Origin: an uncultured virus (IMG/VR IMGVR_UViG_3300029286_000014) | Taxonomy: Duplodnaviria; Heunggongvirae; Uroviricota; Caudoviricetes | Virus record (IMG/VR): IMGVR_UViG_3300029286_000014 | DNA length: 64,000 nt | Strand: one strand, 5' to 3' | In this document: piece after piece, positions 1 through 64,000 of the stretch | Layout: each line of letters opens with the position of its first letter | Numbering within the stretch: the first letter of the stretch is position 1 | The notes under the pieces: generated by a model | What the model was told of the DNA's origin: nothing | Databases searched by the model: none | Seen by the model: the letters and a program-made list of their open reading frames with translations, nothing else | Program-made: the position numbers and the translations under genes

Positions 1-15
1 TAAAGGAGAAATCTT

Positions 16-267
16 ATGATCTCTAACCCTATATGTTCCCAATGTGGTTTTGCACATCCTCAGGTAAGATCTGGTGAAATATGTCCATTAGTTAAGGACA
101 AAACATCAGGTGGAAAAATGATAGATTTTGATCCATTCATACGCCAATTGAAAACCATAATGGCTAGTCAGATTAAAGAAACGGAAATTGAGGAATACGA
201 AAAGTTTTGTGGATTTGCTGTTGTAAAATTTGCTCAACTATTGCAGGAATATCAGAGAGGAAAATAA
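16..267 (+). CDS. hypothetical protein with N-terminal CxxC...H...C possible Zn-binding motif
   Basis: 83-aa ORF, AAGGAG RBS at 3-8, CSQCGFAH...IC. Confidence 0.6.
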   Translation: MISNPICSQCGFAHPQVRSGEICPLVKDKTSGGKMIDFDPFIRQLKTIMASQIKETEIEEYEKFCGFAVVKFAQLLQEYQRGK

Positions 268-272
268 AACAA

Positions 273-665
273 ATGTCGAAATTTTCTTCAATGCTTAAAA
301 AATTAAAGACATATGAAATTCCAATTCTCAGTACAGATGACGAAAATCAAACGGTTTATTCTGATGCTTTTATAGCAATGGTTGAAGAAGATGGTTCAAT
401 TGCAGTTTCATTTCACGTTGCAACACCTCCTGACGATGCGCTGATGTTAGGATTAATCCTAACAGAAGTTAAAGGATTCAGATGTAGCAATAAAATTGGA
501 ATTGTAGATAGTTATTTTGTTCTTAGTAATGGTGATCTTCTTTTTGGAAATGAAGCAAAATTAAAATATGATGAAACTAACAAAAAACGTATAATTGAAA
601 AATATAGAATGGAAAAAATGCAAGAAGATTTTTTAAGATATGATGAGAATTGTTTTAACTGTTGA
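273..665 (+). CDS. hypothetical protein
   Basis: ATG at 273 after GAGG, just downstream of the previous stop; ORF track start at 207 is probably too long. Confidence 0.55.
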   Translation: MSKFSSMLKKLKTYEIPILSTDDENQTVYSDAFIAMVEEDGSIAVSFHVATPPDDALMLGLILTEVKGFRCSNKIGIVDSYFVLSNGDLLFGNEAKLKYDETNKKRIIEKYRMEKMQEDFLRYDENCFNC

Positions 666-686
666 TAAACAGGAAAGGAGGAACAT

Positions 687-893
687 GTGAGTTTCGCAAG
701 TAGCTTATGGTCAGAAAAGTATATGCCCCTCAAATTGGAAGAAATGGTTCTTCCCGATAAATACAGAAAAGATTTTGAGAGGTCAATTGAAAATAAAGAA
801 ATCGAACATTGTCTCTTTCATGGTCCAGCTGGAAGTGGAAAATGTTTGGATGGGAATGAAGAAATAGAAGTGTGGATAGAAATAGATGATTGA
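687..893 (+). CDS. clamp loader (RFC small subunit/T4 gp44-like) N-terminal fragment fused to a 16-aa N-intein
   Basis: LWSEKYMP (RFC box II), HGPAGSGK Walker A cut off before TT, then CLDGNEEIEVWIEIDD-stop; AGGAGG RBS and GTG start. Confidence 0.9.
   Translation: MSFASSLWSEKYMPLKLEEMVLPDKYRKDFERSIENKEIEHCLFHGPAGSGKCLDGNEEIEVWIEIDD
843..890 (+). mobile_element. split intein, N-terminal part (16 aa)
   Basis: Intein block A-like CLDGNEEIEV begins immediately after Walker A GK. Confidence 0.85.
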
Positions 894-905
894 TGTTCAT
901 ATCTT

Positions 906-923
906 TTGAGAACAAATATAAAA
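906..923 (+). promoter_or_regulatory. putative late promoter motif GAACAAATATAAAA
   Basis: Intergenic; matches a motif recurring at 18237, 29084, 62724, 63116. Confidence 0.45.
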
Positions 924-942
924 ATATAAGGGTTCCCGGGAT

Positions 943-2250
943 ATGGAAAGAAAAATTATCTGCAAATTTTGTAATAATATAATAGGAACTAGAAAAATAT
1001 ATTGTTCATCTAATGGAAAAGATACATTATCCGTATGTGAAAAATGCAAAGGATTAAGATATCTATATTCAAAGAAAAATGATACACATAACATAACTGA
1101 TGTTAAATATTGGATGAAATACACAAATAATGACATTGAAATGGCAACACAAGCATACAAAAATTGCGGATATCTTTTAAGATATACATCAAAAAATAGT
1201 TCTATTTATTTGCCTAAAATATTTTCTAAATTAAATATTGATATATCTATATTTGAAAAATTCTTAAAAAGAATTTTTAATAATGAAATAAAATTTGATT
1301 TGATATTAAAAAATATACCATCAAATTCATATAAACGATGGAACCTTGCTTTAGGATTTGATATAGAAACCTCAAAGAAAATTTCTACCTATTTTACAAC
1401 ATCTCAAGAAGGATTCAGTTTACGGGGCGATAAAAATAAATATGAAGAATGGAAAAACAACGTTAAAGAATCCTTGGAAAATAAATCATCGAAGCCAAGT
1501 TCGTTTAGTAAAGAATATTGGATTAATAAAGGATCCTTAGAAGAAGAAGCAAAAAACATTGTTAAAACAAACAATATACGAAATTTAAATTATTTTGCGG
1601 CAAAGTATGGAATTGATGAAGGAACAAAAAAATATAAGTCAATGTGTGAAAAACGTAGCAAATCTTCTTCATTAAAAGGATATATTGAAAGATTCGGTAG
1701 AGAAGAGGGGGTTAAAGAATTTAAAAGAATTAATAAGAGTAGGGCTATAACTTTAGAAAAATATCTAATTAAGTATGGTGAAGAAGGAATTAAAAAATAT
1801 GAAGAATATATAACATCAAAAATATCTTCTAATAATATTATATCTAAAATATCAAACGAATTTCTGTTTGAAGTAGAGAATAAAACTAAAATGATAATAG
1901 ACAGAGAAACACCAATCGGTAAATATATTGCAGATGGAAAAAATAAAAACATTATTTTTGAATTTTTTGGAGACTATTGGCACAAAAATCCTTTTTCTGG
2001 GTATACTGATTTTGAAAAATGGAAGGATGATTCAGCTAAAATTAAATATTTTTTAAATGTTGGTTATCGTGTGATAATAGTTTGGGAGAGAAGTTTTAAG
2101 TTTATAAGAGAAAAAACTATTGATTTAATTTATAACTTTTTGGAAACCGAAGATACTTTTTTATGTATTAATTGTACAGAAAATAAAAATATTTTAATAG
2201 AATCTGTAAAAGAAATTTGTGAAAGGAGAAAAAATGCTAGTAAAGGTTAA
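943..2250 (+). CDS. free-standing homing endonuclease, Vsr-like/PD-(D/E)xK C-terminal nuclease domain
   Basis: N-terminal CxxC..CxxC; repeated KYGxxEG-type units; C-terminal ADG..IIFEFFGDYWH..D..K...GYRVIIVWE; lies between the two split-intein halves. Confidence 0.8.
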   Translation: MERKIICKFCNNIIGTRKIYCSSNGKDTLSVCEKCKGLRYLYSKKNDTHNITDVKYWMKYTNNDIEMATQAYKNCGYLLRYTSKNSSIYLPKIFSKLNIDISIFEKFLKRIFNNEIKFDLILKNIPSNSYKRWNLALGFDIETSKKISTYFTTSQEGFSLRGDKNKYEEWKNNVKESLENKSSKPSSFSKEYWINKGSLEEEAKNIVKTNNIRNLNYFAAKYGIDEGTKKYKSMCEKRSKSSSLKGYIERFGREEGVKEFKRINKSRAITLEKYLIKYGEEGIKKYEEYITSKISSNNIISKISNEFLFEVENKTKMIIDRETPIGKYIADGKNKNIIFEFFGDYWHKNPFSGYTDFEKWKDDSAKIKYFLNVGYRVIIVWERSFKFIREKTIDLIYNFLETEDTFLCINCTENKNILIESVKEICERRKNASKG

Positions 2251-2641
2251 AATAAAAATTAAAGATTTTTATGATACTTTCTCAACAGAAAGTAGAGACA
2301 ATGAAGTAGTAAATATAAAGAAACAGTGTTTTATAAAAAATGAAATGGGTGAATTATCTGAAATAATTGGTGTTATAAGAAAATCTAATAATGATATTTA
2401 TAAATATAAATTTACGAATAATAAGCATATAACATGCTCAGATGGTCATATTCTAAAAACTGAAGATAATTATAAAAAATTAAAAGATATAACTATGAAG
2501 GATAATATTGATGTTTTCAATGATGATCCAATAAAATTAATTTCTAAAAAATTTATAAAAAATTCAGATGTTTATGATATTGCTCTTAAAGAAGATTCAT
2601 CACATGCATATTTAACACCAAATGGATTAATAAATCATAAT
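2234..2641 (+). mobile_element. split intein, C-terminal part (136 aa, mini-intein, ends His-Asn; Thr+1)
   Basis: Block B TxxxH-like, block F VYD, block G HN followed by T. Confidence 0.88.
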
Positions 2642-3472
2642 ACAACAATTGCAAGAATACTTACATCCAAAAATGGTATTCTGGCAAATCCCAACGAAAA
2701 TCTTTTATTCATAAACGGTTCATCAAAATCAACTAGAGGAATTAAATTTGTCGATGAAGTGATCGAGCCATTTTTGAAAATTCCACCAGCGGGAAAAGAC
2801 AAACAGAAGGTTGTATTAATTGATGAAGCAGATGGTTTAACAAGTGATGCAATAGATTCTTTGAGAGGAGTAATAAATAAATTTTCTTCATATGGAAGAT
2901 TTATTTTTACATGTAATTATGTTTCAAAAATCTCAGATCCTTTGATGAGTAGATTTTCAGCTGCTACGTACGAATTTAAAACAGTTCCTGTTGAAAGGGT
3001 TATTGAACATTGTAAAAAGATTTTAGTAAAAGAAGAGATTACTTTTGATGAAAAAGATTTAGCACATGTTTGCAAAACATTGTATCCAGATACAAGAAAA
3101 ATAATTGGTGTATTACAGAAGCACTCAAAAACAGGACAACTTGAAATTGATAGAAATTCAGTTCTAAATAATGAGAAGTTTATAATCTCATCAGTTGTCG
3201 ACATGATTACTTCATTGAATAATAAACAACAGAAAGCTGGTAGCATTTTAGGTGGTATTGTAAAAGCTTTAGAAGATCAAGATGTGGATTATAGAAATAT
3301 TTATTCTGAACTTTTTTTTAGAAAAGAGATTCCAGTAAATTGTAAGGTTATAATTAATCGATATGCAAATACACATAGTGATTGCTTCATTCCCCATATG
3401 CATTTTATGGGTATGTGTTTTGATATTGGAAAAACAATACAAGATTATATTAAGTTAACAGAAGGTAAATAA
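2234..3472 (+). CDS. C-intein (136 aa) fused to clamp loader (RFC/gp44-like) C-terminal part
   Basis: AAGGAG RBS and ATG 2234; ITCSDGH (block B), VYDI..NGLINHN|T splice junction; then TTIARIL, LIDEADGL (Walker B), LRGVIN, FIFTCN, PLMSRF, DTRK. Confidence 0.9.
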   Translation: MLVKVKIKIKDFYDTFSTESRDNEVVNIKKQCFIKNEMGELSEIIGVIRKSNNDIYKYKFTNNKHITCSDGHILKTEDNYKKLKDITMKDNIDVFNDDPIKLISKKFIKNSDVYDIALKEDSSHAYLTPNGLINHNTTIARILTSKNGILANPNENLLFINGSSKSTRGIKFVDEVIEPFLKIPPAGKDKQKVVLIDEADGLTSDAIDSLRGVINKFSSYGRFIFTCNYVSKISDPLMSRFSAATYEFKTVPVERVIEHCKKILVKEEITFDEKDLAHVCKTLYPDTRKIIGVLQKHSKTGQLEIDRNSVLNNEKFIISSVVDMITSLNNKQQKAGSILGGIVKALEDQDVDYRNIYSELFFRKEIPVNCKVIINRYANTHSDCFIPHMHFMGMCFDIGKTIQDYIKLTEGK

Positions 3473-3473
3473 A

Positions 3474-4460
3474 ATGGTAGGAATCTATGAAGATAAGTTT
3501 GTGGATTTCTTAAAGGAAAGTCTCGGCGAACCAGTTAAACTAACTTCAAAAAATTTAATCGTTCGGTGCCCGTGGTGCGAGGATGAAGATAAAAAAGGAC
3601 ATTATCATTTACATATTTCATTAGAAGCACCAATATTTCATTGCTTTCATGCAGATTGCCCAAAAGAAAAAGGAATCATTCCAGCACTTGTTAAAAAGAT
3701 AACTGGTAACGACATATCAGAAAAATTCTTTGATAAACAGAAACTCAAAATTAAAGATAAACCTTTTGAAGATGAAAATATTTTTAAAAGTGAAAATGTT
3801 TTGGTAACACCAGAAATAAAAGAAGATAGATTTAGGTGGAAATCTCTTTATATGAAAAAAAGATTTGGATTTTCAGATCGACCTTTTGATAAACTAAAAG
3901 GATTAATTTTTGATGTTGAACAGTTTGTAAGAATGAATAGGATACAATTAGATTCAACAGGATTAAAAATGTTACCATTTTTGCAGGAGAATTTTATTGG
4001 AATTCTTACAGATCATGAAAGCCAAATTGTTTTTAGAAATATAGATGAGTCATCACAATTTAGATACTACAAATACAGATTGAAACAAACTGGAAAATTT
4101 AGTGATTATTACAGTATTTTGGGAGACTGTTATGATAGCAAAATTATTGTTTTGGCTGAGGGAATATTTGATATTCTTTTGGAGAATTTAAATAATACAA
4201 TTGGAATAAAAAATAAAGCCAAACTTTATGCTGCTGGGCTATCAACTGCATATTTATCTTTGATAAAAAGCATTGTCTTTTATGAAGAAATATTTAGACC
4301 CGAAATTCATATACTTTCAGACAACGGAATAAAAATTGACAATTATAAACAAATGAAAAACTACAATAAGCATATAATAGATAAAATTGTTATCTACTAT
4401 AATAAGACGGGAAAAGATTTTGCTTCATTCCCAGTTGTTCCAGAAAAAATTATAATTTGA
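3474..4460 (+). CDS. DNA primase (T4 gp61/DnaG-like, Zn finger + TOPRIM)
   Basis: RCPWCED...HCFHADC Zn finger; LAEGIFD and ILSDN TOPRIM motifs; KDF near C-terminus. Confidence 0.75.
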   Translation: MVGIYEDKFVDFLKESLGEPVKLTSKNLIVRCPWCEDEDKKGHYHLHISLEAPIFHCFHADCPKEKGIIPALVKKITGNDISEKFFDKQKLKIKDKPFEDENIFKSENVLVTPEIKEDRFRWKSLYMKKRFGFSDRPFDKLKGLIFDVEQFVRMNRIQLDSTGLKMLPFLQENFIGILTDHESQIVFRNIDESSQFRYYKYRLKQTGKFSDYYSILGDCYDSKIIVLAEGIFDILLENLNNTIGIKNKAKLYAAGLSTAYLSLIKSIVFYEEIFRPEIHILSDNGIKIDNYKQMKNYNKHIIDKIVIYYNKTGKDFASFPVVPEKIII

Positions 4461-4478
4461 TGTAAGGAATGTTATCTC

Positions 4479-4913
4479 ATGATTAATAAAAAAAAAGTTG
4501 AAAACGAAGCAAAGGTTGAACAGAAAAAGAAATTATTAGCATTAAAAGAAAAAGCTTTATCTGGTGAAATGTCAAAATTAGTTTTTCCAATTCCCGAAGT
4601 TGATTACTATAGTATTTTTTGTAAGGCAATAGCGGAAAATAAAATGGATAAACTTTTTAATTGTAATGTTTGTGTTTTCTATCAAGAATATGATGGAGAA
4701 GATTCGGTTATTTTTGTTTTCGGGATTCCTTCATATGATAAAGAAGCAGTAGATTCAAAAGAAAGTAAAAGTTTATCTCAAAGAGTTATGGAAATTCTGA
4801 AGTTAGCTGAAGAAGTTTTTATAACAATTGATTTTATGGAATTAAAAGATGTTAAAGAAGACAAATTTTCATATTTTACATTAATTAAAAAACTTAAAAA
4901 TAAAAAGGAGTAA
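4479..4913 (+). CDS. hypothetical protein
   Basis: 144-aa ORF with AAGGA RBS in the replication operon. Confidence 0.6.
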   Translation: MINKKKVENEAKVEQKKKLLALKEKALSGEMSKLVFPIPEVDYYSIFCKAIAENKMDKLFNCNVCVFYQEYDGEDSVIFVFGIPSYDKEAVDSKESKSLSQRVMEILKLAEEVFITIDFMELKDVKEDKFSYFTLIKKLKNKKE

Positions 4914-4916
4914 ATC

Positions 4917-5645
4917 ATGCAAATAATTTTAGATTCTGGAAAGTTTAGTGATATGATAAGGATTATGTCAATGTTCGATGGTCTTTGTAACGATGTAACA
5001 GTAAATGAAGGTATTATAAGACAAAGGTCTAATGATAAAATTTCTGTATTTGATGTTGATATGAGACCAATTCTTGAAGACATGACTTTTACACTTTCAC
5101 AATTCAAACAAAAATTAGAATTGTTGAAAACATTCATTGGTCAAGAAGTTACAATTGAAACAAATGATGAAGACTTTACGTTTGCAGATCAACATTCGAG
5201 TTTTAAAATTAAATACCCAAAATCTGATTTTGTAGACAACAAATTTATTACAGAAAAAGATTTAGAAAGTGTTGTTGATACAAGTAAAGAAAATTTTATT
5301 CTTGAAACATCAATAAGTAAAATAATTTCAGAAAGAATAAGAACTTATGCAAAAACATTTAATATGTGGGATCTTGTTCTTATATTTGAAGGGGAGACAG
5401 CAAAAATTTTGATTGAAACGGAAGCAAAGGATCAGTCTGCATTATTCTTAAATGGAATCCCCACAAATAAGAGTGTTGAATGCTACACAGATGTTTCAGT
5501 AATTCCATTTATCATTGATCACGATAGCGATATAAGTTTGAATGTTTTCGAAGGTGAAAATGAAAAAACCCTGAATCGTTTTGTAACAACATGTGCAGAT
5601 GTAGATATAAAAATATATTGCAGATCTCTTATTAAAGGAGAATAA
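4917..5645 (+). CDS. sliding clamp (PCNA/T4 gp45-like)
   Basis: 242 aa, acidic; N-terminal pattern MQIILDSGKFSDMIRIM..CNDVTVNEGIIRQRSNDKISVFDVD resembles PCNA; adjacent to clamp loader and primase. Confidence 0.7.
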   Translation: MQIILDSGKFSDMIRIMSMFDGLCNDVTVNEGIIRQRSNDKISVFDVDMRPILEDMTFTLSQFKQKLELLKTFIGQEVTIETNDEDFTFADQHSSFKIKYPKSDFVDNKFITEKDLESVVDTSKENFILETSISKIISERIRTYAKTFNMWDLVLIFEGETAKILIETEAKDQSALFLNGIPTNKSVECYTDVSVIPFIIDHDSDISLNVFEGENEKTLNRFVTTCADVDIKIYCRSLIKGE

Positions 5646-5646
5646 T

Positions 5647-5680
5647 ATGCCAAATAAAAAACATTTGCTTGAAGATTTAA
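5647..5680 (+). pseudogene. original 5' end (MPNKKHLLEDL) of the DUF3310-like gene, separated from its body by the IS insertion
   Basis: AAGGAG RBS then ATG 5647; joining 5680 to 6901 recreates an in-frame ATG and a continuous ORF. Confidence 0.75.
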
Positions 5681-6900
5681 CCTCAAAAAGAAATCCCCTG
5701 CCTTTAGGCGGGGGTCTAGCATAGGAGATATATGATTTGTTATAAATACAGACTGCATCCAAATAAACAGCAAATAGCTTTATTGTGGAAACATGCCAAT
5801 AAGTGTAACTGGCTATATAATTATTTCCTGAATCAAAGGATAGAATGCTACAAAAGCGCAGGAAGAGGTATATCTAAAAACGAACAACAGAAGGAATTGG
5901 TGAAATTCAAAGAAATAGATACAGTTGTAAAAGAAATACATTCACAAGTTTTACAACAGATTACTTTGAGGTTAGATACTACATATCAAGCTTTTTTCAA
6001 GAATTATAAAGAAGGACACGGTTTTCCGAAGTTTAGAAGTTGTAAAAAATTCTTTGGGATAAGATACCCACAATCAGGTTTTTCAATACAAGATGATGTT
6101 TTCTGTACGAAAGTTTATGGAGGTATTAAGTTTTCTAAACATCGACTTTATAACGGAAATGTCAAACAAGTTTATATTAATGAGGAAAAGGGCAAGTGGT
6201 TTATTTCTATAACTACTGATTATGAAAGAGAGAAGACAGATTCTAAAAAAAAGGAAGCAATAGATGTAGGAATAACCAATCTTTTAGCCACATCTAAAGG
6301 GTTAATAATAAAGAACAAAACCCATGCTAAATATTTTGATAAAGAAATAAATAATCTTAAATCAAGGAGGGATACACAATGTAAAAAATATTCAAGAGAA
6401 TGGAGGAATCTTTCAGAGATAATTAAAAGATTGTATGGTGTAAAAAATCGAAAAGTAAACGATTATTTACATAAGGTTAGTAAAAACCTATCCCTAAAAT
6501 ATGATACCATCTTTTGTGAAGATTTATCTTTGAAAAAAATGTCTGAATCAAATAAAAAGGGATTGAATAGAGAGTTAAGAAACTCTCAGTTAGCAAAGTT
6601 TATTTCTTATCTTGAATACAAAACCAATATAGTAAGAGTAAATCCAAGAAACACATCCAAAACCTGCAATAGTTGTGGTTCTATACACGATATGCCTTTG
6701 TGGAATAGGATTTATAATTGTGAATGTGGTTATGTAGAAGATAGAGATGTAAACGCTGCTAAAAACATTTTTTGCTTGGGACAAGCCATAATCTCAGGAT
6801 TATGTACTGAATCAGCAACGATTCAGGAAGCCTTACCCTATAAGGAGATGCTTTATGAATAATGTTATGAAGCCCTTCCCTTTAGGGGAGGGTAGTTCAC
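5681..6900 (+). mobile_element. IS200/IS605-family TnpB-only (IS1341-like) element, inserted 3' of TTTAA
   Basis: Left hairpin CCCCTGCC-TTTA-GGCGGGGG (5695-5714); right hairpin CCCTTCCC-TTTA-GGGGAGGG (6873-6892) ending ...TAGTTCAC; no target duplication; no tnpA. Confidence 0.85.
5732..6862 (+). CDS. tnpB: RNA-guided endonuclease TnpB
   Basis: YKYRLHP HTH, GFPKFRS, RuvC I IDVG, RuvC II CEDL, TSKTCNSCG..CECG Zn ribbon, RuvC III DRDVNAAKNI. Confidence 0.95.
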   Translation: MICYKYRLHPNKQQIALLWKHANKCNWLYNYFLNQRIECYKSAGRGISKNEQQKELVKFKEIDTVVKEIHSQVLQQITLRLDTTYQAFFKNYKEGHGFPKFRSCKKFFGIRYPQSGFSIQDDVFCTKVYGGIKFSKHRLYNGNVKQVYINEEKGKWFISITTDYEREKTDSKKKEAIDVGITNLLATSKGLIIKNKTHAKYFDKEINNLKSRRDTQCKKYSREWRNLSEIIKRLYGVKNRKVNDYLHKVSKNLSLKYDTIFCEDLSLKKMSESNKKGLNRELRNSQLAKFISYLEYKTNIVRVNPRNTSKTCNSCGSIHDMPLWNRIYNCECGYVEDRDVNAAKNIFCLGQAIISGLCTESATIQEALPYKEMLYE

Positions 6901-7199
6901 TGCACTCAAAAAATAATAAATCAAGAGTAGAAGAATGGAAAGAGTTTTCAAAAAAAGTTGAAGACTATATAACAAGTGTTACAGTAGACAAATATGGAAC
7001 TTCTGGGAGTGATCTTGTTTCTATAACAGATAGTCCTAGAATATGGATTTGGAATATTTTGAGATATGCGTTAAGAGTTTGGAGAAGAAATGGAAAATTG
7101 AATGATATATTTAAAATAGTTCATTATGCCCAGATTGCATATACTCAAGCAAATGGAGACCTTTCAATATTAGGTATAACAAATGAAAAATCAACTTGA
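6855..7199 (+). CDS. DUF3310-like phage protein whose present N-terminus (MNNVMKPFPLGEGSS) is supplied by the IS right end
   Basis: WNILRYALR..GK..DIFKIVHYA pattern; AAGGAG 6842-6847 and ATG 6855 lie inside the IS. Confidence 0.6.
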   Translation: MNNVMKPFPLGEGSSLHSKNNKSRVEEWKEFSKKVEDYITSVTVDKYGTSGSDLVSITDSPRIWIWNILRYALRVWRRNGKLNDIFKIVHYAQIAYTQANGDLSILGITNEKST

Positions 7200-7210
7200 G
7201 GGAGGAACAA

Positions 7211-8347
7211 GTGACACCAGAATCTATTTTAAGTTATTACCCAAGTTATGCAATCTTAGATGAAATTTTAACAACAGGACAATATGTTCAGGTCAATATT
7301 TTCATTGACCTGAACAATACCCTTCAAACCTTATATTTACCTCATACAATTCTAGCCTTAACAGAAACAACAAAAAAAAGTAAATATATAGATACGTCAA
7401 TTTTTAATTCTGTTTTATCTTTTTTGGCATTTCATAAGAAATATTTTCAAAAAAGAGGAAATATAAATGTTAATTTTTATTTCTTTTTTGAAACAGGTGG
7501 ATCTTTTTATCATACAAATATTTCTAAGAAATATAAAATGTCTAGAAAAACTGACAATTTATATGGATTGGATAAGACAACAAGAGATTTATTTTTTTCT
7601 ATAAAGCAGAAGAATTTTTTATTGATTGAAAAAGTTTTAAATACAGCTCCTGGATGTAATTTATTTAAACTACAAAATTTTGAAGCAGATTTTGTTCCAT
7701 ATTATTTAGTAAAAAATAAGATGATAAAAAACGGAAATAATGTTGTTAATATTCTTTACTCAAACGATCACGATATGCTTCAATGTTTGAATTTGGATGA
7801 GAACTTTTTTATTTACTCAAAAACCAAGACAGGCAAAAAAGTAATAAGAAAGGGTAATGCATTTAGAGAATATTTTAAATGTGAAAAAACTTTTCCAGAT
7901 GAATATTTCACACTTGCATTATCAATTATTGGGGATGCCGGTGATGATGTAGATGGTGTTGAAGGAATTGGACAGAAGAGAATAGATCTTTGTTTAAGTA
8001 AAATTGTTAAAATGGTAGGAGGAATGGATAATCTAAGGAATAACGTAATCAACAATAAACCAATTTTTGTCACAACTGATAGAATGGGTAACAAATATAT
8101 AGAGAAGGTTGTTGAGTTTGAAAATAGATTTAAGACGATAAGCAATAATATGAAGTTGGTTGATTTTGACATAATTTCAAGATATTTTATTGATCCAGGC
8201 TCAACTGAAGTTGTTATTAAAAGAAATCTTCTACATGAGATATTAAATAAAAATAAGATTACACCAATTGAAGTGTTAAAACCAGCTTTAGAAATGAATG
8301 GTGTTTCCCTCAATGATGAACTGGAGGTAATATATAATCTTATTTAA
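7211..8347 (+). CDS. 5'-3' exonuclease / T4 RNase H-like (FEN/PIN fold)
   Basis: FIDLNN, FEADF, SNDHDMLQ, IIGDAGDDVDGVEGIG (H3TH); GGAGG RBS before GTG 7211. Confidence 0.85.
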   Translation: MTPESILSYYPSYAILDEILTTGQYVQVNIFIDLNNTLQTLYLPHTILALTETTKKSKYIDTSIFNSVLSFLAFHKKYFQKRGNINVNFYFFFETGGSFYHTNISKKYKMSRKTDNLYGLDKTTRDLFFSIKQKNFLLIEKVLNTAPGCNLFKLQNFEADFVPYYLVKNKMIKNGNNVVNILYSNDHDMLQCLNLDENFFIYSKTKTGKKVIRKGNAFREYFKCEKTFPDEYFTLALSIIGDAGDDVDGVEGIGQKRIDLCLSKIVKMVGGMDNLRNNVINNKPIFVTTDRMGNKYIEKVVEFENRFKTISNNMKLVDFDIISRYFIDPGSTEVVIKRNLLHEILNKNKITPIEVLKPALEMNGVSLNDELEVIYNLI

Positions 8348-8366
8348 ACGGAGATAAAATTATTAA

Positions 8367-9083
8367 ATGTTAAACCCAAATAGAGTTTTGACATATATAA
8401 AAGAAAATCTAGCCTTTCCCTTTCAGATGATTGAACTCACCGATGAAAATATCCTCAGCTACATCAATAATTATTCAAAAAAGACATTTTCACAATACTT
8501 CCCTTCGGTTGTGACTATTGGGTATGAGATATGGAATCCTTTAAATAAAGTTCCTGGGAAAGCAAATGAATTTTATTTGAATGATGAACTTGGATTAGAA
8601 GTATACACTATAAAGAATCTATATTTCAGCCAAACAAATTTATTAGTTCATGGGCACCCACCTCTGGGGCCACTTTCTTTAGGTGAACTAGGAAATTGGG
8701 CATTGAGTGTTGAAGTTGCTGGATGGGTTAAACAATTTTCTAATTGGGATTATACATTTGAATTCAGACCACCAAATACTTTTAGAATCTCACCAGTTCC
8801 TACAAGTGAAGACCATATTGCAATTGAATATGAAAGAGAACATGATAACACTTATGCAACAATACCAAACGAACTTCAAATGTATTTTCTTGATTTATGT
8901 TTAGCAGATACAATGATAAGAATTGGAAGATTAAGAAAGAAATATGCAGATGGTTTAAAAACACCATTTGGTGATATACCATTAAGTTCTGAGATTTTGG
9001 ATGAAGGTAAAGAATTAAGAAGAGAAACAATAGAAAAATTAACAAATGGTTCTCTTCCAAATATTGTTGTGGATTTTGGATAG
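8367..9083 (+). CDS. neck/head-tail adaptor protein, T4 gp13-like
   Basis: IELTDENI N-terminal motif; C-terminal IGRLRKKY..PFGDI...ILDEGKELRRE pattern typical of gp13. Confidence 0.65.
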   Translation: MLNPNRVLTYIKENLAFPFQMIELTDENILSYINNYSKKTFSQYFPSVVTIGYEIWNPLNKVPGKANEFYLNDELGLEVYTIKNLYFSQTNLLVHGHPPLGPLSLGELGNWALSVEVAGWVKQFSNWDYTFEFRPPNTFRISPVPTSEDHIAIEYEREHDNTYATIPNELQMYFLDLCLADTMIRIGRLRKKYADGLKTPFGDIPLSSEILDEGKELRRETIEKLTNGSLPNIVVDFG

Positions 9084-9097
9084 GAGTTTTTAAAATT

Positions 9098-9703
9098 ATG
9101 GCTTATCTTAAAGAAAATTTTGAAAATAAAAGAACATTTAACGATGTTGTAAATAAAAGAATTCCAAATCCACCAATATATATAATAAGAAAAAAAATTA
9201 GGGATAGCTTCAGAAATCAAATTAATCCAATAGCAACAAAAGCTATAGAAGACGCTAAGAACATACAAAAATCATTTAATCAGGAAATGTCTACTTTTAG
9301 AGAACAATCGTGGAAATCTGTAACTGAACTCAATAAAAAAATAGTTGAAATTAAAAAAAATGGAGACCTTAATAATCCCAAAGTGAAAGATCAACTAGAT
9401 AGACTTACTAGTGTTAGAAATCGAAAAGTAGAAAGAATAAGAGACCTTCAAAAAGAAATGTCTACATTAAAGGATACAAAAATAACTGGTATTATGGATG
9501 ATTCTGATAAAAAAATAAATGAAATAAAAAGAGTTTATATGATTAAATTTAGAAGAAATGTTGGAATAGCTGCCATATCTATTGCAGTTATTGCACTTAT
9601 TTTTGCAAAAATTAGACAAATAAAAAAAAGAAAAAAAGCAGAAACAGAACTATTAAACGATGAGATGGAGAAAAAACAAAATGGCTTATTTAACAGAAAA
9701 TGA
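9098..9703 (+). CDS. coiled-coil protein with C-terminal transmembrane anchor (paralog 1)
   Basis: VGIAAISIAVIALIFA followed by KIRQIKKRKKAE; IRKKIRDSF motif. Confidence 0.7.
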   Translation: MAYLKENFENKRTFNDVVNKRIPNPPIYIIRKKIRDSFRNQINPIATKAIEDAKNIQKSFNQEMSTFREQSWKSVTELNKKIVEIKKNGDLNNPKVKDQLDRLTSVRNRKVERIRDLQKEMSTLKDTKITGIMDDSDKKINEIKRVYMIKFRRNVGIAAISIAVIALIFAKIRQIKKRKKAETELLNDEMEKKQNGLFNRK

Positions 9704-10292
9704 AATAAAGGATGCAGTTAAAAAATGCAAAGAACTTTTTGAGCATATTAAAAAAGTATATGAGTTGTCACTTAACAAATTTCATGGTATATATTTTATT
9801 GATGATAAAATTTGTAACGTATTAAATATAGTAAATCTTTCAGAAAGACCTTATATTATCAAAAGTGATATTTTAAAAAGAAAAAGATTATATTTACTTC
9901 GTAAACAGGAAATAGATAAAATTATTTATGATTGTGAATCAGTTATTAAGTTAGATATTCCATTTATAAGAAAATTGTGGAAAGATCTTATTAAATCATT
10001 TGATGAAGTTAATGCTCTATATGAAGAAATACCAGAATTGAAAAAAATAATATCTAAAGGAAGTTTTTTTGGAATGAAACCTTATGTCATAGAAGCTTTA
10101 ATGCACATATGCGAAGGTATTAAGACGAAAGCCATCAAATTGTCAGATCAAGAAGCTACAAAAATAGTTTGTCAAGAAGCATGCTATAAAGGAATTGCAA
10201 AAGAAATGGACAAACGAGTTTATGATTTTATAATTCCGAGCGTTTATTCACGCATGTTAACGAGACTATATGTTTTGTGGGAGAGAAACTAA
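9681..10292 (+). CDS. hypothetical protein
   Basis: GGAG RBS and ATG 9681; starts MAYLTEN like the upstream gene MAYLKEN. Confidence 0.65.
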   Translation: MAYLTENEIKDAVKKCKELFEHIKKVYELSLNKFHGIYFIDDKICNVLNIVNLSERPYIIKSDILKRKRLYLLRKQEIDKIIYDCESVIKLDIPFIRKLWKDLIKSFDEVNALYEEIPELKKIISKGSFFGMKPYVIEALMHICEGIKTKAIKLSDQEATKIVCQEACYKGIAKEMDKRVYDFIIPSVYSRMLTRLYVLWERN

Positions 10293-10293
10293 T

Positions 10294-11199
10294 ATGGATA
10301 CATTACTTGAAAATATAATTACTAAAAGAAAAGATCTTGAATATTTAAATGAATTTACTTTATCTGATGAATGGAAAACAAGATTGGGGGCAACAGCAAT
10401 TTTGGAAACAGTTCTTGTATTATGGTTGTTATCACAAGTTTTTTCTGGAACAGATGAATTTAAATTTGAATTACAATATTCAGATATTGATGATGATTTA
10501 ACAGAAAAACTTAGAAAAATTATCAACGAACCAACATTTAATGTTTATAAAATTCATACTTCTGATATGAATGCTTTCACTTATTTGGGAGCTGGGGCAT
10601 CTTGTTACTATACAACTGGGCTTGTTAAGACATTAAATCTTACTGAAGGTGAACTTTTAGCAATATTAATTCATGAATATGGGCATTATAAAGAAGGGCA
10701 TACCACAAACTTTGCTTTTGGAAGAAAGATTGTTTCTATGTCTTTATTGTATGCCATATTTTCTTTTTATATAGTTTTGTCTTCCGAATTTCTTTTAAAA
10801 ATTTCACCAATATTAGCAATGGTTGGTCTATATCCGGGATTGATTGGAATATTTTTAACACCGGGTATGGTTGCAAGAGCACACAGATTTACAGAAATTG
10901 CAGCTGATAAATATATTGCAAAATATGGTTATAAAAAAGAAGGAATATCTGCATTTCAAAAACTTCAAGAATATGAGATGAAAATGATTTGTGATGCTTT
11001 AAATATCCCTAGAGGTGGGCCTTGTTTGAAAAAATTAAAAGATAGATTAATGTTCGATGAACATCCAGACACACAGAGCAGAATAGAAGCCCTAATAAAT
11101 GCGCTTCAAATAAAAGCACTTGCAAAGGTTGGCGATACAAGTAAAATTAATGCAATCTTTAAAAAGTTGTTAGCAATGTATAAAAAATTTGGTGGATGA
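10294..11199 (+). CDS. M48 family (HtpX/Ste24-like) membrane zinc metallopeptidase
   Basis: MNAFT, HEYGH (HExxH), EIAAD third ligand, HPDTQSRI, hydrophobic helices. Confidence 0.88.
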   Translation: MDTLLENIITKRKDLEYLNEFTLSDEWKTRLGATAILETVLVLWLLSQVFSGTDEFKFELQYSDIDDDLTEKLRKIINEPTFNVYKIHTSDMNAFTYLGAGASCYYTTGLVKTLNLTEGELLAILIHEYGHYKEGHTTNFAFGRKIVSMSLLYAIFSFYIVLSSEFLLKISPILAMVGLYPGLIGIFLTPGMVARAHRFTEIAADKYIAKYGYKKEGISAFQKLQEYEMKMICDALNIPRGGPCLKKLKDRLMFDEHPDTQSRIEALINALQIKALAKVGDTSKINAIFKKLLAMYKKFGG

Positions 11200-11205
11200 T
11201 GTAAA

Positions 11206-13134
11206 ATGTTTGGAATTGAAGTTACGTCAAAAGGGGATTATGTCCTTATAAAAGGATTTCCAACAAAATATTTTATTAATGATTGTATTAAATACTTCAA
11301 CACGTCTAAATTCAAAAACATAATGAGTGTTTTTGGTCTATTTAAAACTAAGATTTATATCCACAATTTTTTCTTGCCGGAATTTGTTTTCATAATGGCA
11401 AGATTTAAACGACACTTATACAAACAGATAATCCATGAAATTTATGAAAAGACGTGGTTAAAAGCATCAACTATTATGCACCCATCAAGAATAAATCTTA
11501 CAAGAATATCAAATCTTAATGTTGAGCTAAAGTCCTATCAAAAAGAATTCATAGATCTTTATGATGATAAGAAACAGAAGTATATGTTAAAGGGATATAT
11601 TCTTGCATTTGAGCAAGGTTTAGGAAAGAGCTATACATCATTAGCATTAATGGAAGGACTAGCAAAAGATTGTGTTGTTATTGTCGCACCAAAAAGCACA
11701 ATAAAAACAGTTTGGCAACCAGAAATTAATAAATTATTTAAAACTGATAAAAAGGTATGGACTATAGGCGAAAAACCAGTAAAAGCAAAATATTACATTG
11801 TTAATTACGAATCTCTTGATAAATTATCAACTGTTTTGAGTTATATAAATAAATCAAAAGATGTTGGAATAATTGTTGATGAGTGTCATAACTTCAAAAC
11901 TGCTGGAGCAAAAAGAGTTCGCAGTTTAATCAATGTTGCAAGAGCAACTGAATGCCAAGATATATTGTTAATGAGTGGAACTCCTATAAAAGCAATGGGA
12001 TCAGAAATGATTCCAGCACTTCAACTTATTGATAGTTTCTTTGATGATTCAGTCTTAGAAATATTCAAAAAGACATTTGGTTTAAATGCAGAACATGCTA
12101 CTGAAGTTTTAAGAAATAGACTTGGCCTTATGATGTTCAGAAAAACAAAAGATGAAGTTTTGAAGCTTCCACAAAAAACAAGACATGAAGTTAAAATTAA
12201 GACACCAAATGGAAAAAAATATACAGTTCCAGAAGTTAAAAAATTAATAATAGATTTTATTAATGAAAGAAAAGATTATTATAAAAAGAATTTCGACATA
12301 TTCTCAAAAGAATTTCAAGAGTGCATTGATTATCTATCTAAAAGAATGAATGATGATGAAGATTTTAAAAAGTATCTCTGGGTAATATCAATTCTTAAAA
12401 AGAATGGATATCAAATAGCTTATAAAGATGATATTGCCTGGGCTAATAAATATGAAAGAGAAATTTTAAGACCAATGCTTCCCAATGAACTAAAAAAGAA
12501 ATTTGATAGATCAAAATCTGTTGTTAAATATTTAAATCTAAAAATAATGGGTGAAGTATTAGGTGGATTACTTACAAAATTGAGAGCTGAAATGTTTTCT
12601 GAAATGCTCCAACACAGTCCAACGTGTAATATAATAAGTCAGGCTGAAAAGAAGACAGTATGTTTTACAACTTTCGTTGATGTTGCAAATACAGCAGATC
12701 ATTACATAAGAAATTTTTGCAAATTTGAACCATTATTGATTACAGGACAAACTTCTCAAAATATAAAAGAGATGCTTTCACTTTTTAAACAAGACCCAAA
12801 TGCAAATCCAATTGTTGCAACAATTCAAACAATGTCAACTGGTGTTAATCTTGTTGAAGCAAATACAGTTATATTTATAAATCAACCTTGGAGACACACG
12901 GATAGAATTCAAGCGGAAGATAGATGCCACAGAATAGGGCAGGATACAGATGTTTTTATTTATAACTATGTTCTTGACACAGGAACTGAGCAAAATCTCT
13001 CAACAAGAATGGAAGATATAATTGCTTGGTCTAAAGACATGTTTGAAGGAATAATTGGAGACACAGTTCCTGAAGCGGATTTGAAAAAAATGGTTGGAAA
13101 AGAAATGGTTGATACCATTGTTGGTTTTGATTGA
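11206..13134 (+). CDS. SNF2-family helicase/ATPase
   Basis: EQGLGKS, IVNYE, VDECH, MSGTP, GVNL, QAEDRCHRIGQ. Confidence 0.92.
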   Translation: MFGIEVTSKGDYVLIKGFPTKYFINDCIKYFNTSKFKNIMSVFGLFKTKIYIHNFFLPEFVFIMARFKRHLYKQIIHEIYEKTWLKASTIMHPSRINLTRISNLNVELKSYQKEFIDLYDDKKQKYMLKGYILAFEQGLGKSYTSLALMEGLAKDCVVIVAPKSTIKTVWQPEINKLFKTDKKVWTIGEKPVKAKYYIVNYESLDKLSTVLSYINKSKDVGIIVDECHNFKTAGAKRVRSLINVARATECQDILLMSGTPIKAMGSEMIPALQLIDSFFDDSVLEIFKKTFGLNAEHATEVLRNRLGLMMFRKTKDEVLKLPQKTRHEVKIKTPNGKKYTVPEVKKLIIDFINERKDYYKKNFDIFSKEFQECIDYLSKRMNDDEDFKKYLWVISILKKNGYQIAYKDDIAWANKYEREILRPMLPNELKKKFDRSKSVVKYLNLKIMGEVLGGLLTKLRAEMFSEMLQHSPTCNIISQAEKKTVCFTTFVDVANTADHYIRNFCKFEPLLITGQTSQNIKEMLSLFKQDPNANPIVATIQTMSTGVNLVEANTVIFINQPWRHTDRIQAEDRCHRIGQDTDVFIYNYVLDTGTEQNLSTRMEDIIAWSKDMFEGIIGDTVPEADLKKMVGKEMVDTIVGFD

Positions 13135-13207
13135 TAGATTAATTTTCGTGTAAACCTAACAAATTTACCCTAAATATACATTTTTAAAACAATAAAAGGA
13201 GAATGAT

Positions 13208-15958
13208 ATGCCGACAGGTAAAAAAATTGTTTTGTCAGATAACGCTACAGAAGTTGCAACAGCAAGATATTTTAACAATGGTGAAGATTGGGAATCATGT
13301 ACAGCTAGAGTTGCAAAAGCTGTTTCAGATGTTGAATTTAATAAAAAAGATTTTTCTGATAAGTTTCATGAAGTTATATATAATATGGATTTTATTCCTG
13401 GAGGAAGAATTTTAAGAAATGCTGGAAGAGTGAAGGGATCAATGTTAAATTGCTATGTGGTTCCTATTGGTGATTCCATTGAAGAAATTGGTCAATTTAT
13501 AAAAGACTCATTGACACTTTGGTCTGAAGGTGGTGGGGTCGGATGTAATTTTTCAAATTTGAGACCTGCTGGTGATCCGATTCTTGGTAAGGGTGGGCAT
13601 TCATCGGGAATGGTTTCATTCATAAAAGCTGCGGACGCAGTATCTAAAACTATTGAAAGTGGTGGTCAACGGAGAGCAGCTGCATTAGCATGTGTAGAAG
13701 TTTCACACCCAGAAGTTGTAGAGTTTATCAATTCAAAACTTGTTGATAATGAACTATCTCATTTCAACATATCAGTTCTTGTAAATGAAGAATTTCTTAA
13801 AGCAGTTGAAGCTAATGCAAATTGGACATTTAAATTCAAACAAAGAGAATATCAAACGGTTCCAGCTAGAGAAATATGGAATCTAATTGTTTCAAATATG
13901 ATTAACAAGGCAGAACCAGGATTATTGAATGGAACGAACTTATATAAAAATAATTCATATTATTTTGATCCAGTTGTATCCACGAATCCTTGTTGGACGG
14001 GCGATACTCTAGTTGCTGTTGCGGATGGAAGAGGTGAAGTTTCATTTGAGCAGCTAGCTATGGAATCAAAAGATGTTCCTGTGTATTGTTTTAATCCAAA
14101 AACAAAAGAAACTGAAATAAGAATGATGAGAAATCCAAGAAAAACATCTGAAAAAGAAAAAATTCTTGAAATTATTTTAGATGATGGTTCCTCATTTAAA
14201 TGTACTGAAAACCATAAACTTGTTGATAAAAATGGAATTGAAGTTTTTACTAAAGATTTGAAACCTGGTTCAAGATTACACCATATGATAAAGACATATG
14301 GAAATAATATTAAAGAACAACAAGAACCAATTGCAATTTGGAATGGATATGTAAATAAAAAGGGATATTGTTTTGAACATAGAGTTCAAGCTGAATTTTT
14401 ATTAGGAAGAAAATTAAAAGATGGTGAATCTGTACATCATAGAGATGAAAATAATCAGAACAATACTTTTGAAAATATTTGTGTAATGAATCATGGTGAA
14501 CACACAAAGATGCATCAAAGTGGTGATAAAAATGTAATGAGAAGCAAGTGGTGGAATAATCAATCTGAAAAAATAAAAAATGAATATAAAAGAAAAATGT
14601 CAATTTCTACATCGGGAACAAAAAATGGAAATTGGTCTGGATATACATTAGATGATCTAAAACCTATTGCTTTAACATATATTATTTCTTTGGGGAGAAA
14701 ACCATTAGTTAAAGAATGGGTGAAATATTGTAAAGATAACAAGCTTCCACATTCAATATCTGCAACATCTGATTTTATAAATGAAGTATATGAAAGTATT
14801 AATTTAAATTATAAGGTGGTTTCAATTAGAGAATGTGATTATGAAGCTGTTTATAATGGAACTGTTGATGATTTTCATAATTATTATGTTTTTACTAATT
14901 TTAGCAAAAATAAAAGTGGAAAAAATAGAAAAAATTATATATTAAGTAAAAATTGTGGCGAAGCAGTTCTTGAAAATTATGGTTCATGTTGTTTGGGATC
15001 GTTGGTATTACCGAATTTCATTACAGGAACGACAAATACAAATTGGCAAAAATTAGAAAGAACAATTAAACTTGCAGTAAGATTTCTTGATAATGTCATT
15101 GATGTAAATAAATATACACTAAATGAAATTGATATTAAAGGGCATAATGGAAGAAGAATAGGTCTTGGAATAATGGGGCTCGCAGATTATTTATTTGCAA
15201 AAGAATTGAGATATGGATCTAAAGAAGCTTTAGCAGAAATTGAACGTTTGATGAAATTTATAAGAGATATTGCATATCAAACATCAGTTGAATTGGCTGT
15301 AGAAAAGGGAGCATTCCCAAGATTTGACCCAGTATATTATGGAAATTCATCATTTGTAAGAAAACTTCCTGCTCCATTAAGAATGGAAATAAAATCAAAA
15401 GGTATAAGAAATGTCACATTGTTATCAATTGCCCCAACAGGAACAATTTCTCTACTTAGAGAATGTTCGAGTGGCATTGAACCTTTGATGTTTAAATCAT
15501 ATAAGAGAAGAGATAGAGTTGGTGAAAGAGTATACATTCATCCAAGATATAAAAATTTACTATTAACAGGAAATGCTGTTCCTAGTTGGTTTGTTGATAT
15601 GACAGACCTAAGTCCAAAAGATCATTTTGAAACACAAGCAATGATTCAAAAATATGTTGATGGGGCTGTAAGTAAAACAATTAATCTTCCTGCTGGAACA
15701 ACTGCTGATGATCTTGATAAACTTCTTCTTGAATATACTCATGACCTAAAAGGTGTAACTGTTTATGTTGATGGTTCAAGAGGTGGGCAAGTTTATGAAA
15801 ATTTAACAGAAGAAGAAGCTATTGAATATATTGCAGGCGAAAGTGTAAATGATGAACTGAGCATAGATGATGTGGAATGCGCGTGTGCTAAACCAGTTGA
15901 AGATGAAGAAGGAAAAGAAATAGGTTGCGAAATTCCCACAAAAATTAAAGAGGAGTAA
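13208..15958 (+). CDS. nrdJ: class II (adenosylcobalamin-dependent) ribonucleotide reductase, intein-containing
   Basis: PGGRIL, NCYV, GGGVG, RRAA, TNP|CGE split by intein, RRIGLGIMG, IAPTGTIS, VSKTINLP; no small subunit nearby. Confidence 0.88.
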   Translation: MPTGKKIVLSDNATEVATARYFNNGEDWESCTARVAKAVSDVEFNKKDFSDKFHEVIYNMDFIPGGRILRNAGRVKGSMLNCYVVPIGDSIEEIGQFIKDSLTLWSEGGGVGCNFSNLRPAGDPILGKGGHSSGMVSFIKAADAVSKTIESGGQRRAAALACVEVSHPEVVEFINSKLVDNELSHFNISVLVNEEFLKAVEANANWTFKFKQREYQTVPAREIWNLIVSNMINKAEPGLLNGTNLYKNNSYYFDPVVSTNPCWTGDTLVAVADGRGEVSFEQLAMESKDVPVYCFNPKTKETEIRMMRNPRKTSEKEKILEIILDDGSSFKCTENHKLVDKNGIEVFTKDLKPGSRLHHMIKTYGNNIKEQQEPIAIWNGYVNKKGYCFEHRVQAEFLLGRKLKDGESVHHRDENNQNNTFENICVMNHGEHTKMHQSGDKNVMRSKWWNNQSEKIKNEYKRKMSISTSGTKNGNWSGYTLDDLKPIALTYIISLGRKPLVKEWVKYCKDNKLPHSISATSDFINEVYESINLNYKVVSIRECDYEAVYNGTVDDFHNYYVFTNFSKNKSGKNRKNYILSKNCGEAVLENYGSCCLGSLVLPNFITGTTNTNWQKLERTIKLAVRFLDNVIDVNKYTLNEIDIKGHNGRRIGLGIMGLADYLFAKELRYGSKEALAEIERLMKFIRDIAYQTSVELAVEKGAFPRFDPVYYGNSSFVRKLPAPLRMEIKSKGIRNVTLLSIAPTGTISLLRECSSGIEPLMFKSYKRRDRVGERVYIHPRYKNLLLTGNAVPSWFVDMTDLSPKDHFETQAMIQKYVDGAVSKTINLPAGTTADDLDKLLLEYTHDLKGVTVYVDGSRGGQVYENLTEEEAIEYIAGESVNDELSIDDVECACAKPVEDEEGKEIGCEIPTKIKEE
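13991..14953 (+). mobile_element. intein (321 aa) with HNH endonuclease in nrdJ
   Basis: CWTGDTLV N-terminus, CTENH block B, EHR..VHHRDENNQNN..EN HNH domain, VYNGTVDDFHNY block F, ends SKN|C. Confidence 0.92.
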
Positions 15959-15963
15959 TCAAA

Positions 15964-16209
15964 ATGGAGCCAGAAGAAATTAAAAAAGAAATAGATAAGA
16001 TTCTATTAAAAGTAGTTTTTGAACCTGTTGAAAAAGCTGAAGATTTTCTAATGGAACATTTTTCTGGATTAGTTTTTGATGGAAAAATTAAAGATTATGA
16101 TTTTTCACTTAATATGGATAAACATAATGATTTCACATTTGATGCAAATGTTGTTGCAAATGATGAGAAAGAAACTAAATTTTCAGTAAATGCAAAAATT
16201 AGTTGGTAA
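15964..16209 (+). CDS. hypothetical protein
   Basis: 81-aa ORF with GAGGAG RBS. Confidence 0.6.
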   Translation: MEPEEIKKEIDKILLKVVFEPVEKAEDFLMEHFSGLVFDGKIKDYDFSLNMDKHNDFTFDANVVANDEKETKFSVNAKISW

Positions 16210-16222
16210 AAGGAGATAAAAT

Positions 16223-16447
16223 ATGTCACTAATATTAGAAACAGGACAAGTTTGCCCACATGCAACAGTTTGTTCATACAATACATCAGGGCCAGAATTT
16301 TGTCAGGGGGCACTTGCAACTAGAAAAGGAAAATTTGTATGTGAGTTTGCAAACCAAAATGGTATTATAAAAGAAGATGGATTCAGAAGTAGATTTGATC
16401 AAACAGGAAAAATGAAAATTATAATGGAGACTCCTCAAAATGGTTGA
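16223..16447 (+). CDS. small Cys-containing hypothetical protein
   Basis: 74-aa ORF, AAGGAG RBS, four Cys. Confidence 0.6.
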   Translation: MSLILETGQVCPHATVCSYNTSGPEFCQGALATRKGKFVCEFANQNGIIKEDGFRSRFDQTGKMKIIMETPQNG

Positions 16448-16826
16448 AGATAAATCAAATGAAAAATATGAAAAACTATTAGTGGAGTATAGAGATCAAA
16501 GAGAAGCTTTAAAAATATTGATTGATGAATTGGAAAAACTTAAAAAAGATATCGACAAACTATTTCCTGATAGGTTAGATAAAAGATATTTGGGCGGGTT
16601 GTTCGATCAGAAGATAAAAGCTGCAACTGAAATGTTTAAAGCAATTCTTGAACTCAGAAAGGAGATAGCCAAAAACGTAAAAGACGAATTTGAAATGAGA
16701 CGTAAGCTTGATAACGATATTAATGAAACAACTGATAGTAATGTTTTCGATGTAAGAAAAGCTGTAAAACTTCTTCAAGAAGATGATAATTTAGTTGTAT
16801 TGAGAAAAAAAAGTGCAATTAATTAA
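16440..16826 (+). CDS. coiled-coil hypothetical protein
   Basis: 128-aa helical ORF, GGAG RBS. Confidence 0.6.
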   Translation: MVEDKSNEKYEKLLVEYRDQREALKILIDELEKLKKDIDKLFPDRLDKRYLGGLFDQKIKAATEMFKAILELRKEIAKNVKDEFEMRRKLDNDINETTDSNVFDVRKAVKLLQEDDNLVVLRKKSAIN

Positions 16827-16859
16827 CAAAATTAAAAAGAGAAAAGGAGAATTGTAGAG

Positions 16860-18215
16860 ATGGGAGAAGGTATAATTTTAGATGATGAATTTTTGGATAT
16901 CGATGGACAACCAATAAACGATTTAGAAAAAATTGATGGCGAGATTAAAGAATTTACAAAAGAACTTAAAATTGAAATAACTGAAGAAGATAAAGCTATT
17001 TATTCTGCTCCAGTTAGTGCAATTAAAAAGAAACCAGGAAGAAAAGCAAAAATAGATGTACCAACACCAGGTGAATTGAATCAAATGTCTGATGATGAAG
17101 TTGAAAAAGCAGCTCCATCTATGGGGGATCAGATAAAGTCTTTATATTATGAGTTTAATTCATTTTTAGTAAATAAAACTGATATTAAACCAGATACTGG
17201 TGTAAAAACAACAATCCCAATTGGAATAGATGTATTAGATGCTATAATGGGTGGTGGGTTTGCTATTGGAACAATGGCAATGGTTATAGGAACTAGTGGT
17301 GGCGGAAAATCAATGCTAGTAATACAAGCTGCTGCAAATGCACAAAAGATATATAAAGGAAATATTCTTATTATGTATCTTGATTCTGAAGAAGCCACTA
17401 CAACAGCAAGAATGGCTAGTCTGGGTGTTAGACACCCAACACTTCAACCCTACAATGATATAACTATTGAAAAAGTATTTAGATCACTTGAAGGGGTTTG
17501 TTTATATAAAGAAATGAAAAATATTATTGAACAACCTTCAATTGTTGTTTGGGATTCAATTGCAAATACATTAAGTGAAAAGGAAAGACAAGAGGAAGAT
17601 ATAAATAAATCTATTGGATACAAAGCTAGATTGCTTACAGTTTTGATTCCAAAATACGTGGCAAAATTATCAGCTTATAATATATGTCTAATCGCTGTCA
17701 ATCAATTAAGGGACAATATACAGATTGGGCCATATCAAGCACCAAAAGATTTGAATTTTATGAGACAGGGAAAAACCATTCCTGGAGGGAATGCCACAAA
17801 ATTTAATGCGTTTCATATAATTGATAGCAAAATTAAAGGGGTTGTTGATCCTGGGAAATTTGGGTTCGATGGAATTGTTGTTGAAATGAAATGTATTAAA
17901 AATAAGTTATTTCCACCAAATATTCCTGTTCAGTTAGCTGGGCATTTTGTAACTGGATTTAATAATTTCTGGACAAATTATATGTTTTTGATTGAACATA
18001 AAAGAATAATACCTGGAGGCGGATGGAATACTATAACATCAATGCCAGCTAAAAGGTTTAGAACTATAGATGCTAAAGATATGTTTCATAATAATCCAGA
18101 ATTTAAACAAGCATTTAATGAAGCAGTTCAAGAAACAATTAAAATTGAAATTCTTGAAAAGAACAACCCTTTCATTTTTGAAAATGATGATGAAGACGAT
18201 GATAAAAATGATTAA
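16860..18215 (+). CDS. recA: RecA/UvsX-like recombinase with acidic N-terminal extension
   Basis: IGIDVLDAIMGGG, GTSGGGKS, YLDSE, VVWDSIA, VNQLR, PGGNATKF, IKNKLFPP. Confidence 0.88.
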   Translation: MGEGIILDDEFLDIDGQPINDLEKIDGEIKEFTKELKIEITEEDKAIYSAPVSAIKKKPGRKAKIDVPTPGELNQMSDDEVEKAAPSMGDQIKSLYYEFNSFLVNKTDIKPDTGVKTTIPIGIDVLDAIMGGGFAIGTMAMVIGTSGGGKSMLVIQAAANAQKIYKGNILIMYLDSEEATTTARMASLGVRHPTLQPYNDITIEKVFRSLEGVCLYKEMKNIIEQPSIVVWDSIANTLSEKERQEEDINKSIGYKARLLTVLIPKYVAKLSAYNICLIAVNQLRDNIQIGPYQAPKDLNFMRQGKTIPGGNATKFNAFHIIDSKIKGVVDPGKFGFDGIVVEMKCIKNKLFPPNIPVQLAGHFVTGFNNFWTNYMFLIEHKRIIPGGGWNTITSMPAKRFRTIDAKDMFHNNPEFKQAFNEAVQETIKIEILEKNNPFIFENDDEDDDKND

Positions 18216-18236
18216 AATGTTAATACCAAGAATTTG

Positions 18237-18253
18237 TTAGAACAAAATATAAA
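18237..18253 (+). promoter_or_regulatory. putative late promoter motif TTAGAACAAAATATAAA
   Basis: Intergenic; recurring AACAAA-WWTAAA motif upstream of an RBS. Confidence 0.5.
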
Positions 18254-18280
18254 CATTAATTTTGAGAAGGAGAATTTTGA

Positions 18281-18577
18281 ATGATGCCTATACAGGAAGT
18301 AATGGAAGAATTCATTGGTAATCTGGTTAAGAATTTAGTCGATGTGGAAAGCGATGTTAAAATTGAAGTTTCAATATCCACAAAAGCTGTTATTATTCAG
18401 ATTAAGGCTAATAAAAGCGACTTGGGTAAAGTCATTGGAAAGAAAGGTAGAACAATTGAAGCAATAAAAATAATTGCTTTAGCTGTTAAAAACACCAAAT
18501 TTCCTGGTGACAATAAGGGGGTATCTGTAGAGATACTTGAGGATGAACCAACAACTTATAAAAAGTTAATAAGTTAA
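18281..18577 (+). CDS. khpA: single-KH-domain RNA-binding protein KhpA/YlqC
   Basis: LVKNLVD..DVKI..DLGKVIGKKGRTIEAIK (GxxG). Confidence 0.85.
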   Translation: MMPIQEVMEEFIGNLVKNLVDVESDVKIEVSISTKAVIIQIKANKSDLGKVIGKKGRTIEAIKIIALAVKNTKFPGDNKGVSVEILEDEPTTYKKLIS

Positions 18578-18595
18578 CTTTCGGAGGAATTAAAT

Positions 18596-19162
18596 ATGTT
18601 AGTTAAAGAATCAAAAATTAGGGTACTTGAAAATTTTTATGGTGTAGATTATGCTCTACTTGGAAAACCAGTTAGTGAAGCAAGTGTTTGTTGCCCCTTT
18701 CTTACAGAAGAATATCTCTCAACAAAAGGTGCACTTATGTCTTGTTTGGTAGAAATGTACAAAGAAATTGAGCATTCACCAAAAGCAACTAAAACCTCAA
18801 TCAAAGAATCAGATCTTCATCTTCTTGCAAAGAAAAGTGCAAAAGTTGCTAGAGAAAATGCTAAACTGTCGGTTGGGTCTGAGAAAGGAAGAGCAAGAAT
18901 TAAAAAGGCAGTTTCTGAAGCTCTTCAGATCTCAAAGAAACAAAAGAAAGTAAATATTGATTCAATTGTTAAAAATAAGACTCAGCTTGAAGCTTTTGTT
19001 TCATGTCTTGATTCAATGTTGATAGGAAGAGCTTTGAAAGAATCAAAAAATCCTACAGCTTTGAAAGAAACATGGACTGGAAAAATTTTGAAAGAAGCAT
19101 ATCTTTCATTGAGAACTGCGTTGGCTGAATCAGCAATCGAAATTTTGGAGAATAAAATCTGA
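18596..19162 (+). CDS. hypothetical protein (possibly virion)
   Basis: 188-aa ORF, GGAGG RBS; several (L/V)xE motifs. Confidence 0.6.
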   Translation: MLVKESKIRVLENFYGVDYALLGKPVSEASVCCPFLTEEYLSTKGALMSCLVEMYKEIEHSPKATKTSIKESDLHLLAKKSAKVARENAKLSVGSEKGRARIKKAVSEALQISKKQKKVNIDSIVKNKTQLEAFVSCLDSMLIGRALKESKNPTALKETWTGKILKEAYLSLRTALAESAIEILENKI

Positions 19163-20076
19163 AGCGGGAAATAGAAAAACTTCAGGAATATTTTGAAAGC
19201 TTCGAGGAAATAGCCCAACACAACGAAAAAATTTTCAATAAAGTTCTTGATGGCTATCCCTCGAGTAAAATAATTTTTGAATCCCCCAAGGAGAATTTTA
19301 CAAATTCCTCTTTGGGGTTTGATTCAAAATTATTTAGACAAAAATCTAGAGAAAAGATTGTGAATGAACATTTCTCTAGACAAGCATATGTTAGACCTCA
19401 CACAAGTGTGACTGAGCTCTTATCATGTGTCAGACAAAATTATTACGCTAGATCAAAATATGATATAAATATTGATAAAAATTTTAATTTTCCATATCTT
19501 AAATTATATGCAGATGTTGGAACAGCAATACATGAACACCTACAAAGTGTTTATCCATTTACTGAGATAAAAAAGGCGATTTACAGTGACAAGTTTAGAG
19601 TTAAAGGTGAAGCTGATGCAATAAATAAAAATTATCTTTGTGAAATAAAAAGCACAGAAGTTAAAAAAATTAAATTTCTTCCTGAAATAGATCATTTTCA
19701 TCAGGGAAATATATATGCGCATGTTCTTAATACTGAATACAATTATAATATTAATGGTGTAACCATTATTTATGTTTTCAGAGATGATTTAAAAAGGGAT
19801 CCTTTAGCAATAGATTTTAAAATTGATACTAATCTAGCAATAGATTTTTTGTCAAGATCATTGATTTTACTCGATGCTATTGAAAGAAAAGTAATTCCAG
19901 AAAAGATTGGAAATACAGAAGATAAGTGTAAGTGGTGTCCATATTCAGATTATTGCATTAAAGATGGTGATGGAATTAAAATTGAGGCAGTAATTAAAAA
20001 AGAAGAACCAAAAAAACAAAAAGAACATAAAAAAGAAAAAAAGATACCACAAGAAATTTCGACATTCAAAATATAG
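19159..20076 (+). CDS. Cas4-like PD-(D/E)xK exonuclease (stand-alone)
   Basis: SVTELLSCVRQ, GTAIHE, GEADAI, EIKS, QGNIY, CKWCPYSDYC (four-Cys cluster); frame open from 19156 with probable CTG start at 19159 (alternative TTG 19312). Confidence 0.8.
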   Translation: MKREIEKLQEYFESFEEIAQHNEKIFNKVLDGYPSSKIIFESPKENFTNSSLGFDSKLFRQKSREKIVNEHFSRQAYVRPHTSVTELLSCVRQNYYARSKYDINIDKNFNFPYLKLYADVGTAIHEHLQSVYPFTEIKKAIYSDKFRVKGEADAINKNYLCEIKSTEVKKIKFLPEIDHFHQGNIYAHVLNTEYNYNINGVTIIYVFRDDLKRDPLAIDFKIDTNLAIDFLSRSLILLDAIERKVIPEKIGNTEDKCKWCPYSDYCIKDGDGIKIEAVIKKEEPKKQKEHKKEKKIPQEISTFKI

Positions 20077-20097
20077 TTACAGAGAGAGGATTTAATA

Positions 20098-21111
20098 ATG
20101 ATAGTAACTTTTCCGCTGCTTATGGACGCTACAATAAATTCATCAGTTGTTCCTGGTGTTTGTAAAAATTTAGAACGATACTGTCTTATACATAAACTAG
20201 ATACTATTCTAAAATGGGGAGGGCTCCCCTCTGATTCCAGAATAGTTCAATGGGGGATTGCTGCCGCGCAAGCAGCAGGTTCTGTTTTACTTGCTAGTGA
20301 AACTAAAAAAGGAAATGTTTTAAGAGAAGACGATATACATATTCATAATACTGGGAATGAAAAAGTTAATGTTATAACTGGTGATAAAGAAGAGAAAAAA
20401 CCTCATGAACCAGATAGGGCAGTCGATGTAAGAGGGGTTGATGTAAAATCAACGTTATCAATTGAACCAACTTGGGTAACAATACAAAGTAAAAAAGGAT
20501 CTGCTGTTATTGGTGTAAAAGTTATTCCTTACCCAATTCCTGCTGAACCATTTGTTGAACAATTAATATCAGATCATTCATTAAAATTCTTTGATAGATT
20601 GGTCGCAAGATATGAAAGAACATTGACACGACAATTCTATAATATGATGAGAAGATTACCTATTTTTCACCTTAATCTTGATCTTAAAAAAGATCCATTG
20701 AAAGATATAATTTATGCAAGAAGTAAATATGGATGGAATGTATTTTGTATGTTGAATTTAGCATCAATTGAAAATGATGAGATATTTAAAGAACAAGGTG
20801 GTGTATCAAGACTATTTAAACTTGGTTGGCAAGCAGTAATTGTTGCAGATGATGTAACACAAAGGTTAGTATTTTGTTTGAAAGAAGACGGTGGGTTATG
20901 CTCAATTGTTCATTATCCATTTTTATATTCAGCATTGGGAAGAGATCAGGCTGATGCTTATGGAAAACTAAGCGATCTTCAAAAATCAACAAGTCCATTT
21001 TTTACACACAAAGTAAGACTTGCTTCATTTTTTGGTGAATCAATCGCATATAGAAAACTAAAAAGATTTGCAGGGTTAGGATTCCCCTGTATTGATTGTG
21101 AGGATAAATAA
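20098..21111 (+). CDS. hypothetical protein (possibly virion)
   Basis: 337-aa ORF with GAGG RBS. Confidence 0.65.
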   Translation: MIVTFPLLMDATINSSVVPGVCKNLERYCLIHKLDTILKWGGLPSDSRIVQWGIAAAQAAGSVLLASETKKGNVLREDDIHIHNTGNEKVNVITGDKEEKKPHEPDRAVDVRGVDVKSTLSIEPTWVTIQSKKGSAVIGVKVIPYPIPAEPFVEQLISDHSLKFFDRLVARYERTLTRQFYNMMRRLPIFHLNLDLKKDPLKDIIYARSKYGWNVFCMLNLASIENDEIFKEQGGVSRLFKLGWQAVIVADDVTQRLVFCLKEDGGLCSIVHYPFLYSALGRDQADAYGKLSDLQKSTSPFFTHKVRLASFFGESIAYRKLKRFAGLGFPCIDCEDK

Positions 21112-21112
21112 G

Positions 21113-21604
21113 ATGCCTATACTTGGACCTAAAGAAATCTCTGGTGGTAAAGAACTGGGTAAAGATATTAAGGTTGGAATTGCACAGAGAATACGAAAAT
21201 CATTTTCTGTTGAAGCTGAGGCATTAGGACGGCAAGCAATAAATAATGTTGTGGAAATTGATAGTTATATTCATAATTATACAGAAAACACAAAATCTTT
21301 GATACAACGGTTGAGGGAAGCTAAAAAGAGTAAATTGCCTCCTCATGATATAAAAGAATTAAAAGATAAAATAAAATTTTCTTTGGATAAGAGAAAAGAA
21401 CTACAAAAACAAAAAAGTAGCGTGCAAAAAAAGTATCTAGACCATATAGATATGTTAAAAAAACAATATCAAAAGAAATTTGTTAAGTTGGGGATTGGTC
21501 TAGGTCTCGGTGTAATTGCAATAGGTATAACAGCTTTTGTAATTAAAAAGATAAGAGATATGAAAAAAAGGGAAAAAGCCGAGGAAGAATTAAAAAATGG
21601 ATGA
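21113..21604 (+). CDS. coiled-coil protein with C-terminal transmembrane anchor (paralog 2)
   Basis: RIRKSF motif; LGIGLGLGVIAIGITAFVI followed by KKIRDMKKREKAEE. Confidence 0.7.
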   Translation: MPILGPKEISGGKELGKDIKVGIAQRIRKSFSVEAEALGRQAINNVVEIDSYIHNYTENTKSLIQRLREAKKSKLPPHDIKELKDKIKFSLDKRKELQKQKSSVQKKYLDHIDMLKKQYQKKFVKLGIGLGLGVIAIGITAFVIKKIRDMKKREKAEEELKNG

Positions 21605-22277
21605 ATTAATCAACTTAAACGAAGTAATAAAAAGTCACAATGAAAAAGTAGATTTATCTATGTCAGATCTTTTGAGATCTAATATGGAAACATTTGAGCT
21701 ATCTTCTGATATATCTCCATTTTCTTTAAGTTTAAGAATTTCTAAATTTGAAGATGAAAAAGCATATATTCAATTTGTAAAAAATTGTGAAAAATTATCC
21801 CGCCAAAGTCTTGAATATAATTTTTGGCGAAAATACATAAAAGATATTTTAGGTGAAACCGTGTGTCATTTGACTTTTGAAAATTCAGTAGAAACTGACA
21901 TTCACATACATCATCATATTCCCGATATTTTTACAATTATTAAAGCAATAGTTAATAAAAAATTAAACAATGAACAATCTTTTTGCACCTTTGATATATG
22001 TACTGAAGCCATTGAACTTCATTTTAAAAATGGAATAGGATTTGTTCCTTTAATTGAAAGTTTACACACAAAATTTCATAATGGATTTCTTAAAATACCT
22101 ATTGAGATTGTTTCTGGAAATTATTCATATTTTTTAGAAAATTATTCACAGTTTTTGGATGAAGAAGATATTGCTATTTTAGATGAAAGATTGGCTGTGA
22201 AACAAAAAGATGTTGAAATTAAATGGTCAAAAGATTTTTATCCTGGAATGATGATACAAGCATCTGGGGGAATTTAA
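21597..22277 (+). CDS. hypothetical protein with HNH-like His pattern
   Basis: WRKYI..VCHLT..IHIHHH..LHTKFH. Confidence 0.55.
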   Translation: MDELINLNEVIKSHNEKVDLSMSDLLRSNMETFELSSDISPFSLSLRISKFEDEKAYIQFVKNCEKLSRQSLEYNFWRKYIKDILGETVCHLTFENSVETDIHIHHHIPDIFTIIKAIVNKKLNNEQSFCTFDICTEAIELHFKNGIGFVPLIESLHTKFHNGFLKIPIEIVSGNYSYFLENYSQFLDEEDIAILDERLAVKQKDVEIKWSKDFYPGMMIQASGGI

Positions 22278-22278
22278 A

Positions 22279-23070
22279 ATTAACTACACAATTCTTTATG
22301 AAAATATAATACAAAGAGCCAGAACAAGAGAATCTCAACCAAAAGGAAAAAGAGAAAAACATCATGTTATTCCTAAATGTATGGGTGGTAAATGCGGGGA
22401 AGTTGTGTATTTAACATTACGGGAACATTATATAACACACAGAATTTTGTGTATTTTATATCCAGATAATATAAAATTAAAATATGCATTTTTTATGATG
22501 TGTATCCAAAGAAAAAATGAACTTGGTGAAAAAGTTACCACATCAAGAACCTATCAAAAAGCAAGAATTGATTGGTATAATTATGCAAAAGAAGATATTA
22601 ATTCTGGTTTATTTAAAGAAGGAATTTTACATCCAAATTATGGAAAACCTCCAGCAAATAAAGGAATTTCTAGATCTGATGAAACTAAAAGAAAAATAAG
22701 TGAAAAGAATAAAGGAAAGCATTCAAATCCATCTACGGAATTTAAAAAAGGACAAGTTTCTGCTTTCAAAGGTAAGAAACACACTGAAGAGACAAAAAAG
22801 AAATTTTCGGATCAGCATACAGGTAAATCTTTACCACCATTTACTGAGGAGCATAAGAAGAAAATAAGCAATGCTCTTAAAGGAAGAAAGATTAGTGAGG
22901 AGCAGAGAAAAAAGATAAGTGAATCGCGCAAAGGAAAAAAATTAACTGAAGAACAAAAACAACATCTTCGTGAATGTAGAAAAGATAAACCGCATCCTAT
23001 GTTAGGAAAACATCACACAAACGAAACAAAAAGGAAGATTTCTGAAAAATTAAGAGGAAAAAACTATTAA
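22279..23070 (+). CDS. HNH homing endonuclease with NUMOD3 repeats
   Basis: Frame extends upstream of the track start to INYTILYENIIQRA..KHHVIPKCMGG; LTLREHYITH; repeated HTEETKKKxS units; probable ATT start at 22279. Confidence 0.85.
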   Translation: MNYTILYENIIQRARTRESQPKGKREKHHVIPKCMGGKCGEVVYLTLREHYITHRILCILYPDNIKLKYAFFMMCIQRKNELGEKVTTSRTYQKARIDWYNYAKEDINSGLFKEGILHPNYGKPPANKGISRSDETKRKISEKNKGKHSNPSTEFKKGQVSAFKGKKHTEETKKKFSDQHTGKSLPPFTEEHKKKISNALKGRKISEEQRKKISESRKGKKLTEEQKQHLRECRKDKPHPMLGKHHTNETKRKISEKLRGKNY

Positions 23071-23085
23071 TGGAGAAAGAAAAAA

Positions 23086-23484
23086 ATGCAAACAATTTCG
23101 GATGAATCGCGGATTCGAATAAAATATCCATTTGAAATTGACAATTTTTCTGAACGTTATCGAACAACTAATGGTATTTATAATTTCACGTCTCCTGATA
23201 TGTGGGTAATCGACAAATTCTTTTATTATTTGCAGAAAAACTCTGTAATTAAGCAATTTAATAACTCTAAATATAATTATAAACCTTCATATTTATCTTA
23301 TGATGAATATGGCGTTGTTACATTGGGGTTATTATTAATGCAAGTTAATAGAATTTATACAATTGAAGATTTTCATGATCTACCTAGAGTTATTATTCCT
23401 TCACTAAATGCTGTATCAACAGTTTGCCAAAATAAATATCCAACTAATTATAATCCAAATGATGTTCCAGAGGTAAATTGGTAA
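23086..23484 (+). CDS. baseplate wedge protein, T4 gp53-like (LysM-like)
   Basis: YKPSYLSYDEYG...LLMQVNRI...IIPS pattern; near the gp5-like gene. Confidence 0.65.
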   Translation: MQTISDESRIRIKYPFEIDNFSERYRTTNGIYNFTSPDMWVIDKFFYYLQKNSVIKQFNNSKYNYKPSYLSYDEYGVVTLGLLLMQVNRIYTIEDFHDLPRVIIPSLNAVSTVCQNKYPTNYNPNDVPEVNW

Positions 23485-24185
23485 TGAGAGTCATTGAACT
23501 TATTTTAGAAAATTTTCCTGAGAATGAAAAATTTAAACCAGTTTATGATGAAATTAATAAGAAGATTCCTGAAATAAAAGATAGATATGCTTGTCAGCAG
23601 TATGCCGCAATTATTGGAAAAACAAGAAGATTAAGTTATATGTTGTGCCATTATAAATGTGAACACAAAATAACTGGTTATGTATTGACTAAATGTAATG
23701 AGTTAAATAAAAGATGTAGAAGTCGCGAATGTAAAGAAAACTTCAGTAATCAAACAAGAAAATTAGAGTTAATGTTGGATGCTTATGAAAGAGAAATAAA
23801 AAGAATTGAAGCACAACTAAAAATATTAAAACATAAAATTCCAGATTATGAAAAGGGTGGAATATTTGGTAAAATGCATGTTAACGAAGGAATATTTTAT
23901 AATATTAATAAAAAATTGGATGAAGCTAAAGAAGAATCTAATGAAATTGCGAATAATTGTTTAAAAGAAAAACCACAACAGAAAAACAAAAAAGGATTGG
24001 AAATACATAAATATAAATGTATTATTAGATCTTTGAAACATTTAAGATCAAAATATGTAGAAATTAGAAGACATGTTGCATCATTTCAAGATTTATTTAC
24101 TATGAATAAATTCATTAAAAGTATAGATGCACAGATTGAAAAATATAAAGAATCGATAAGACAACTAGGTGGAACTATAGAATAA
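23484..24185 (+). CDS. hypothetical Cys-rich helical protein
   Basis: ATG overlaps the upstream stop (TAATG); two loosely similar halves, each with YKC. Confidence 0.6.
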   Translation: MRVIELILENFPENEKFKPVYDEINKKIPEIKDRYACQQYAAIIGKTRRLSYMLCHYKCEHKITGYVLTKCNELNKRCRSRECKENFSNQTRKLELMLDAYEREIKRIEAQLKILKHKIPDYEKGGIFGKMHVNEGIFYNINKKLDEAKEESNEIANNCLKEKPQQKNKKGLEIHKYKCIIRSLKHLRSKYVEIRRHVASFQDLFTMNKFIKSIDAQIEKYKESIRQLGGTIE

Positions 24186-24201
24186 AAAGGAATAAAATCT
24201 G

Positions 24202-25092
24202 ATGAATATAAAAGAAACTTTTATCTTAAATAAAGATACACCAAATTTGTTAAATTTATCTAAAAAAGAGATTAAAGAATACTCTGTCGAAAATGGTATA
24301 AAACTAACAACAGATGTTCTTGGGCTTTTGGATAAAAGTATAGATCATTTCACGAAGAAACCAGTATTTAATCTCTTTAAAGATAAGAGTTCTTTTGAGG
24401 TTTTAATACTCCCAACTTACACACTACATGTTTCATATAACGTACCGACTAAACAAATAATTGTTAATTTGAATCCATTTGGTGTAGAAACAATATCAAC
24501 AACATCCCCAGAACCAAGAAATCTTTATACATGTTTAGCGTATGGATTGTTGATGAAAAATTTTATTGAAGGAAAATCAAAAAGAATAAAACTTGAGTAT
24601 TATAATATCATACCAAGTTTTTTAACAAGTGTTTTTGTGCAGGTTTTTGGTAGACAATATGGGTTAACTGGAAGATATTCTGGAAATATTCCTATGCTTA
24701 AATTTCTTATAACTTTATATATTTTAGTTTCGTTTTTTGGTGTAAAACAAAAAGAGGCATATACACTTGCAGCTAGAGTTTCATCTACTGATTATAAAAC
24801 TATTGAAAAAGAACTGGATGAATATAATTTTACATCAATAAATGATCTTATAAAATCATTATCAGAATTAGGAGTTTTCCCAGGTATAACAACCTTTCAT
24901 TTTTTGGACAAAGTTTATAAAATGTTTACTGTACATTTTCTGCCAGCATTTGAAGATATGTCTAGATTTTTAGCATGTATGTTAGCGTGTAGCATTCCAT
25001 TAGAAACAGTTATTCCAAGATTTATTTCTAGTAAGTATAATATTGATGAATATAATAAAATTTTAGAAATAACAAAGTTATTATTAAGGTAA
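24202..25092 (+). CDS. hypothetical protein
   Basis: 296-aa ORF with AAGGA RBS. Confidence 0.65.
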   Translation: MNIKETFILNKDTPNLLNLSKKEIKEYSVENGIKLTTDVLGLLDKSIDHFTKKPVFNLFKDKSSFEVLILPTYTLHVSYNVPTKQIIVNLNPFGVETISTTSPEPRNLYTCLAYGLLMKNFIEGKSKRIKLEYYNIIPSFLTSVFVQVFGRQYGLTGRYSGNIPMLKFLITLYILVSFFGVKQKEAYTLAARVSSTDYKTIEKELDEYNFTSINDLIKSLSELGVFPGITTFHFLDKVYKMFTVHFLPAFEDMSRFLACMLACSIPLETVIPRFISSKYNIDEYNKILEITKLLLR

Positions 25093-25094
25093 AT

Positions 25095-25625
25095 ATGCCA
25101 AATGACATGGTTGTTTCTGGAGGCAGAAGCATATCTATGAATAATCTTCGATTTAATATAAATATAGTTCAACTTGTTAAAGCTGTTCGTGATCTTTCTC
25201 GACTGTGGGATAAAAGCAAATTAAAGAAGAAAATAAAAAATATTCATTTTAAATTTCCAAAGATGGGACCAAGTAGTTTGAGAACAAGTCTAACAGATGA
25301 TGAGAGAGAAGAACTAAAATTGAATTGGTTAATAAGAATAAGAAAATCTTTTTATGTTAGAGCTGAGAGAATTTCTAAAGAAATGAACGATGAATTACTT
25401 CAAGCACATAATTTAAAAGATATAGAAAATACAAAAAAAAAGTTAGTTAGAAGATTAAAAAATCTTAGATTAATATACTATGCGCAATACGGTGCTGGTA
25501 TAGGTGTTTTTGTTATTGCTGTTACTCTTTTAGCGTTATTTATTGCTCAATCTAAAAAAAGAAAAAGAGCATTAGAAGAAGAAAAAGAAAAGGACGACAA
25601 GACAAGTTATGCAAATAGAGGATAA
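25095..25625 (+). CDS. protein with C-terminal transmembrane anchor (paralog 3)
   Basis: IRIRKSF motif; GAGIGVFVIAVTLLALFIA followed by KKRKRALEE. Confidence 0.65.
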   Translation: MPNDMVVSGGRSISMNNLRFNINIVQLVKAVRDLSRLWDKSKLKKKIKNIHFKFPKMGPSSLRTSLTDDEREELKLNWLIRIRKSFYVRAERISKEMNDELLQAHNLKDIENTKKKLVRRLKNLRLIYYAQYGAGIGVFVIAVTLLALFIAQSKKRKRALEEEKEKDDKTSYANRG

Positions 25626-26559
25626 ATCGGCACCTCTTGATGGATTTTGGAGAGCCCTTGTTGTTGATAATAAAGATCCTGAGAAATATGGAAAAGTTAT
25701 GGTGTGGATACCAGATCTCATGCCAAATATTCCACAAGATAAAGGAATTTGGGCATATCCAGCAAATACATCTGTTGGCGGTGGAAATAGTGGTACTTTA
25801 AATAGTGGGAAATTCAATCCTGAACAATGTTTAACACCTGGAAAAGGAAGTTGGGTTTTTGTATTTTTTGAGGGGGGCCAATCAAATAGACCTTTTTTCT
25901 TTGCCCCAATAGAAATTGAAGAATCAAAAGTTCCCGCCGAATGCCAAACTGGATCTAATCCTCAAGATAAATGGGTTCTTTTTAAATCACCACAGGGAAG
26001 ATGTATTGTTATATCTGATGATGAAGATGATTGTCGTGTTGAAATAACATCAAAAAAAAGAAATATGTCGGATCCTCCTTCAGGTGATTCTGGATCTGTT
26101 TTTGATATTGATGGAAATATGACCACAATTCTTCTAGATGAAAGAAGCGGCAGTGAAAAGATATTAATAAAAACATACAAAGGGGATTATGTTAATATCA
26201 TTATTGAGGATGGAAGTTTGAACATCCAAATGCAAGGTGATATACAAATAAAAAATACAGGTTCTACTTGCATTAAAAGTTTAGGTGATATAAATATAAA
26301 AAGTGGTGCAAATGTGAACATACAGTCTGTTGGTAATGTTAATATAAAAGCAGGCGCATTGATGTGTGCAGAATCGGCTCTAGATTTAAATATTAAATCT
26401 GGTGTTAATTTGAATAGTATGGCTGGGGCAACAATAAATAATAAATCAACTGGCCCAATAAACTCAGACGGTGCAGGAATTATGGATATGAGTGGCATGG
26501 CTCTTCCTGCAATGCCATCTGGAAGTGCAACAGATTCTAATCCGAAAGGAGATAGATAA
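25609..26559 (+). CDS. baseplate central spike, gp5/VgrG-like (OB-fold + beta-helix)
   Basis: RALVVDNKDPEKYGKVMVWIP, P..GSWVFVFFEGG..RP, C-terminal NIKSG 8-residue repeats. Confidence 0.85.
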   Translation: MQIEDKSAPLDGFWRALVVDNKDPEKYGKVMVWIPDLMPNIPQDKGIWAYPANTSVGGGNSGTLNSGKFNPEQCLTPGKGSWVFVFFEGGQSNRPFFFAPIEIEESKVPAECQTGSNPQDKWVLFKSPQGRCIVISDDEDDCRVEITSKKRNMSDPPSGDSGSVFDIDGNMTTILLDERSGSEKILIKTYKGDYVNIIIEDGSLNIQMQGDIQIKNTGSTCIKSLGDINIKSGANVNIQSVGNVNIKAGALMCAESALDLNIKSGVNLNSMAGATINNKSTGPINSDGAGIMDMSGMALPAMPSGSATDSNPKGDR

Positions 26560-27332
26560 TGTCAGTTATTTTTTTTGAAGAAGACTATGATAGGGTGGTA
26601 TCTGAATTTACAGGTGATAGTCCTATTCAAACAATAAGACAAAATGTTTGCGATCAAATAAAGACACAAGCAAATCTAGTTTTTTCATCTATGAAGGCAG
26701 TTCAAACTAGTGTCCACGCAGCTGAAAGAGTTGCACAAAGTTTTCTTACTAGTATGGAATGGTCCCCTACTAGTCTTGTAAAAACTTTAGCAAACAAAGC
26801 TATAGATGAGGCAAAAAAAACGATACCGAAAGTCCCAAAAGAATGGGATGAAGTAGCTAGAATTATGAACGCTTGTAATTTTTTAAGTAGTACAGTATTT
26901 ACAGAACCATCTTCACTAGCAGGATCGATACAAAGTTTTATGGTGAAAAGTTCTAGAAAACTAGTTACCGATATCACTGGTGAACTCCCAGAATTTAGTG
27001 CTGCAAAATTACTTGATCTTATAAAACAACAATTAAATGTAGCTTCATTTAAGATAAATTTAGATAATTATAAAAAAGCAATTGCATGTATGAGTACAGT
27101 TTGTCATGTTGATATTAGACCAAGAGCTGCTGAATTAAATGCTTTTTTAAAAAGAATTTATATGACAGGCAGTGGTGAACTTAATATCGTAGCATTAATG
27201 AAAGGATGTGGAATAACAGATCCAAGTAAAGTTTTGAGCATTAGTTATGCTTTAGCAACATATCAATCAATTGAAGACTCTATATCCGAGTCTGTTGATG
27301 AAGGAAAAAAGTTTTTGAACTCTTATTTTTAA
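26559..27332 (+). CDS. hypothetical protein
   Basis: 257-aa ORF translationally coupled to the spike gene. Confidence 0.65.
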   Translation: MSVIFFEEDYDRVVSEFTGDSPIQTIRQNVCDQIKTQANLVFSSMKAVQTSVHAAERVAQSFLTSMEWSPTSLVKTLANKAIDEAKKTIPKVPKEWDEVARIMNACNFLSSTVFTEPSSLAGSIQSFMVKSSRKLVTDITGELPEFSAAKLLDLIKQQLNVASFKINLDNYKKAIACMSTVCHVDIRPRAAELNAFLKRIYMTGSGELNIVALMKGCGITDPSKVLSISYALATYQSIEDSISESVDEGKKFLNSYF

Positions 27333-27360
27333 ACAGAGATTTAATCCATTATAAATTTTT

Positions 27361-27382
27361 TAGTTATATATATGAATGGTGA
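27361..27382 (+). promoter_or_regulatory. putative early phage promoter TAGT-TATATATAT-G-AAT-GG-TGA
   Basis: Intergenic motif repeated at 39480, 46197, 60973. Confidence 0.6.
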
Positions 27383-27411
27383 ATACGATATCAATTTCAA
27401 AGGAGATGAAC

Positions 27412-28860
27412 ATGATAAAATTTGAACAAGTCGGACCAAAAAAGTTTAACATTTATGAAAACGATGAAGTTTTAGTATCAATTGATCTTTTAACCTCAAC
27501 GATAGCCAACAAATTTTCAATCATTTCAACCTACATAGAAAATATCATAAAAAAATTCCCAGAATTCGAAACATGGTTCTTCAACCTTATAAAAGAATAT
27601 GAAACGACTAAAGAACATTATAAACTTATAGAAAAAAACATGCCGATGTTAAAGAAATTTTCAGATGACTACATTGATAGTGAGAACATAGATTTTAACC
27701 AGTTCGTTGATGAGCAAAAAGCTAAGAAAAATACAATATTGTTTAACGCAAGAGATATCGAGCATATAATTAGATTATCAGGATATTTGAAAATATATAC
27801 AATATTTTCAAATAGTGAGAATTATAAATTAGATCAAAGATTACATAAGAAAATATATAATGAACTTTCATCCAATATAGATACAGATTTGGTCTACAAA
27901 TTATTTAGTTTAATAAAAACAAAGACATTTAAATATAATCTTACGGATAGATATATGTGGGATTATATAAAAATGATACAATGTAAATCAATTGATGTTC
28001 ATGTTATTCAGATTTTTAATTTTATAATGAATAGTATTTTGGTTTTATGTAAACAAGATAAAAATCCAATAACATATTTTGTAACAGTTGTTGATGAATC
28101 AATTAAATGGTTTTTGAGATCTGTATATAAGGCTTCAGTAATTTATGATGATTCAATTGCAACAGAAGATATTCAGAGTACAAATAAAGATAATTTGAGA
28201 ACATATGCATATAATGATACTCTTGGAAGATTAAAAGGAAATGCATATAAACAAATTCATGAAGAATTAGAAAAAGCTCCACTAGTATTTTTTGAACCAG
28301 AAAAAGAACAAGAAGAAACGGATGCATATATTTTAAACTTTCAGAAAAGAATTGAAAATATAAAACATATTTCTCCAATATGTGATTTCTTTGTTTATCC
28401 AATTCTTGCAGCAATAACTGGTATTCCATATAGTCATTTTAGAGCATTAGCACCAGAACATGCAATTGTTTTATCGGTTTACGTTCAAGGATTAATGAAA
28501 AAAGTTTTCGATCAAGAGTACAAAACAATATGTTCTATGTTGAATTATTATCCTAACTCAACACCATCTTTAATAACAACATATAAATTAAAGAACATTC
28601 ATACATTTATTAACACAGCAGATGAAATAAATAATTTTTTTGGGTTTAAAACAAAAATTATGCTATGTGATTTGCTAAGTAGTTTTGTTGGAAAAATGTC
28701 TAGAAGCGGATTCATAAATGTATTCAATGGAAAGGAATTATCAGGTGTTCCAGTTTCTAAATTAGAAATTGAATTAATTCAATTTTTCACTTTATTCTTT
28801 GCAGGTAAAATGGAAGATAAGATTAATGCAATGAGAAAACATTGTTTTATAGAATTCTAG
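27412..28860 (+). CDS. probable promoter-specificity (sigma-like) subunit of the non-virion RNAP, AR9 gp226/phiKZ gp68-like
   Basis: About 480 aa; segments ILFNARDIEHIIRLSGYLK, YKL..K......MW, KNPITYFVTVVDESIKWF and a C-terminal LIQFF helix resemble AR9 gp226 as recalled from memory; AAGGAG RBS favours ATG 27412. Confidence 0.55.
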   Translation: MIKFEQVGPKKFNIYENDEVLVSIDLLTSTIANKFSIISTYIENIIKKFPEFETWFFNLIKEYETTKEHYKLIEKNMPMLKKFSDDYIDSENIDFNQFVDEQKAKKNTILFNARDIEHIIRLSGYLKIYTIFSNSENYKLDQRLHKKIYNELSSNIDTDLVYKLFSLIKTKTFKYNLTDRYMWDYIKMIQCKSIDVHVIQIFNFIMNSILVLCKQDKNPITYFVTVVDESIKWFLRSVYKASVIYDDSIATEDIQSTNKDNLRTYAYNDTLGRLKGNAYKQIHEELEKAPLVFFEPEKEQEETDAYILNFQKRIENIKHISPICDFFVYPILAAITGIPYSHFRALAPEHAIVLSVYVQGLMKKVFDQEYKTICSMLNYYPNSTPSLITTYKLKNIHTFINTADEINNFFGFKTKIMLCDLLSSFVGKMSRSGFINVFNGKELSGVPVSKLEIELIQFFTLFFAGKMEDKINAMRKHCFIEF

Positions 28861-28870
28861 GAGGGTTGTT

Positions 28871-29071
28871 ATGGATAAAGAAAAATATACATTTAAAAAT
28901 TTTTTGAAAGATTTAAAAGAAGTTGTTTATAACGTGTCTACCGATATTATATCAAAGGTTATAGTTTTAACTGTTTATCATGCTATTGATCCTCCAAGTT
29001 ATTCTTGCCCAAATTTTAAATGTTGCCAATGCCCATATAATTGTATAGATTGTAGATACAAAAATTATTAG
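28871..29071 (+). CDS. small protein with Cys-rich C-terminus
   Basis: 66 aa, AGGAGG RBS, CPNFKCCQCPYNCIDC. Confidence 0.55.
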   Translation: MDKEKYTFKNFLKDLKEVVYNVSTDIISKVIVLTVYHAIDPPSYSCPNFKCCQCPYNCIDCRYKNY

Positions 29072-29083
29072 ATGTGTGGTATT

Positions 29084-29100
29084 CAGAACAAAATTAAAAA
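29084..29100 (+). promoter_or_regulatory. putative late promoter motif CAGAACAAAATTAAAAA upstream of the RNAP-1 operon
   Basis: Intergenic AACAAA motif. Confidence 0.4.
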
Positions 29101-29131
29101 GTGTCTCATAACTAGATTTGGAGGAAAAATA

Positions 29132-29500
29132 ATGATAAATAAATCGAAAAAACATAGATTGTTTGAACAAGAAGTTAAAGATCTTGTTTCTTATTTGAAA
29201 GATGCTGAAAATATAGTATATGGGAGTTATCCGCCTGCAACTAAATGGCTTCTCGATAAACCATACAGACATCAGATTTTTGAAGAGAATCCTGAATGCT
29301 TTCTAACTATAAAAAATCTTGCAGGTGGTGAAGTTCCATTTTTTCCAATGTGTAATAGAATGGCATTAAAGGATCCAAACTTTATAAAAATGGCAATAAA
29401 ATTGGCATCAGAAATAAGAGAGAATCCTAATGTGGATAAACAACATGCAAAGGCTGTTATTGCTAAATTAAAAAGTATTAAGCCAGATTCAGAGGAATAA
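29132..29500 (+). CDS. hypothetical protein
   Basis: GGAGG RBS before ATG 29132. Confidence 0.6.
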   Translation: MINKSKKHRLFEQEVKDLVSYLKDAENIVYGSYPPATKWLLDKPYRHQIFEENPECFLTIKNLAGGEVPFFPMCNRMALKDPNFIKMAIKLASEIRENPNVDKQHAKAVIAKLKSIKPDSEE

Positions 29501-29546
29501 TGTAAACGAGATTGTTAAAAATGATATATTACGGTATGATAAAAAT

Positions 29547-30434
29547 ATGAATTATCAATTAGTTATTGATTCTATTTTTGATAGAGCTAAAAATAGAATA
29601 CTTCCACCAGAAGAAAAAACACATAAACATCATATTATAATGCGCTCACTAGGTGGTGGCAATTCAGGAGAAAATCTAGTTCGTTTAACTATAAGAGAAC
29701 ATGGATTAGTTCATCTTCTTCTAACAAAAATAAATCCTTGTTATAAAACTTATTTAGCAGTCTTTTATATGTTCAATAATGGATGTATTAAAAATACTAG
29801 AGAATATGAAAAAATTATGATAAAAGTTAGTGAATATCAAAAAGAAAAATGCCCAATGAAAGGAAAGAAGCACTCTGAGGAAACAAAAGAAAAAATAAGA
29901 AATAAAGCTATTGGAAGAAAACATTCAAAAGAAGCAAAAGAAAAAATGAGAGGAAGAACTGCTTGGAATAAAAATATACCAAGAACAGAAATAGAAAAAG
30001 AGCATATGAGAAATGCATTGGTTGGAAAACATTCGGGTGAAAAGAATGGTAGGTATGGAAAAGAAGTATCTGAAGCTACTCGAAATAAAATTAGTATAGG
30101 AAATAAAGGAAAAGTTTTAACAGAAGAAACAAAACAAAAAATGAGTGATAAACATAAAGGTAAAGTTCCTTGGAATTCAGGTCTTACAAAAGAAACGAGC
30201 CTCTTATTAAGAAAAATTAGTGAAAATAAAAAAGGAACAGTTGGCCCAATGACAGAAAAAAAACATACAGAAGAAAGTAAGAATAAAATGAGTGAGACAA
30301 GAAGAAAAAAAGGATTAGGTGCTAAAAAAGGAAGAAAACTTTCTGAGGAGACTAAAATTAAAATATCGGTATCTCTTAAAAAAACCTATAGAAATAAAGA
30401 AATTTTATCTAACACAAGAGAGGAAAGAAAGTAA
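29547..30434 (+). CDS. HNH homing endonuclease with NUMOD3 repeats
   Basis: HKHHIIMRSLGGGNSGENLVRLTIREHGLVH; repeated HSEETKEKI units. Confidence 0.9.
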   Translation: MNYQLVIDSIFDRAKNRILPPEEKTHKHHIIMRSLGGGNSGENLVRLTIREHGLVHLLLTKINPCYKTYLAVFYMFNNGCIKNTREYEKIMIKVSEYQKEKCPMKGKKHSEETKEKIRNKAIGRKHSKEAKEKMRGRTAWNKNIPRTEIEKEHMRNALVGKHSGEKNGRYGKEVSEATRNKISIGNKGKVLTEETKQKMSDKHKGKVPWNSGLTKETSLLLRKISENKKGTVGPMTEKKHTEESKNKMSETRRKKGLGAKKGRKLSEETKIKISVSLKKTYRNKEILSNTREERK

Positions 30435-33400
30435 TGCTCCTTAAACTTCTCGATGTATCACACTTCTGTAGTTTATATAAACAAGTGACCTCAACAATGA
30501 TACTAACCAAAGGTGAAAAATTTCATGATGAAGGATTATTCTCTGAAGTTATTTTTGGAAAGGAAAAAACTAAGGAAAGAAAAACAACTTTTGGATACAT
30601 AAATCTTAATGTAAAAGTTATTCATCCAGCTGCATTATCTCTTCTTCTAAAGGTTAGTAGAAATATTAAAAAATTTTTATCAACCGAGATATCATTTTCA
30701 TTAGATTCAGCTGGAAGATTAATTGAAGACCCAAATGGTGTTACTGGAATTAATGCTTTCATAGACTTATTTCCAAAAATAAACTTTAAAGCATCTGAGG
30801 TTGGTACAAAAGTTATTGAACTTTTGAAAAAAGCATATAAAGATGAGGTTTTGTTTATTGATAAAATTCCAGTTATCCCTCCGGCATTTAGAGAAATGAC
30901 AAGAGATCCAAAAACTGGTGAAATCAGAGTAGAGGAAATAAATAATTATTATACTCAAATTTTAAAAAGATCATTAGGTATAAAAGCAATTGCTACAGCT
31001 AAAGGACCATTAAAGGATCTTTTAACATATGGAATTCAAAATTCTGTTATGGATTTGGATGGGTTTATAAGAACGAAATTATCAAAAAAGTTTGGTCTTG
31101 TCAGAGAACAACTTATGGGGAAAAGAGTAGATTTTTCAGCAAGAGCAGTTATAATGAATGGACCAACATTAGAAGTGAATGAAATAGGAATTCCTTTCAC
31201 AATTGCTGTAGGACTTTTTGAACCATTCATCATTCACATTCTTTTATATACAGATAAATTTGATAAAGCTACTTTGGAAACAGAAATATTAAGTTTTATC
31301 GATCAGCCCTTATCGGTTGATTCTATAAAAAAAGTTCTAAATTCTATAAAATCAAAAGATGTTGCCCCTGCTGAATTATATAAAATTATTTTTGAAGCAA
31401 CTAAAATGGCAATGGAAGGAAGACTAGTTTTAGCGAAGAGAGACCCAGTACTAATACCAGAATCCGTAAGAGCATTCAAACCAATTTTAATCAATGGTAG
31501 TATTGTTCGAGTCAATAACCTTCAAACCGGTGGATTCAATGCTGATTTTGATGGAGATCAGATGGCAATATTTCATCCTTTATCAAGTAAAGCACAAGAA
31601 GATTGCAAGAAGCTATTGAGAGACGAAACTGGAACCAATATGAATTCTATATCATATGAACTCTCAAAGGAATCTACTTTAGGGACTTATCTTCTTACAA
31701 AAGATTATAAAAAAACAACTTCTACAAAAATTATTAACAAAGAAGATCTTAAAAAGATTTCAGATCCTGCTCAAATAGTTAAATTTGGAAATAGAACAAC
31801 AACATTTGGAAAGGCAGTTTTTAATAGCTTACTTCCTGAAAATTATGGATTCATTAATATTCCAGTAACCAAAAAGGTTGTAAATAATATAATCTCAAAT
31901 ATTTTTAAAACAAGAGGATCCGATATTGCAAGAAAATTTGCCTTTGATGTTCAAACAATTGGGTATGCATATGCAACATATGTAGGTTCATCAATAACAA
32001 TTGATATGATTGATATACCACAATCAATAATGAAATTAAAAGAAAAACTTGATAAAGTAGATCCAACTACTGCTGCTGATATAATTAAACATATGAAGAA
32101 CTTAATGATTGAACATCTGAAAGATACAGGATTGTATGATTTATGTGAATCTGGAGCATCAAAAGGATGGGACCAACCAACACAAATATTGATAGCAAAA
32201 GGTGTTATTGCTGATGTTGAAGGAAATCTTCTAAAACCAATTAAAGGATCTTTTTCAGAAGGACTCACACCAAAAGAATATTTTGCGGCATCTCTTGGAG
32301 CTAGAAAAGGAATTGTTGATAGGGTTATTAACACAGCAGATACTGGATATACATCAAGACAACTCGCATATCTGTTAAATGGTGTTGAATTAGATTGGTT
32401 AAAAAAGGATTGTGAAACTACTAGAACAATTCAAATAAAATTAGTGGATGATTTAATTAAAAAGTTAGAAGGAAGATACGTTGTTGAAAATAGAAAAGTT
32501 GTACCCTTCGATAAAACAAAATATAAATCTGGTGATGTAATTAATTTAAGAACGCCTATATATTGTACAAGTAAGAAGATTTGTCATACTTGTTATGGCG
32601 AGTTATTAAAAAGGCATAGAACACCTTATGTTGGTCTAGTAGCTGCTCAAATTATAGGAGAAAGAGGAACACAATTAATTATGCGGGCATTTCATACTGG
32701 AGGAGCAGTTAAAATTGTTACCAGAGATATATTAAAAGAATTGTTCGACAATGACCCAAATTCAAATAAAGACCATATTCATCAAACCTTTAAACAAGAA
32801 GGAAGCATGATAACAACACTTAAAGGAGGAACACTAACTTTAAGTTTTGAACAATATACACTGAATGATGATCTAATTGTAAATGAGGAAGAAGATAATA
32901 TTTGGGTTAAAAGTTTACTAGGTGTTTATGAAACGACAGATGGAATAAAAATAAATGTTATTCTAGATTGTGAAGTTAACACTCTAGTTCCTAGAGAATT
33001 TATTTTTGAAAAGAAAAATAAAATTGTTGTTCAATACGAAGAAGGTGAAGAAATTTTTGAAATTCCAGTTGAAAAACAAGAAGTAAAAGAAATAGTTTTA
33101 TATATGAGAAGATTAATTGGTGGTGGAGAGATTTTTAAAGATACAACACATCTCCTTATGAAACTATATAGATTGTATGCAGATTTATCAGATATGGATT
33201 TAGTTCACATGGAAATTGTTGTTTCACAATGTTTAAGAGATAAAGAAAGACCAATACTTCCTGCAAGATTAGGGAAAGATCCAGATAATCCAGTTATGTT
33301 CAACATAAAAAAAACAGTTTTTAATTCAGGATTTTTACAGGGGCTTGCATTCGAAAATGTTGGTGAGGCAATAAGTTCTGGTCTGACAAGTAAATATGAA

Positions 33401-33466
33401 CTAGAACCATCGGTCTTAGAGAAAATACTTACTGGAACTCTTGTTGAAGATGAGGAAAAAAAGTAA
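30434..33466 (+). CDS. rpoC: RNA polymerase beta' subunit, copy 1 (virion-type, no N-terminal Zn finger)
   Basis: GLFSEVIFG, IPVIPPAFR, LMGKRVDFSARAVI, NADFDGDQM, SGASKG, TADTGYTSRQL, GTQLIMRAFHTGG. Confidence 0.95.
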   Translation: MLLKLLDVSHFCSLYKQVTSTMILTKGEKFHDEGLFSEVIFGKEKTKERKTTFGYINLNVKVIHPAALSLLLKVSRNIKKFLSTEISFSLDSAGRLIEDPNGVTGINAFIDLFPKINFKASEVGTKVIELLKKAYKDEVLFIDKIPVIPPAFREMTRDPKTGEIRVEEINNYYTQILKRSLGIKAIATAKGPLKDLLTYGIQNSVMDLDGFIRTKLSKKFGLVREQLMGKRVDFSARAVIMNGPTLEVNEIGIPFTIAVGLFEPFIIHILLYTDKFDKATLETEILSFIDQPLSVDSIKKVLNSIKSKDVAPAELYKIIFEATKMAMEGRLVLAKRDPVLIPESVRAFKPILINGSIVRVNNLQTGGFNADFDGDQMAIFHPLSSKAQEDCKKLLRDETGTNMNSISYELSKESTLGTYLLTKDYKKTTSTKIINKEDLKKISDPAQIVKFGNRTTTFGKAVFNSLLPENYGFINIPVTKKVVNNIISNIFKTRGSDIARKFAFDVQTIGYAYATYVGSSITIDMIDIPQSIMKLKEKLDKVDPTTAADIIKHMKNLMIEHLKDTGLYDLCESGASKGWDQPTQILIAKGVIADVEGNLLKPIKGSFSEGLTPKEYFAASLGARKGIVDRVINTADTGYTSRQLAYLLNGVELDWLKKDCETTRTIQIKLVDDLIKKLEGRYVVENRKVVPFDKTKYKSGDVINLRTPIYCTSKKICHTCYGELLKRHRTPYVGLVAAQIIGERGTQLIMRAFHTGGAVKIVTRDILKELFDNDPNSNKDHIHQTFKQEGSMITTLKGGTLTLSFEQYTLNDDLIVNEEEDNIWVKSLLGVYETTDGIKINVILDCEVNTLVPREFIFEKKNKIVVQYEEGEEIFEIPVEKQEVKEIVLYMRRLIGGGEIFKDTTHLLMKLYRLYADLSDMDLVHMEIVVSQCLRDKERPILPARLGKDPDNPVMFNIKKTVFNSGFLQGLAFENVGEAISSGLTSKYELEPSVLEKILTGTLVEDEEKK

Positions 33467-36400
33467 ATGATAGTAAAATTAGAAAATTTTAAACCTTATA
33501 CACAGACTGCGGATGGCATTCGACTTTTGAGGCGTGACCGCCAGTATATGATAACTTATTTTCCTGAAAATTCTAATCTATTTGATGACTACTTGCATTT
33601 TGGTTTAAGAGCACAAGAGTTAAGATATGCAATTGTTCCACTTACAAAAATTCCAAGAACAGGGTTGCTACCAGCAACTAAAGGATTATATAAAAAGATT
33701 AGACTAAATGCTTATCAATCAAATATCAAACCACCAGCAAAACAAAATATTATATATGATTGTTCGATTTACTCAACTGCTGTTGAGAAATTTTATAAAT
33801 CACTACAATTTAGACAGAGAGCTGGTGTATTGATTAAAGGAAATGCATATAGATCTATTGATTTATTTCCAAGTTTTACAAAGATTTTTATGTATGGTGT
33901 TGATTTAGATAAACCATTTAGTAAAAATATTGTTAATAGAAAAATATTTTTAATTATAAGAGATATTAAAGCAGGTGTTTTTCCATTTGATTATTTCGTT
34001 TTATCAATACTTCAGGGTGGCAAATGTAGACATAGATTATTAATGGCAGATGGGGTTTATAACTTTAATCGTTTATATCTCTTTTTAAGAAATGTGATGC
34101 CACACATGACTCATAAAGATATTGAGGATATGCATAAAGATGTTGATGAACAATTAGACAATGAAGAGATAGAAAAAGATATAGAATCTCACGATATTGC
34201 AACAGTTGTTATTAAAAATGCACCTGTTGAAGTTGTTCCAGAAGAAAAAAAGAATGAGATTCATACTGCTGTTAAACAATATTTGAAAAAATCAGATGAT
34301 GTCAGACAAGATTTAAAAATAAAATCAGATATGGGTATGTCTAAACCTGAAGCTTCAAGAGCAGTTATAAAATCTGTTATATATTCAGCAACAAAAAATT
34401 TATCTCATGCTAATAAAATTGTAGATAAACTAGATGACAAAAAAATTGAAAAAGTCTCAGCAGCTGTTAAGAAAGCATATACAGATCAGTTAGTTACAAA
34501 AACACCATCTAAAAATACTAGTACAGATCATATTGTAATTGCAGCCGATGTTCCATCTCTAGTAGATAATAAAAATCCATCTCACTTATTAGAAAAAAGA
34601 GCTATTGACTTTCATACAAATTTAAAAAATGATATTCATGAATCGTTTAAAATTTTTGAAAATCAAGAAGTTCCCTTGAAAATAAAATCTTTTGAAATTG
34701 TTGAATCCCCACAGAGAAAAGGAGAATTGTCTCAATCTGATGTAAATACTGTTGTGGTCACACTTAAAAAAAATGATGGATCTGAACAAGAAGTTCTAAT
34801 TGATATACCGAGAATAAATTTTAAAACAGGAACCTTCAGAATTTATGGAGAAACAAAATGTCTTATTAATCAGATTGTTTTGTGCCCAATAACATTTCCA
34901 AAAAGATATGATTCACTATTTCATTCATCATATTCAAAATTTCATATATATAGTAAAATAACAAAAACAAGAAAATATCTTCAAATATATATGGGATCCT
35001 TTAAAAGTCTTCCATTATTGATTGTTCTTGCGTATGCATTTGGTTGGGATAGAGTAATGGAAAAGTATGGAATGAAATATACACTTGTTTCTGAGGCTCC
35101 CGGAAAAGCTGAAACAAGACCTTATATTCGTATTGATACAAACCAGTATGTGATTTTTGACAATGTGAATAACGATTTAAAGGTTCAACTTATAGAAGCT
35201 GTTATTGTTGAAAATATTTATAAATATAAGCCAAAAGCAGTATTTGGAACAAAAGATTATTTTGCTGATCTACTTCAGGAAATAACAGGATCCATTAGTT
35301 CAACCTATTTGATTTCTGATAATATAAAATACTTGGTTGACCCTGCATCAAAACAGGTTCTTATAAATCAAGGACTTCCTTTTGAACTTGAAGAAATAAT
35401 GTATTATATGACTTATCATGTTGTTAGTGGAAAAGTTATAGAGAGAAATGATTTATCAAATCAAAGAATTCGTGGGTCTGAAGTTATAAGCATGTTGATA
35501 AGAGACCAATTGAAATCTGCATACACAACTTATAGAATGAAAGTTATGTCTGGGGATAAAAGTGCAAAATTCGACATAAATAGAACACAATTACTAAGCG
35601 AATTTTTGAAAACTGAAATTGTTACTAATATGGAGTATGCAAATCCAATTGAAGAAATGGCTACAATGACCAGAATCTCACCAGTTGGAAAACATATTGG
35701 TGGTGTTGCAACACCAGCAGCATTAACAGGAAAAGCCAGAAATGTTCATGACACATATTTTGGAAATATAGATCCTGTCGATACTCCTGAAGGTGAAAAT
35801 ATAGGTGTAACACAACAACTTGCAATGGGTGCTGAAATCACCAATGCTAGAGGATTATTTGGAAAGAAAGATATAGATGATAAAGAAGGTTCAGGAATAC
35901 TATCAACCTCATCTGCACTTATTCCTTTTGTTGGAAGCAATGATGGTGGTAGGATAATAATGGCAGATAGCCAAATTAAACAGATGCTTCCACTTAAGAA
36001 TCCAGAACCACCAATTGTAATGACTGGGTATGAATCAATTCTTACAACCTCATTGTCTGAAAATTTTGTTAAAAAGGCACCATATGATTGTATGATTGTT
36101 GAAGTAACTGAGGATTATATAAAAATAAAAAATAGAAGTGGAAAAAGTGATGCAATAGATATATCGCCAATCCATCTAAAATCTGGATTTGGAAGAGACA
36201 CTCTCAGTGTATTTGTTCCTCTAGTTAAAAAAGGATTATATGTTAAACAAGGGACATTGTTGGCAGAAGGAAGTTGTATAAAAGATGGATCAATTTCATT
36301 AGGAAAAACACTGTTAACTGCATATATGCCATATAAAGGGTATAACTTTGAAGATGGCATTGTTATAAGTAACAAGTTAGCACAGAGTGAAAAATTGACG

Positions 36401-37648
36401 TCGCTACATGGGGTAATCGAAGAAATTGACGTATCTGACAAGGATAGGGTTCTTTACATTGCAAAAATTGGTGAGTACATTGAAGCTGGAAATCCACTCA
36501 TTAGAAAAACGATAGGTGAGCTTGAGGAACTTTTGGGATATAGTGAAGATGATGATAGTGTAGTCGTTTATGGCCAAGAAATGATTAAAAAAAGTCCTGG
36601 CGGGACAATTGTTGATATTGAAGTATTTTCAAATATTCCAATTGATAGATATCCATTATTAAAAGAATTATCTGTAAAAACTAGATCTAGATATGGAATG
36701 GCTGCAAATGAAAAATTTAGTGATAGAAGAAAGACTTTAAAAGGAATTACTATAAAATTCAAAATACAACAAGAATTAAAAATAGGATTGGGTGACAAAT
36801 TAACAGGAAGATATGGAAATAAGGGGGTCGTCTGTTTAATTGAAGATGACGATAAAATGCCAAAAACACCTTGGAACGAAAATCTTGATATAATATTGAA
36901 TCCTTTGGGTGTTATTGGTAGAATGAATATGGGTCAAATTTTTGAACTTTATTGTGGATTGATTGCTAAAGCAATGGCTATTAGAATTGGCGCAGCTAGA
37001 AATAAATCTCAAATTATGGCAGTATTTAGAACAGTTTTACCACTTCTCGATAATACAAAGAATTTTGAATACAGTAAAAAAACTGTAGCTACATTAGCAG
37101 GATTATCGGAACAAAACTTTTTAGCAATGGTTAACTCAATTAAGAAAAATGGTTTTGTACCAATAATAGTTCCACCATTCAAATCTCCAACGCATAAACA
37201 AATTCATATGGCAATGAAAGCGTTAGGATTGTCTGATGGTTATAATTTATTTTTACCAGATCTTGGAATAAATACAAAAAGTAAAGTTCCAGTTGGATAT
37301 TCATATATTACTAAACTTGAGCATATGGGTGATTTAAAAGCTCATGTTAGATCAACAGGCCCAACAACTGCAACAAGACAACCTACACAAGGAAAAAGCA
37401 GAGAAGGTGGTCAGAGACTCGGGGAACAAGATTCGTACGCAATAATGGGCTACAACGCACCACATCTATTATCAGAGTTAATGGGACCTTTATCTGACGA
37501 TCAAAGGAGCAGAGACGAAATGATTTCAGAAATAATAACATCTGGAGCCGCAACTTTTAGAGTGTCAACAGAATCAATGGCTAGAGATTTTATGGGAGCC
37601 TATCTCATAGGACTTCTTCTTGATTCTAGAGAGAGTAAACTGAAATGA
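33467..37648 (+). CDS. rpoB: RNA polymerase beta subunit, copy 1 (long N-terminal extension)
   Basis: DPVDTPEGENIG, LIPF..ND, YNFEDGIV, GDKLTGRYGNKG, NPLGVIGRMN, KLEHM, GGQRLGEQD. Confidence 0.95.
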   Translation: MIVKLENFKPYTQTADGIRLLRRDRQYMITYFPENSNLFDDYLHFGLRAQELRYAIVPLTKIPRTGLLPATKGLYKKIRLNAYQSNIKPPAKQNIIYDCSIYSTAVEKFYKSLQFRQRAGVLIKGNAYRSIDLFPSFTKIFMYGVDLDKPFSKNIVNRKIFLIIRDIKAGVFPFDYFVLSILQGGKCRHRLLMADGVYNFNRLYLFLRNVMPHMTHKDIEDMHKDVDEQLDNEEIEKDIESHDIATVVIKNAPVEVVPEEKKNEIHTAVKQYLKKSDDVRQDLKIKSDMGMSKPEASRAVIKSVIYSATKNLSHANKIVDKLDDKKIEKVSAAVKKAYTDQLVTKTPSKNTSTDHIVIAADVPSLVDNKNPSHLLEKRAIDFHTNLKNDIHESFKIFENQEVPLKIKSFEIVESPQRKGELSQSDVNTVVVTLKKNDGSEQEVLIDIPRINFKTGTFRIYGETKCLINQIVLCPITFPKRYDSLFHSSYSKFHIYSKITKTRKYLQIYMGSFKSLPLLIVLAYAFGWDRVMEKYGMKYTLVSEAPGKAETRPYIRIDTNQYVIFDNVNNDLKVQLIEAVIVENIYKYKPKAVFGTKDYFADLLQEITGSISSTYLISDNIKYLVDPASKQVLINQGLPFELEEIMYYMTYHVVSGKVIERNDLSNQRIRGSEVISMLIRDQLKSAYTTYRMKVMSGDKSAKFDINRTQLLSEFLKTEIVTNMEYANPIEEMATMTRISPVGKHIGGVATPAALTGKARNVHDTYFGNIDPVDTPEGENIGVTQQLAMGAEITNARGLFGKKDIDDKEGSGILSTSSALIPFVGSNDGGRIIMADSQIKQMLPLKNPEPPIVMTGYESILTTSLSENFVKKAPYDCMIVEVTEDYIKIKNRSGKSDAIDISPIHLKSGFGRDTLSVFVPLVKKGLYVKQGTLLAEGSCIKDGSISLGKTLLTAYMPYKGYNFEDGIVISNKLAQSEKLTSLHGVIEEIDVSDKDRVLYIAKIGEYIEAGNPLIRKTIGELEELLGYSEDDDSVVVYGQEMIKKSPGGTIVDIEVFSNIPIDRYPLLKELSVKTRSRYGMAANEKFSDRRKTLKGITIKFKIQQELKIGLGDKLTGRYGNKGVVCLIEDDDKMPKTPWNENLDIILNPLGVIGRMNMGQIFELYCGLIAKAMAIRIGAARNKSQIMAVFRTVLPLLDNTKNFEYSKKTVATLAGLSEQNFLAMVNSIKKNGFVPIIVPPFKSPTHKQIHMAMKALGLSDGYNLFLPDLGINTKSKVPVGYSYITKLEHMGDLKAHVRSTGPTTATRQPTQGKSREGGQRLGEQDSYAIMGYNAPHLLSELMGPLSDDQRSRDEMISEIITSGAATFRVSTESMARDFMGAYLIGLLLDSRESKLK

Positions 37649-38631
37649 TGACCGAATATGTAGTATGCCCATATTGCAAAAATCAATTTTCTCAACTTAC
37701 ATATACTCATATTAAAACACACGGAAAAACGATGCAAGAGATGAGAAGTGAATTTTATGGTATAAAAATAGCCTCAGATAAGGTCACAAACAAACAAAAA
37801 GAAACTTTCTTAAAAAAATATGGTGTCGATAATCCTTCGAGACATGAAGGATGTAAAGAGAAAAGAAGAAATACTACTTATGAAAGATTTGGTGTTTATC
37901 ATGTAATGTCTTTAACTAGTATTAAAAACCAAATTAAAAATACAATGCTCGAAAGATATGGTGTTGAAAATCCTAGCTATTCAAAAGAATTTTTAGAAAA
38001 GAAAGAAAAAACTTTTTTTGAAAGATATGGTGGAAGACCAAAAACATCAGATGAGACCAAAAGAAAAAGAAAGGATACAAATATAGAGAGATATGGTTTT
38101 GACGAGTCAATGAGATCACCAGACATAAAAAAGAAGTATAAGAATACTATACTTGAAAGATATGGTGTTGAAAGCAATATGCATCTCTTAGAAGTTAGAG
38201 AAAAATGCAAAAAAACAATGTTAGAAAGATATGGTGCTGAGTATTCTGCTTTATCAAAAGAATTATTAGAAAAAGCAAAACAAACAAGAATCAAAAATGG
38301 AGCACAAGTTCCTGATGAGTTACTATCTTTATATAGTATTTATAAAAGAAAAGTCTTTCATTTTACACATAAAGCTAAAAAAATTAAATTTAAAAAAGAG
38401 GAATTATCAAAACGTGGAAAATCTGGAATGGATGGGGCACTTCAAATTGATCACATCTATAGTATTTTTGAAGGATTTATTAATAATATTTCTCCAGAAA
38501 TAATCGGGCACCCAGCTAATCTTCAATTAACTACATGGGAATATAATGATGATAAAAAATCTAAATCTGATATAACTCTTAATGAACTATATGAATTGAT
38601 AGATGATTATAAAAAAGGAGATAACAAATGA
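37645..38631 (+). CDS. HNH-type homing endonuclease with N-terminal C2H2 finger and ERYGV repeats
   Basis: CPYC..H..TH; about seven (L/F)ERYG(V/F/A) repeats; C-terminal IDHIYS...ANLQ...N..K. Confidence 0.75.
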   Translation: MMTEYVVCPYCKNQFSQLTYTHIKTHGKTMQEMRSEFYGIKIASDKVTNKQKETFLKKYGVDNPSRHEGCKEKRRNTTYERFGVYHVMSLTSIKNQIKNTMLERYGVENPSYSKEFLEKKEKTFFERYGGRPKTSDETKRKRKDTNIERYGFDESMRSPDIKKKYKNTILERYGVESNMHLLEVREKCKKTMLERYGAEYSALSKELLEKAKQTRIKNGAQVPDELLSLYSIYKRKVFHFTHKAKKIKFKKEELSKRGKSGMDGALQIDHIYSIFEGFINNISPEIIGHPANLQLTTWEYNDDKKSKSDITLNELYELIDDYKKGDNK

Positions 38632-39212
38632 AAGAAAATCTAGCAATTAAAACATTACTTCTGTATTCAAATCCATTAAATGAAGTTGAAACAGATGAAG
38701 ATGATACCGATAGATCATTTGAAAATGCTCAGACTGAAGCAATTTTTATTGATGTGATTGAAGCAATAGGAGAAGAAGACTTCAAACATGTATTTACAAA
38801 TGTAATTTCAGATATAAGAAAAGCACCAATAAAAAAACAAATAGAATTATGTTATAGAATTATTGATAAAATAAATGAAGTTTATAATTTTGAATTCTAT
38901 AGAGAAGTAGATATTAAAAATGAAAGTCAAGTTGAAGACATTTATTCGTTGGTCTCTTTTATTGAATTCAATAATATTGATTTTTTAGAGAAGTTGCTTG
39001 ATGGATTTGTTATAGATATTATGAAACTCGATATTCCAAATTTTTTAAATGATAATTGGAAAGATCTTGAAAAGAGAATTTACTCATTACCAACGATTGG
39101 GTTTATTTCTGCATTCCTTAGAACAAATACAAAAGATAATGTAATTAGTTTTTTACTTAAAGAAATTGAAAAATCAAAAACTGAGTTAGCGGTACGCTTC
39201 CTCACAAAGTAA
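38628..39212 (+). CDS. hypothetical protein
   Basis: 194-aa acidic ORF, AAGGAG RBS. Confidence 0.65.
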   Translation: MKENLAIKTLLLYSNPLNEVETDEDDTDRSFENAQTEAIFIDVIEAIGEEDFKHVFTNVISDIRKAPIKKQIELCYRIIDKINEVYNFEFYREVDIKNESQVEDIYSLVSFIEFNNIDFLEKLLDGFVIDIMKLDIPNFLNDNWKDLEKRIYSLPTIGFISAFLRTNTKDNVISFLLKEIEKSKTELAVRFLTK

Positions 39213-39223
39213 AGGAGAATATC

Positions 39224-39481
39224 ATGGGTCAAACATTAACAATCAAAAAAGGGAATTTTGTACTAATGACAACCGAAAGAAACAATTTGGTAGAATGCAA
39301 GTCAACTTATGATGGGTTAGTTTTCAATTTTATTCAAGGGTTTTTTCTTTCATACACAGATCCATATCTACAGACAGTAACAAAAGAGATAATAACTACA
39401 ACACTGTCTGCATTTCCAACAGCAAATCTTGTTGTTGATGTTGGTAATCCAAAAGTTCCTGTCTCAGCAAAAATCGATTAA
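39224..39481 (+). CDS. hypothetical protein
   Basis: 85-aa ORF, AAGGAG RBS. Confidence 0.6.
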   Translation: MGQTLTIKKGNFVLMTTERNNLVECKSTYDGLVFNFIQGFFLSYTDPYLQTVTKEIITTTLSAFPTANLVVDVGNPKVPVSAKID

Positions 39482-39502
39482 GTTATATATATTAATTTGT
39501 GA
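39480..39502 (+). promoter_or_regulatory. putative early phage promoter AAGT-TATATATAT-T-AAT-TTG-TGA
   Basis: Intergenic repeated motif. Confidence 0.6.
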
Positions 39503-39569
39503 TAAAGAGAGATGTTGCGTTTATAAACACCAATATTTTTTATTTTAAAAAATAAATAAGGAGTAATTT

Positions 39570-40526
39570 ATGGCAAAAGGTAGAAGCTACGAAGAGTTTT
39601 TGGAATTAACTGGGACTGGTGTTGGAATCAAAAAACAGTTGGCACCAGAGGAAGAACCATTTCACAGTATATATATTTGTGGTGAAGAAAGACAAAACCA
39701 CAAAGATATAACTGAACTGGTTGACAAGCTGCAAATTAGAGGGGTTGATTATAATAAGAACGAAGTTTTTCTTATTATAACACATGTGATTAAACCAAAT
39801 GTTAATCGTGTCTTTGATAAAGCAAAAAGATCATGGGATATTTTGTGCTCATCAAGAAAAGACACAAATCCTTGGATGGGATCTTCTGGAAGAAAATGTG
39901 TAACATCAAAAGAAAAAGTACCTGGGCATTTTTGTGCAGAGTGTAGACAATGGATTATTTTATTTGGGATTCTTTGTGAAAACAGAAACGGAAAGATTTG
40001 GGTAGGTCCTGATGGAAAACCTGAATATGCTTTTGTTGTAACAAAAGGAATGTCTTGGGACCCAACAAACACATATCTAGTTGAAGTTGCTTCAGAAGAA
40101 ATTGATCCAGTTTTTGAACCAGTTACACCAGAATCAGAAAAGTGGGAAAAGGAGAATTTTGATAATACAAAAAGAATTGTTACAATAATAAAGACAGCAA
40201 AGAAGAAATCACAGTTTAATATGCATACAGTTTTTTCTTTTGAAAAAGGTTCTGCAATTCCAAAGACCCAGTTAATTAAACTTGCTGAAATTGCAAAAAG
40301 TATTAAAGCTGGTGTTGCTGAAAAACTTGATAGAATTATCGGATATAAAGATCAGCCAGAAGCTGATTATTTTGATAATGATGAAGGTAAATCTGAACAG
40401 AGACAGTCTAAAGCTGAATCATTCGGGGAAATTCCCCCAGCAACAGAACAGAAATCAGAAACAAAAACATCACCAAAAGATGAATCATTTGATGATGCAT
40501 TTAATCTAAACGATATAGCATTTTAG
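39570..40526 (+). CDS. putative single-stranded DNA-binding protein
   Basis: Four clustered Cys; long acidic tail ending DDAFNLNDIAF, typical of SSB interaction tails. Confidence 0.5.
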   Translation: MAKGRSYEEFLELTGTGVGIKKQLAPEEEPFHSIYICGEERQNHKDITELVDKLQIRGVDYNKNEVFLIITHVIKPNVNRVFDKAKRSWDILCSSRKDTNPWMGSSGRKCVTSKEKVPGHFCAECRQWIILFGILCENRNGKIWVGPDGKPEYAFVVTKGMSWDPTNTYLVEVASEEIDPVFEPVTPESEKWEKENFDNTKRIVTIIKTAKKKSQFNMHTVFSFEKGSAIPKTQLIKLAEIAKSIKAGVAEKLDRIIGYKDQPEADYFDNDEGKSEQRQSKAESFGEIPPATEQKSETKTSPKDESFDDAFNLNDIAF

Positions 40527-40537
40527 TGAAAGTTAAA

Positions 40538-40561
40538 GGGAGGGATATTTATATCCCTCCC
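40538..40561 (+). other. perfect GC-rich stem-loop without U-tract (terminator/mRNA stabiliser?)
   Basis: GGGAGGGATA-TTTA-TATCCCTCCC just after the stop. Confidence 0.6.
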
Positions 40562-40590
40562 AATATAAAGCGAATAGTGAGGAGGATTAA

Positions 40591-41847
40591 ATGAGTAATG
40601 TTAATCGAAACAGTTCAATGCCAACGAGAATATCTCATGGCGACAGATTAGCTATATCAACAGTTTCAATTGATAGAGCAAAAGAAGTAATTAAAAAATC
40701 AATAAAAAATGTTTTAGTATGTTGGGAAAAAGGAAAAGAAGTTAAACCTCAAACATTTCATTTAATTGGCCCCGCAGGTCTTGGAAAAACAAGAATATGC
40801 AGTCAAATATGTAATGAAATAACTGAAGAGACAGGAAAAAATTTTAATTTATCTATGATAAAATCACCAACAAAATCAAGGGACGATATTCTTTGTCCTT
40901 ATCCAGTACCGCAAGAAGCAACGTTTAAAATGCTTTACTCAGACTTTGTACCAAAACAAAATCAAGAATATGGAATTTTCGTAATTGATGAATTCTCTCG
41001 CGGTGATTACAACCTACAACAATTACTTTGGGATGCTATGGATGAAAATAAAATTCATACATATAAATTTCCAAAAGGATGGTTTGTAATATGTTTAGAT
41101 AATCCAGACGATGAACAATACTCAATGAATTATGTTGAAGACGCGGCGGGAATGAGAAGAAGCTGTAAACTTTATTGTGAACTTAGTACAAAAGCATTTT
41201 TGAATTATGCAAAAGATCATGGCTTTCATTCATTGGTTGTTTCATTTGTTGAAACAAATCCAGGAATGTTATATGATTTTGAAGCACAAAAGCTAGGAAG
41301 AGTTTACGCAAATCCTGCTTCGTGGGAAAGAGTTTCTGATATATTATGGGGGTATGAGTTTGGAGATAATATCGAAAAATGTTTAACACTAATTGAAGAA
41401 ACTATATCAGGACTGATAAATACTTCTATATCCAGAGTTTTTATAGATTTTGTAAAGAATCATGAATGCGAAGTTAAACCTGAAGAAATATTTAAGAACT
41501 ATCAATTAGTCAAACCAAAAATTAAAAAATTTATTGATGAGGCAAACAATATTAAGTTAGGACAATTGATGACATCTCTTCTTAGATATTTATCATCAGA
41601 AAAACCTAAAGTAACAAATGGTGAGATTACAAATCTTAAAGATTTCATTCTTTCACTTCCATTAGATATTGGTGTAATGTACATTACAACACAATACGAA
41701 ATAAAGAATGAAGATTTTGATGGTTACATGCACCTTGCAAATATTCAAACCTCTCTAATGTCAAATCCAGAATTTAAAGAAAGATTTTATCAAGTTATGA
41801 AGGAAATTTCAGAAAGGGCACAAAAAGAAAAAACCAAAGGGAGGTAA
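40591..41847 (+). CDS. MoxR-like AAA+ ATPase
   Basis: GPAGLGKT, FVIDEFSRG, AGMRR, ANPASWE. Confidence 0.85.
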   Translation: MSNVNRNSSMPTRISHGDRLAISTVSIDRAKEVIKKSIKNVLVCWEKGKEVKPQTFHLIGPAGLGKTRICSQICNEITEETGKNFNLSMIKSPTKSRDDILCPYPVPQEATFKMLYSDFVPKQNQEYGIFVIDEFSRGDYNLQQLLWDAMDENKIHTYKFPKGWFVICLDNPDDEQYSMNYVEDAAGMRRSCKLYCELSTKAFLNYAKDHGFHSLVVSFVETNPGMLYDFEAQKLGRVYANPASWERVSDILWGYEFGDNIEKCLTLIEETISGLINTSISRVFIDFVKNHECEVKPEEIFKNYQLVKPKIKKFIDEANNIKLGQLMTSLLRYLSSEKPKVTNGEITNLKDFILSLPLDIGVMYITTQYEIKNEDFDGYMHLANIQTSLMSNPEFKERFYQVMKEISERAQKEKTKGR

Positions 41848-41848
41848 T

Positions 41849-43108
41849 ATGAATTGCGAAGAGAGGATGGGCGAATTTATAACAAAAATGGTTCTCAAAG
41901 ACTCTCTTTGGGGATACATGTTTTCCAATGTAATAAAAAAAGAATCACAAACAATAACTTATCCAATGGGGGTCATGTATGATGATGACTCCCATATTAA
42001 TCTTTTGTATAATCCAATTCTTCTAGATACAATCAATGATTCTGATCTAGAGAAGATTCTTGAACATGAAGGAACACATTTATTGAAAAAAGATTTAATA
42101 AGACTTTTTAAACTTATTGATGAATTTCCAGAGGAAAGCAGAGATAATGTTATTAAAGCTTGGAATTACGGATCGGACACTGCTGTAAATCAATTATGTA
42201 AAATGCCAAAAACAATAAAAATAAAAGGTGATGATTTTGAAGTAGTTTCTGCTGAAAAATATAATCTTCCTTTAGGACAATCATCTGAATGGTATTTTCT
42301 TAAATTCTATGACATGAAAGATGAACAGCAGAAAAATCAACAGAGTGGAGGATCCCCTCAAAATAATGGATTAGTAGGTGACCATAGCAATTGGATTCCT
42401 GAAAATGATGATGCGTCATTTATTATGAAAAAAGCGGAAAAAGAAATTCAGGATCTAGTATTTAATTCATTTAAATCTGTAAGAGACAAAGGAAATCTTC
42501 CTGGTCATATTAAAGATTTAATTGAATCTGCATTGCAATTACCAAAAGTTCCATATTATTATTTGATTAAAAAATATGTGAAAGAATGCAGAGTCGAAAA
42601 AGTAAAAAGAGCATATTCAAGACCAAACAAAAAAAGAACGATGCTTTTTTATAACGATGAATTTCCAATTCTACCTTTTCCAGGAAAAACAAAAGATGCA
42701 ACTTTTAACATTTCAATTATTGATGATACATCCGCCAGTAGATCAAAAGAGGATATGATGGAAGCTTTATCAGCATGTTCAGAAATTCTTGAAAAAGATA
42801 AAGATGTTAAAATTACAGTTATTGAAGTAGATACAAAAGTTCAAGATGAATATAAAATAAAGAAAATATCTGATATTAAACATAAGAATAGTTTTAAAGG
42901 AAGAGGCGGAACCATCTTATTTCCAGGATTGCAAAGATGCAAAGAATTAAAAACTGATGCAACTATAGTTTTTACAGATGGATTTTGTGACAACATTAAC
43001 AATATTGATAGACGATTACTACCACGAAAAATAATTTGGATTCTGGATAAGGGAGGTATAGATGATAAAATCAATAGAAGTGGTTATACTGTTAGAGTGG
43101 AGAGATAA
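41849..43108 (+). CDS. DUF2201-like metallopeptidase + vWA domain protein
   Basis: LEHEGTH, WN..SD..VN, DTSASRS (MIDAS-like), GRGGT, FTDG. Confidence 0.85.
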   Translation: MNCEERMGEFITKMVLKDSLWGYMFSNVIKKESQTITYPMGVMYDDDSHINLLYNPILLDTINDSDLEKILEHEGTHLLKKDLIRLFKLIDEFPEESRDNVIKAWNYGSDTAVNQLCKMPKTIKIKGDDFEVVSAEKYNLPLGQSSEWYFLKFYDMKDEQQKNQQSGGSPQNNGLVGDHSNWIPENDDASFIMKKAEKEIQDLVFNSFKSVRDKGNLPGHIKDLIESALQLPKVPYYYLIKKYVKECRVEKVKRAYSRPNKKRTMLFYNDEFPILPFPGKTKDATFNISIIDDTSASRSKEDMMEALSACSEILEKDKDVKITVIEVDTKVQDEYKIKKISDIKHKNSFKGRGGTILFPGLQRCKELKTDATIVFTDGFCDNINNIDRRLLPRKIIWILDKGGIDDKINRSGYTVRVER

Positions 43109-43110
43109 CA

Positions 43111-44904
43111 ATGAGTGAAAATTATACAGCAGATGATATTAAGGTTTTAGATGAGCTGACACACATTCGAAAAAATAGTTCAATGTACATGGGGTCTACA
43201 GAGACCCCAACACATCTTCTTGAAGAATGTCTTGATAATGCTTTAGATGAATGTTTTGATGGATATGCAAAAATTGTTGCTATTAACATTAACACTATAA
43301 GTAAAACATATTGTGTTCTAGATAGCGGGAGGGGAATTCCCTATGAAAAAGATACCCCCGTCATAATATCAACTAAACTATTTTCTGGGTCAAAATTTAA
43401 AGGCGATAAAAAGGCATACAAAATATGCACAGGTAAACATGGTGTAGGAATTGTAATTGCGAATGCATTAAGTAAAAAATATTCAATTGAAATTTATCGC
43501 GACAAACATGCAATCTTTGACTTTGAAAATGGTGAATTAAAATCTAAAAAAATTGAAGATTTCGAAGGGGAAAAACCATTCTCAACAAAAATTTGTTTTA
43601 CCCCAGATAAGAAATATTTTGAATCTCTTGATATTGATATTGAAAGAATTAGAAGAAGATTACTAGCAGCATCAGTGGAATTACCAGATGTTCATCTTGT
43701 TCTGATTATTGATAAGAAAAAAGAAGTTATTAAATTAAAAAAGGAAGAATTCTTTAGAAAAGAAGTATTGACATCTGCAGACACAGAAACTTCAAAAATT
43801 ATTGAGATAAAATCAAAAGATAAAATTGAAGAATTTGATATTATGTTTGCATATTCATATACGGGGGCAACCACAGCAAGAATATTTTCTGCTGTTAATC
43901 TTTTGCCTGTTTATGAAGGAGGAACACATATTTCTGTAATGAATGATTTTTTGAAGGAATATTTTGGATCTCTTCAAAAAAGAAACAATGTTAAATTTCA
44001 ACCAAGTGATGTTTTGTGTGGATTGAGAGCATATGTAACTTTGGATATTATTGACCCAGAATTTGCTAGTCAATCAAAAGAGAAACTTTCTGTTAAGAAA
44101 GATATGATTGAAAAGTTTTTGCCCAAATTGCGTATCTCATTAGATGCGCACTTCAAAGCAAATTCTGAAGAATTAACACAAATATTAACATTCTTTAATG
44201 ATTATCGACTAAAACAAGAATCAAAAAATTTGAAAAGTAAAAATGAAACAAAAAGATTATCAACCAAATTTACAAAACTTCGCGACTGTCAAGATAGAAA
44301 TGGGGAATTATTCATAGTTGAAGGTGATTCAGCAGCTGGAAGTCTTATTCAATGTAGAGACCCAAAAAAACATGCGGTGCTTCCTTTGAAGGGAAAAGTT
44401 TTAAATGTTGTTAGTAAGAAAGATATTTTTAAGAATGTAGAAGTTAATGAAATTATTCAATCTTTAGGAACTGGTGTTGCTGGAGCACATTTTGATATTT
44501 CAAAAATGAGATATAGCAAAATTATAATAGCTGTAGACCCTGATGAGGATGGAAAGCATATAGCTTGTTTGTTGATGATGATGTTATCAGTATTGGTGCC
44601 AGAAGTCGTCAAAAAAGGATTTTTATATATGTCAGCAATTCCTTTATATAGTATTATTAAAAAAGATGAATTATATCCATTATGGACTGCTGAAGAAGTT
44701 GAAACTGCTAAAAAAGAAAATGTACATTTATTAAGAGCCAAAGGGCTTGGGCAGCTTAACCCCCAACAACTTAAAGTTTTTCTTACTGATGACAAAACTA
44801 GAAAACTAATAAAAATTGAATTTTGTAAAGATTTAACAAAAATGTCAAAATTATTCAGCGATTCAAATGAAAAAAGAAAATTATTAGAAGGAGTGTGGAT
44901 ATAA
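43111..44904 (+). CDS. type IIA DNA topoisomerase ATPase/TOPRIM subunit (GyrB/ParE-like)
   Basis: ECLDNALDE, DSGRGIP, GKHGVG, VEGDSA, PLKGK, DPDEDG, KGLG. Confidence 0.93.
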   Translation: MSENYTADDIKVLDELTHIRKNSSMYMGSTETPTHLLEECLDNALDECFDGYAKIVAININTISKTYCVLDSGRGIPYEKDTPVIISTKLFSGSKFKGDKKAYKICTGKHGVGIVIANALSKKYSIEIYRDKHAIFDFENGELKSKKIEDFEGEKPFSTKICFTPDKKYFESLDIDIERIRRRLLAASVELPDVHLVLIIDKKKEVIKLKKEEFFRKEVLTSADTETSKIIEIKSKDKIEEFDIMFAYSYTGATTARIFSAVNLLPVYEGGTHISVMNDFLKEYFGSLQKRNNVKFQPSDVLCGLRAYVTLDIIDPEFASQSKEKLSVKKDMIEKFLPKLRISLDAHFKANSEELTQILTFFNDYRLKQESKNLKSKNETKRLSTKFTKLRDCQDRNGELFIVEGDSAAGSLIQCRDPKKHAVLPLKGKVLNVVSKKDIFKNVEVNEIIQSLGTGVAGAHFDISKMRYSKIIIAVDPDEDGKHIACLLMMMLSVLVPEVVKKGFLYMSAIPLYSIIKKDELYPLWTAEEVETAKKENVHLLRAKGLGQLNPQQLKVFLTDDKTRKLIKIEFCKDLTKMSKLFSDSNEKRKLLEGVWI

Positions 44905-46193
44905 TGGATAATTTAATTCCAAAATTCTACAAAGATTATGGTGAATACAGTAATCATTCTAGAGCATTTCCTCTTGACATTGATGGTGCTAAACCCATCG
45001 AGCGTAGAGTATTATTAACAGCATATGAAATATGTAGAGATCATTTTGTAAAATCTGCAAAACTTGAAGGAACCACAATGGCATGTTATTCACCTCACGC
45101 TTCATCATATTCAACTATTGTTCAATTAGTTCATCAAGGATTTATTGATGGTCAAGGAAATTTTGGAAGCAGCATTGGTTCTGAACCTTGTGATGCCGCA
45201 AGCTCAAGATACACTGAGGTTAAACTGAATAAAGAAACATTAAAAATTACTTTTTCACTGATTGATTATGTTGAAAGAGTCGAATCAGAATTAGATCCTG
45301 AACCTCCATTCCTACCAACAAAATTTCCTCTTTGTCTTCTAGGACAAGAATTTACAATGGGAATTGGTTTTGGGTTTAGAACATTCATTCCTTGTTATGA
45401 ACTTGAAGATTTGAAAAAAAGAATGCTTGCATTGATTAACAAAGAAAAACCATCAACTATTAAACCAATAACTAATTGTGAAATTTTGTCTAGTAAAGAA
45501 GACCTTGAAAATCTTCTTACTACTGGAAAAGCAACATTACGAGTAAAAGGAAAATATAAAATTGATCCATTAAAATTCAAAATTCATATAAAATCTTGGC
45601 CTCCGGGAAAAAAGTTTGAAACAATATTATCACTTTTTGAAAAAGAATTATCATCTGGTGAAATAGGGTGGGTCGATCTATCGGCAAAAACTGAAACTGA
45701 TATTGTTTTTGAGGTTGCAAGACAAAGAGGAAAAGAAGAAATTTTTAAAAAAATGGTTGAAAAGATAGATACAGTTTTAACTGGAAATATAAGTTTTGAA
45801 ATAACTGTGGTTGACTTAAATAGAAAAGTTAGAACTGCTTCTGTTGATGAAATGTTATTAAACACATTCAATATGTATAAAGAAGTAAACAAAATTATGC
45901 TTCAATCTGAAATTGCCAAGACGAATGAAAAAATTGATGAGATGAACACCTTGTTTAAATTAAAACCATTTATTCAAAAGTACATCAAGTCAGAGCTTGA
46001 AGTCGATGAGATAATAAAAAATATTTCATCTGAAAGCAAAATTGATGAAAAGATAGTCAAAGATTTGTTTGGAAAATACACAATAACAAGACTTCTTTCA
46101 TCAAGCACAGACACAAGTAATCTCCAAAAGAAAGTAGATCAACTTAAAAAGTGTCTTAACAATCTTCATGATTTTGTATTAAAACAATATTAA
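44904..46193 (+). CDS. type IIA DNA topoisomerase cleavage subunit (GyrA/ParC/gp52-like, no C-terminal pinwheel)
   Basis: RAFP..DGAKPIERR, KSAK, YSPH, GQGNFGS, SRYTE catalytic Tyr, GIGFGF. Confidence 0.92.
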   Translation: MDNLIPKFYKDYGEYSNHSRAFPLDIDGAKPIERRVLLTAYEICRDHFVKSAKLEGTTMACYSPHASSYSTIVQLVHQGFIDGQGNFGSSIGSEPCDAASSRYTEVKLNKETLKITFSLIDYVERVESELDPEPPFLPTKFPLCLLGQEFTMGIGFGFRTFIPCYELEDLKKRMLALINKEKPSTIKPITNCEILSSKEDLENLLTTGKATLRVKGKYKIDPLKFKIHIKSWPPGKKFETILSLFEKELSSGEIGWVDLSAKTETDIVFEVARQRGKEEIFKKMVEKIDTVLTGNISFEITVVDLNRKVRTASVDEMLLNTFNMYKEVNKIMLQSEIAKTNEKIDEMNTLFKLKPFIQKYIKSELEVDEIIKNISSESKIDEKIVKDLFGKYTITRLLSSSTDTSNLQKKVDQLKKCLNNLHDFVLKQY

Positions 46194-46196
46194 TAT

Positions 46197-46219
46197 TAGT
46201 TATATATATAAATTAATGA
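46197..46219 (+). promoter_or_regulatory. putative early phage promoter TAGT-TATATATAT-A-AAT-TAA-TGA
   Basis: Intergenic repeated motif. Confidence 0.6.
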
Positions 46220-46281
46220 AAGGTGATATTTGGGCATATGTTCAATATGAATATTTTTGAAGTATGCCCTCTTTCATTAAT
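46212..46281 (+). other. long imperfect inverted repeat (structured leader or small RNA)
   Basis: ATTAATGAAAG/CTTTCATTAAT, GGGCATA/TATGCCC and TTCAA/TTGAA nested pairs. Confidence 0.55.
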
Positions 46282-46336
46282 GTTTTAGACAAAATTTTTT
46301 TTAATTGTAACAAAAAAATAAAAAATCAAAGAGGAG

Positions 46337-47140
46337 ATGTTTATGAGGAAAGTTACACTATTGGTTTTGTCAGTTTTATTGTTTTGTTTTTCACAGGTTG
46401 CTTTTGCAGAAGAAAATGGAACATCAACAACGATTGATTCGCCTCAGATTCCAGATCAACCCCTACCACCTGCGGCACAAACACCAGTTCAACCACTGGC
46501 TGTTACCTATCCACAAACAAATTATAGTTATGGAGCAGTAAGATTTGGTTATGCTCCTGTCTACGGAAACATAAATAAATTCAAAGTAGATTATACAGGA
46601 GGAGGGGATGAAAAATACACAGTAGATAATTCTGAAGGTAGAAATTATGATTTGCTTTTTACCTTCAAAGAGTCTAAGGAACAAAATGGGTTATACTGGG
46701 ATATGGGATTTGGGGTCTTTACATATAAATTTGATGATATAACTTTTGAGGATGAAGGATTTTCAACTTCAGACACAGATGTTAGTGTTTCTGCATTCAA
46801 TTTTATATTTGGTGCTGGGTATTCTTTCCAATTTACTCCTTGGTATACCTTGGAGTTAGGAGGAAGAGGTGGTGTTGGTATTGCTTCGGCCTCTTTTGAC
46901 TTCCCTTATATTGGAAAATATGATGGAACAAGTGGTTACTCTGCCATGTATGAAATAGGAGCAAGAAATATTTTTCTGTTTAGAAAAATAGAATTTGGTA
47001 TTGAAGTCGGATATACTGGTTCTGTGTGTCTTGTTAATTTTTCAGATCCTACATCAGAAGGATATTGGATAAAAGAAAATGACACAACATTCAATTCAAG
47101 TGGTGGGATGGTTAAAACATTTATTGGATACAGATTCTAA
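46337..47140 (+). CDS. outer-membrane beta-barrel protein with signal peptide
   Basis: Signal peptide MRKVTLLVLSVLLFCFSQVAFA; Pro/Gln/Thr linker; alternating Gly/aromatic beta-strands; C-terminal FIGYRF. Confidence 0.85.
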   Translation: MFMRKVTLLVLSVLLFCFSQVAFAEENGTSTTIDSPQIPDQPLPPAAQTPVQPLAVTYPQTNYSYGAVRFGYAPVYGNINKFKVDYTGGGDEKYTVDNSEGRNYDLLFTFKESKEQNGLYWDMGFGVFTYKFDDITFEDEGFSTSDTDVSVSAFNFIFGAGYSFQFTPWYTLELGGRGGVGIASASFDFPYIGKYDGTSGYSAMYEIGARNIFLFRKIEFGIEVGYTGSVCLVNFSDPTSEGYWIKENDTTFNSSGGMVKTFIGYRF

Positions 47141-47151
47141 AAATTAAATTG

Positions 47152-47180
47152 AAATCCCGATGTAAAAATCGGGATTTTTT
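47152..47180 (+). terminator. rho-independent terminator
   Basis: AAATCCCGAT-GTAAAA-ATCGGGATTT followed by a T-tract. Confidence 0.8.
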
Positions 47181-47218
47181 ATTTTTGAAACATAATAAAC
47201 ATTATAAAGGAGATGTAG

Positions 47219-47590
47219 ATGAAAAGAAAAATAAGCAGAATGTTTGAATTTGAAGCAGGGCATCATCTACCAAATCATAACGGAAAATGTAGAAGTCCTC
47301 ATGGGCATAGCTACAAACTTGAAGTAATTGTATCTGGTGAAGTTGATGAGGAGACAGGAATGATTATGGATTTTTCAGAACTAAAAGAAATTGTAAATGA
47401 ACATATAATTGATGTATTAGATCATATAGATTTAAATTTAATATTTACAAATCCTACCGCTGAAGTAATGGGTAAATGGATTTGGGATAAATTAGATTAC
47501 GAAATTCGTGTTTGTCATGGCGAAGGAAGTATTTTAGACGAAATAAAACTTTGGGAAACATCAGGAGCATACTATTCACACTCGAGGTGA
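47219..47590 (+). CDS. queD: 6-carboxy-5,6,7,8-tetrahydropterin synthase
   Basis: FEAGH, KCRSPHGHSY, DFSELK, LDH, PTAE, WET. Confidence 0.93.
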   Translation: MKRKISRMFEFEAGHHLPNHNGKCRSPHGHSYKLEVIVSGEVDEETGMIMDFSELKEIVNEHIIDVLDHIDLNLIFTNPTAEVMGKWIWDKLDYEIRVCHGEGSILDEIKLWETSGAYYSHSR

Positions 47591-47596
47591 TTAATT

Positions 47597-47749
47597 ATGA
47601 AAAAAGAATTCATTGAATTAGCAATTTGTATTTGTATTTTTCTAATAGCTATGTTATTTATACGAACAAGCCAACCAATTTCTATGTTTATGATAGGTTT
47701 CATTATTGGTTATATCATAAGAGGAGGAAGGAGAAATTTTAATGAATGA
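47597..47749 (+). CDS. small membrane protein (50 aa)
   Basis: GAGGT RBS; MKKEFIELAICICIFLIAMLFIRTSQPISMFMIGFIIGYIIRGG; below the ORF-track cutoff. Confidence 0.5.
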   Translation: MKKEFIELAICICIFLIAMLFIRTSQPISMFMIGFIIGYIIRGGRRNFNE

Positions 47750-47825
47750 GATCAGACTGATGTTAATTTGGGAAGATATCATCGATTTTATTAAAAATAA
47801 AATAAAGAAGAGGGGAAAGTCATGA
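47742..47825 (+). CDS. small hypothetical peptide (27 aa)
   Basis: AAGGAG RBS; overlaps both neighbours. Confidence 0.35.
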   Translation: MNEIRLMLIWEDIIDFIKNKIKKRGKS

Positions 47826-47998
47826 GCGAATTTAGAGCACAATATGAGAAAAAAGTAGAATTGAGAAAATCTTTAAAAGATGTTGCAAAACATATAGTTT
47901 GTATGGAAGATAAAAATGATCAAAGAAGTCTTTTAGAAAAAATTAAACAAACTAAAAAAGCATTTGAAAAATGTTATAATCCAAAAATAGTTTATTAG
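47822..47998 (+). CDS. small hypothetical protein (58 aa)
   Basis: GAGGGG RBS, ATGA overlap, MSEFRAQYEKKVELRK. Confidence 0.5.
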   Translation: MSEFRAQYEKKVELRKSLKDVAKHIVCMEDKNDQRSLLEKIKQTKKAFEKCYNPKIVY

Positions 47999-48007
47999 GA
48001 GGATTCC

Positions 48008-49432
48008 TTGAAGTTTTCAAGAAAATCTGGAATCATTATCCCAAAAACATATTCTAATGAAAATTTTTATATTGATATGAAACGAGATTTAACTCGTATA
48101 TCAAAAGATTATACAGGTGTGAATTTAATAACTTTGAAGTTTTTTGTTGAAACAGATAATGAATTGATAGTTCCTAGATTTTATCCAGTTGAAAAAATTG
48201 GGGCAACGGTTGTTGATGATATATCTGATGGTGAAGATATAAAAATTGAATCAAATATAATTCTTAGAGATACTCTTCAAATTGATGCAGTAAAATTCAT
48301 GTTATCAAATAATAAAGGAATAATTCAAGCTCAACCTGGTAGTGGTAAAACCGTTGTCGGTGTTCATGTAACTTCTATTTTAAAGAAAAAAACACTAATT
48401 TTGGTTCACCGGGATAATCTTGTCGATCAATGGATAGGTCCAGGTGAACCAAATAAACCTCAAGGATTTCTTGCATTTACGAATCTTGAAAAAGATGACA
48501 TTGCAAGATTAACATCTAAAACATTTAAAGATGATTTAACAAAGTCAGTTATTGTTACAACAGACCAAACATTCACATCATTGTTAAGAAGAAATAAAAA
48601 AGAATTTTTAACTGAATTATATAAAGCTAATATTGGTATATTTATAGCTGACGAAGTTCATACAAGTGTTGGGGCACCAACTTTTGCTGAATGTTCAATT
48701 TGGATGCCTTCCAAAAGAGTTTTTGGGTTTAGTGCAACACCATACAGATTTGATGGAAACACAGATATAATAAGGCATCATCTCGGTGAAGTTTATATCG
48801 CTAAAGGTGACGCAACAGTAATGGATGCAAGAGTAACAATTATATTAACAAGGTATGGAATTGTTACATCAAAAACAAGAAAATATGTTTATTGGAATGG
48901 TCAACTAAACAAAGCAAGATATTTAAATATGTTAAGAAAATCTGAAAGATTTATGAGACTTAGTCATTCTCTTATTGAAAAATTTGTAAGAGAAGACAGA
49001 AATATTATTTATGTTTCTGATAGAAAAAATGTTCTTGAGTTATTACACAATCAGTCAAAAACTGAGGATAAATCTTTATTCATAGAATCAGCAAAGAATG
49101 ATAAATTAAAATCAAAATTGATTTTTGCAACAACACAAAAAGTTAGAGATGGTGTTGATTGCAAATCTCAGGATTGTCTTATTTTAGGATCACCAGTTAG
49201 AAATATTGAACAATTGTCCGGTAGAATTGTGAGAACTGATGAAGGAAAAAAGATACCTATAATCATTGATATTGTAGATATTGATGAACAACAAGTAAGA
49301 TTTTCAGCAAAAAATAGAATCAAATTCTACGAATCAAAAGGATGGAATGTTCAATTTTTAAGATTTACAGATGATATGAAACTAGAAATTATTTCTGTGG
49401 AACAAGCGAAAAAAATTTTGAAAGGAGAATAA
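48008..49432 (+). CDS. superfamily 2 helicase, UvsW/XPB-like
   Basis: AGGAGG RBS and TTG start; AQPGSGKT, ADEVH, FSATP, DGVD, QLSGRIVR. Confidence 0.9.
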   Translation: MKFSRKSGIIIPKTYSNENFYIDMKRDLTRISKDYTGVNLITLKFFVETDNELIVPRFYPVEKIGATVVDDISDGEDIKIESNIILRDTLQIDAVKFMLSNNKGIIQAQPGSGKTVVGVHVTSILKKKTLILVHRDNLVDQWIGPGEPNKPQGFLAFTNLEKDDIARLTSKTFKDDLTKSVIVTTDQTFTSLLRRNKKEFLTELYKANIGIFIADEVHTSVGAPTFAECSIWMPSKRVFGFSATPYRFDGNTDIIRHHLGEVYIAKGDATVMDARVTIILTRYGIVTSKTRKYVYWNGQLNKARYLNMLRKSERFMRLSHSLIEKFVREDRNIIYVSDRKNVLELLHNQSKTEDKSLFIESAKNDKLKSKLIFATTQKVRDGVDCKSQDCLILGSPVRNIEQLSGRIVRTDEGKKIPIIIDIVDIDEQQVRFSAKNRIKFYESKGWNVQFLRFTDDMKLEIISVEQAKKILKGE

Positions 49433-49433
49433 G

Positions 49434-52400
49434 ATGAAATATATAATCACTGGTGATCTACATCTTTCTGCCACAAATTCAGAAAATATGATAGAAGGAT
49501 TACCAGAAAAATTATTTTATACTGGAAATGCTCTTAAAAATATGGTTGAATTTGCATCAAAAAACAATATCCCTAATATTATCATAGGGGGTGATGTTTT
49601 TCACAATAAGTCAATACTTCATGTACTAGCACAAAGTTTTTTCCTTGATTTCATTCGAAACAACACAAATATAACTTTCTATATTATTTCTGGTAATCAT
49701 GATATGTCTAGCAGGTCTGGAAATGGTGTTACTGCATTGAAATGTTTAGATAATGAACCAAATGTTAAAATGTTTCATGAAGCAACATTAGTTAACAATC
49801 TTTATTTTGTTCCCTGGCATCCAGAAAAGATGAATGAAGAAATTAAGAATCCCCCAAAAGGAGCAGACTTTCTTATTGGGCATCTAGGACTAAATGAAGG
49901 GGCATTAAATAGTGGGATTTCAATTGTTTCAGACATTGGTCTTAAAGATGTTTCTAAATATAAACATTGTTTCTTATCACATTACCACAAACCTCAAACA
50001 GTTGGAAATGTAACTTATGTTGGGTCACCAATTCAAGAAGATTGGGGCGAAAGAGAAGATGAAAAAAGATTTATAATTCTTGATACAGAAACAGATAATG
50101 TTGAAAGTATTCCTACAACAGGGTATAAAAAGTTTTATCAGTTTGATTTAACAAAAGAAAATAAAAAAGAAGTTTTGAAACTTGCTGAAAAGCTTAAAAA
50201 AGAAGGAAATGAAATTAAGTTATGCAAACAAGATAATGTTATTGTTTCAGACATTAATGAAAGTTTTATCATAATTGATAAAACAGAAAAAGATATTACC
50301 AATAGAGGTATAGATTCATCAATGTCTGAAGAGGAAAAATTAAAAAAATATCTCGAGATCTCTGAAATCCAGGAATCATCTTTAGACGAATATTTAAGAG
50401 TAGGTTTGTGGATTTTAAATAATGCAGTTGGAACACATGTCACAAAAACATATACATCCAAACTCGATATTAACTTTATAAAAGTTGGAATGGAAAACTA
50501 CAAATGTTATTTTGATGAAATGTCATATCAATTTGAAAATGGAAAAATTTCATTAGTAACAGGGGAAAATGGAAAAGGAAAATCAACAATTTTTGGATGT
50601 ATTCCATATACTTTTTATGGCACAACTCCTGAAGGATTAAAAGGTGAAGATGTTGTAAATAATAAAGTCGGAAAAAATTGTCATACTTATGTTGAATTTG
50701 AAACAAATGGATCAAAGTATAGGGTTGATAGATACACTAATCATACAAAACATGGAAACAATGTCTATTTATATAAAGACGATGAACTCATCAAAAAAGG
50801 ACATCGAGAAGTTGTTCCTGAAATTGAAACCATTTTTATTCCTCAAAAACTATTTGGAAACCTTTTGTTGTATGGTCAAAAAGTTACAACATTCTTTACC
50901 GATCTAACTGATTCTGAACAAAAAGATATCTTTAGAAAAGTATTACAACTTGATAAATATGATGATTATTATTCATTTACTAGTGAAACATTAAAAAATA
51001 TACAATCAAGACTAACTAGTATTGAGAATGAAATTTCAGCAAAAACAGAAATTATTTCTGAATACACAGAAAAACTTGAAGATTTAGAATTAAAGAAAAG
51101 AATATTTAACAAGAAGAAAAAAGAAGATGCTGAAGCAATCAATGTAGCTATTTCAGATTTAAAGATTAAAAAAGCTGAACTAGAGAAGGAGTTAAAAAAA
51201 TATTCATCAACAATTGATAAAGATATTGTTGAGTTAGAAAAAGAGAAGAATGCTGTAACATCGAAGAAAAATCAAATTGTAAAAGATAAAAACACAGAAA
51301 TTACAGAATTTACAAATAGATGCCTATTAAAGAAAAGTGAAATTGAAAAAACTTTAGGAGACAAAAAAACATCTATAGTGTCTGAAAAAATGAATCTTTT
51401 AAATAATCTTTTGCAAGAAAGAGTTAAAAATGTTGAATTACTTTCTTCGGAATGTTCAAAATACGAAGCTATTTTAACTGACCTCAATAATAAAACTACA
51501 GCTATTAGCACTGATATTTTGAACTTAATTCATTCATCAGAATCTCTAAAAGAAGATTTATCAAAAGAAGTTGTAATATGTTTTGCTTGTAAACAAGTTG
51601 TTGGTGAAGAGCATCGAAAGAATATTGAAAAAATTCTTGAAGAAACACTTGAAAAACTTTCTTCTAAAAATGAGGAATTATTGGCGCTAAATGATAGTCA
51701 TACAGATAATAATATATTGTATAAAAAAGCACAAAAGAAACAAATTGAAAAAGAAGAAAATTATTTAAAAAAGAAAAAGTTGATAACAGAAGAAAAAGAT
51801 GCTGAGATTGAATCAATTGATTTGAAGATTGAAAATGCATTGGATAAAGTTGATTCAATTCTTGAAGCCAAAACAAAAGAAATAATTTCCAGGTATTCGG
51901 CTGATGAGGATATATATAAATTAAAGATAGAGAAACTGCAGGTAGACATAGAAGAAGTAGAAACAAAGAAAGAAGAAAAAGAAGAAAAAGAAAAAGATTT
52001 GAATAATTTTATTTCTCAAATTTCTTTATTAGCTGGAAAACTTGAAGAAACAATGACAAGAGAATTTGACGATACTTTAGTTAGCGACATGATTGATAAA
52101 CTGGAAAAGTTGAATGGAAAATTTTCTGTTTTAGAAGAAGAAAAGAATGGACTAAAAGAGTCAACTACAGTTTATGAATTTTGGAAAATAGGATTTTCAA
52201 TGTCGGGAATTCCGTCAATGTTAATTGATGAAGCAATTCCATTTATGAATCAAAGAATTTCATATTATTTGAAACAAATCGGTGAAAGATATCAAGTTTC
52301 ATTTGATACGTTATCTCAAACAAAAGGAGGAAATATAAGAGATAAGATATCAGTTAACGTTTTAGATACAGTTACAAAAGCAAATATGAGAAAACAATTA

Positions 52401-52643
52401 TCTGGTGGGCAAACAAGGGTAGTTGATATAGCTACAATTTTCACATTAAGAGATTTACAAAGTTATATACAAAATATGTCTATGAATATTATTTTATTGG
52501 ATGAAATTTTTGATACTCTTGATGAGCGTAACATTAGTTATGTTAGTGATATGTTGAGAAAAATGGTTGGAAATCAAAGCATCAATATAATTTCACATAG
52601 ACATATCGATCAAATTGAAGCTGATGAAATTTATAAGTTATAA
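49434..52643 (+). CDS. Mre11/SbcD nuclease-Rad50/SbcC ATPase fusion (gp47-gp46-like)
   Basis: GDLH, GGDVFH, GNHD, SHYH; then GENGKGKST, Q-loop YGQ, CFAC hook, LSGGQ, LLDEIFDTLD, ISH in one ORF. Confidence 0.92.
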   Translation: MKYIITGDLHLSATNSENMIEGLPEKLFYTGNALKNMVEFASKNNIPNIIIGGDVFHNKSILHVLAQSFFLDFIRNNTNITFYIISGNHDMSSRSGNGVTALKCLDNEPNVKMFHEATLVNNLYFVPWHPEKMNEEIKNPPKGADFLIGHLGLNEGALNSGISIVSDIGLKDVSKYKHCFLSHYHKPQTVGNVTYVGSPIQEDWGEREDEKRFIILDTETDNVESIPTTGYKKFYQFDLTKENKKEVLKLAEKLKKEGNEIKLCKQDNVIVSDINESFIIIDKTEKDITNRGIDSSMSEEEKLKKYLEISEIQESSLDEYLRVGLWILNNAVGTHVTKTYTSKLDINFIKVGMENYKCYFDEMSYQFENGKISLVTGENGKGKSTIFGCIPYTFYGTTPEGLKGEDVVNNKVGKNCHTYVEFETNGSKYRVDRYTNHTKHGNNVYLYKDDELIKKGHREVVPEIETIFIPQKLFGNLLLYGQKVTTFFTDLTDSEQKDIFRKVLQLDKYDDYYSFTSETLKNIQSRLTSIENEISAKTEIISEYTEKLEDLELKKRIFNKKKKEDAEAINVAISDLKIKKAELEKELKKYSSTIDKDIVELEKEKNAVTSKKNQIVKDKNTEITEFTNRCLLKKSEIEKTLGDKKTSIVSEKMNLLNNLLQERVKNVELLSSECSKYEAILTDLNNKTTAISTDILNLIHSSESLKEDLSKEVVICFACKQVVGEEHRKNIEKILEETLEKLSSKNEELLALNDSHTDNNILYKKAQKKQIEKEENYLKKKKLITEEKDAEIESIDLKIENALDKVDSILEAKTKEIISRYSADEDIYKLKIEKLQVDIEEVETKKEEKEEKEKDLNNFISQISLLAGKLEETMTREFDDTLVSDMIDKLEKLNGKFSVLEEEKNGLKESTTVYEFWKIGFSMSGIPSMLIDEAIPFMNQRISYYLKQIGERYQVSFDTLSQTKGGNIRDKISVNVLDTVTKANMRKQLSGGQTRVVDIATIFTLRDLQSYIQNMSMNIILLDEIFDTLDERNISYVSDMLRKMVGNQSINIISHRHIDQIEADEIYKL

Positions 52644-52662
52644 AAATAAAAAGGAGAAAAAC

Positions 52663-52974
52663 ATGGTAAAAGTATTTATTGTTGATGGGTTTACTACAAT
52701 AATTGGTGATATCAAAAACTTTCAAAATGAGACTGGGATTGAGGATTCATTTTATGCTGTTGAAAATCCATTCATTTTGAATATGACTATGAATGAAAAT
52801 AATAAATTAACATATACACCAATTCCAGCAGTTTTGAATAAACAAAATATTGCATATCATATTAATAAAAGTAAAATAATGGTTGACCCTTTTGATCCAT
52901 CTCCAGAATTGGAGCAGTTCTTTTCAACCGTGACAGGATCTATTAAAATTGTTAATTCATCTTTAATTTTATGA
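52663..52974 (+). CDS. hypothetical protein (Sm-like fold possible)
   Basis: AAGGAG RBS and ATG 52663; IIGDI..VENPF..P pattern. Confidence 0.55.
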   Translation: MVKVFIVDGFTTIIGDIKNFQNETGIEDSFYAVENPFILNMTMNENNKLTYTPIPAVLNKQNIAYHINKSKIMVDPFDPSPELEQFFSTVTGSIKIVNSSLIL

Positions 52975-52984
52975 GGAGAGGTGT

Positions 52985-53143
52985 ATGAAATATTTATTAC
53001 TTTTTGGAGGTCTGTGGGCATTTCTCTTTATATTAGTGATTGCTTTTCTGAAGGGAGCCCATATAGAAGAAGACGAAAAAGGCAGACCACTATACTACAA
53101 TAATGGAGATAAAAAAAATGCAAAGAATAACAAGTGCAATTGA
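52985..53143 (+). CDS. small membrane protein (52 aa)
   Basis: GAGG RBS; MKYLLLFGGLWAFLFILVIAFLKG. Confidence 0.5.
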   Translation: MKYLLLFGGLWAFLFILVIAFLKGAHIEEDEKGRPLYYNNGDKKNAKNNKCN

Positions 53144-53459
53144 TCTTTTGAAAAAAATAAAGGAAGGAGACGTTGTTTCTATTTATTTTATTAAAAAAGA
53201 TGGAACTGAAAGATTCATGAAATGTACACTGAATTTTTCAAGAATACCAGCAGAACATCGACCTAAGGATGTTAAATTAGAAAATATTCTTAGTATGATA
53301 AAGAAAAATATTCTTAGAGTATATGATGTTGAAAAAGCTGGATGGAGAAGTATACCTGTAGAGAATACACAATTTATAATCTCAAAAAATGTTAAGTATG
53401 AAGTTATGTTAGACAAAAAAGAATTCGATAAAGACGCGAGGTGGGGATATGAGAGATGA
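53118..53459 (+). CDS. SH3/WYL-like beta-barrel protein (DUF2693-like)
   Basis: FIKKDGTERFMKCTLN...VYDVEKAGWRS. Confidence 0.75.
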   Translation: MQRITSAIDLLKKIKEGDVVSIYFIKKDGTERFMKCTLNFSRIPAEHRPKDVKLENILSMIKKNILRVYDVEKAGWRSIPVENTQFIISKNVKYEVMLDKKEFDKDARWGYER

Positions 53460-53664
53460 CACAAGACAAGTTGCAAAAGAAATAACTGAAGTAACAATTG
53501 ATGGTGTGTCAACAATATCAACAACTGTTGTTGATAAATTATCTAAGCTAGGGTTAACAAGAATTGAAGAATTTTTTAATGAATCTAAAGAAAAAGTTCT
53601 TGACATTATTGATGAATATGATAAAGAAGCATCTATCGAAAATGAAACAAAAGAAGGAGAATAG
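53449..53664 (+). CDS. hypothetical protein
   Basis: 71-aa ORF, GAGGT RBS. Confidence 0.55.
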   Translation: MRDDTRQVAKEITEVTIDGVSTISTTVVDKLSKLGLTRIEEFFNESKEKVLDIIDEYDKEASIENETKEGE

Positions 53665-53666
53665 TT

Positions 53667-53882
53667 ATGTCACTAGAAAATGAAGAAGCGACAAAAAAAA
53701 CATCAGTTGAAGGATTACTTTTAGAAATTTTGACCAAACAAAAAACAAAAATTCTGAATGAGTTTGGTGAAATTTCTAAAAAAGATGTTAAATCAATTGT
53801 TGATGCTTTAAGGGAAGAAATGAGAAGAATAATTCAAGAAGAACTTATGTCAGCCCTAGTGAAAATCAAAAACCAGCTTTAA
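53667..53882 (+). CDS. hypothetical protein
   Basis: 71-aa helical ORF directly upstream of RNAP-2. Confidence 0.55.
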   Translation: MSLENEEATKKTSVEGLLLEILTKQKTKILNEFGEISKKDVKSIVDALREEMRRIIQEELMSALVKIKNQL

Positions 53883-53897
53883 AAAAGGAGGGCACAG

Positions 53898-56624
53898 ATG
53901 CCAGTATTATTAGACATCACTGAATTTTGCAAAGATTTACCTGAAGTTAAATCAAAAAATGTAATAACTCGTAGAAAGTTCCATTCAGAAGGAATTCTTT
54001 CTGAACAAATTTTTGGGCCTGTAAAAAACTATACTTGTCAATGCGGAACGTATTATGGATCATCATCTGGTGTTGATAAATGTAAATTGTGTGGTGTGGA
54101 TGTAGCAAAAAGTATTGAAAGAAGAAGAAGATTTGCAAGAATTCATCTTCCTTTTAAAGTTATAAATCCAATTTTTTATGATTTGATTGTCTGGTTGGGG
54201 GGAAAAGAATTAAAAAGACATATTGATACATTATTGAAAAGCGATAAATCTGCATTATATGTAAATACACAAACAAACGCCTATTATGTAAGTGACGACC
54301 ATAGTGAAAAATATTCTTCATCAATTTTTAAGAAATACGAAAAAGATGAAGCAATTCTTAAAATCGTCACACAAATGGCTGAAGACCTCCAAGATGCCCC
54401 ATCGTGGAAATTTGTAAAAGACAATATTGATAAACTTTTGATACAAGATGTAATTGTACTTCCTCCCGATCTTAGACCTACATCAAAATCAACAAAATCA
54501 GATCAACCATCAATTACAGATCCGTTTAATCGTTCATATGTAACAATTTTGACAAAAACAGAAGAAATGAGAAGTACATTATTTGATATTCAAAGGGATA
54601 AAAGATTATTTTATTTTTATTTTAAATTAGTTCAGAGAGAAATTTTTTCAATATATGAATATATTTTATCAAAAATTTCAAAAAAGGAAGGATTGATAAG
54701 AAAACACATACTTGGAAAAAGAATTGATTTTTCTGGAAGAGCTGTAATAACACCGGATCCATTATTGAATTTTGATGAATGTTGCTTACCATACCCAATG
54801 GTTTTGGAGTTATTTAAACTTCAAATTGCAAAAAAATTAATTGAACATGAACGATTCAAATTTATGAATAATGCAATTGAATATGTGGATCAGTGTTCTG
54901 AAATGTCAGATCCTTCATTGTTACCACTCTGTGAAGAAATTGTTGAGGATGAGACATGTTTATTAAACAGACAACCTTCATTGCACAGATTGAGTTTAAT
55001 GGGATTTAAAATTAAAGTTGGACTAGGAAATACAATAAAAATACATCCACTATCATGTTTTGGATTTAATGCTGATTTTGATGGAGATCAGATGGCAGTT
55101 TATCTACCACTATCAAAAGAATCTCAAAAAGAGGTTCATGAGAAATTTTTACCCTCTGTAAATTTATTTAATGCAACAAACCGAACATTAACACAAATTC
55201 CTAGTCAAGATATTATTTTGGGTATTTATTTTCTTACAAATGAAATGATCCCAGACTTAAACATCAAAGTTATGTGTAAAGGGGTTGAAGTAACGAGAGG
55301 AATGAAAATATTCAATGATTGTTTACCTCAGGAATATCCTCTAGTAAATATGGTCATTAGAAAAAATGAGTTATTAGAAATTCTTAATGATGTAACAGAA
55401 AAATTTGATAAAACTGTAACCATCAAAGTTTTAGATTCAATAAAAGATGAAGGATTTAAATATTCAACAATTTTTGGTTGTTCTCTTTCATTAGAAAATA
55501 TTATATCATCAGAAGTTAGAAAAGAAAGAGATAATATATATTCAAAAGAAACAATGAAAGATCAAGTTGATGCCATTTCTAGTAAAGAGACAGAAGCTAT
55601 TTTGAGAAAAGAATTTAAATATTCATACTTAATAGATTCTGGTGCAAGAGGAAGCTGGGATCAGGCTAGACAAATAATTCTTTCTAGAGGATATATTGCA
55701 AATTTTGAAGGTGCAATTATAACAACACCAATAAAAAGTAGTCTTATTGAAGGATTGTCTCATGAAGAATTTTTCTTATCTGCATATGGATGTAGAAAAG
55801 GATTATTGGATGTTGCAATAAATACAGGAGCATCAGGGTATCTTTCAAGAAAACTTATTTTTACATGTGCAAATTTACAAAAAGATGCAGATCTTGATGA
55901 TTGTGGGTGTAAGGAATATCTACCTGTTTATGTTGAGAATTTAAAAAAGGCTCAAACATTATTGTTAAGATGGTGGTTTAATCCTGATACTGAAAAAGAA
56001 GAAATGATTACAAAAGAAGTGTGTAAAGATATTGTTGGGAGACATATAAAAGTTAGATCACCAATTTATTGTTTGAGCGAAAAAATTTGTAATAAATGTT
56101 ATGGTGATTTGTGGAGAGTCTGTAATAGTAGATATGTTGGAATTTTAGCAGCGCAAGCTTTAGGAGAAATTGGAACACAGCTAGTTTTAAGAACTTTCCA
56201 CACTTCTGGTGTAGCCCAAGCAAAAGGACATCAATCGGATGTTCATAACTTAAGACAGATGGATATAATTGGTGATCTATCGACAGCATCCGCCCTTCTT
56301 CACATCCGTGATAAAAATATGTCTCATGTTGATTTAGTAAATAATCTCTACAAAGTTTATGCATCATCAAGATTTGTTCATCATGTTCATTTTGAAGTTA
56401 TTGTTGCCCAATTAATGTGGTATGGTGCTAGAAAGTGGAGATTATATTCAAATAGAGATAAAGTTCAACCAATGTTATATAGTGTTCTTACAGTTCCAGA
56501 AAAAGAAAGTTGGGTCTTAGGATTAGCTTTTTCAAATCCAAAAAAGAACATTTTACGAGGTGTTCTACAAAGTGGATTTTATTCTGGTATTTTGGATACG
56601 ATTCTGTTAGGAAGAAAAATTTAG
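53898..56624 (+). CDS. rpoC: RNA polymerase beta' subunit, copy 2 (non-virion-type, N-terminal Zn finger)
   Basis: CQCG..CKLCG, VLPPDLRP, LGKRIDFSGRAVI, LLNRQPSLH, NADFDGDQM, SGARG, GYLSRKL, GTQLVLRTFHTSG. Confidence 0.95.
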   Translation: MPVLLDITEFCKDLPEVKSKNVITRRKFHSEGILSEQIFGPVKNYTCQCGTYYGSSSGVDKCKLCGVDVAKSIERRRRFARIHLPFKVINPIFYDLIVWLGGKELKRHIDTLLKSDKSALYVNTQTNAYYVSDDHSEKYSSSIFKKYEKDEAILKIVTQMAEDLQDAPSWKFVKDNIDKLLIQDVIVLPPDLRPTSKSTKSDQPSITDPFNRSYVTILTKTEEMRSTLFDIQRDKRLFYFYFKLVQREIFSIYEYILSKISKKEGLIRKHILGKRIDFSGRAVITPDPLLNFDECCLPYPMVLELFKLQIAKKLIEHERFKFMNNAIEYVDQCSEMSDPSLLPLCEEIVEDETCLLNRQPSLHRLSLMGFKIKVGLGNTIKIHPLSCFGFNADFDGDQMAVYLPLSKESQKEVHEKFLPSVNLFNATNRTLTQIPSQDIILGIYFLTNEMIPDLNIKVMCKGVEVTRGMKIFNDCLPQEYPLVNMVIRKNELLEILNDVTEKFDKTVTIKVLDSIKDEGFKYSTIFGCSLSLENIISSEVRKERDNIYSKETMKDQVDAISSKETEAILRKEFKYSYLIDSGARGSWDQARQIILSRGYIANFEGAIITTPIKSSLIEGLSHEEFFLSAYGCRKGLLDVAINTGASGYLSRKLIFTCANLQKDADLDDCGCKEYLPVYVENLKKAQTLLLRWWFNPDTEKEEMITKEVCKDIVGRHIKVRSPIYCLSEKICNKCYGDLWRVCNSRYVGILAAQALGEIGTQLVLRTFHTSGVAQAKGHQSDVHNLRQMDIIGDLSTASALLHIRDKNMSHVDLVNNLYKVYASSRFVHHVHFEVIVAQLMWYGARKWRLYSNRDKVQPMLYSVLTVPEKESWVLGLAFSNPKKNILRGVLQSGFYSGILDTILLGRKI

Positions 56625-56632
56625 GAGGTCTT

Positions 56633-59600
56633 ATGCAATTAGATATAATTAATCCAAACTTCAAGATTGATGAAGAAAATAATATTTTTAATATTAGAAA
56701 GTCTGAATATGATGAAATTCTTCCAACAGTAAGGGAAATTTTGAAGCCAGCTGAGGAAGCTGGCTTTGAACTTACAGACTTTGAGATAAAAGATTCTTTT
56801 TCGCATGAACTAGATCGAACATTGAAAAATAATTTAATTATTAAACTGAAAAGAGGTGAAAGTGAAATTGATTTTAGTATGATGATTCCAAAACTTATTG
56901 ATGATAATTTTATAGTTATAAAAGGAAATAAAAAAGTTCCAATGTTTCAATTGTTCGATACTCCTATTGTTACTAGAGGAGAAAACATCAAAATAAGAAC
57001 TAATGTTTTAGTTTTAATGATTGTTGAAAAGAAAACTGCACCTTATATGTGTCTTTCTCTTCTAGGGGCTGAAGTTCCAATTGCAGCTTTGTTATTTGCA
57101 AAATATGGTTATGAATATATATGCAATACATTAAATTTTAAGAACAATATCATTGAAGAACCAAAAAGTAAATATGAAAAACTCATGGCGGACTTTGTTT
57201 TCTTTGATGAAATGTATTCAACACTATCAGCAAAAGAAATGGAAAATGAAGTAGGTCTTTATTACAATGTTTCAGACACACAGAAAAAAGGTGAGGTTGT
57301 TCTTTATGCTCTTGATATTGCATTGAAAATTGATAAACCAACTGCAAAATTTTTCGAAAGCGATGATATTCTTTCTGAGATTCTGAAGATGATTCAAATT
57401 GATGTGTCAATTGATGACACAGATGTTAAAAATAAAAGATTAAGATGTATAGAATATATGATCTATGGAAGAGTAGCCAAAGCTATATTTGACTTATGTA
57501 TTACTGCATATGGGTCAAAGAAAGTTAAATTTAATATTAATTCCTCAGCAATATTGTCAGACTGTACAATTTCAAATATTGTTGAATATGATTTCTCAAT
57601 AAATCCTATTAATCAATTATCTAGATTGACAAGATGTTCATTGGTTGGGCCTGGAGGATTTTCTAAAGAAAATATTCCTGTTTATTTAAGGGACATAAAT
57701 CCAAGTATGTTTGGAAGAATTTGTCCTGTTGATACTTCTGATCGAGAAAATTGTGGTGTTTTGCAACACATTTTACCAAACGAAAAATTGGATGAAAATA
57801 AAAGATTTACTGATGAACGTTTAGACAAAACACCTATTTCAGTTGCAGTTTCAATGGTTCCATCGGTTGAACATGATGACCCAACAAGACTTCAAATGGC
57901 TGCATCACAAATGAGACAAGCAATATGCCTTTCAGACCCTGATCTACCACTAGTTCAATCTGGGTGTGAAGGATTGTACACTAATCACACAACATTTTTA
58001 CACAGAGCAAAAAAAGATGGTAAAGTTGTTTATGTTGACCCAATGTTTATAATAGTTGTTTATGATGATAACACATATGATGTATTTAATGTTGAAACGT
58101 ATGAAACAACAGAAGAAAATATAAATGTAATGAATGTTATGGTTGAAATAGGGGATGTTGTTAAAAAAGGTGATATTGTTGCTGAAAGCAGTTTTCTTAA
58201 AAATGGAAGAATTTGTATTGGAAAAAATCTTCTTACAGCAGTGATGCCGTATTATGGGTACAATTATGAAGACGCAATTGTTGTATCAGATAGACTTGTT
58301 AAACAAGATATTTTAACATCTGTTCACCATATTGATTTAAGTTTTATTCTTCCAATAAATAAAATTCTTTTGAGTTTAGAAAATGGAATATACAAACCAC
58401 TTCCAACACCAAATCTTTTCATTGAAAATGATGAACCAAAGAAAGATGAAATATATTACAGAAAAAGAAAAAGAGAATTGATATTGAAAGGGCAACCTTA
58501 TGCAATTGTCAAAGAAATACCAGATGACCCACTAAATTATTGTGTTATCTTTGAGGACAGAACACCAATTCTTTCAAAAAGAGATGTGCTAATTACAAAT
58601 GTTGATGTTTATCCGAATAGATATAATGAAGAGATAACACAATTTAAAGATTGGATGGAAGAGAAATTTGAAAATCAACTCAAAAGAGAACGAAAGATTC
58701 AGGAAACAATCAGAAAGTTTCTACCAAAAGAAGAGGCAGGTATTTTTATAAGAGATAATTGTCTTGATAAGTTTGCACAAAGAGGAAAATTCAAATATAA
58801 AGATGAAGTTATCTCGGGAACATTTATTTCAATTCATGGTATATATACTAGAAAGATTGAAGTTGGTGATAAAATTGGAAACCGACATGGAAACAAAGGA
58901 GTTATTTCAAAAATAGTACCACATGAAAAAATGCCAAGACTTGAAGATGGTAGAAACGCAGATATTGTTATAAACCCATTAGGAACAATTTCAAGAATGA
59001 ATGTTGCTCAATTATTTGAGTTACACATTGGAATGTCTGTTCTAGATCTAAAGAAAGAATTATTGAACAGAATTAAAAAGGGGAAATCCCAAAAGTCAAT
59101 TAAAAAGTATTTTCTTGAGTATATAAAAATAATTGACTCAACAAAAGATAATTGGTATTTATCTCAAGTTGGAAAACATCTGGAAACTATCTCAATAGAT
59201 GAAGAATTCGTTAATGATTTAAGTATAATACAACCTCCATTTGAATCTACAACATATGAAAATGTTTTAAAGGCTTGTGAATACACAAACACACCTCTTG
59301 AATATAAAGTTCATGAACCAATTTTAGATATTGATATAGTTAATAAAATTGGTGTTGGGAGTATGTACTTTTTCCGTATGGTTCATATTGCAGAAAACAA
59401 AATAGCTGCAAGAGGAATTGGGTCATACAGTAAAAAGACAATGCAACCACCTGGAGGTAGAAAAAATAATGGCGGACAAAGATGTGGAGAGATGGAAACT
59501 GGGTGTTTTATTGGGCATGATGGTATGGAGAACTTAGCTGAAGTATTAACAACAAAATCTGATTGTATAGATTTAAAAAATAGATATATAAGAGAAGCAA

Positions 59601-59701
59601 TTGGATCAGAATTTGTTAAAGATTCACCAGTTGAGGATACTGTTCCAGAAAGTGTAAAATTGTTAGAAAATTATTTAAAAGTTTTAGGATTAACAATCTG
59701 A
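56633..59701 (+). CDS. rpoB: RNA polymerase beta subunit, copy 2
   Basis: AGGAGG RBS and ATG 56633; GPGG, CPVDTSDRENCG, EHDD..R..MA.SQMRQA, YNYEDAIV, GDKIGNRHGNKG, NPLG..SRMN, GGQRCGEME. Confidence 0.95.
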   Translation: MQLDIINPNFKIDEENNIFNIRKSEYDEILPTVREILKPAEEAGFELTDFEIKDSFSHELDRTLKNNLIIKLKRGESEIDFSMMIPKLIDDNFIVIKGNKKVPMFQLFDTPIVTRGENIKIRTNVLVLMIVEKKTAPYMCLSLLGAEVPIAALLFAKYGYEYICNTLNFKNNIIEEPKSKYEKLMADFVFFDEMYSTLSAKEMENEVGLYYNVSDTQKKGEVVLYALDIALKIDKPTAKFFESDDILSEILKMIQIDVSIDDTDVKNKRLRCIEYMIYGRVAKAIFDLCITAYGSKKVKFNINSSAILSDCTISNIVEYDFSINPINQLSRLTRCSLVGPGGFSKENIPVYLRDINPSMFGRICPVDTSDRENCGVLQHILPNEKLDENKRFTDERLDKTPISVAVSMVPSVEHDDPTRLQMAASQMRQAICLSDPDLPLVQSGCEGLYTNHTTFLHRAKKDGKVVYVDPMFIIVVYDDNTYDVFNVETYETTEENINVMNVMVEIGDVVKKGDIVAESSFLKNGRICIGKNLLTAVMPYYGYNYEDAIVVSDRLVKQDILTSVHHIDLSFILPINKILLSLENGIYKPLPTPNLFIENDEPKKDEIYYRKRKRELILKGQPYAIVKEIPDDPLNYCVIFEDRTPILSKRDVLITNVDVYPNRYNEEITQFKDWMEEKFENQLKRERKIQETIRKFLPKEEAGIFIRDNCLDKFAQRGKFKYKDEVISGTFISIHGIYTRKIEVGDKIGNRHGNKGVISKIVPHEKMPRLEDGRNADIVINPLGTISRMNVAQLFELHIGMSVLDLKKELLNRIKKGKSQKSIKKYFLEYIKIIDSTKDNWYLSQVGKHLETISIDEEFVNDLSIIQPPFESTTYENVLKACEYTNTPLEYKVHEPILDIDIVNKIGVGSMYFFRMVHIAENKIAARGIGSYSKKTMQPPGGRKNNGGQRCGEMETGCFIGHDGMENLAEVLTTKSDCIDLKNRYIREAIGSEFVKDSPVEDTVPESVKLLENYLKVLGLTI

Positions 59702-59719
59702 GGGGGTAAATCCCCCTCA
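59699..59719 (+). other. GC-rich stem-loop without U-tract after rpoB copy 2
   Basis: TGAGGGGG-TAAAT-CCCCCTCA. Confidence 0.55.
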
Positions 59720-59737
59720 ATTTAAAAGGAGAAAAAT

Positions 59738-60118
59738 ATGAAGATAAGGGTTTCTAATGTGACGAATAGTTCGAGCACTTCTTTTTGTATAATTGGAAGA
59801 GTATTTGATGAAAATGAAATAATCGAAAATGAACATTTTATTAAGAAAATTAAAGAGTTGCTTCCTGGCTATGTTCTTGATAAGGATGTAGTAAGTAATT
59901 TATTGTATGAACTGAAAAGAAAACATAAAGAATTTTCAGGATATAATTCATATTCTCAATATGGCGATGATAATGTATATTTTGGAAAAGATATTCATGC
60001 ATGTGATGAGAATAAGACAATAAAAGAACATAAGGAAGAAGTTGCTAAAGTTTTTAATAATCTTTTTGGTGATAAAAAGAATGCAGAAATACTCACGGAT
60101 GGCTGGTATGATGGATAA
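59738..60118 (+). CDS. hypothetical protein with N-terminal KIRxxxVTNSSSTSF motif
   Basis: MKIRVSNVTNSSSTSFCI; AAGGAG RBS. Confidence 0.65.
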   Translation: MKIRVSNVTNSSSTSFCIIGRVFDENEIIENEHFIKKIKELLPGYVLDKDVVSNLLYELKRKHKEFSGYNSYSQYGDDNVYFGKDIHACDENKTIKEHKEEVAKVFNNLFGDKKNAEILTDGWYDG

Positions 60119-60971
60119 TATAGATACTTTACCAGATATTCAACACACAATGCTTCCTGAAGTTAAATTACCAATTTATCAAGTAGGAGTTGAAAACGTT
60201 AAAACAAAATTTCTACTAAGAGGAAAAGATGGAAGTGTAAATCACATACTGGCGAATGTTTCAATGTCAACTGATCTATCATCAGATATTAAAGGAATCT
60301 CAATGTCAAAATTATTGAGAACTTTAATAAAATATCTAGACACACCATTAAATCATGATGTTATTGATGAAATTTTGAGAGAATTTAGAATAGAAGTTGA
60401 AACAAATTCAAGTAATAGTTTTATTAGATTTGATTTTGAATATCCAATATTGAAACAAGCACCAATTTCTAAATTGGAATTCCCTCAATTTTACAAATGT
60501 ACATTTGAAGGAAGATTGATTGGAGACAAATTTAACTTTTATCAAAAAGTTGTTGTTCCGTATCAATCATATTGTGTTTGCTCGGCATCTTTGTGTAGTC
60601 ATTTGGAATTAAATGGTAAGAAAGGATTTCCTCATGCACAGAGAGCATTTGCAACTGTTTTGGTAGAAGTTCTTCTCCCAGAAATATTGTGGCTAGAAGA
60701 TATAATTGACATTGTTGAAAAAGCGGTCGTCAATGAAACATATCCACTTTTGAGAAGGAAAGATGAACAGGAAGTTGCAAGAATTGCAGCAGAGAATCCG
60801 ATGTTTGTGGAAGATGCAATTAGATTCATTTCAAAAGGATTAAATAGTGATCCTAGAATTTTTGATTGGATTGCAAAAAGTGTTCATGAAGAATCAATTC
60901 ATACATCTGAAGCAATCGCAATAAATTGGAAGGGAATAAAGGGAGGTTTCGATGGCCTTTTATTTCTTTAA
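60108..60971 (+). CDS. folE2: GTP cyclohydrolase I type 2 (FolE2)
   Basis: LPDIQ, VGVENV, KGISMSK, CxCS, PHAQR, NPMFVED, EESIH. Confidence 0.9.
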   Translation: MMDNIDTLPDIQHTMLPEVKLPIYQVGVENVKTKFLLRGKDGSVNHILANVSMSTDLSSDIKGISMSKLLRTLIKYLDTPLNHDVIDEILREFRIEVETNSSNSFIRFDFEYPILKQAPISKLEFPQFYKCTFEGRLIGDKFNFYQKVVVPYQSYCVCSASLCSHLELNGKKGFPHAQRAFATVLVEVLLPEILWLEDIIDIVEKAVVNETYPLLRRKDEQEVARIAAENPMFVEDAIRFISKGLNSDPRIFDWIAKSVHEESIHTSEAIAINWKGIKGGFDGLLFL

Positions 60972-60972
60972 A

Positions 60973-60995
60973 TTACTATATATATTAATTTGTGA
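60973..60995 (+). promoter_or_regulatory. putative early phage promoter TTAC-TATATATAT-T-AAT-TTG-TGA
   Basis: Last 19 nt identical to the copy at 39484-39502. Confidence 0.6.
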
Positions 60996-61045
60996 AAAAA
61001 AGAAACACATTGTTTTTATTTAAAAGTGAAAAAGGAGAATTTACA

Positions 61046-61822
61046 ATGGAGAATCTTGCAGAGTTAATAGAAAGTTTTAAAGAGGAAGTTGTTGAAGAAA
61101 CAACAAAGGAGGTTAAGGTGGAACCGAAAAAAATAAGTTTTGTAACTCTAAATGTGTGGGCAAAGAAGTACCGAGAAGATTTAAATACTTGTGATGTAAA
61201 ATTGATTCAAACAAAGAGTGATGATGTAGATCCCGAAGAAACGCTATTATTCAAAGCGACATCACCAAAATCCAAAAAGGATATCTACATTATTAAAAAT
61301 GCAACGAGTATGAGTCTTCCGGATCTCCCACCAATCAGTTGTTACTTTTACAACAATGGGGAATTAAAAGTAGTCTATGATGTTTCAGGACTAATTGATT
61401 GGACAGAGAAGGACAGGGCGACACCACCAGTTTTTCTGAAAGAATATGTTGGAAAATCTAACAACATATTGGTTTGGATGACTGAAATAGAACGAGAAGT
61501 AGATGTTCTTGAAAATGATGTCAAAGTAAAAACTAGCAAGGTTTACATTGTTCCATTTTCAAGCGTCAAGAAGAAAAGAACAGACATAGAAGCAATTGAT
61601 GTTGTTAAACCTGATTTGGACAGGCTGTTCGAAGGAATATCCTCACCGGTAAATATTGAAGACATTGCCCTCCAAGATTATCCACAGATTTTGAAGGTAA
61701 AGGATCAAATATCTGATCGGTTAGATGCGATTGATTGGCTTCTTAAAAGGGAGTCGTCAATGTATGACGCACATCATCAAAAGGTCTTAGACCAAATCCT
61801 GATATTTACTACAAAGTATTAA
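61046..61822 (+). CDS. hypothetical protein
   Basis: AAGGAG RBS before ATG 61046. Confidence 0.65.
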   Translation: MENLAELIESFKEEVVEETTKEVKVEPKKISFVTLNVWAKKYREDLNTCDVKLIQTKSDDVDPEETLLFKATSPKSKKDIYIIKNATSMSLPDLPPISCYFYNNGELKVVYDVSGLIDWTEKDRATPPVFLKEYVGKSNNILVWMTEIEREVDVLENDVKVKTSKVYIVPFSSVKKKRTDIEAIDVVKPDLDRLFEGISSPVNIEDIALQDYPQILKVKDQISDRLDAIDWLLKRESSMYDAHHQKVLDQILIFTTKY

Positions 61823-61825
61823 AAA

Positions 61826-62563
61826 ATGTTAATAAACAAAAGCTGTAATTTCTTTTTAAGGAATGTTTATAGTTACGATATTGCAGCTTGTCATCACACG
61901 ATCCTTTCTAATTTAGGGTTCGATGTATCTAAATTAGATAAGGAAGATAAAGATAAAAGAAATATCCAAATTGGACAAATGATGAAGGAAAATCCGAGAA
62001 TCACAACAATGTTGAGAGAAACAACAAACAGTTTGATTTCGGAATACCTCAATGTTAATAATATTAAAGAGGATGTAGACATCATCACAAGGCAATATGA
62101 TGGTGTCTTATCCTTGAAAAAGTTTGAAATACTAGACAGGTATATTCCTCTTTTGCTAAAAGAGATTTATACAATAATGATAATTTCATCAGATAGACAG
62201 AAATATATTGCGGTGAATGAATCTGGTGAAGTTATTGTAAAAGGTGTTTCAAATAAATACGAAGCGATGGATAATGTTTATAAAAAAATATTGAATATTA
62301 ATTTCATATCTAAAACAGATGTTTTCAAGAGTTTAGAAAAAATAAAAGAGAATATCATTAAAGGAATTGATATTGAGATTTATCTAATCCCAGATGGAGA
62401 ATATTATTCTGTATATTTTAAAGAATTTGGCAGAATAAGATTATCAAAAGTTTCCATTGATACAGATATACTTTCTATTGATGGAAACGACATAGATACA
62501 AATGTATATTATGATGTATATTTAAAGACCTTTATAAGGTCTATTGTTTATGACTTCATTTGA
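61826..62563 (+). CDS. small family-B DNA polymerase palm-like protein
   Basis: VYSYDIAACH (motif A-like), RNIQIG, RQYDGVL (motif C-like), KY....VIVKG. Confidence 0.5.
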   Translation: MLINKSCNFFLRNVYSYDIAACHHTILSNLGFDVSKLDKEDKDKRNIQIGQMMKENPRITTMLRETTNSLISEYLNVNNIKEDVDIITRQYDGVLSLKKFEILDRYIPLLLKEIYTIMIISSDRQKYIAVNESGEVIVKGVSNKYEAMDNVYKKILNINFISKTDVFKSLEKIKENIIKGIDIEIYLIPDGEYYSVYFKEFGRIRLSKVSIDTDILSIDGNDIDTNVYYDVYLKTFIRSIVYDFI

Positions 62564-62576
62564 GAAGGAGTTAAAC

Positions 62577-62663
62577 ATGGAAACATTTAAAAAATTTGTA
62601 AAAATAGTCCTCATTGGCTTTGGTATAATGATCGCAATTGCTGGTGGGGGAGCAATATGTTAA
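62577..62663 (+). CDS. small hydrophobic peptide (28 aa)
   Basis: AAGGAG RBS; METFKKFVKIVLIGFGIMIAIAGGGAIC. Confidence 0.45.
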   Translation: METFKKFVKIVLIGFGIMIAIAGGGAIC

Positions 62664-62685
62664 ACTGACAATAATCTAAACAAGA

Positions 62686-62713
62686 AGGAGTCAAATCGAC
62701 TCCTCTTTTTTTT
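62686..62713 (+). terminator. rho-independent terminator
   Basis: AGGAGTC-AAATC-GACTCCT followed by C and a T-tract. Confidence 0.8.
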
Positions 62714-62723
62714 GCTTTTATTT

Positions 62724-62740
62724 CCTAACAAAATATAAAA
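62724..62740 (+). promoter_or_regulatory. putative late promoter motif CCTAACAAAATATAAAA
   Basis: Immediately after a terminator and before an RBS; recurring motif. Confidence 0.5.
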
Positions 62741-62757
62741 GACAGGAAGTATAATCT

Positions 62758-63102
62758 ATGAACATATTAGAAAAATATTTAAGAAAAATTCAGTCTTCTT
62801 CAGAATCTGTTTTTCCAATGGATTCAGCTCATACGGGTAAGAAATTTGATCCTTCACCTCATTATGTATCAGCTGTGGAAGAGGAACATTCTTCAAAAGA
62901 AGAAGATCCAAATCGTTATGACATGAAGATTTCAGATATTTTAAAGAAAGTTGATATGTTTCCAGAACTTTTAAAAGACATTAAAAGAAAAATGAACGAT
63001 ACTAGTGATGAAAATGGGGAACCAATTGAAGAAGAACCCGATAAAGTTAAATCTGAAGACGATTTAAATAGTCAAATAGATAATGTTCCATTAGAAGACT
63101 AA
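62758..63102 (+). CDS. acidic hypothetical protein
   Basis: 114-aa ORF, AGGA RBS. Confidence 0.6.
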   Translation: MNILEKYLRKIQSSSESVFPMDSAHTGKKFDPSPHYVSAVEEEHSSKEEDPNRYDMKISDILKKVDMFPELLKDIKRKMNDTSDENGEPIEEEPDKVKSEDDLNSQIDNVPLED

Positions 63103-63115
63103 AGTCGAAAAATAC

Positions 63116-63132
63116 TTAGAACAAATGTAAAA
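63116..63132 (+). promoter_or_regulatory. putative late promoter motif TTAGAACAAATGTAAAA
   Basis: Intergenic, upstream of the tail tube-like gene. Confidence 0.5.
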
Positions 63133-63176
63133 TAACTACTTTTATTGAAAAAATAGTTTCAACGGAGGATTTAAAA

Positions 63177-63884
63177 ATGCCAAGGTCTGATGCGTATGCA
63201 AATGTGTTTGGAAATATTGCAACAAGAAGGTTTGGAGGAAATATTGGATGGGCTGATCCATATGTTTCAGGATATCATTTTATTTGGTTTGAAAGGTTGC
63301 CAGCGCAATTGCCGGCATATGTTTTAAATGAAGATATATCTTCTCCAACCCAGATTAAACAGCTTCTTGCTGCTTCTTGTATGAGGGTAACCCCCCCAGG
63401 TGGAACTTTAAACAGAATTGAGTTTAATGCTCTCGGTGGAACAAAATGGGGCGTACCAGGAAATGTTGATTATGGAAATCAGGTTGGAATACAATTCCTA
63501 GAATTTAGTAATACACCAATTCTTGAAATCTTGCACGGATGGTTTGAATTAATGAGAGATTCCATAACGGGTATGGCTGATTTTGATTCTAATTTAGCAA
63601 GTTACTCAAAGAATGAATATTCGGGGACTCTTCTCTATTTTACGTCAACACCAGATTTGAAAGGAATTGAATATTATGCATATTATGATGGCGTATTCCC
63701 ACTGAAAGATCCTCAGGATCTGTTCACTGGTGATATAACAGCAAGTGATAAACTTGAAATTGAACTTGATTTTAATGTCGATTATGTTTGGCATCAGGAT
63801 TGGGTTTATGAGAAAGCAACAGCACAGTTAGAAGAGTTCAGAACTAGTGCAATAGAAGTGAATGCAAACGGTTCATCATATTAA
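63177..63884 (+). CDS. tail tube protein-like (T4 gp19 fold)
   Basis: VTPPG.TL..IE...GG..VPG.VDY..IQFLE...W...RD..TG...Y.G.FP...LEIELDF pattern. Confidence 0.65.
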   Translation: MPRSDAYANVFGNIATRRFGGNIGWADPYVSGYHFIWFERLPAQLPAYVLNEDISSPTQIKQLLAASCMRVTPPGGTLNRIEFNALGGTKWGVPGNVDYGNQVGIQFLEFSNTPILEILHGWFELMRDSITGMADFDSNLASYSKNEYSGTLLYFTSTPDLKGIEYYAYYDGVFPLKDPQDLFTGDITASDKLEIELDFNVDYVWHQDWVYEKATAQLEEFRTSAIEVNANGSSY

Positions 63885-63927
63885 GTTTTAAAAAATAAAA
63901 ATAGATTAAAAAGAAAGGGGATCAAAG

Positions 63928-64000
63928 ATGTTTACAGGATTCGATGTAAAGTTACCAGAATACGAAGTAGTGACACCACAAACGAAAAATTCGTTTACAC
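63928..64000 (+). CDS. partial ORF, baseplate hub/tail assembly protein-like (runs off the window)
   Basis: MFTGFDVKLPEYEVVTPQT; the PxYE...P start resembles gp26/gp51-type proteins. Confidence 0.4.
   Translation, partial: MFTGFDVKLPEYEVVTPQTKNSFT

Follow-up and report, generated by a model that had tools for sequence, protein, structure and literature searches.

TnpB7 (SisTnpB), an IS605-type protein of Sulfolobus islandicus, uses TTTAA as its functional TAM, tolerates NTTAA and takes its guide from the base right after a conserved UUCAC at the scaffold end (PMC11043419). In ISDra2 TnpB of Deinococcus radiodurans (PDB 8bf8, 8exa, 8h1j), for which the catalytic roles of the RuvC residues have been described, the right end of the element supplies the guide RNA and the last bases of a 116-nt scaffold pair with a distant upstream segment; its TAM is TTGAT and tnpA is present (PMC8612924, PMC10097598). 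Geobacillus IS200/IS605 elements are retained through cutting of the donor joint, the TAM abutting the right flank, and a single TnpA serves diverse elements with common ends (bioRxiv 10.1101/2023.03.14.532601). A 2026 review describes "transposon non-restorative homing", citing a plasmid experiment and presenting co-infecting phages as a theoretical target (PMC13565253). According to the same source, T-even phages carry homing endonucleases, some free-standing and some intron-borne, which are selfish nuclease genes of replication regions that spread between co-infecting phages via break repair and recognize their targets by protein, with neither guide RNA nor transposon ends.

Positions 5681-6900 of the 64,000-nt stretch of viral DNA analyzed here (the window) are a TnpB-only IS200/IS605-type element, which interrupts the beginning of a small gene in a large jumbo-type phage from lake water (Table 1). 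Within a transposon family that has been studied in depth it is an unremarkable member and follows the textbook rules, and the findings are in this respect confirmatory rather than surprising. The element has in common with Sulfolobus TnpB7 the TTTAA insertion site and predicted TAM, a predicted scaffold ending in UUCAC and a predicted guide start at the next base; the Sulfolobus system is archaeal, thermophilic and chromosomal, whereas ours is a phage-borne element with a composite right end and no tnpA. With ISDra2 it shares an aligned D/E/D triad, a right end predicted to supply the guide and a predicted pairing of the last scaffold bases with a distant upstream segment (6895-6898 with 6708-6711), but it differs in TAM, in the absence of tnpA and in the predicted scaffold length of about 190 nt. 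As in the Geobacillus elements, the donor joint would be the nuclease target and a single TnpA may serve diverse elements with common ends; those elements and the non-restorative homing systems reside on chromosomes or plasmids and have been examined by experiment, whereas the behavior of the phage element is predicted from its sequence. With the T-even endonucleases it shares the character of a putative selfish nuclease gene in a replication region that would spread between co-infecting phages through break repair.

Table 1. Coordinates of the element, its flanks and the associated reading frames in the window.
Feature	Position	Strand	Basis or remark
Left flank: RBS AAAGGAG 5634-5640, ATG 5647, 11 codons and 1 base of the interrupted gene	5634..5680	+	Ends in TTTAA 5676-5680
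Leader frame of 25 codons (MPNKKHLLEDLTSKRNPLPLGGGLA, then stop), from the host gene's own ATG into the left end	5647..5724	+	Translation
Whole element, 1,220 bp, TnpB-only, IS200/IS605 type	5681..6900	+	Same orientation as phage genes; boundaries from related copies
Left end: 14-nt spacer CCTCAAAAAGAAAT, hairpin CCCCTGCC (5695-5702), loop TTTA, GGCGGGGG (5707-5714)	5681..5731	+	Sequence
tnpB, 376 aa; RuvC D178, E263, D339; zinc ribbon CxxC...CxC	5732..6862	+	Pfam and alignment to ISDra2 TnpB
Predicted omegaRNA scaffold: helices 6774-6786, 6787-6804, 6807-6826; long-range pairing 6708-6711 with 6895-6898	6708..6900	+	Lineage alignment, covariation
Right-end hairpin native to the lineage, in degenerate form (GAAGCC TTACCC TATA AGGAG)	6827..6847	+	Alignment A3, columns 223-236
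Read-out frame: AAGGAG 6842-6847, ATG 6855 overlapping the tnpB end; no stop across the right end or at entry into the interrupted gene	6842..7199	+	Translation
Terminal right end: GAAG, hairpin CCCTTCCC-TTTA-GGGGAGGG (6873-6892), then TAGTTCAC	6869..6900	+	Last base of the element is 6900
Right flank, predicted guide portion of the omegaRNA (TGCACTCAAAAAATAA...); rest of the DUF3310-like gene runs to 7199	6901..6920	+	IS200/IS605 paradigm
First TTTAA downstream of the element	7110..7114	+	X4 contig joins 6900 directly to 7115 behind it

The preliminary description had placed the ends at 5681 and 6900, with no target duplication, and 30-odd related copies bear this out. The terminal 23-mer (6878-6900) occurs in 22 loci, 2 viral and 20 metagenomic, one of which (L015) is the window itself; the others represent 17 distinct insertion sites, and every flank diverges from the first base after GTTCAC. 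Most of these loci carry the terminal 32 nt (6869-6900) unchanged, with five blastn matches at 93.9-96.9% identity. A further 15 loci (14 distinct sites) of TnpB's own lineage end in AGTTCAC and continue into unrelated flanks, and TnpB-only relatives of this lineage measure 1,222-1,275 bp. On the left, the element directly follows TTTAA (5676-5680), the target and predicted TAM pentamer. Of 22 distinct related copies, 18 have the same pentamer immediately 5' of the left end (10/12 in the family sharing the right end, 8/10 in the TnpB lineage), and TTTAA covers 0.4% of positions; the exceptions are TTTTA (two), CTTAA and ATTAA, the last two matching the NTTAA tolerance of Sulfolobus TnpB7 (PMC11043419). 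Given the common right terminus and the TTTAA left flank across copies, both ends are more than chance. The predictions of TTTAA as TAM and of a guide starting right after the element end are likewise consistent with these copies, as well as with the TAM and guide start reported for Sulfolobus TnpB7 (PMC11043419). The flanks TTTAA and TGCAC do not repeat each other, and there is neither a direct repeat nor a target-site duplication. Terminal inverted repeats are absent, and both ends carry subterminal imperfect hairpins (5695-5714; 6873-6892), each of 8 bp with a TTTA loop; the left one is identical in locus L035, and related hairpins lie 13-19 nt from TTTAA in other copies.

Three other delimitations were considered and rejected. 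TTTAA is not counted as part of the element, since the host frame needs it, a sister-phage protein has the following ATG-CAC in native context and the known mechanism of the family speaks for the same boundary. An extended likeness between the left flanks of the window and locus L001 (CTTGAAGATTTAA shared), whether read as a longer left end or as a homologous target, was not counted as significant (pair score 13 vs 11 for three other pairs; median 7). An IStron, i.e. a fusion with a group I intron, was dismissed because only 51 nt separate the left end from tnpB.

The element interrupts codon 12 of a DUF3310-like gene of 109 codons. Left of it, 11 codons run from the ATG at 5647 to ...GAA GAT TTA A at 5680, and the sequence 3' of 6900 reads TG CAC TCA AAA AAT AAT AAA TCA AGA GTA GAA GAA TGG. 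Deletion of 5681-6900 restores, as had been proposed, an in-frame gene behind the RBS AAAGGAG (MPNKKHLLEDL-MHSKNNKSRVEEW...), and the joined flanks form an open frame of 122 codons, 23 before the junction and 99 after. Neither ATG nor GTG occurs within the right-flank frame, which thus needs an upstream start. Indirect support for the reconstructed junction comes from sister-phage protein P0002 (...GEGSS-QERMKL-MHSKNNK), in which L-M-H-S-K is contiguous across the predicted junction. The DUF3310 match itself falls below the Pfam cut-off (E 0.0011), and 29 of 30 Atlas hits are DUF3310. Searches for relatives of this region returned no other cluster of the interrupted gene among 5.8 billion proteins, no tblastn match of the interrupted protein and no match of the DNA 5000-7600 among deposited phages, and no confirmed match in IMG/VR when the interrupted protein, the upstream protein and TnpB were used as single-protein queries.

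Two reading frames link the element with this gene. The leader shares its ATG with the host gene and ends in a TAG (5722-5724) that lies partly within the AGGAG (5723-5727) ahead of the tnpB ATG, an arrangement that probably couples leader and tnpB translation. At the other end, an RBS and ATG read out of the element into the interrupted gene, which is unusual. The predicted read-out product has 114 aa, comprising 16 element-set residues (the 16th codon spans the junction) and native residues 13-109, and is recorded by public gene callers as P0001. A promoter and terminator scan performed no better than shuffles (15 promoter-like sites vs 12.8 expected; 0 terminators).

All three Pfam domains of TnpB score above their cut-offs: HTH_OrfB_IS605 (PF12323, 1.5e-10), OrfB_IS605 (PF01385, 4.1e-13) and Cas12f1-like_TNB (PF07282, 8.6e-18). 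Among solved relatives, ISDra2 TnpB scores best (E 1.2e-28; the alignment covers residues 4-347); D178, E263 and D339 align to its D191, E278 and D361, confirming an earlier call of an intact RuvC D/E/D triad, and the triad columns are invariant across 12 aligned relatives. TnpB might serve the phage rather than the element, with its RNA-guided nuclease turned against rival phages or the DNA of the host, or acting as a regulator. Its lineage is indeed common in viral contigs, with relatives encoded in 393 of 556 candidate IMG/VR stretches (the best in contigs up to 458 kb) and a TnpB homologue in 410 deposited phage records, and the element lies in sense within a block of phage replication genes; a search with the TnpB alignment in genome contigs gave 6 pattern matches, 0 of them confirmed. 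We nevertheless regard a phage-serving role as very improbable. The flank dictates the predicted guide, which matches nothing but the gene of the phage itself (the right-flank 16-mer is unique in the window), the ends, target motif and tnpA-carrying relatives correspond to an ordinary mobile element, and the catalytic residues are intact, unlike those of nuclease-dead TnpB-derived regulators.

The last ~190 nt of the element form a conserved, covarying structure, as expected of a predicted omegaRNA. In the alignment of the TnpB lineage, 98% of cells are paired vs 81.7% in shuffles, compensatory changes affect 16 of 24 pairs, slid controls gave 27-44%, 0 of 500 shuffles reached any of the measures, and the fold z-score of the region is -4.28. 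The right-end hairpin (helix 5) also covaries across the lineage. The alignment values refer to TnpB's own lineage and not to the family sharing the right end, for which a first 3'-end alignment held only the invariant terminal hairpin and no covariation. Rfam gave chance-level matches only (best E 0.17). Alternatively, the conserved structure could be a single-stranded DNA substrate for a transposase rather than an RNA. As judged from the alignment, the right end is composite: 42 extra nt, absent from 14 relatives, lie between the conserved helices and the terminal hairpin, and in the degenerate copy of the lineage hairpin (6827-6847) 2 of 5 pairs are broken. This composite end with its extra segment might impair the predicted omegaRNA.

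The state of the right end also bears on whether the element is a fixed, inert relic of a single insertion that no longer moves or guides cleavage, tolerated because the gene is dispensable or re-expressed from the read-out start. The composite end, degenerate hairpin and extra 42 nt would suit such a relic; on the other hand, helices 2-4 of the 3' structure are all preserved in the window, and the 376-aa frame is undisrupted, retaining the whole D/E/D triad and the zinc ribbon. A second protein, P0003, which is 93% identical to TnpB over its full length, likewise speaks against a relic. The TnpB of a sister contig (P0004; the 73-kb contig also encodes P0002) is called from residue 57 only, without the first 56 residues as called; such a short call suits the relic, and copies of the element may be decaying. 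No tnpA is present in the window, as the preliminary description had stated (tblastn with the TnpA of locus L011 gave nothing below E 1.7), which is equally in line with a relic and makes the element non-autonomous. L011 itself encodes a Y1_Tnp protein (E 7.6e-40) and tnpB between the same ends, and tnpA is intact in 6 of 17 lineage loci.

Site occupancy leads to the same question. No empty allele was found, every contig covering the site being filled (in runs X4-X6 only the covered parts are informative), as a fixed insertion would have it, and the exact right-flank 31-mer had 0 matches in IMG/VR. A variant was found in run X4, from another lake sample, where the contig of record 11 passes from 6845-6900 straight into 7115-7209, the two sides having no letters in common at the joint; it is a single 151-nt record at depth 2.2. 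The joint skips 214 nt, the end of which is the first downstream TTTAA. Loss of 214 nt of the host gene together with the frame shift suggests that the interrupted gene is dispensable, in keeping with a tolerated relic. Against it, the joint coincides with the right end and directly follows a TTTAA, a position that points to recent transposase-type action on this copy; the variant also supports the reading of the element independently. Taken together, we consider an inert relic unlikely.

The best explanation, to which we assign a probability of roughly 0.75, is a non-autonomous IS200/IS605 element of the TTTAA/...TTCAC group that carries tnpB without tnpA and would be maintained by RNA-guided retention or homing. 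Its insertion 3' of TTTAA would have been of the single-strand "peel and paste" type, which leaves the target unduplicated. Phage transcripts would provide the mRNA for tnpB, whose translation would probably be coupled to that of the 25-codon leader from the host gene's own ATG, and TnpB would bind an omegaRNA from about 6708-6900 plus some 16-20 nt of right flank (TGCACTCAAAAAATAA...). The complex would then cut any phage genome copy in which TTTAA abuts the right flank, that is, an empty or excised allele, and repair of the break from an element-bearing genome would either preserve the element after excision or transfer a copy to an element-free phage that shares the cell. To reach new sites, the element would need a Y1 transposase in trans, such as those encoded by relatives with matching ends. 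The data show the element with its ends, target motif, intact catalytic triad and conserved 3' structure; from these we infer omegaRNA production, cleavage by TnpB and homing between phages.

A more far-reaching reading sees a "polite", phage-adapted transposon that homes between co-infecting jumbo phages by RNA guidance, independently of TnpA. It would borrow the host gene's start for tnpB and restart that gene from its own RBS and ATG in the 42-nt segment, keeping the cost of carriage low, and a foreign TnpA could mobilize it as well through its terminal 32 nt, which a co-occurring IS605 family also has. We think this reading unlikely.

For the retained, RNA-guided element favored here, homing between co-infecting phages is an idea treated as theoretical in the 2026 review (PMC13565253), and our limited literature search found no phage example. 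The locus offers a cleanly delimited, natural phage TnpB with a predicted TAM, guide and RNA scaffold, in which the start of the read-out frame and the composite right end are minor peculiarities open to testing. It would lend itself to asking whether the nucleases of transposons spread by homing from one co-infecting phage to another.

The TnpB element at 5681-6900 lies inside a small phage gene, hereafter the host gene. An AAAGGAG motif (5634-5640) is followed after 6 nt by an ATG at 5647, immediately 3' of the stop codon of the upstream gene, and from this ATG 11 codons run on to finish as ...GAA GAT TTA A at 5680. The sequence 3' of 6900 reads TG CAC TCA AAA AAT AAT AAA... and its frame, when translated, lacks any ATG or GTG and must therefore belong to the 3' portion of the interrupted gene. 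Taking out 5681-6900 gave a single frame, MPNKKHLLEDL-MHSKNNKSRVEEW..., a 109-codon gene (the open frame across the joined flanks is 122 codons), and no direct repeat was found at the two flanks of the element. Both the in-frame gene and the lack of target duplication claimed in a preliminary description of this DNA were thereby reproduced.

We then compared the ends with those of other copies. The element's terminal 23 nt are present at 2 IMG/VR loci and 20 JGI metagenome loci (L001-L022). One of them, L015, is the window itself (100% over 6,023 nt); L005, L013 and L012 lie at the same sites as L002, L003 and L006, and one site is common to L016 and L017. The 17 other distinct sites all depart at the first base past ...GTAGTTCAC. 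A TnpB-lineage set, collected via TnpB protein alignment (15 loci, 14 distinct sites, protein identity 45-65% to the window), has the terminal AGTTCAC followed by unrelated flanks. Since flanks diverge at once after the shared terminus in both sets, the right end can be placed at 6900, as had been predicted. Immediately 5' of the first bases CCT..., TTTAA was found in 10 of 12 distinct copies with a located left end in the family sharing the right end (exceptions: L011, TTTTA; L010, CTTAA with the element's first bases altered) and in 8/10 of such copies in the TnpB lineage (exceptions: L028, ATTAA; L032, TTTTA), that is, in 18/22 overall. Flanks 5' of this pentamer are unrelated among copies, except in one pair: the left flanks of the window (5660-5680) and L001 (1497-1520), on otherwise unrelated phage contigs, have CTTGAAGATTTAA in common beside the element. 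The flank score of this pair (13) is the top of 45 pairs, with the next (11, 11 and 11) little lower. Copy comparison by itself cannot assign TTTAA to flank or element, and we place it in the flank on three grounds: the reading frame of the host gene, protein P0002 of the sister phage (below) and the family's known mechanism, as far as the published parts considered here describe it. In the IS605-type TnpB7 of Sulfolobus islandicus, the relevant sections of one report (PMC11043419) give TTTAA as predicted insertion site and functional TAM, NTTAA as functional too, and a guide beginning directly past a conserved UUCAC of the RNA. Both motifs are those of the window's element, in agreement with the proposed TTTAA TAM and right-flank guide.

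The 3'-terminal 200 nt of the element fold much more strongly than shuffles (z -4.28), and an alignment of the 3' ends of the window and 14 lineage relatives predicted five helices. On this alignment 98.0% of cells were paired versus 81.7% in shuffles, with compensatory changes in 16/24 pairs, although prediction and pair count use the same alignment, which favours the structure somewhat. None of 500 shuffles matched any of five measures, and sliding the partners gave a pairing of 27-44%. The long-range pairing listed in the table resembles the ISDra2 omegaRNA pseudoknot as given in part of PMC10097598 (positions -5 to -3 with -103 to -105). Besides a putative guide RNA, the conserved structure could function as single-stranded DNA.

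Features of the element in window positions
Feature	Position	Size	Remark
tnpB ORF	5732-6862	376 aa	three TnpB domains, all above Pfam cut-offs
Long-range pairing	6708-6711 with 6895-6898		predicted on 3' alignment
Helix of predicted guide RNA	6774-6786		
Helix of predicted guide RNA	6787-6804		
Helix of predicted guide RNA	6807-6826		
Intact terminal right end	6869-6900		21 nt 3' of degenerate hairpin

The best solved relative of the window TnpB is ISDra2 TnpB (E 1.2e-28, residues 4-347), and D178, E263 and D339 aligned with its D191, E278 and D361. The catalytic triad is named in the part of PMC10097598 considered, and cleavage requires D191 and E278 according to that of PMC8612924. All three columns are unchanging across 12 aligned relatives. 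The 64-kb window holds one tnpB copy, and a Y1 transposase query found no match in it (best E 1.7); the nuclease thus appears intact and tnpA absent, as initially described.

The right end is composite. TnpB of the relatives has the C-terminus ...TIQEALAFRQG, with its stop codon within the terminal GGGTAGTTCAC; the counterpart hairpin of the window (6827-6847) is degenerate, 2/5 pairs being broken, and the window has 42 extra nt compared with all 14 relatives. Of the intact terminal right end, the full 32 nt are identical at most L001-L022 loci by blastn (five rows at 93.9-96.9%), and a search with its last 23 nt had retrieved this different, co-occurring IS605 family. The extra segment contains the stop codon of tnpB together with an AAGGAG (6842-6847) and an ATG at 6855, whose frame continues open across the right end and on into the host gene (6842-7199). 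The unusual TnpB C-terminus also occurs in the relatives P0003 (93% identical) and P0005 (77%), so the arrangement is not peculiar to the window's copy. On the left, a 25-codon leader starts at the host-gene ATG, and its stop codon overlaps the tnpB Shine-Dalgarno sequence. With leader and read-out ATG, the element therefore appears, judging from sequence, to be wired into the phage operon at both sides, by selection or accident.

Contigs of four sequencing runs were aligned to 4900-7700. One contig of run X4 (151 nt, depth 2.2) joins 6845-6900 to 7115-7209 with 0 mismatches and no letters common to both sides. The 214 nt skipped start exactly at the element's predicted end and finish in TTTAA 7110-7114, the first TTTAA 3' of the element; this motif covers only 0.4% of positions on the window strand. 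The same run also has the filled left junction (contig over 5416-5813). Read most simply, the X4 contig reflects a deletion reaching from the right end as far as the following target motif; recombination with a copy inserted at TTTAA 7110-7114 is the alternative. Under both, a transposase-type event acted on the right end and TTTAA, on the thin basis of one short contig. The deletion puts the host gene out of frame, which suggests that this gene is dispensable. Among 5.8 billion proteins, the interrupted protein had only one matching cluster, with members P0001, the window's 114-aa read-out frame, and P0002, from a 73-kb contig. P0002 reads MNNVMKPFPLGEGSS-QERMKL-MHSKNNK...: the same right end as in the window, then 17 different nt, then an unbroken L-M-H-S-K, which is the native ...TTA ATG CAC... 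that the reconstruction predicts across 5680/6901. The TnpB of that contig (P0004) is called from residue 57 only, which may point to damage in that copy. No true empty allele of the site was found among matching proteins, run contigs, metagenome loci or an IMG/VR flank search. Separately, an X6 contig (2025 sample) matches the window from 5641 on (RBS, 11 codons, left end, tnpB start) and is unrelated 5' of it; this filled junction seems to lie in another genomic context.

Relatives differ widely in gene content. Among 17 lineage loci, tnpA upstream of tnpB is intact in 6, a remnant in 2 and lacking in 9; TnpB-only copies measure 1,222-1,275 bp versus 1,220 bp in the window. L011, a 1,813-bp element with ends as in the window's, encodes Y1_Tnp (E 7.6e-40) and TnpB. 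The family sharing the right end also includes miniature copies of 239-244 bp that keep the 3' RNA-coding part (L003, L008, L017 and L020), a 48-bp solo end that is a hybrid of left and right ends (L019), and an element of ~844 bp with the same ends, in which an HNH endonuclease ORF is fused to a TnpB C-terminal remnant (L012). Given tnpA-bearing relatives with matching ends, a transposase fit for the window's ends is present in the same environments, and the window's copy would rely on such an outside transposase for transposition.

The runs containing the stretch are labelled lake-water metagenome, and the window resembles a jumbo-type phage. Its G+C is ~30%, all ORFs of at least 130 aa are on one strand, and its genes include two sets of split multisubunit RNA polymerase, ribonucleotide reductase, UvsX, topoisomerase II, SbcCD and clamp loader. 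The two large-ORF sets (30434-37648 and 53898-59701) match phage multisubunit RNA polymerase beta-type families, cf. phiKZ-like jumbo phages. In the ribonucleotide reductase large-subunit ORF (13208-15958), residues 368-460 form an HNH endonuclease segment (PHROG matches), which may be an intein or in-frame endonuclease insert. Within 943-3472, the clamp-loader ORF (2219-3472) overlaps the 3' end of the preceding 435-aa ORF. Its N-terminal extension of ~130 residues matches Intein_splicing weakly (E 0.0086), and a further selfish insert or a split gene may be present here.

Independent comparisons support the structural interpretation in the preliminary description: the two ends, the lack of duplication, the TAM, where the guide starts, an intact nuclease and the absence of tnpA. 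Homing against element-free sister phages is a putative function, and a reasonable inference of an already published kind. In the sections considered, retention is described as cutting of the donor joint (TAM plus right flank) by the nuclease (PMC8612924; bioRxiv 10.1101/2023.03.14.532601), and a 2026 review already names phages that infect the same cell as one theoretical target of TnpA-independent 'non-restorative' homing, also citing a plasmid experiment (PMC13565253). TnpB genes are common in phages, a homologue being present in 410 deposited phage records. Should the phage form a nucleus-like compartment, a TnpB encoded in its genome would have to gain entry. Overall, the element belongs to an already known kind of TnpB transposon and is unusual only in its composite right end and its read-out start.
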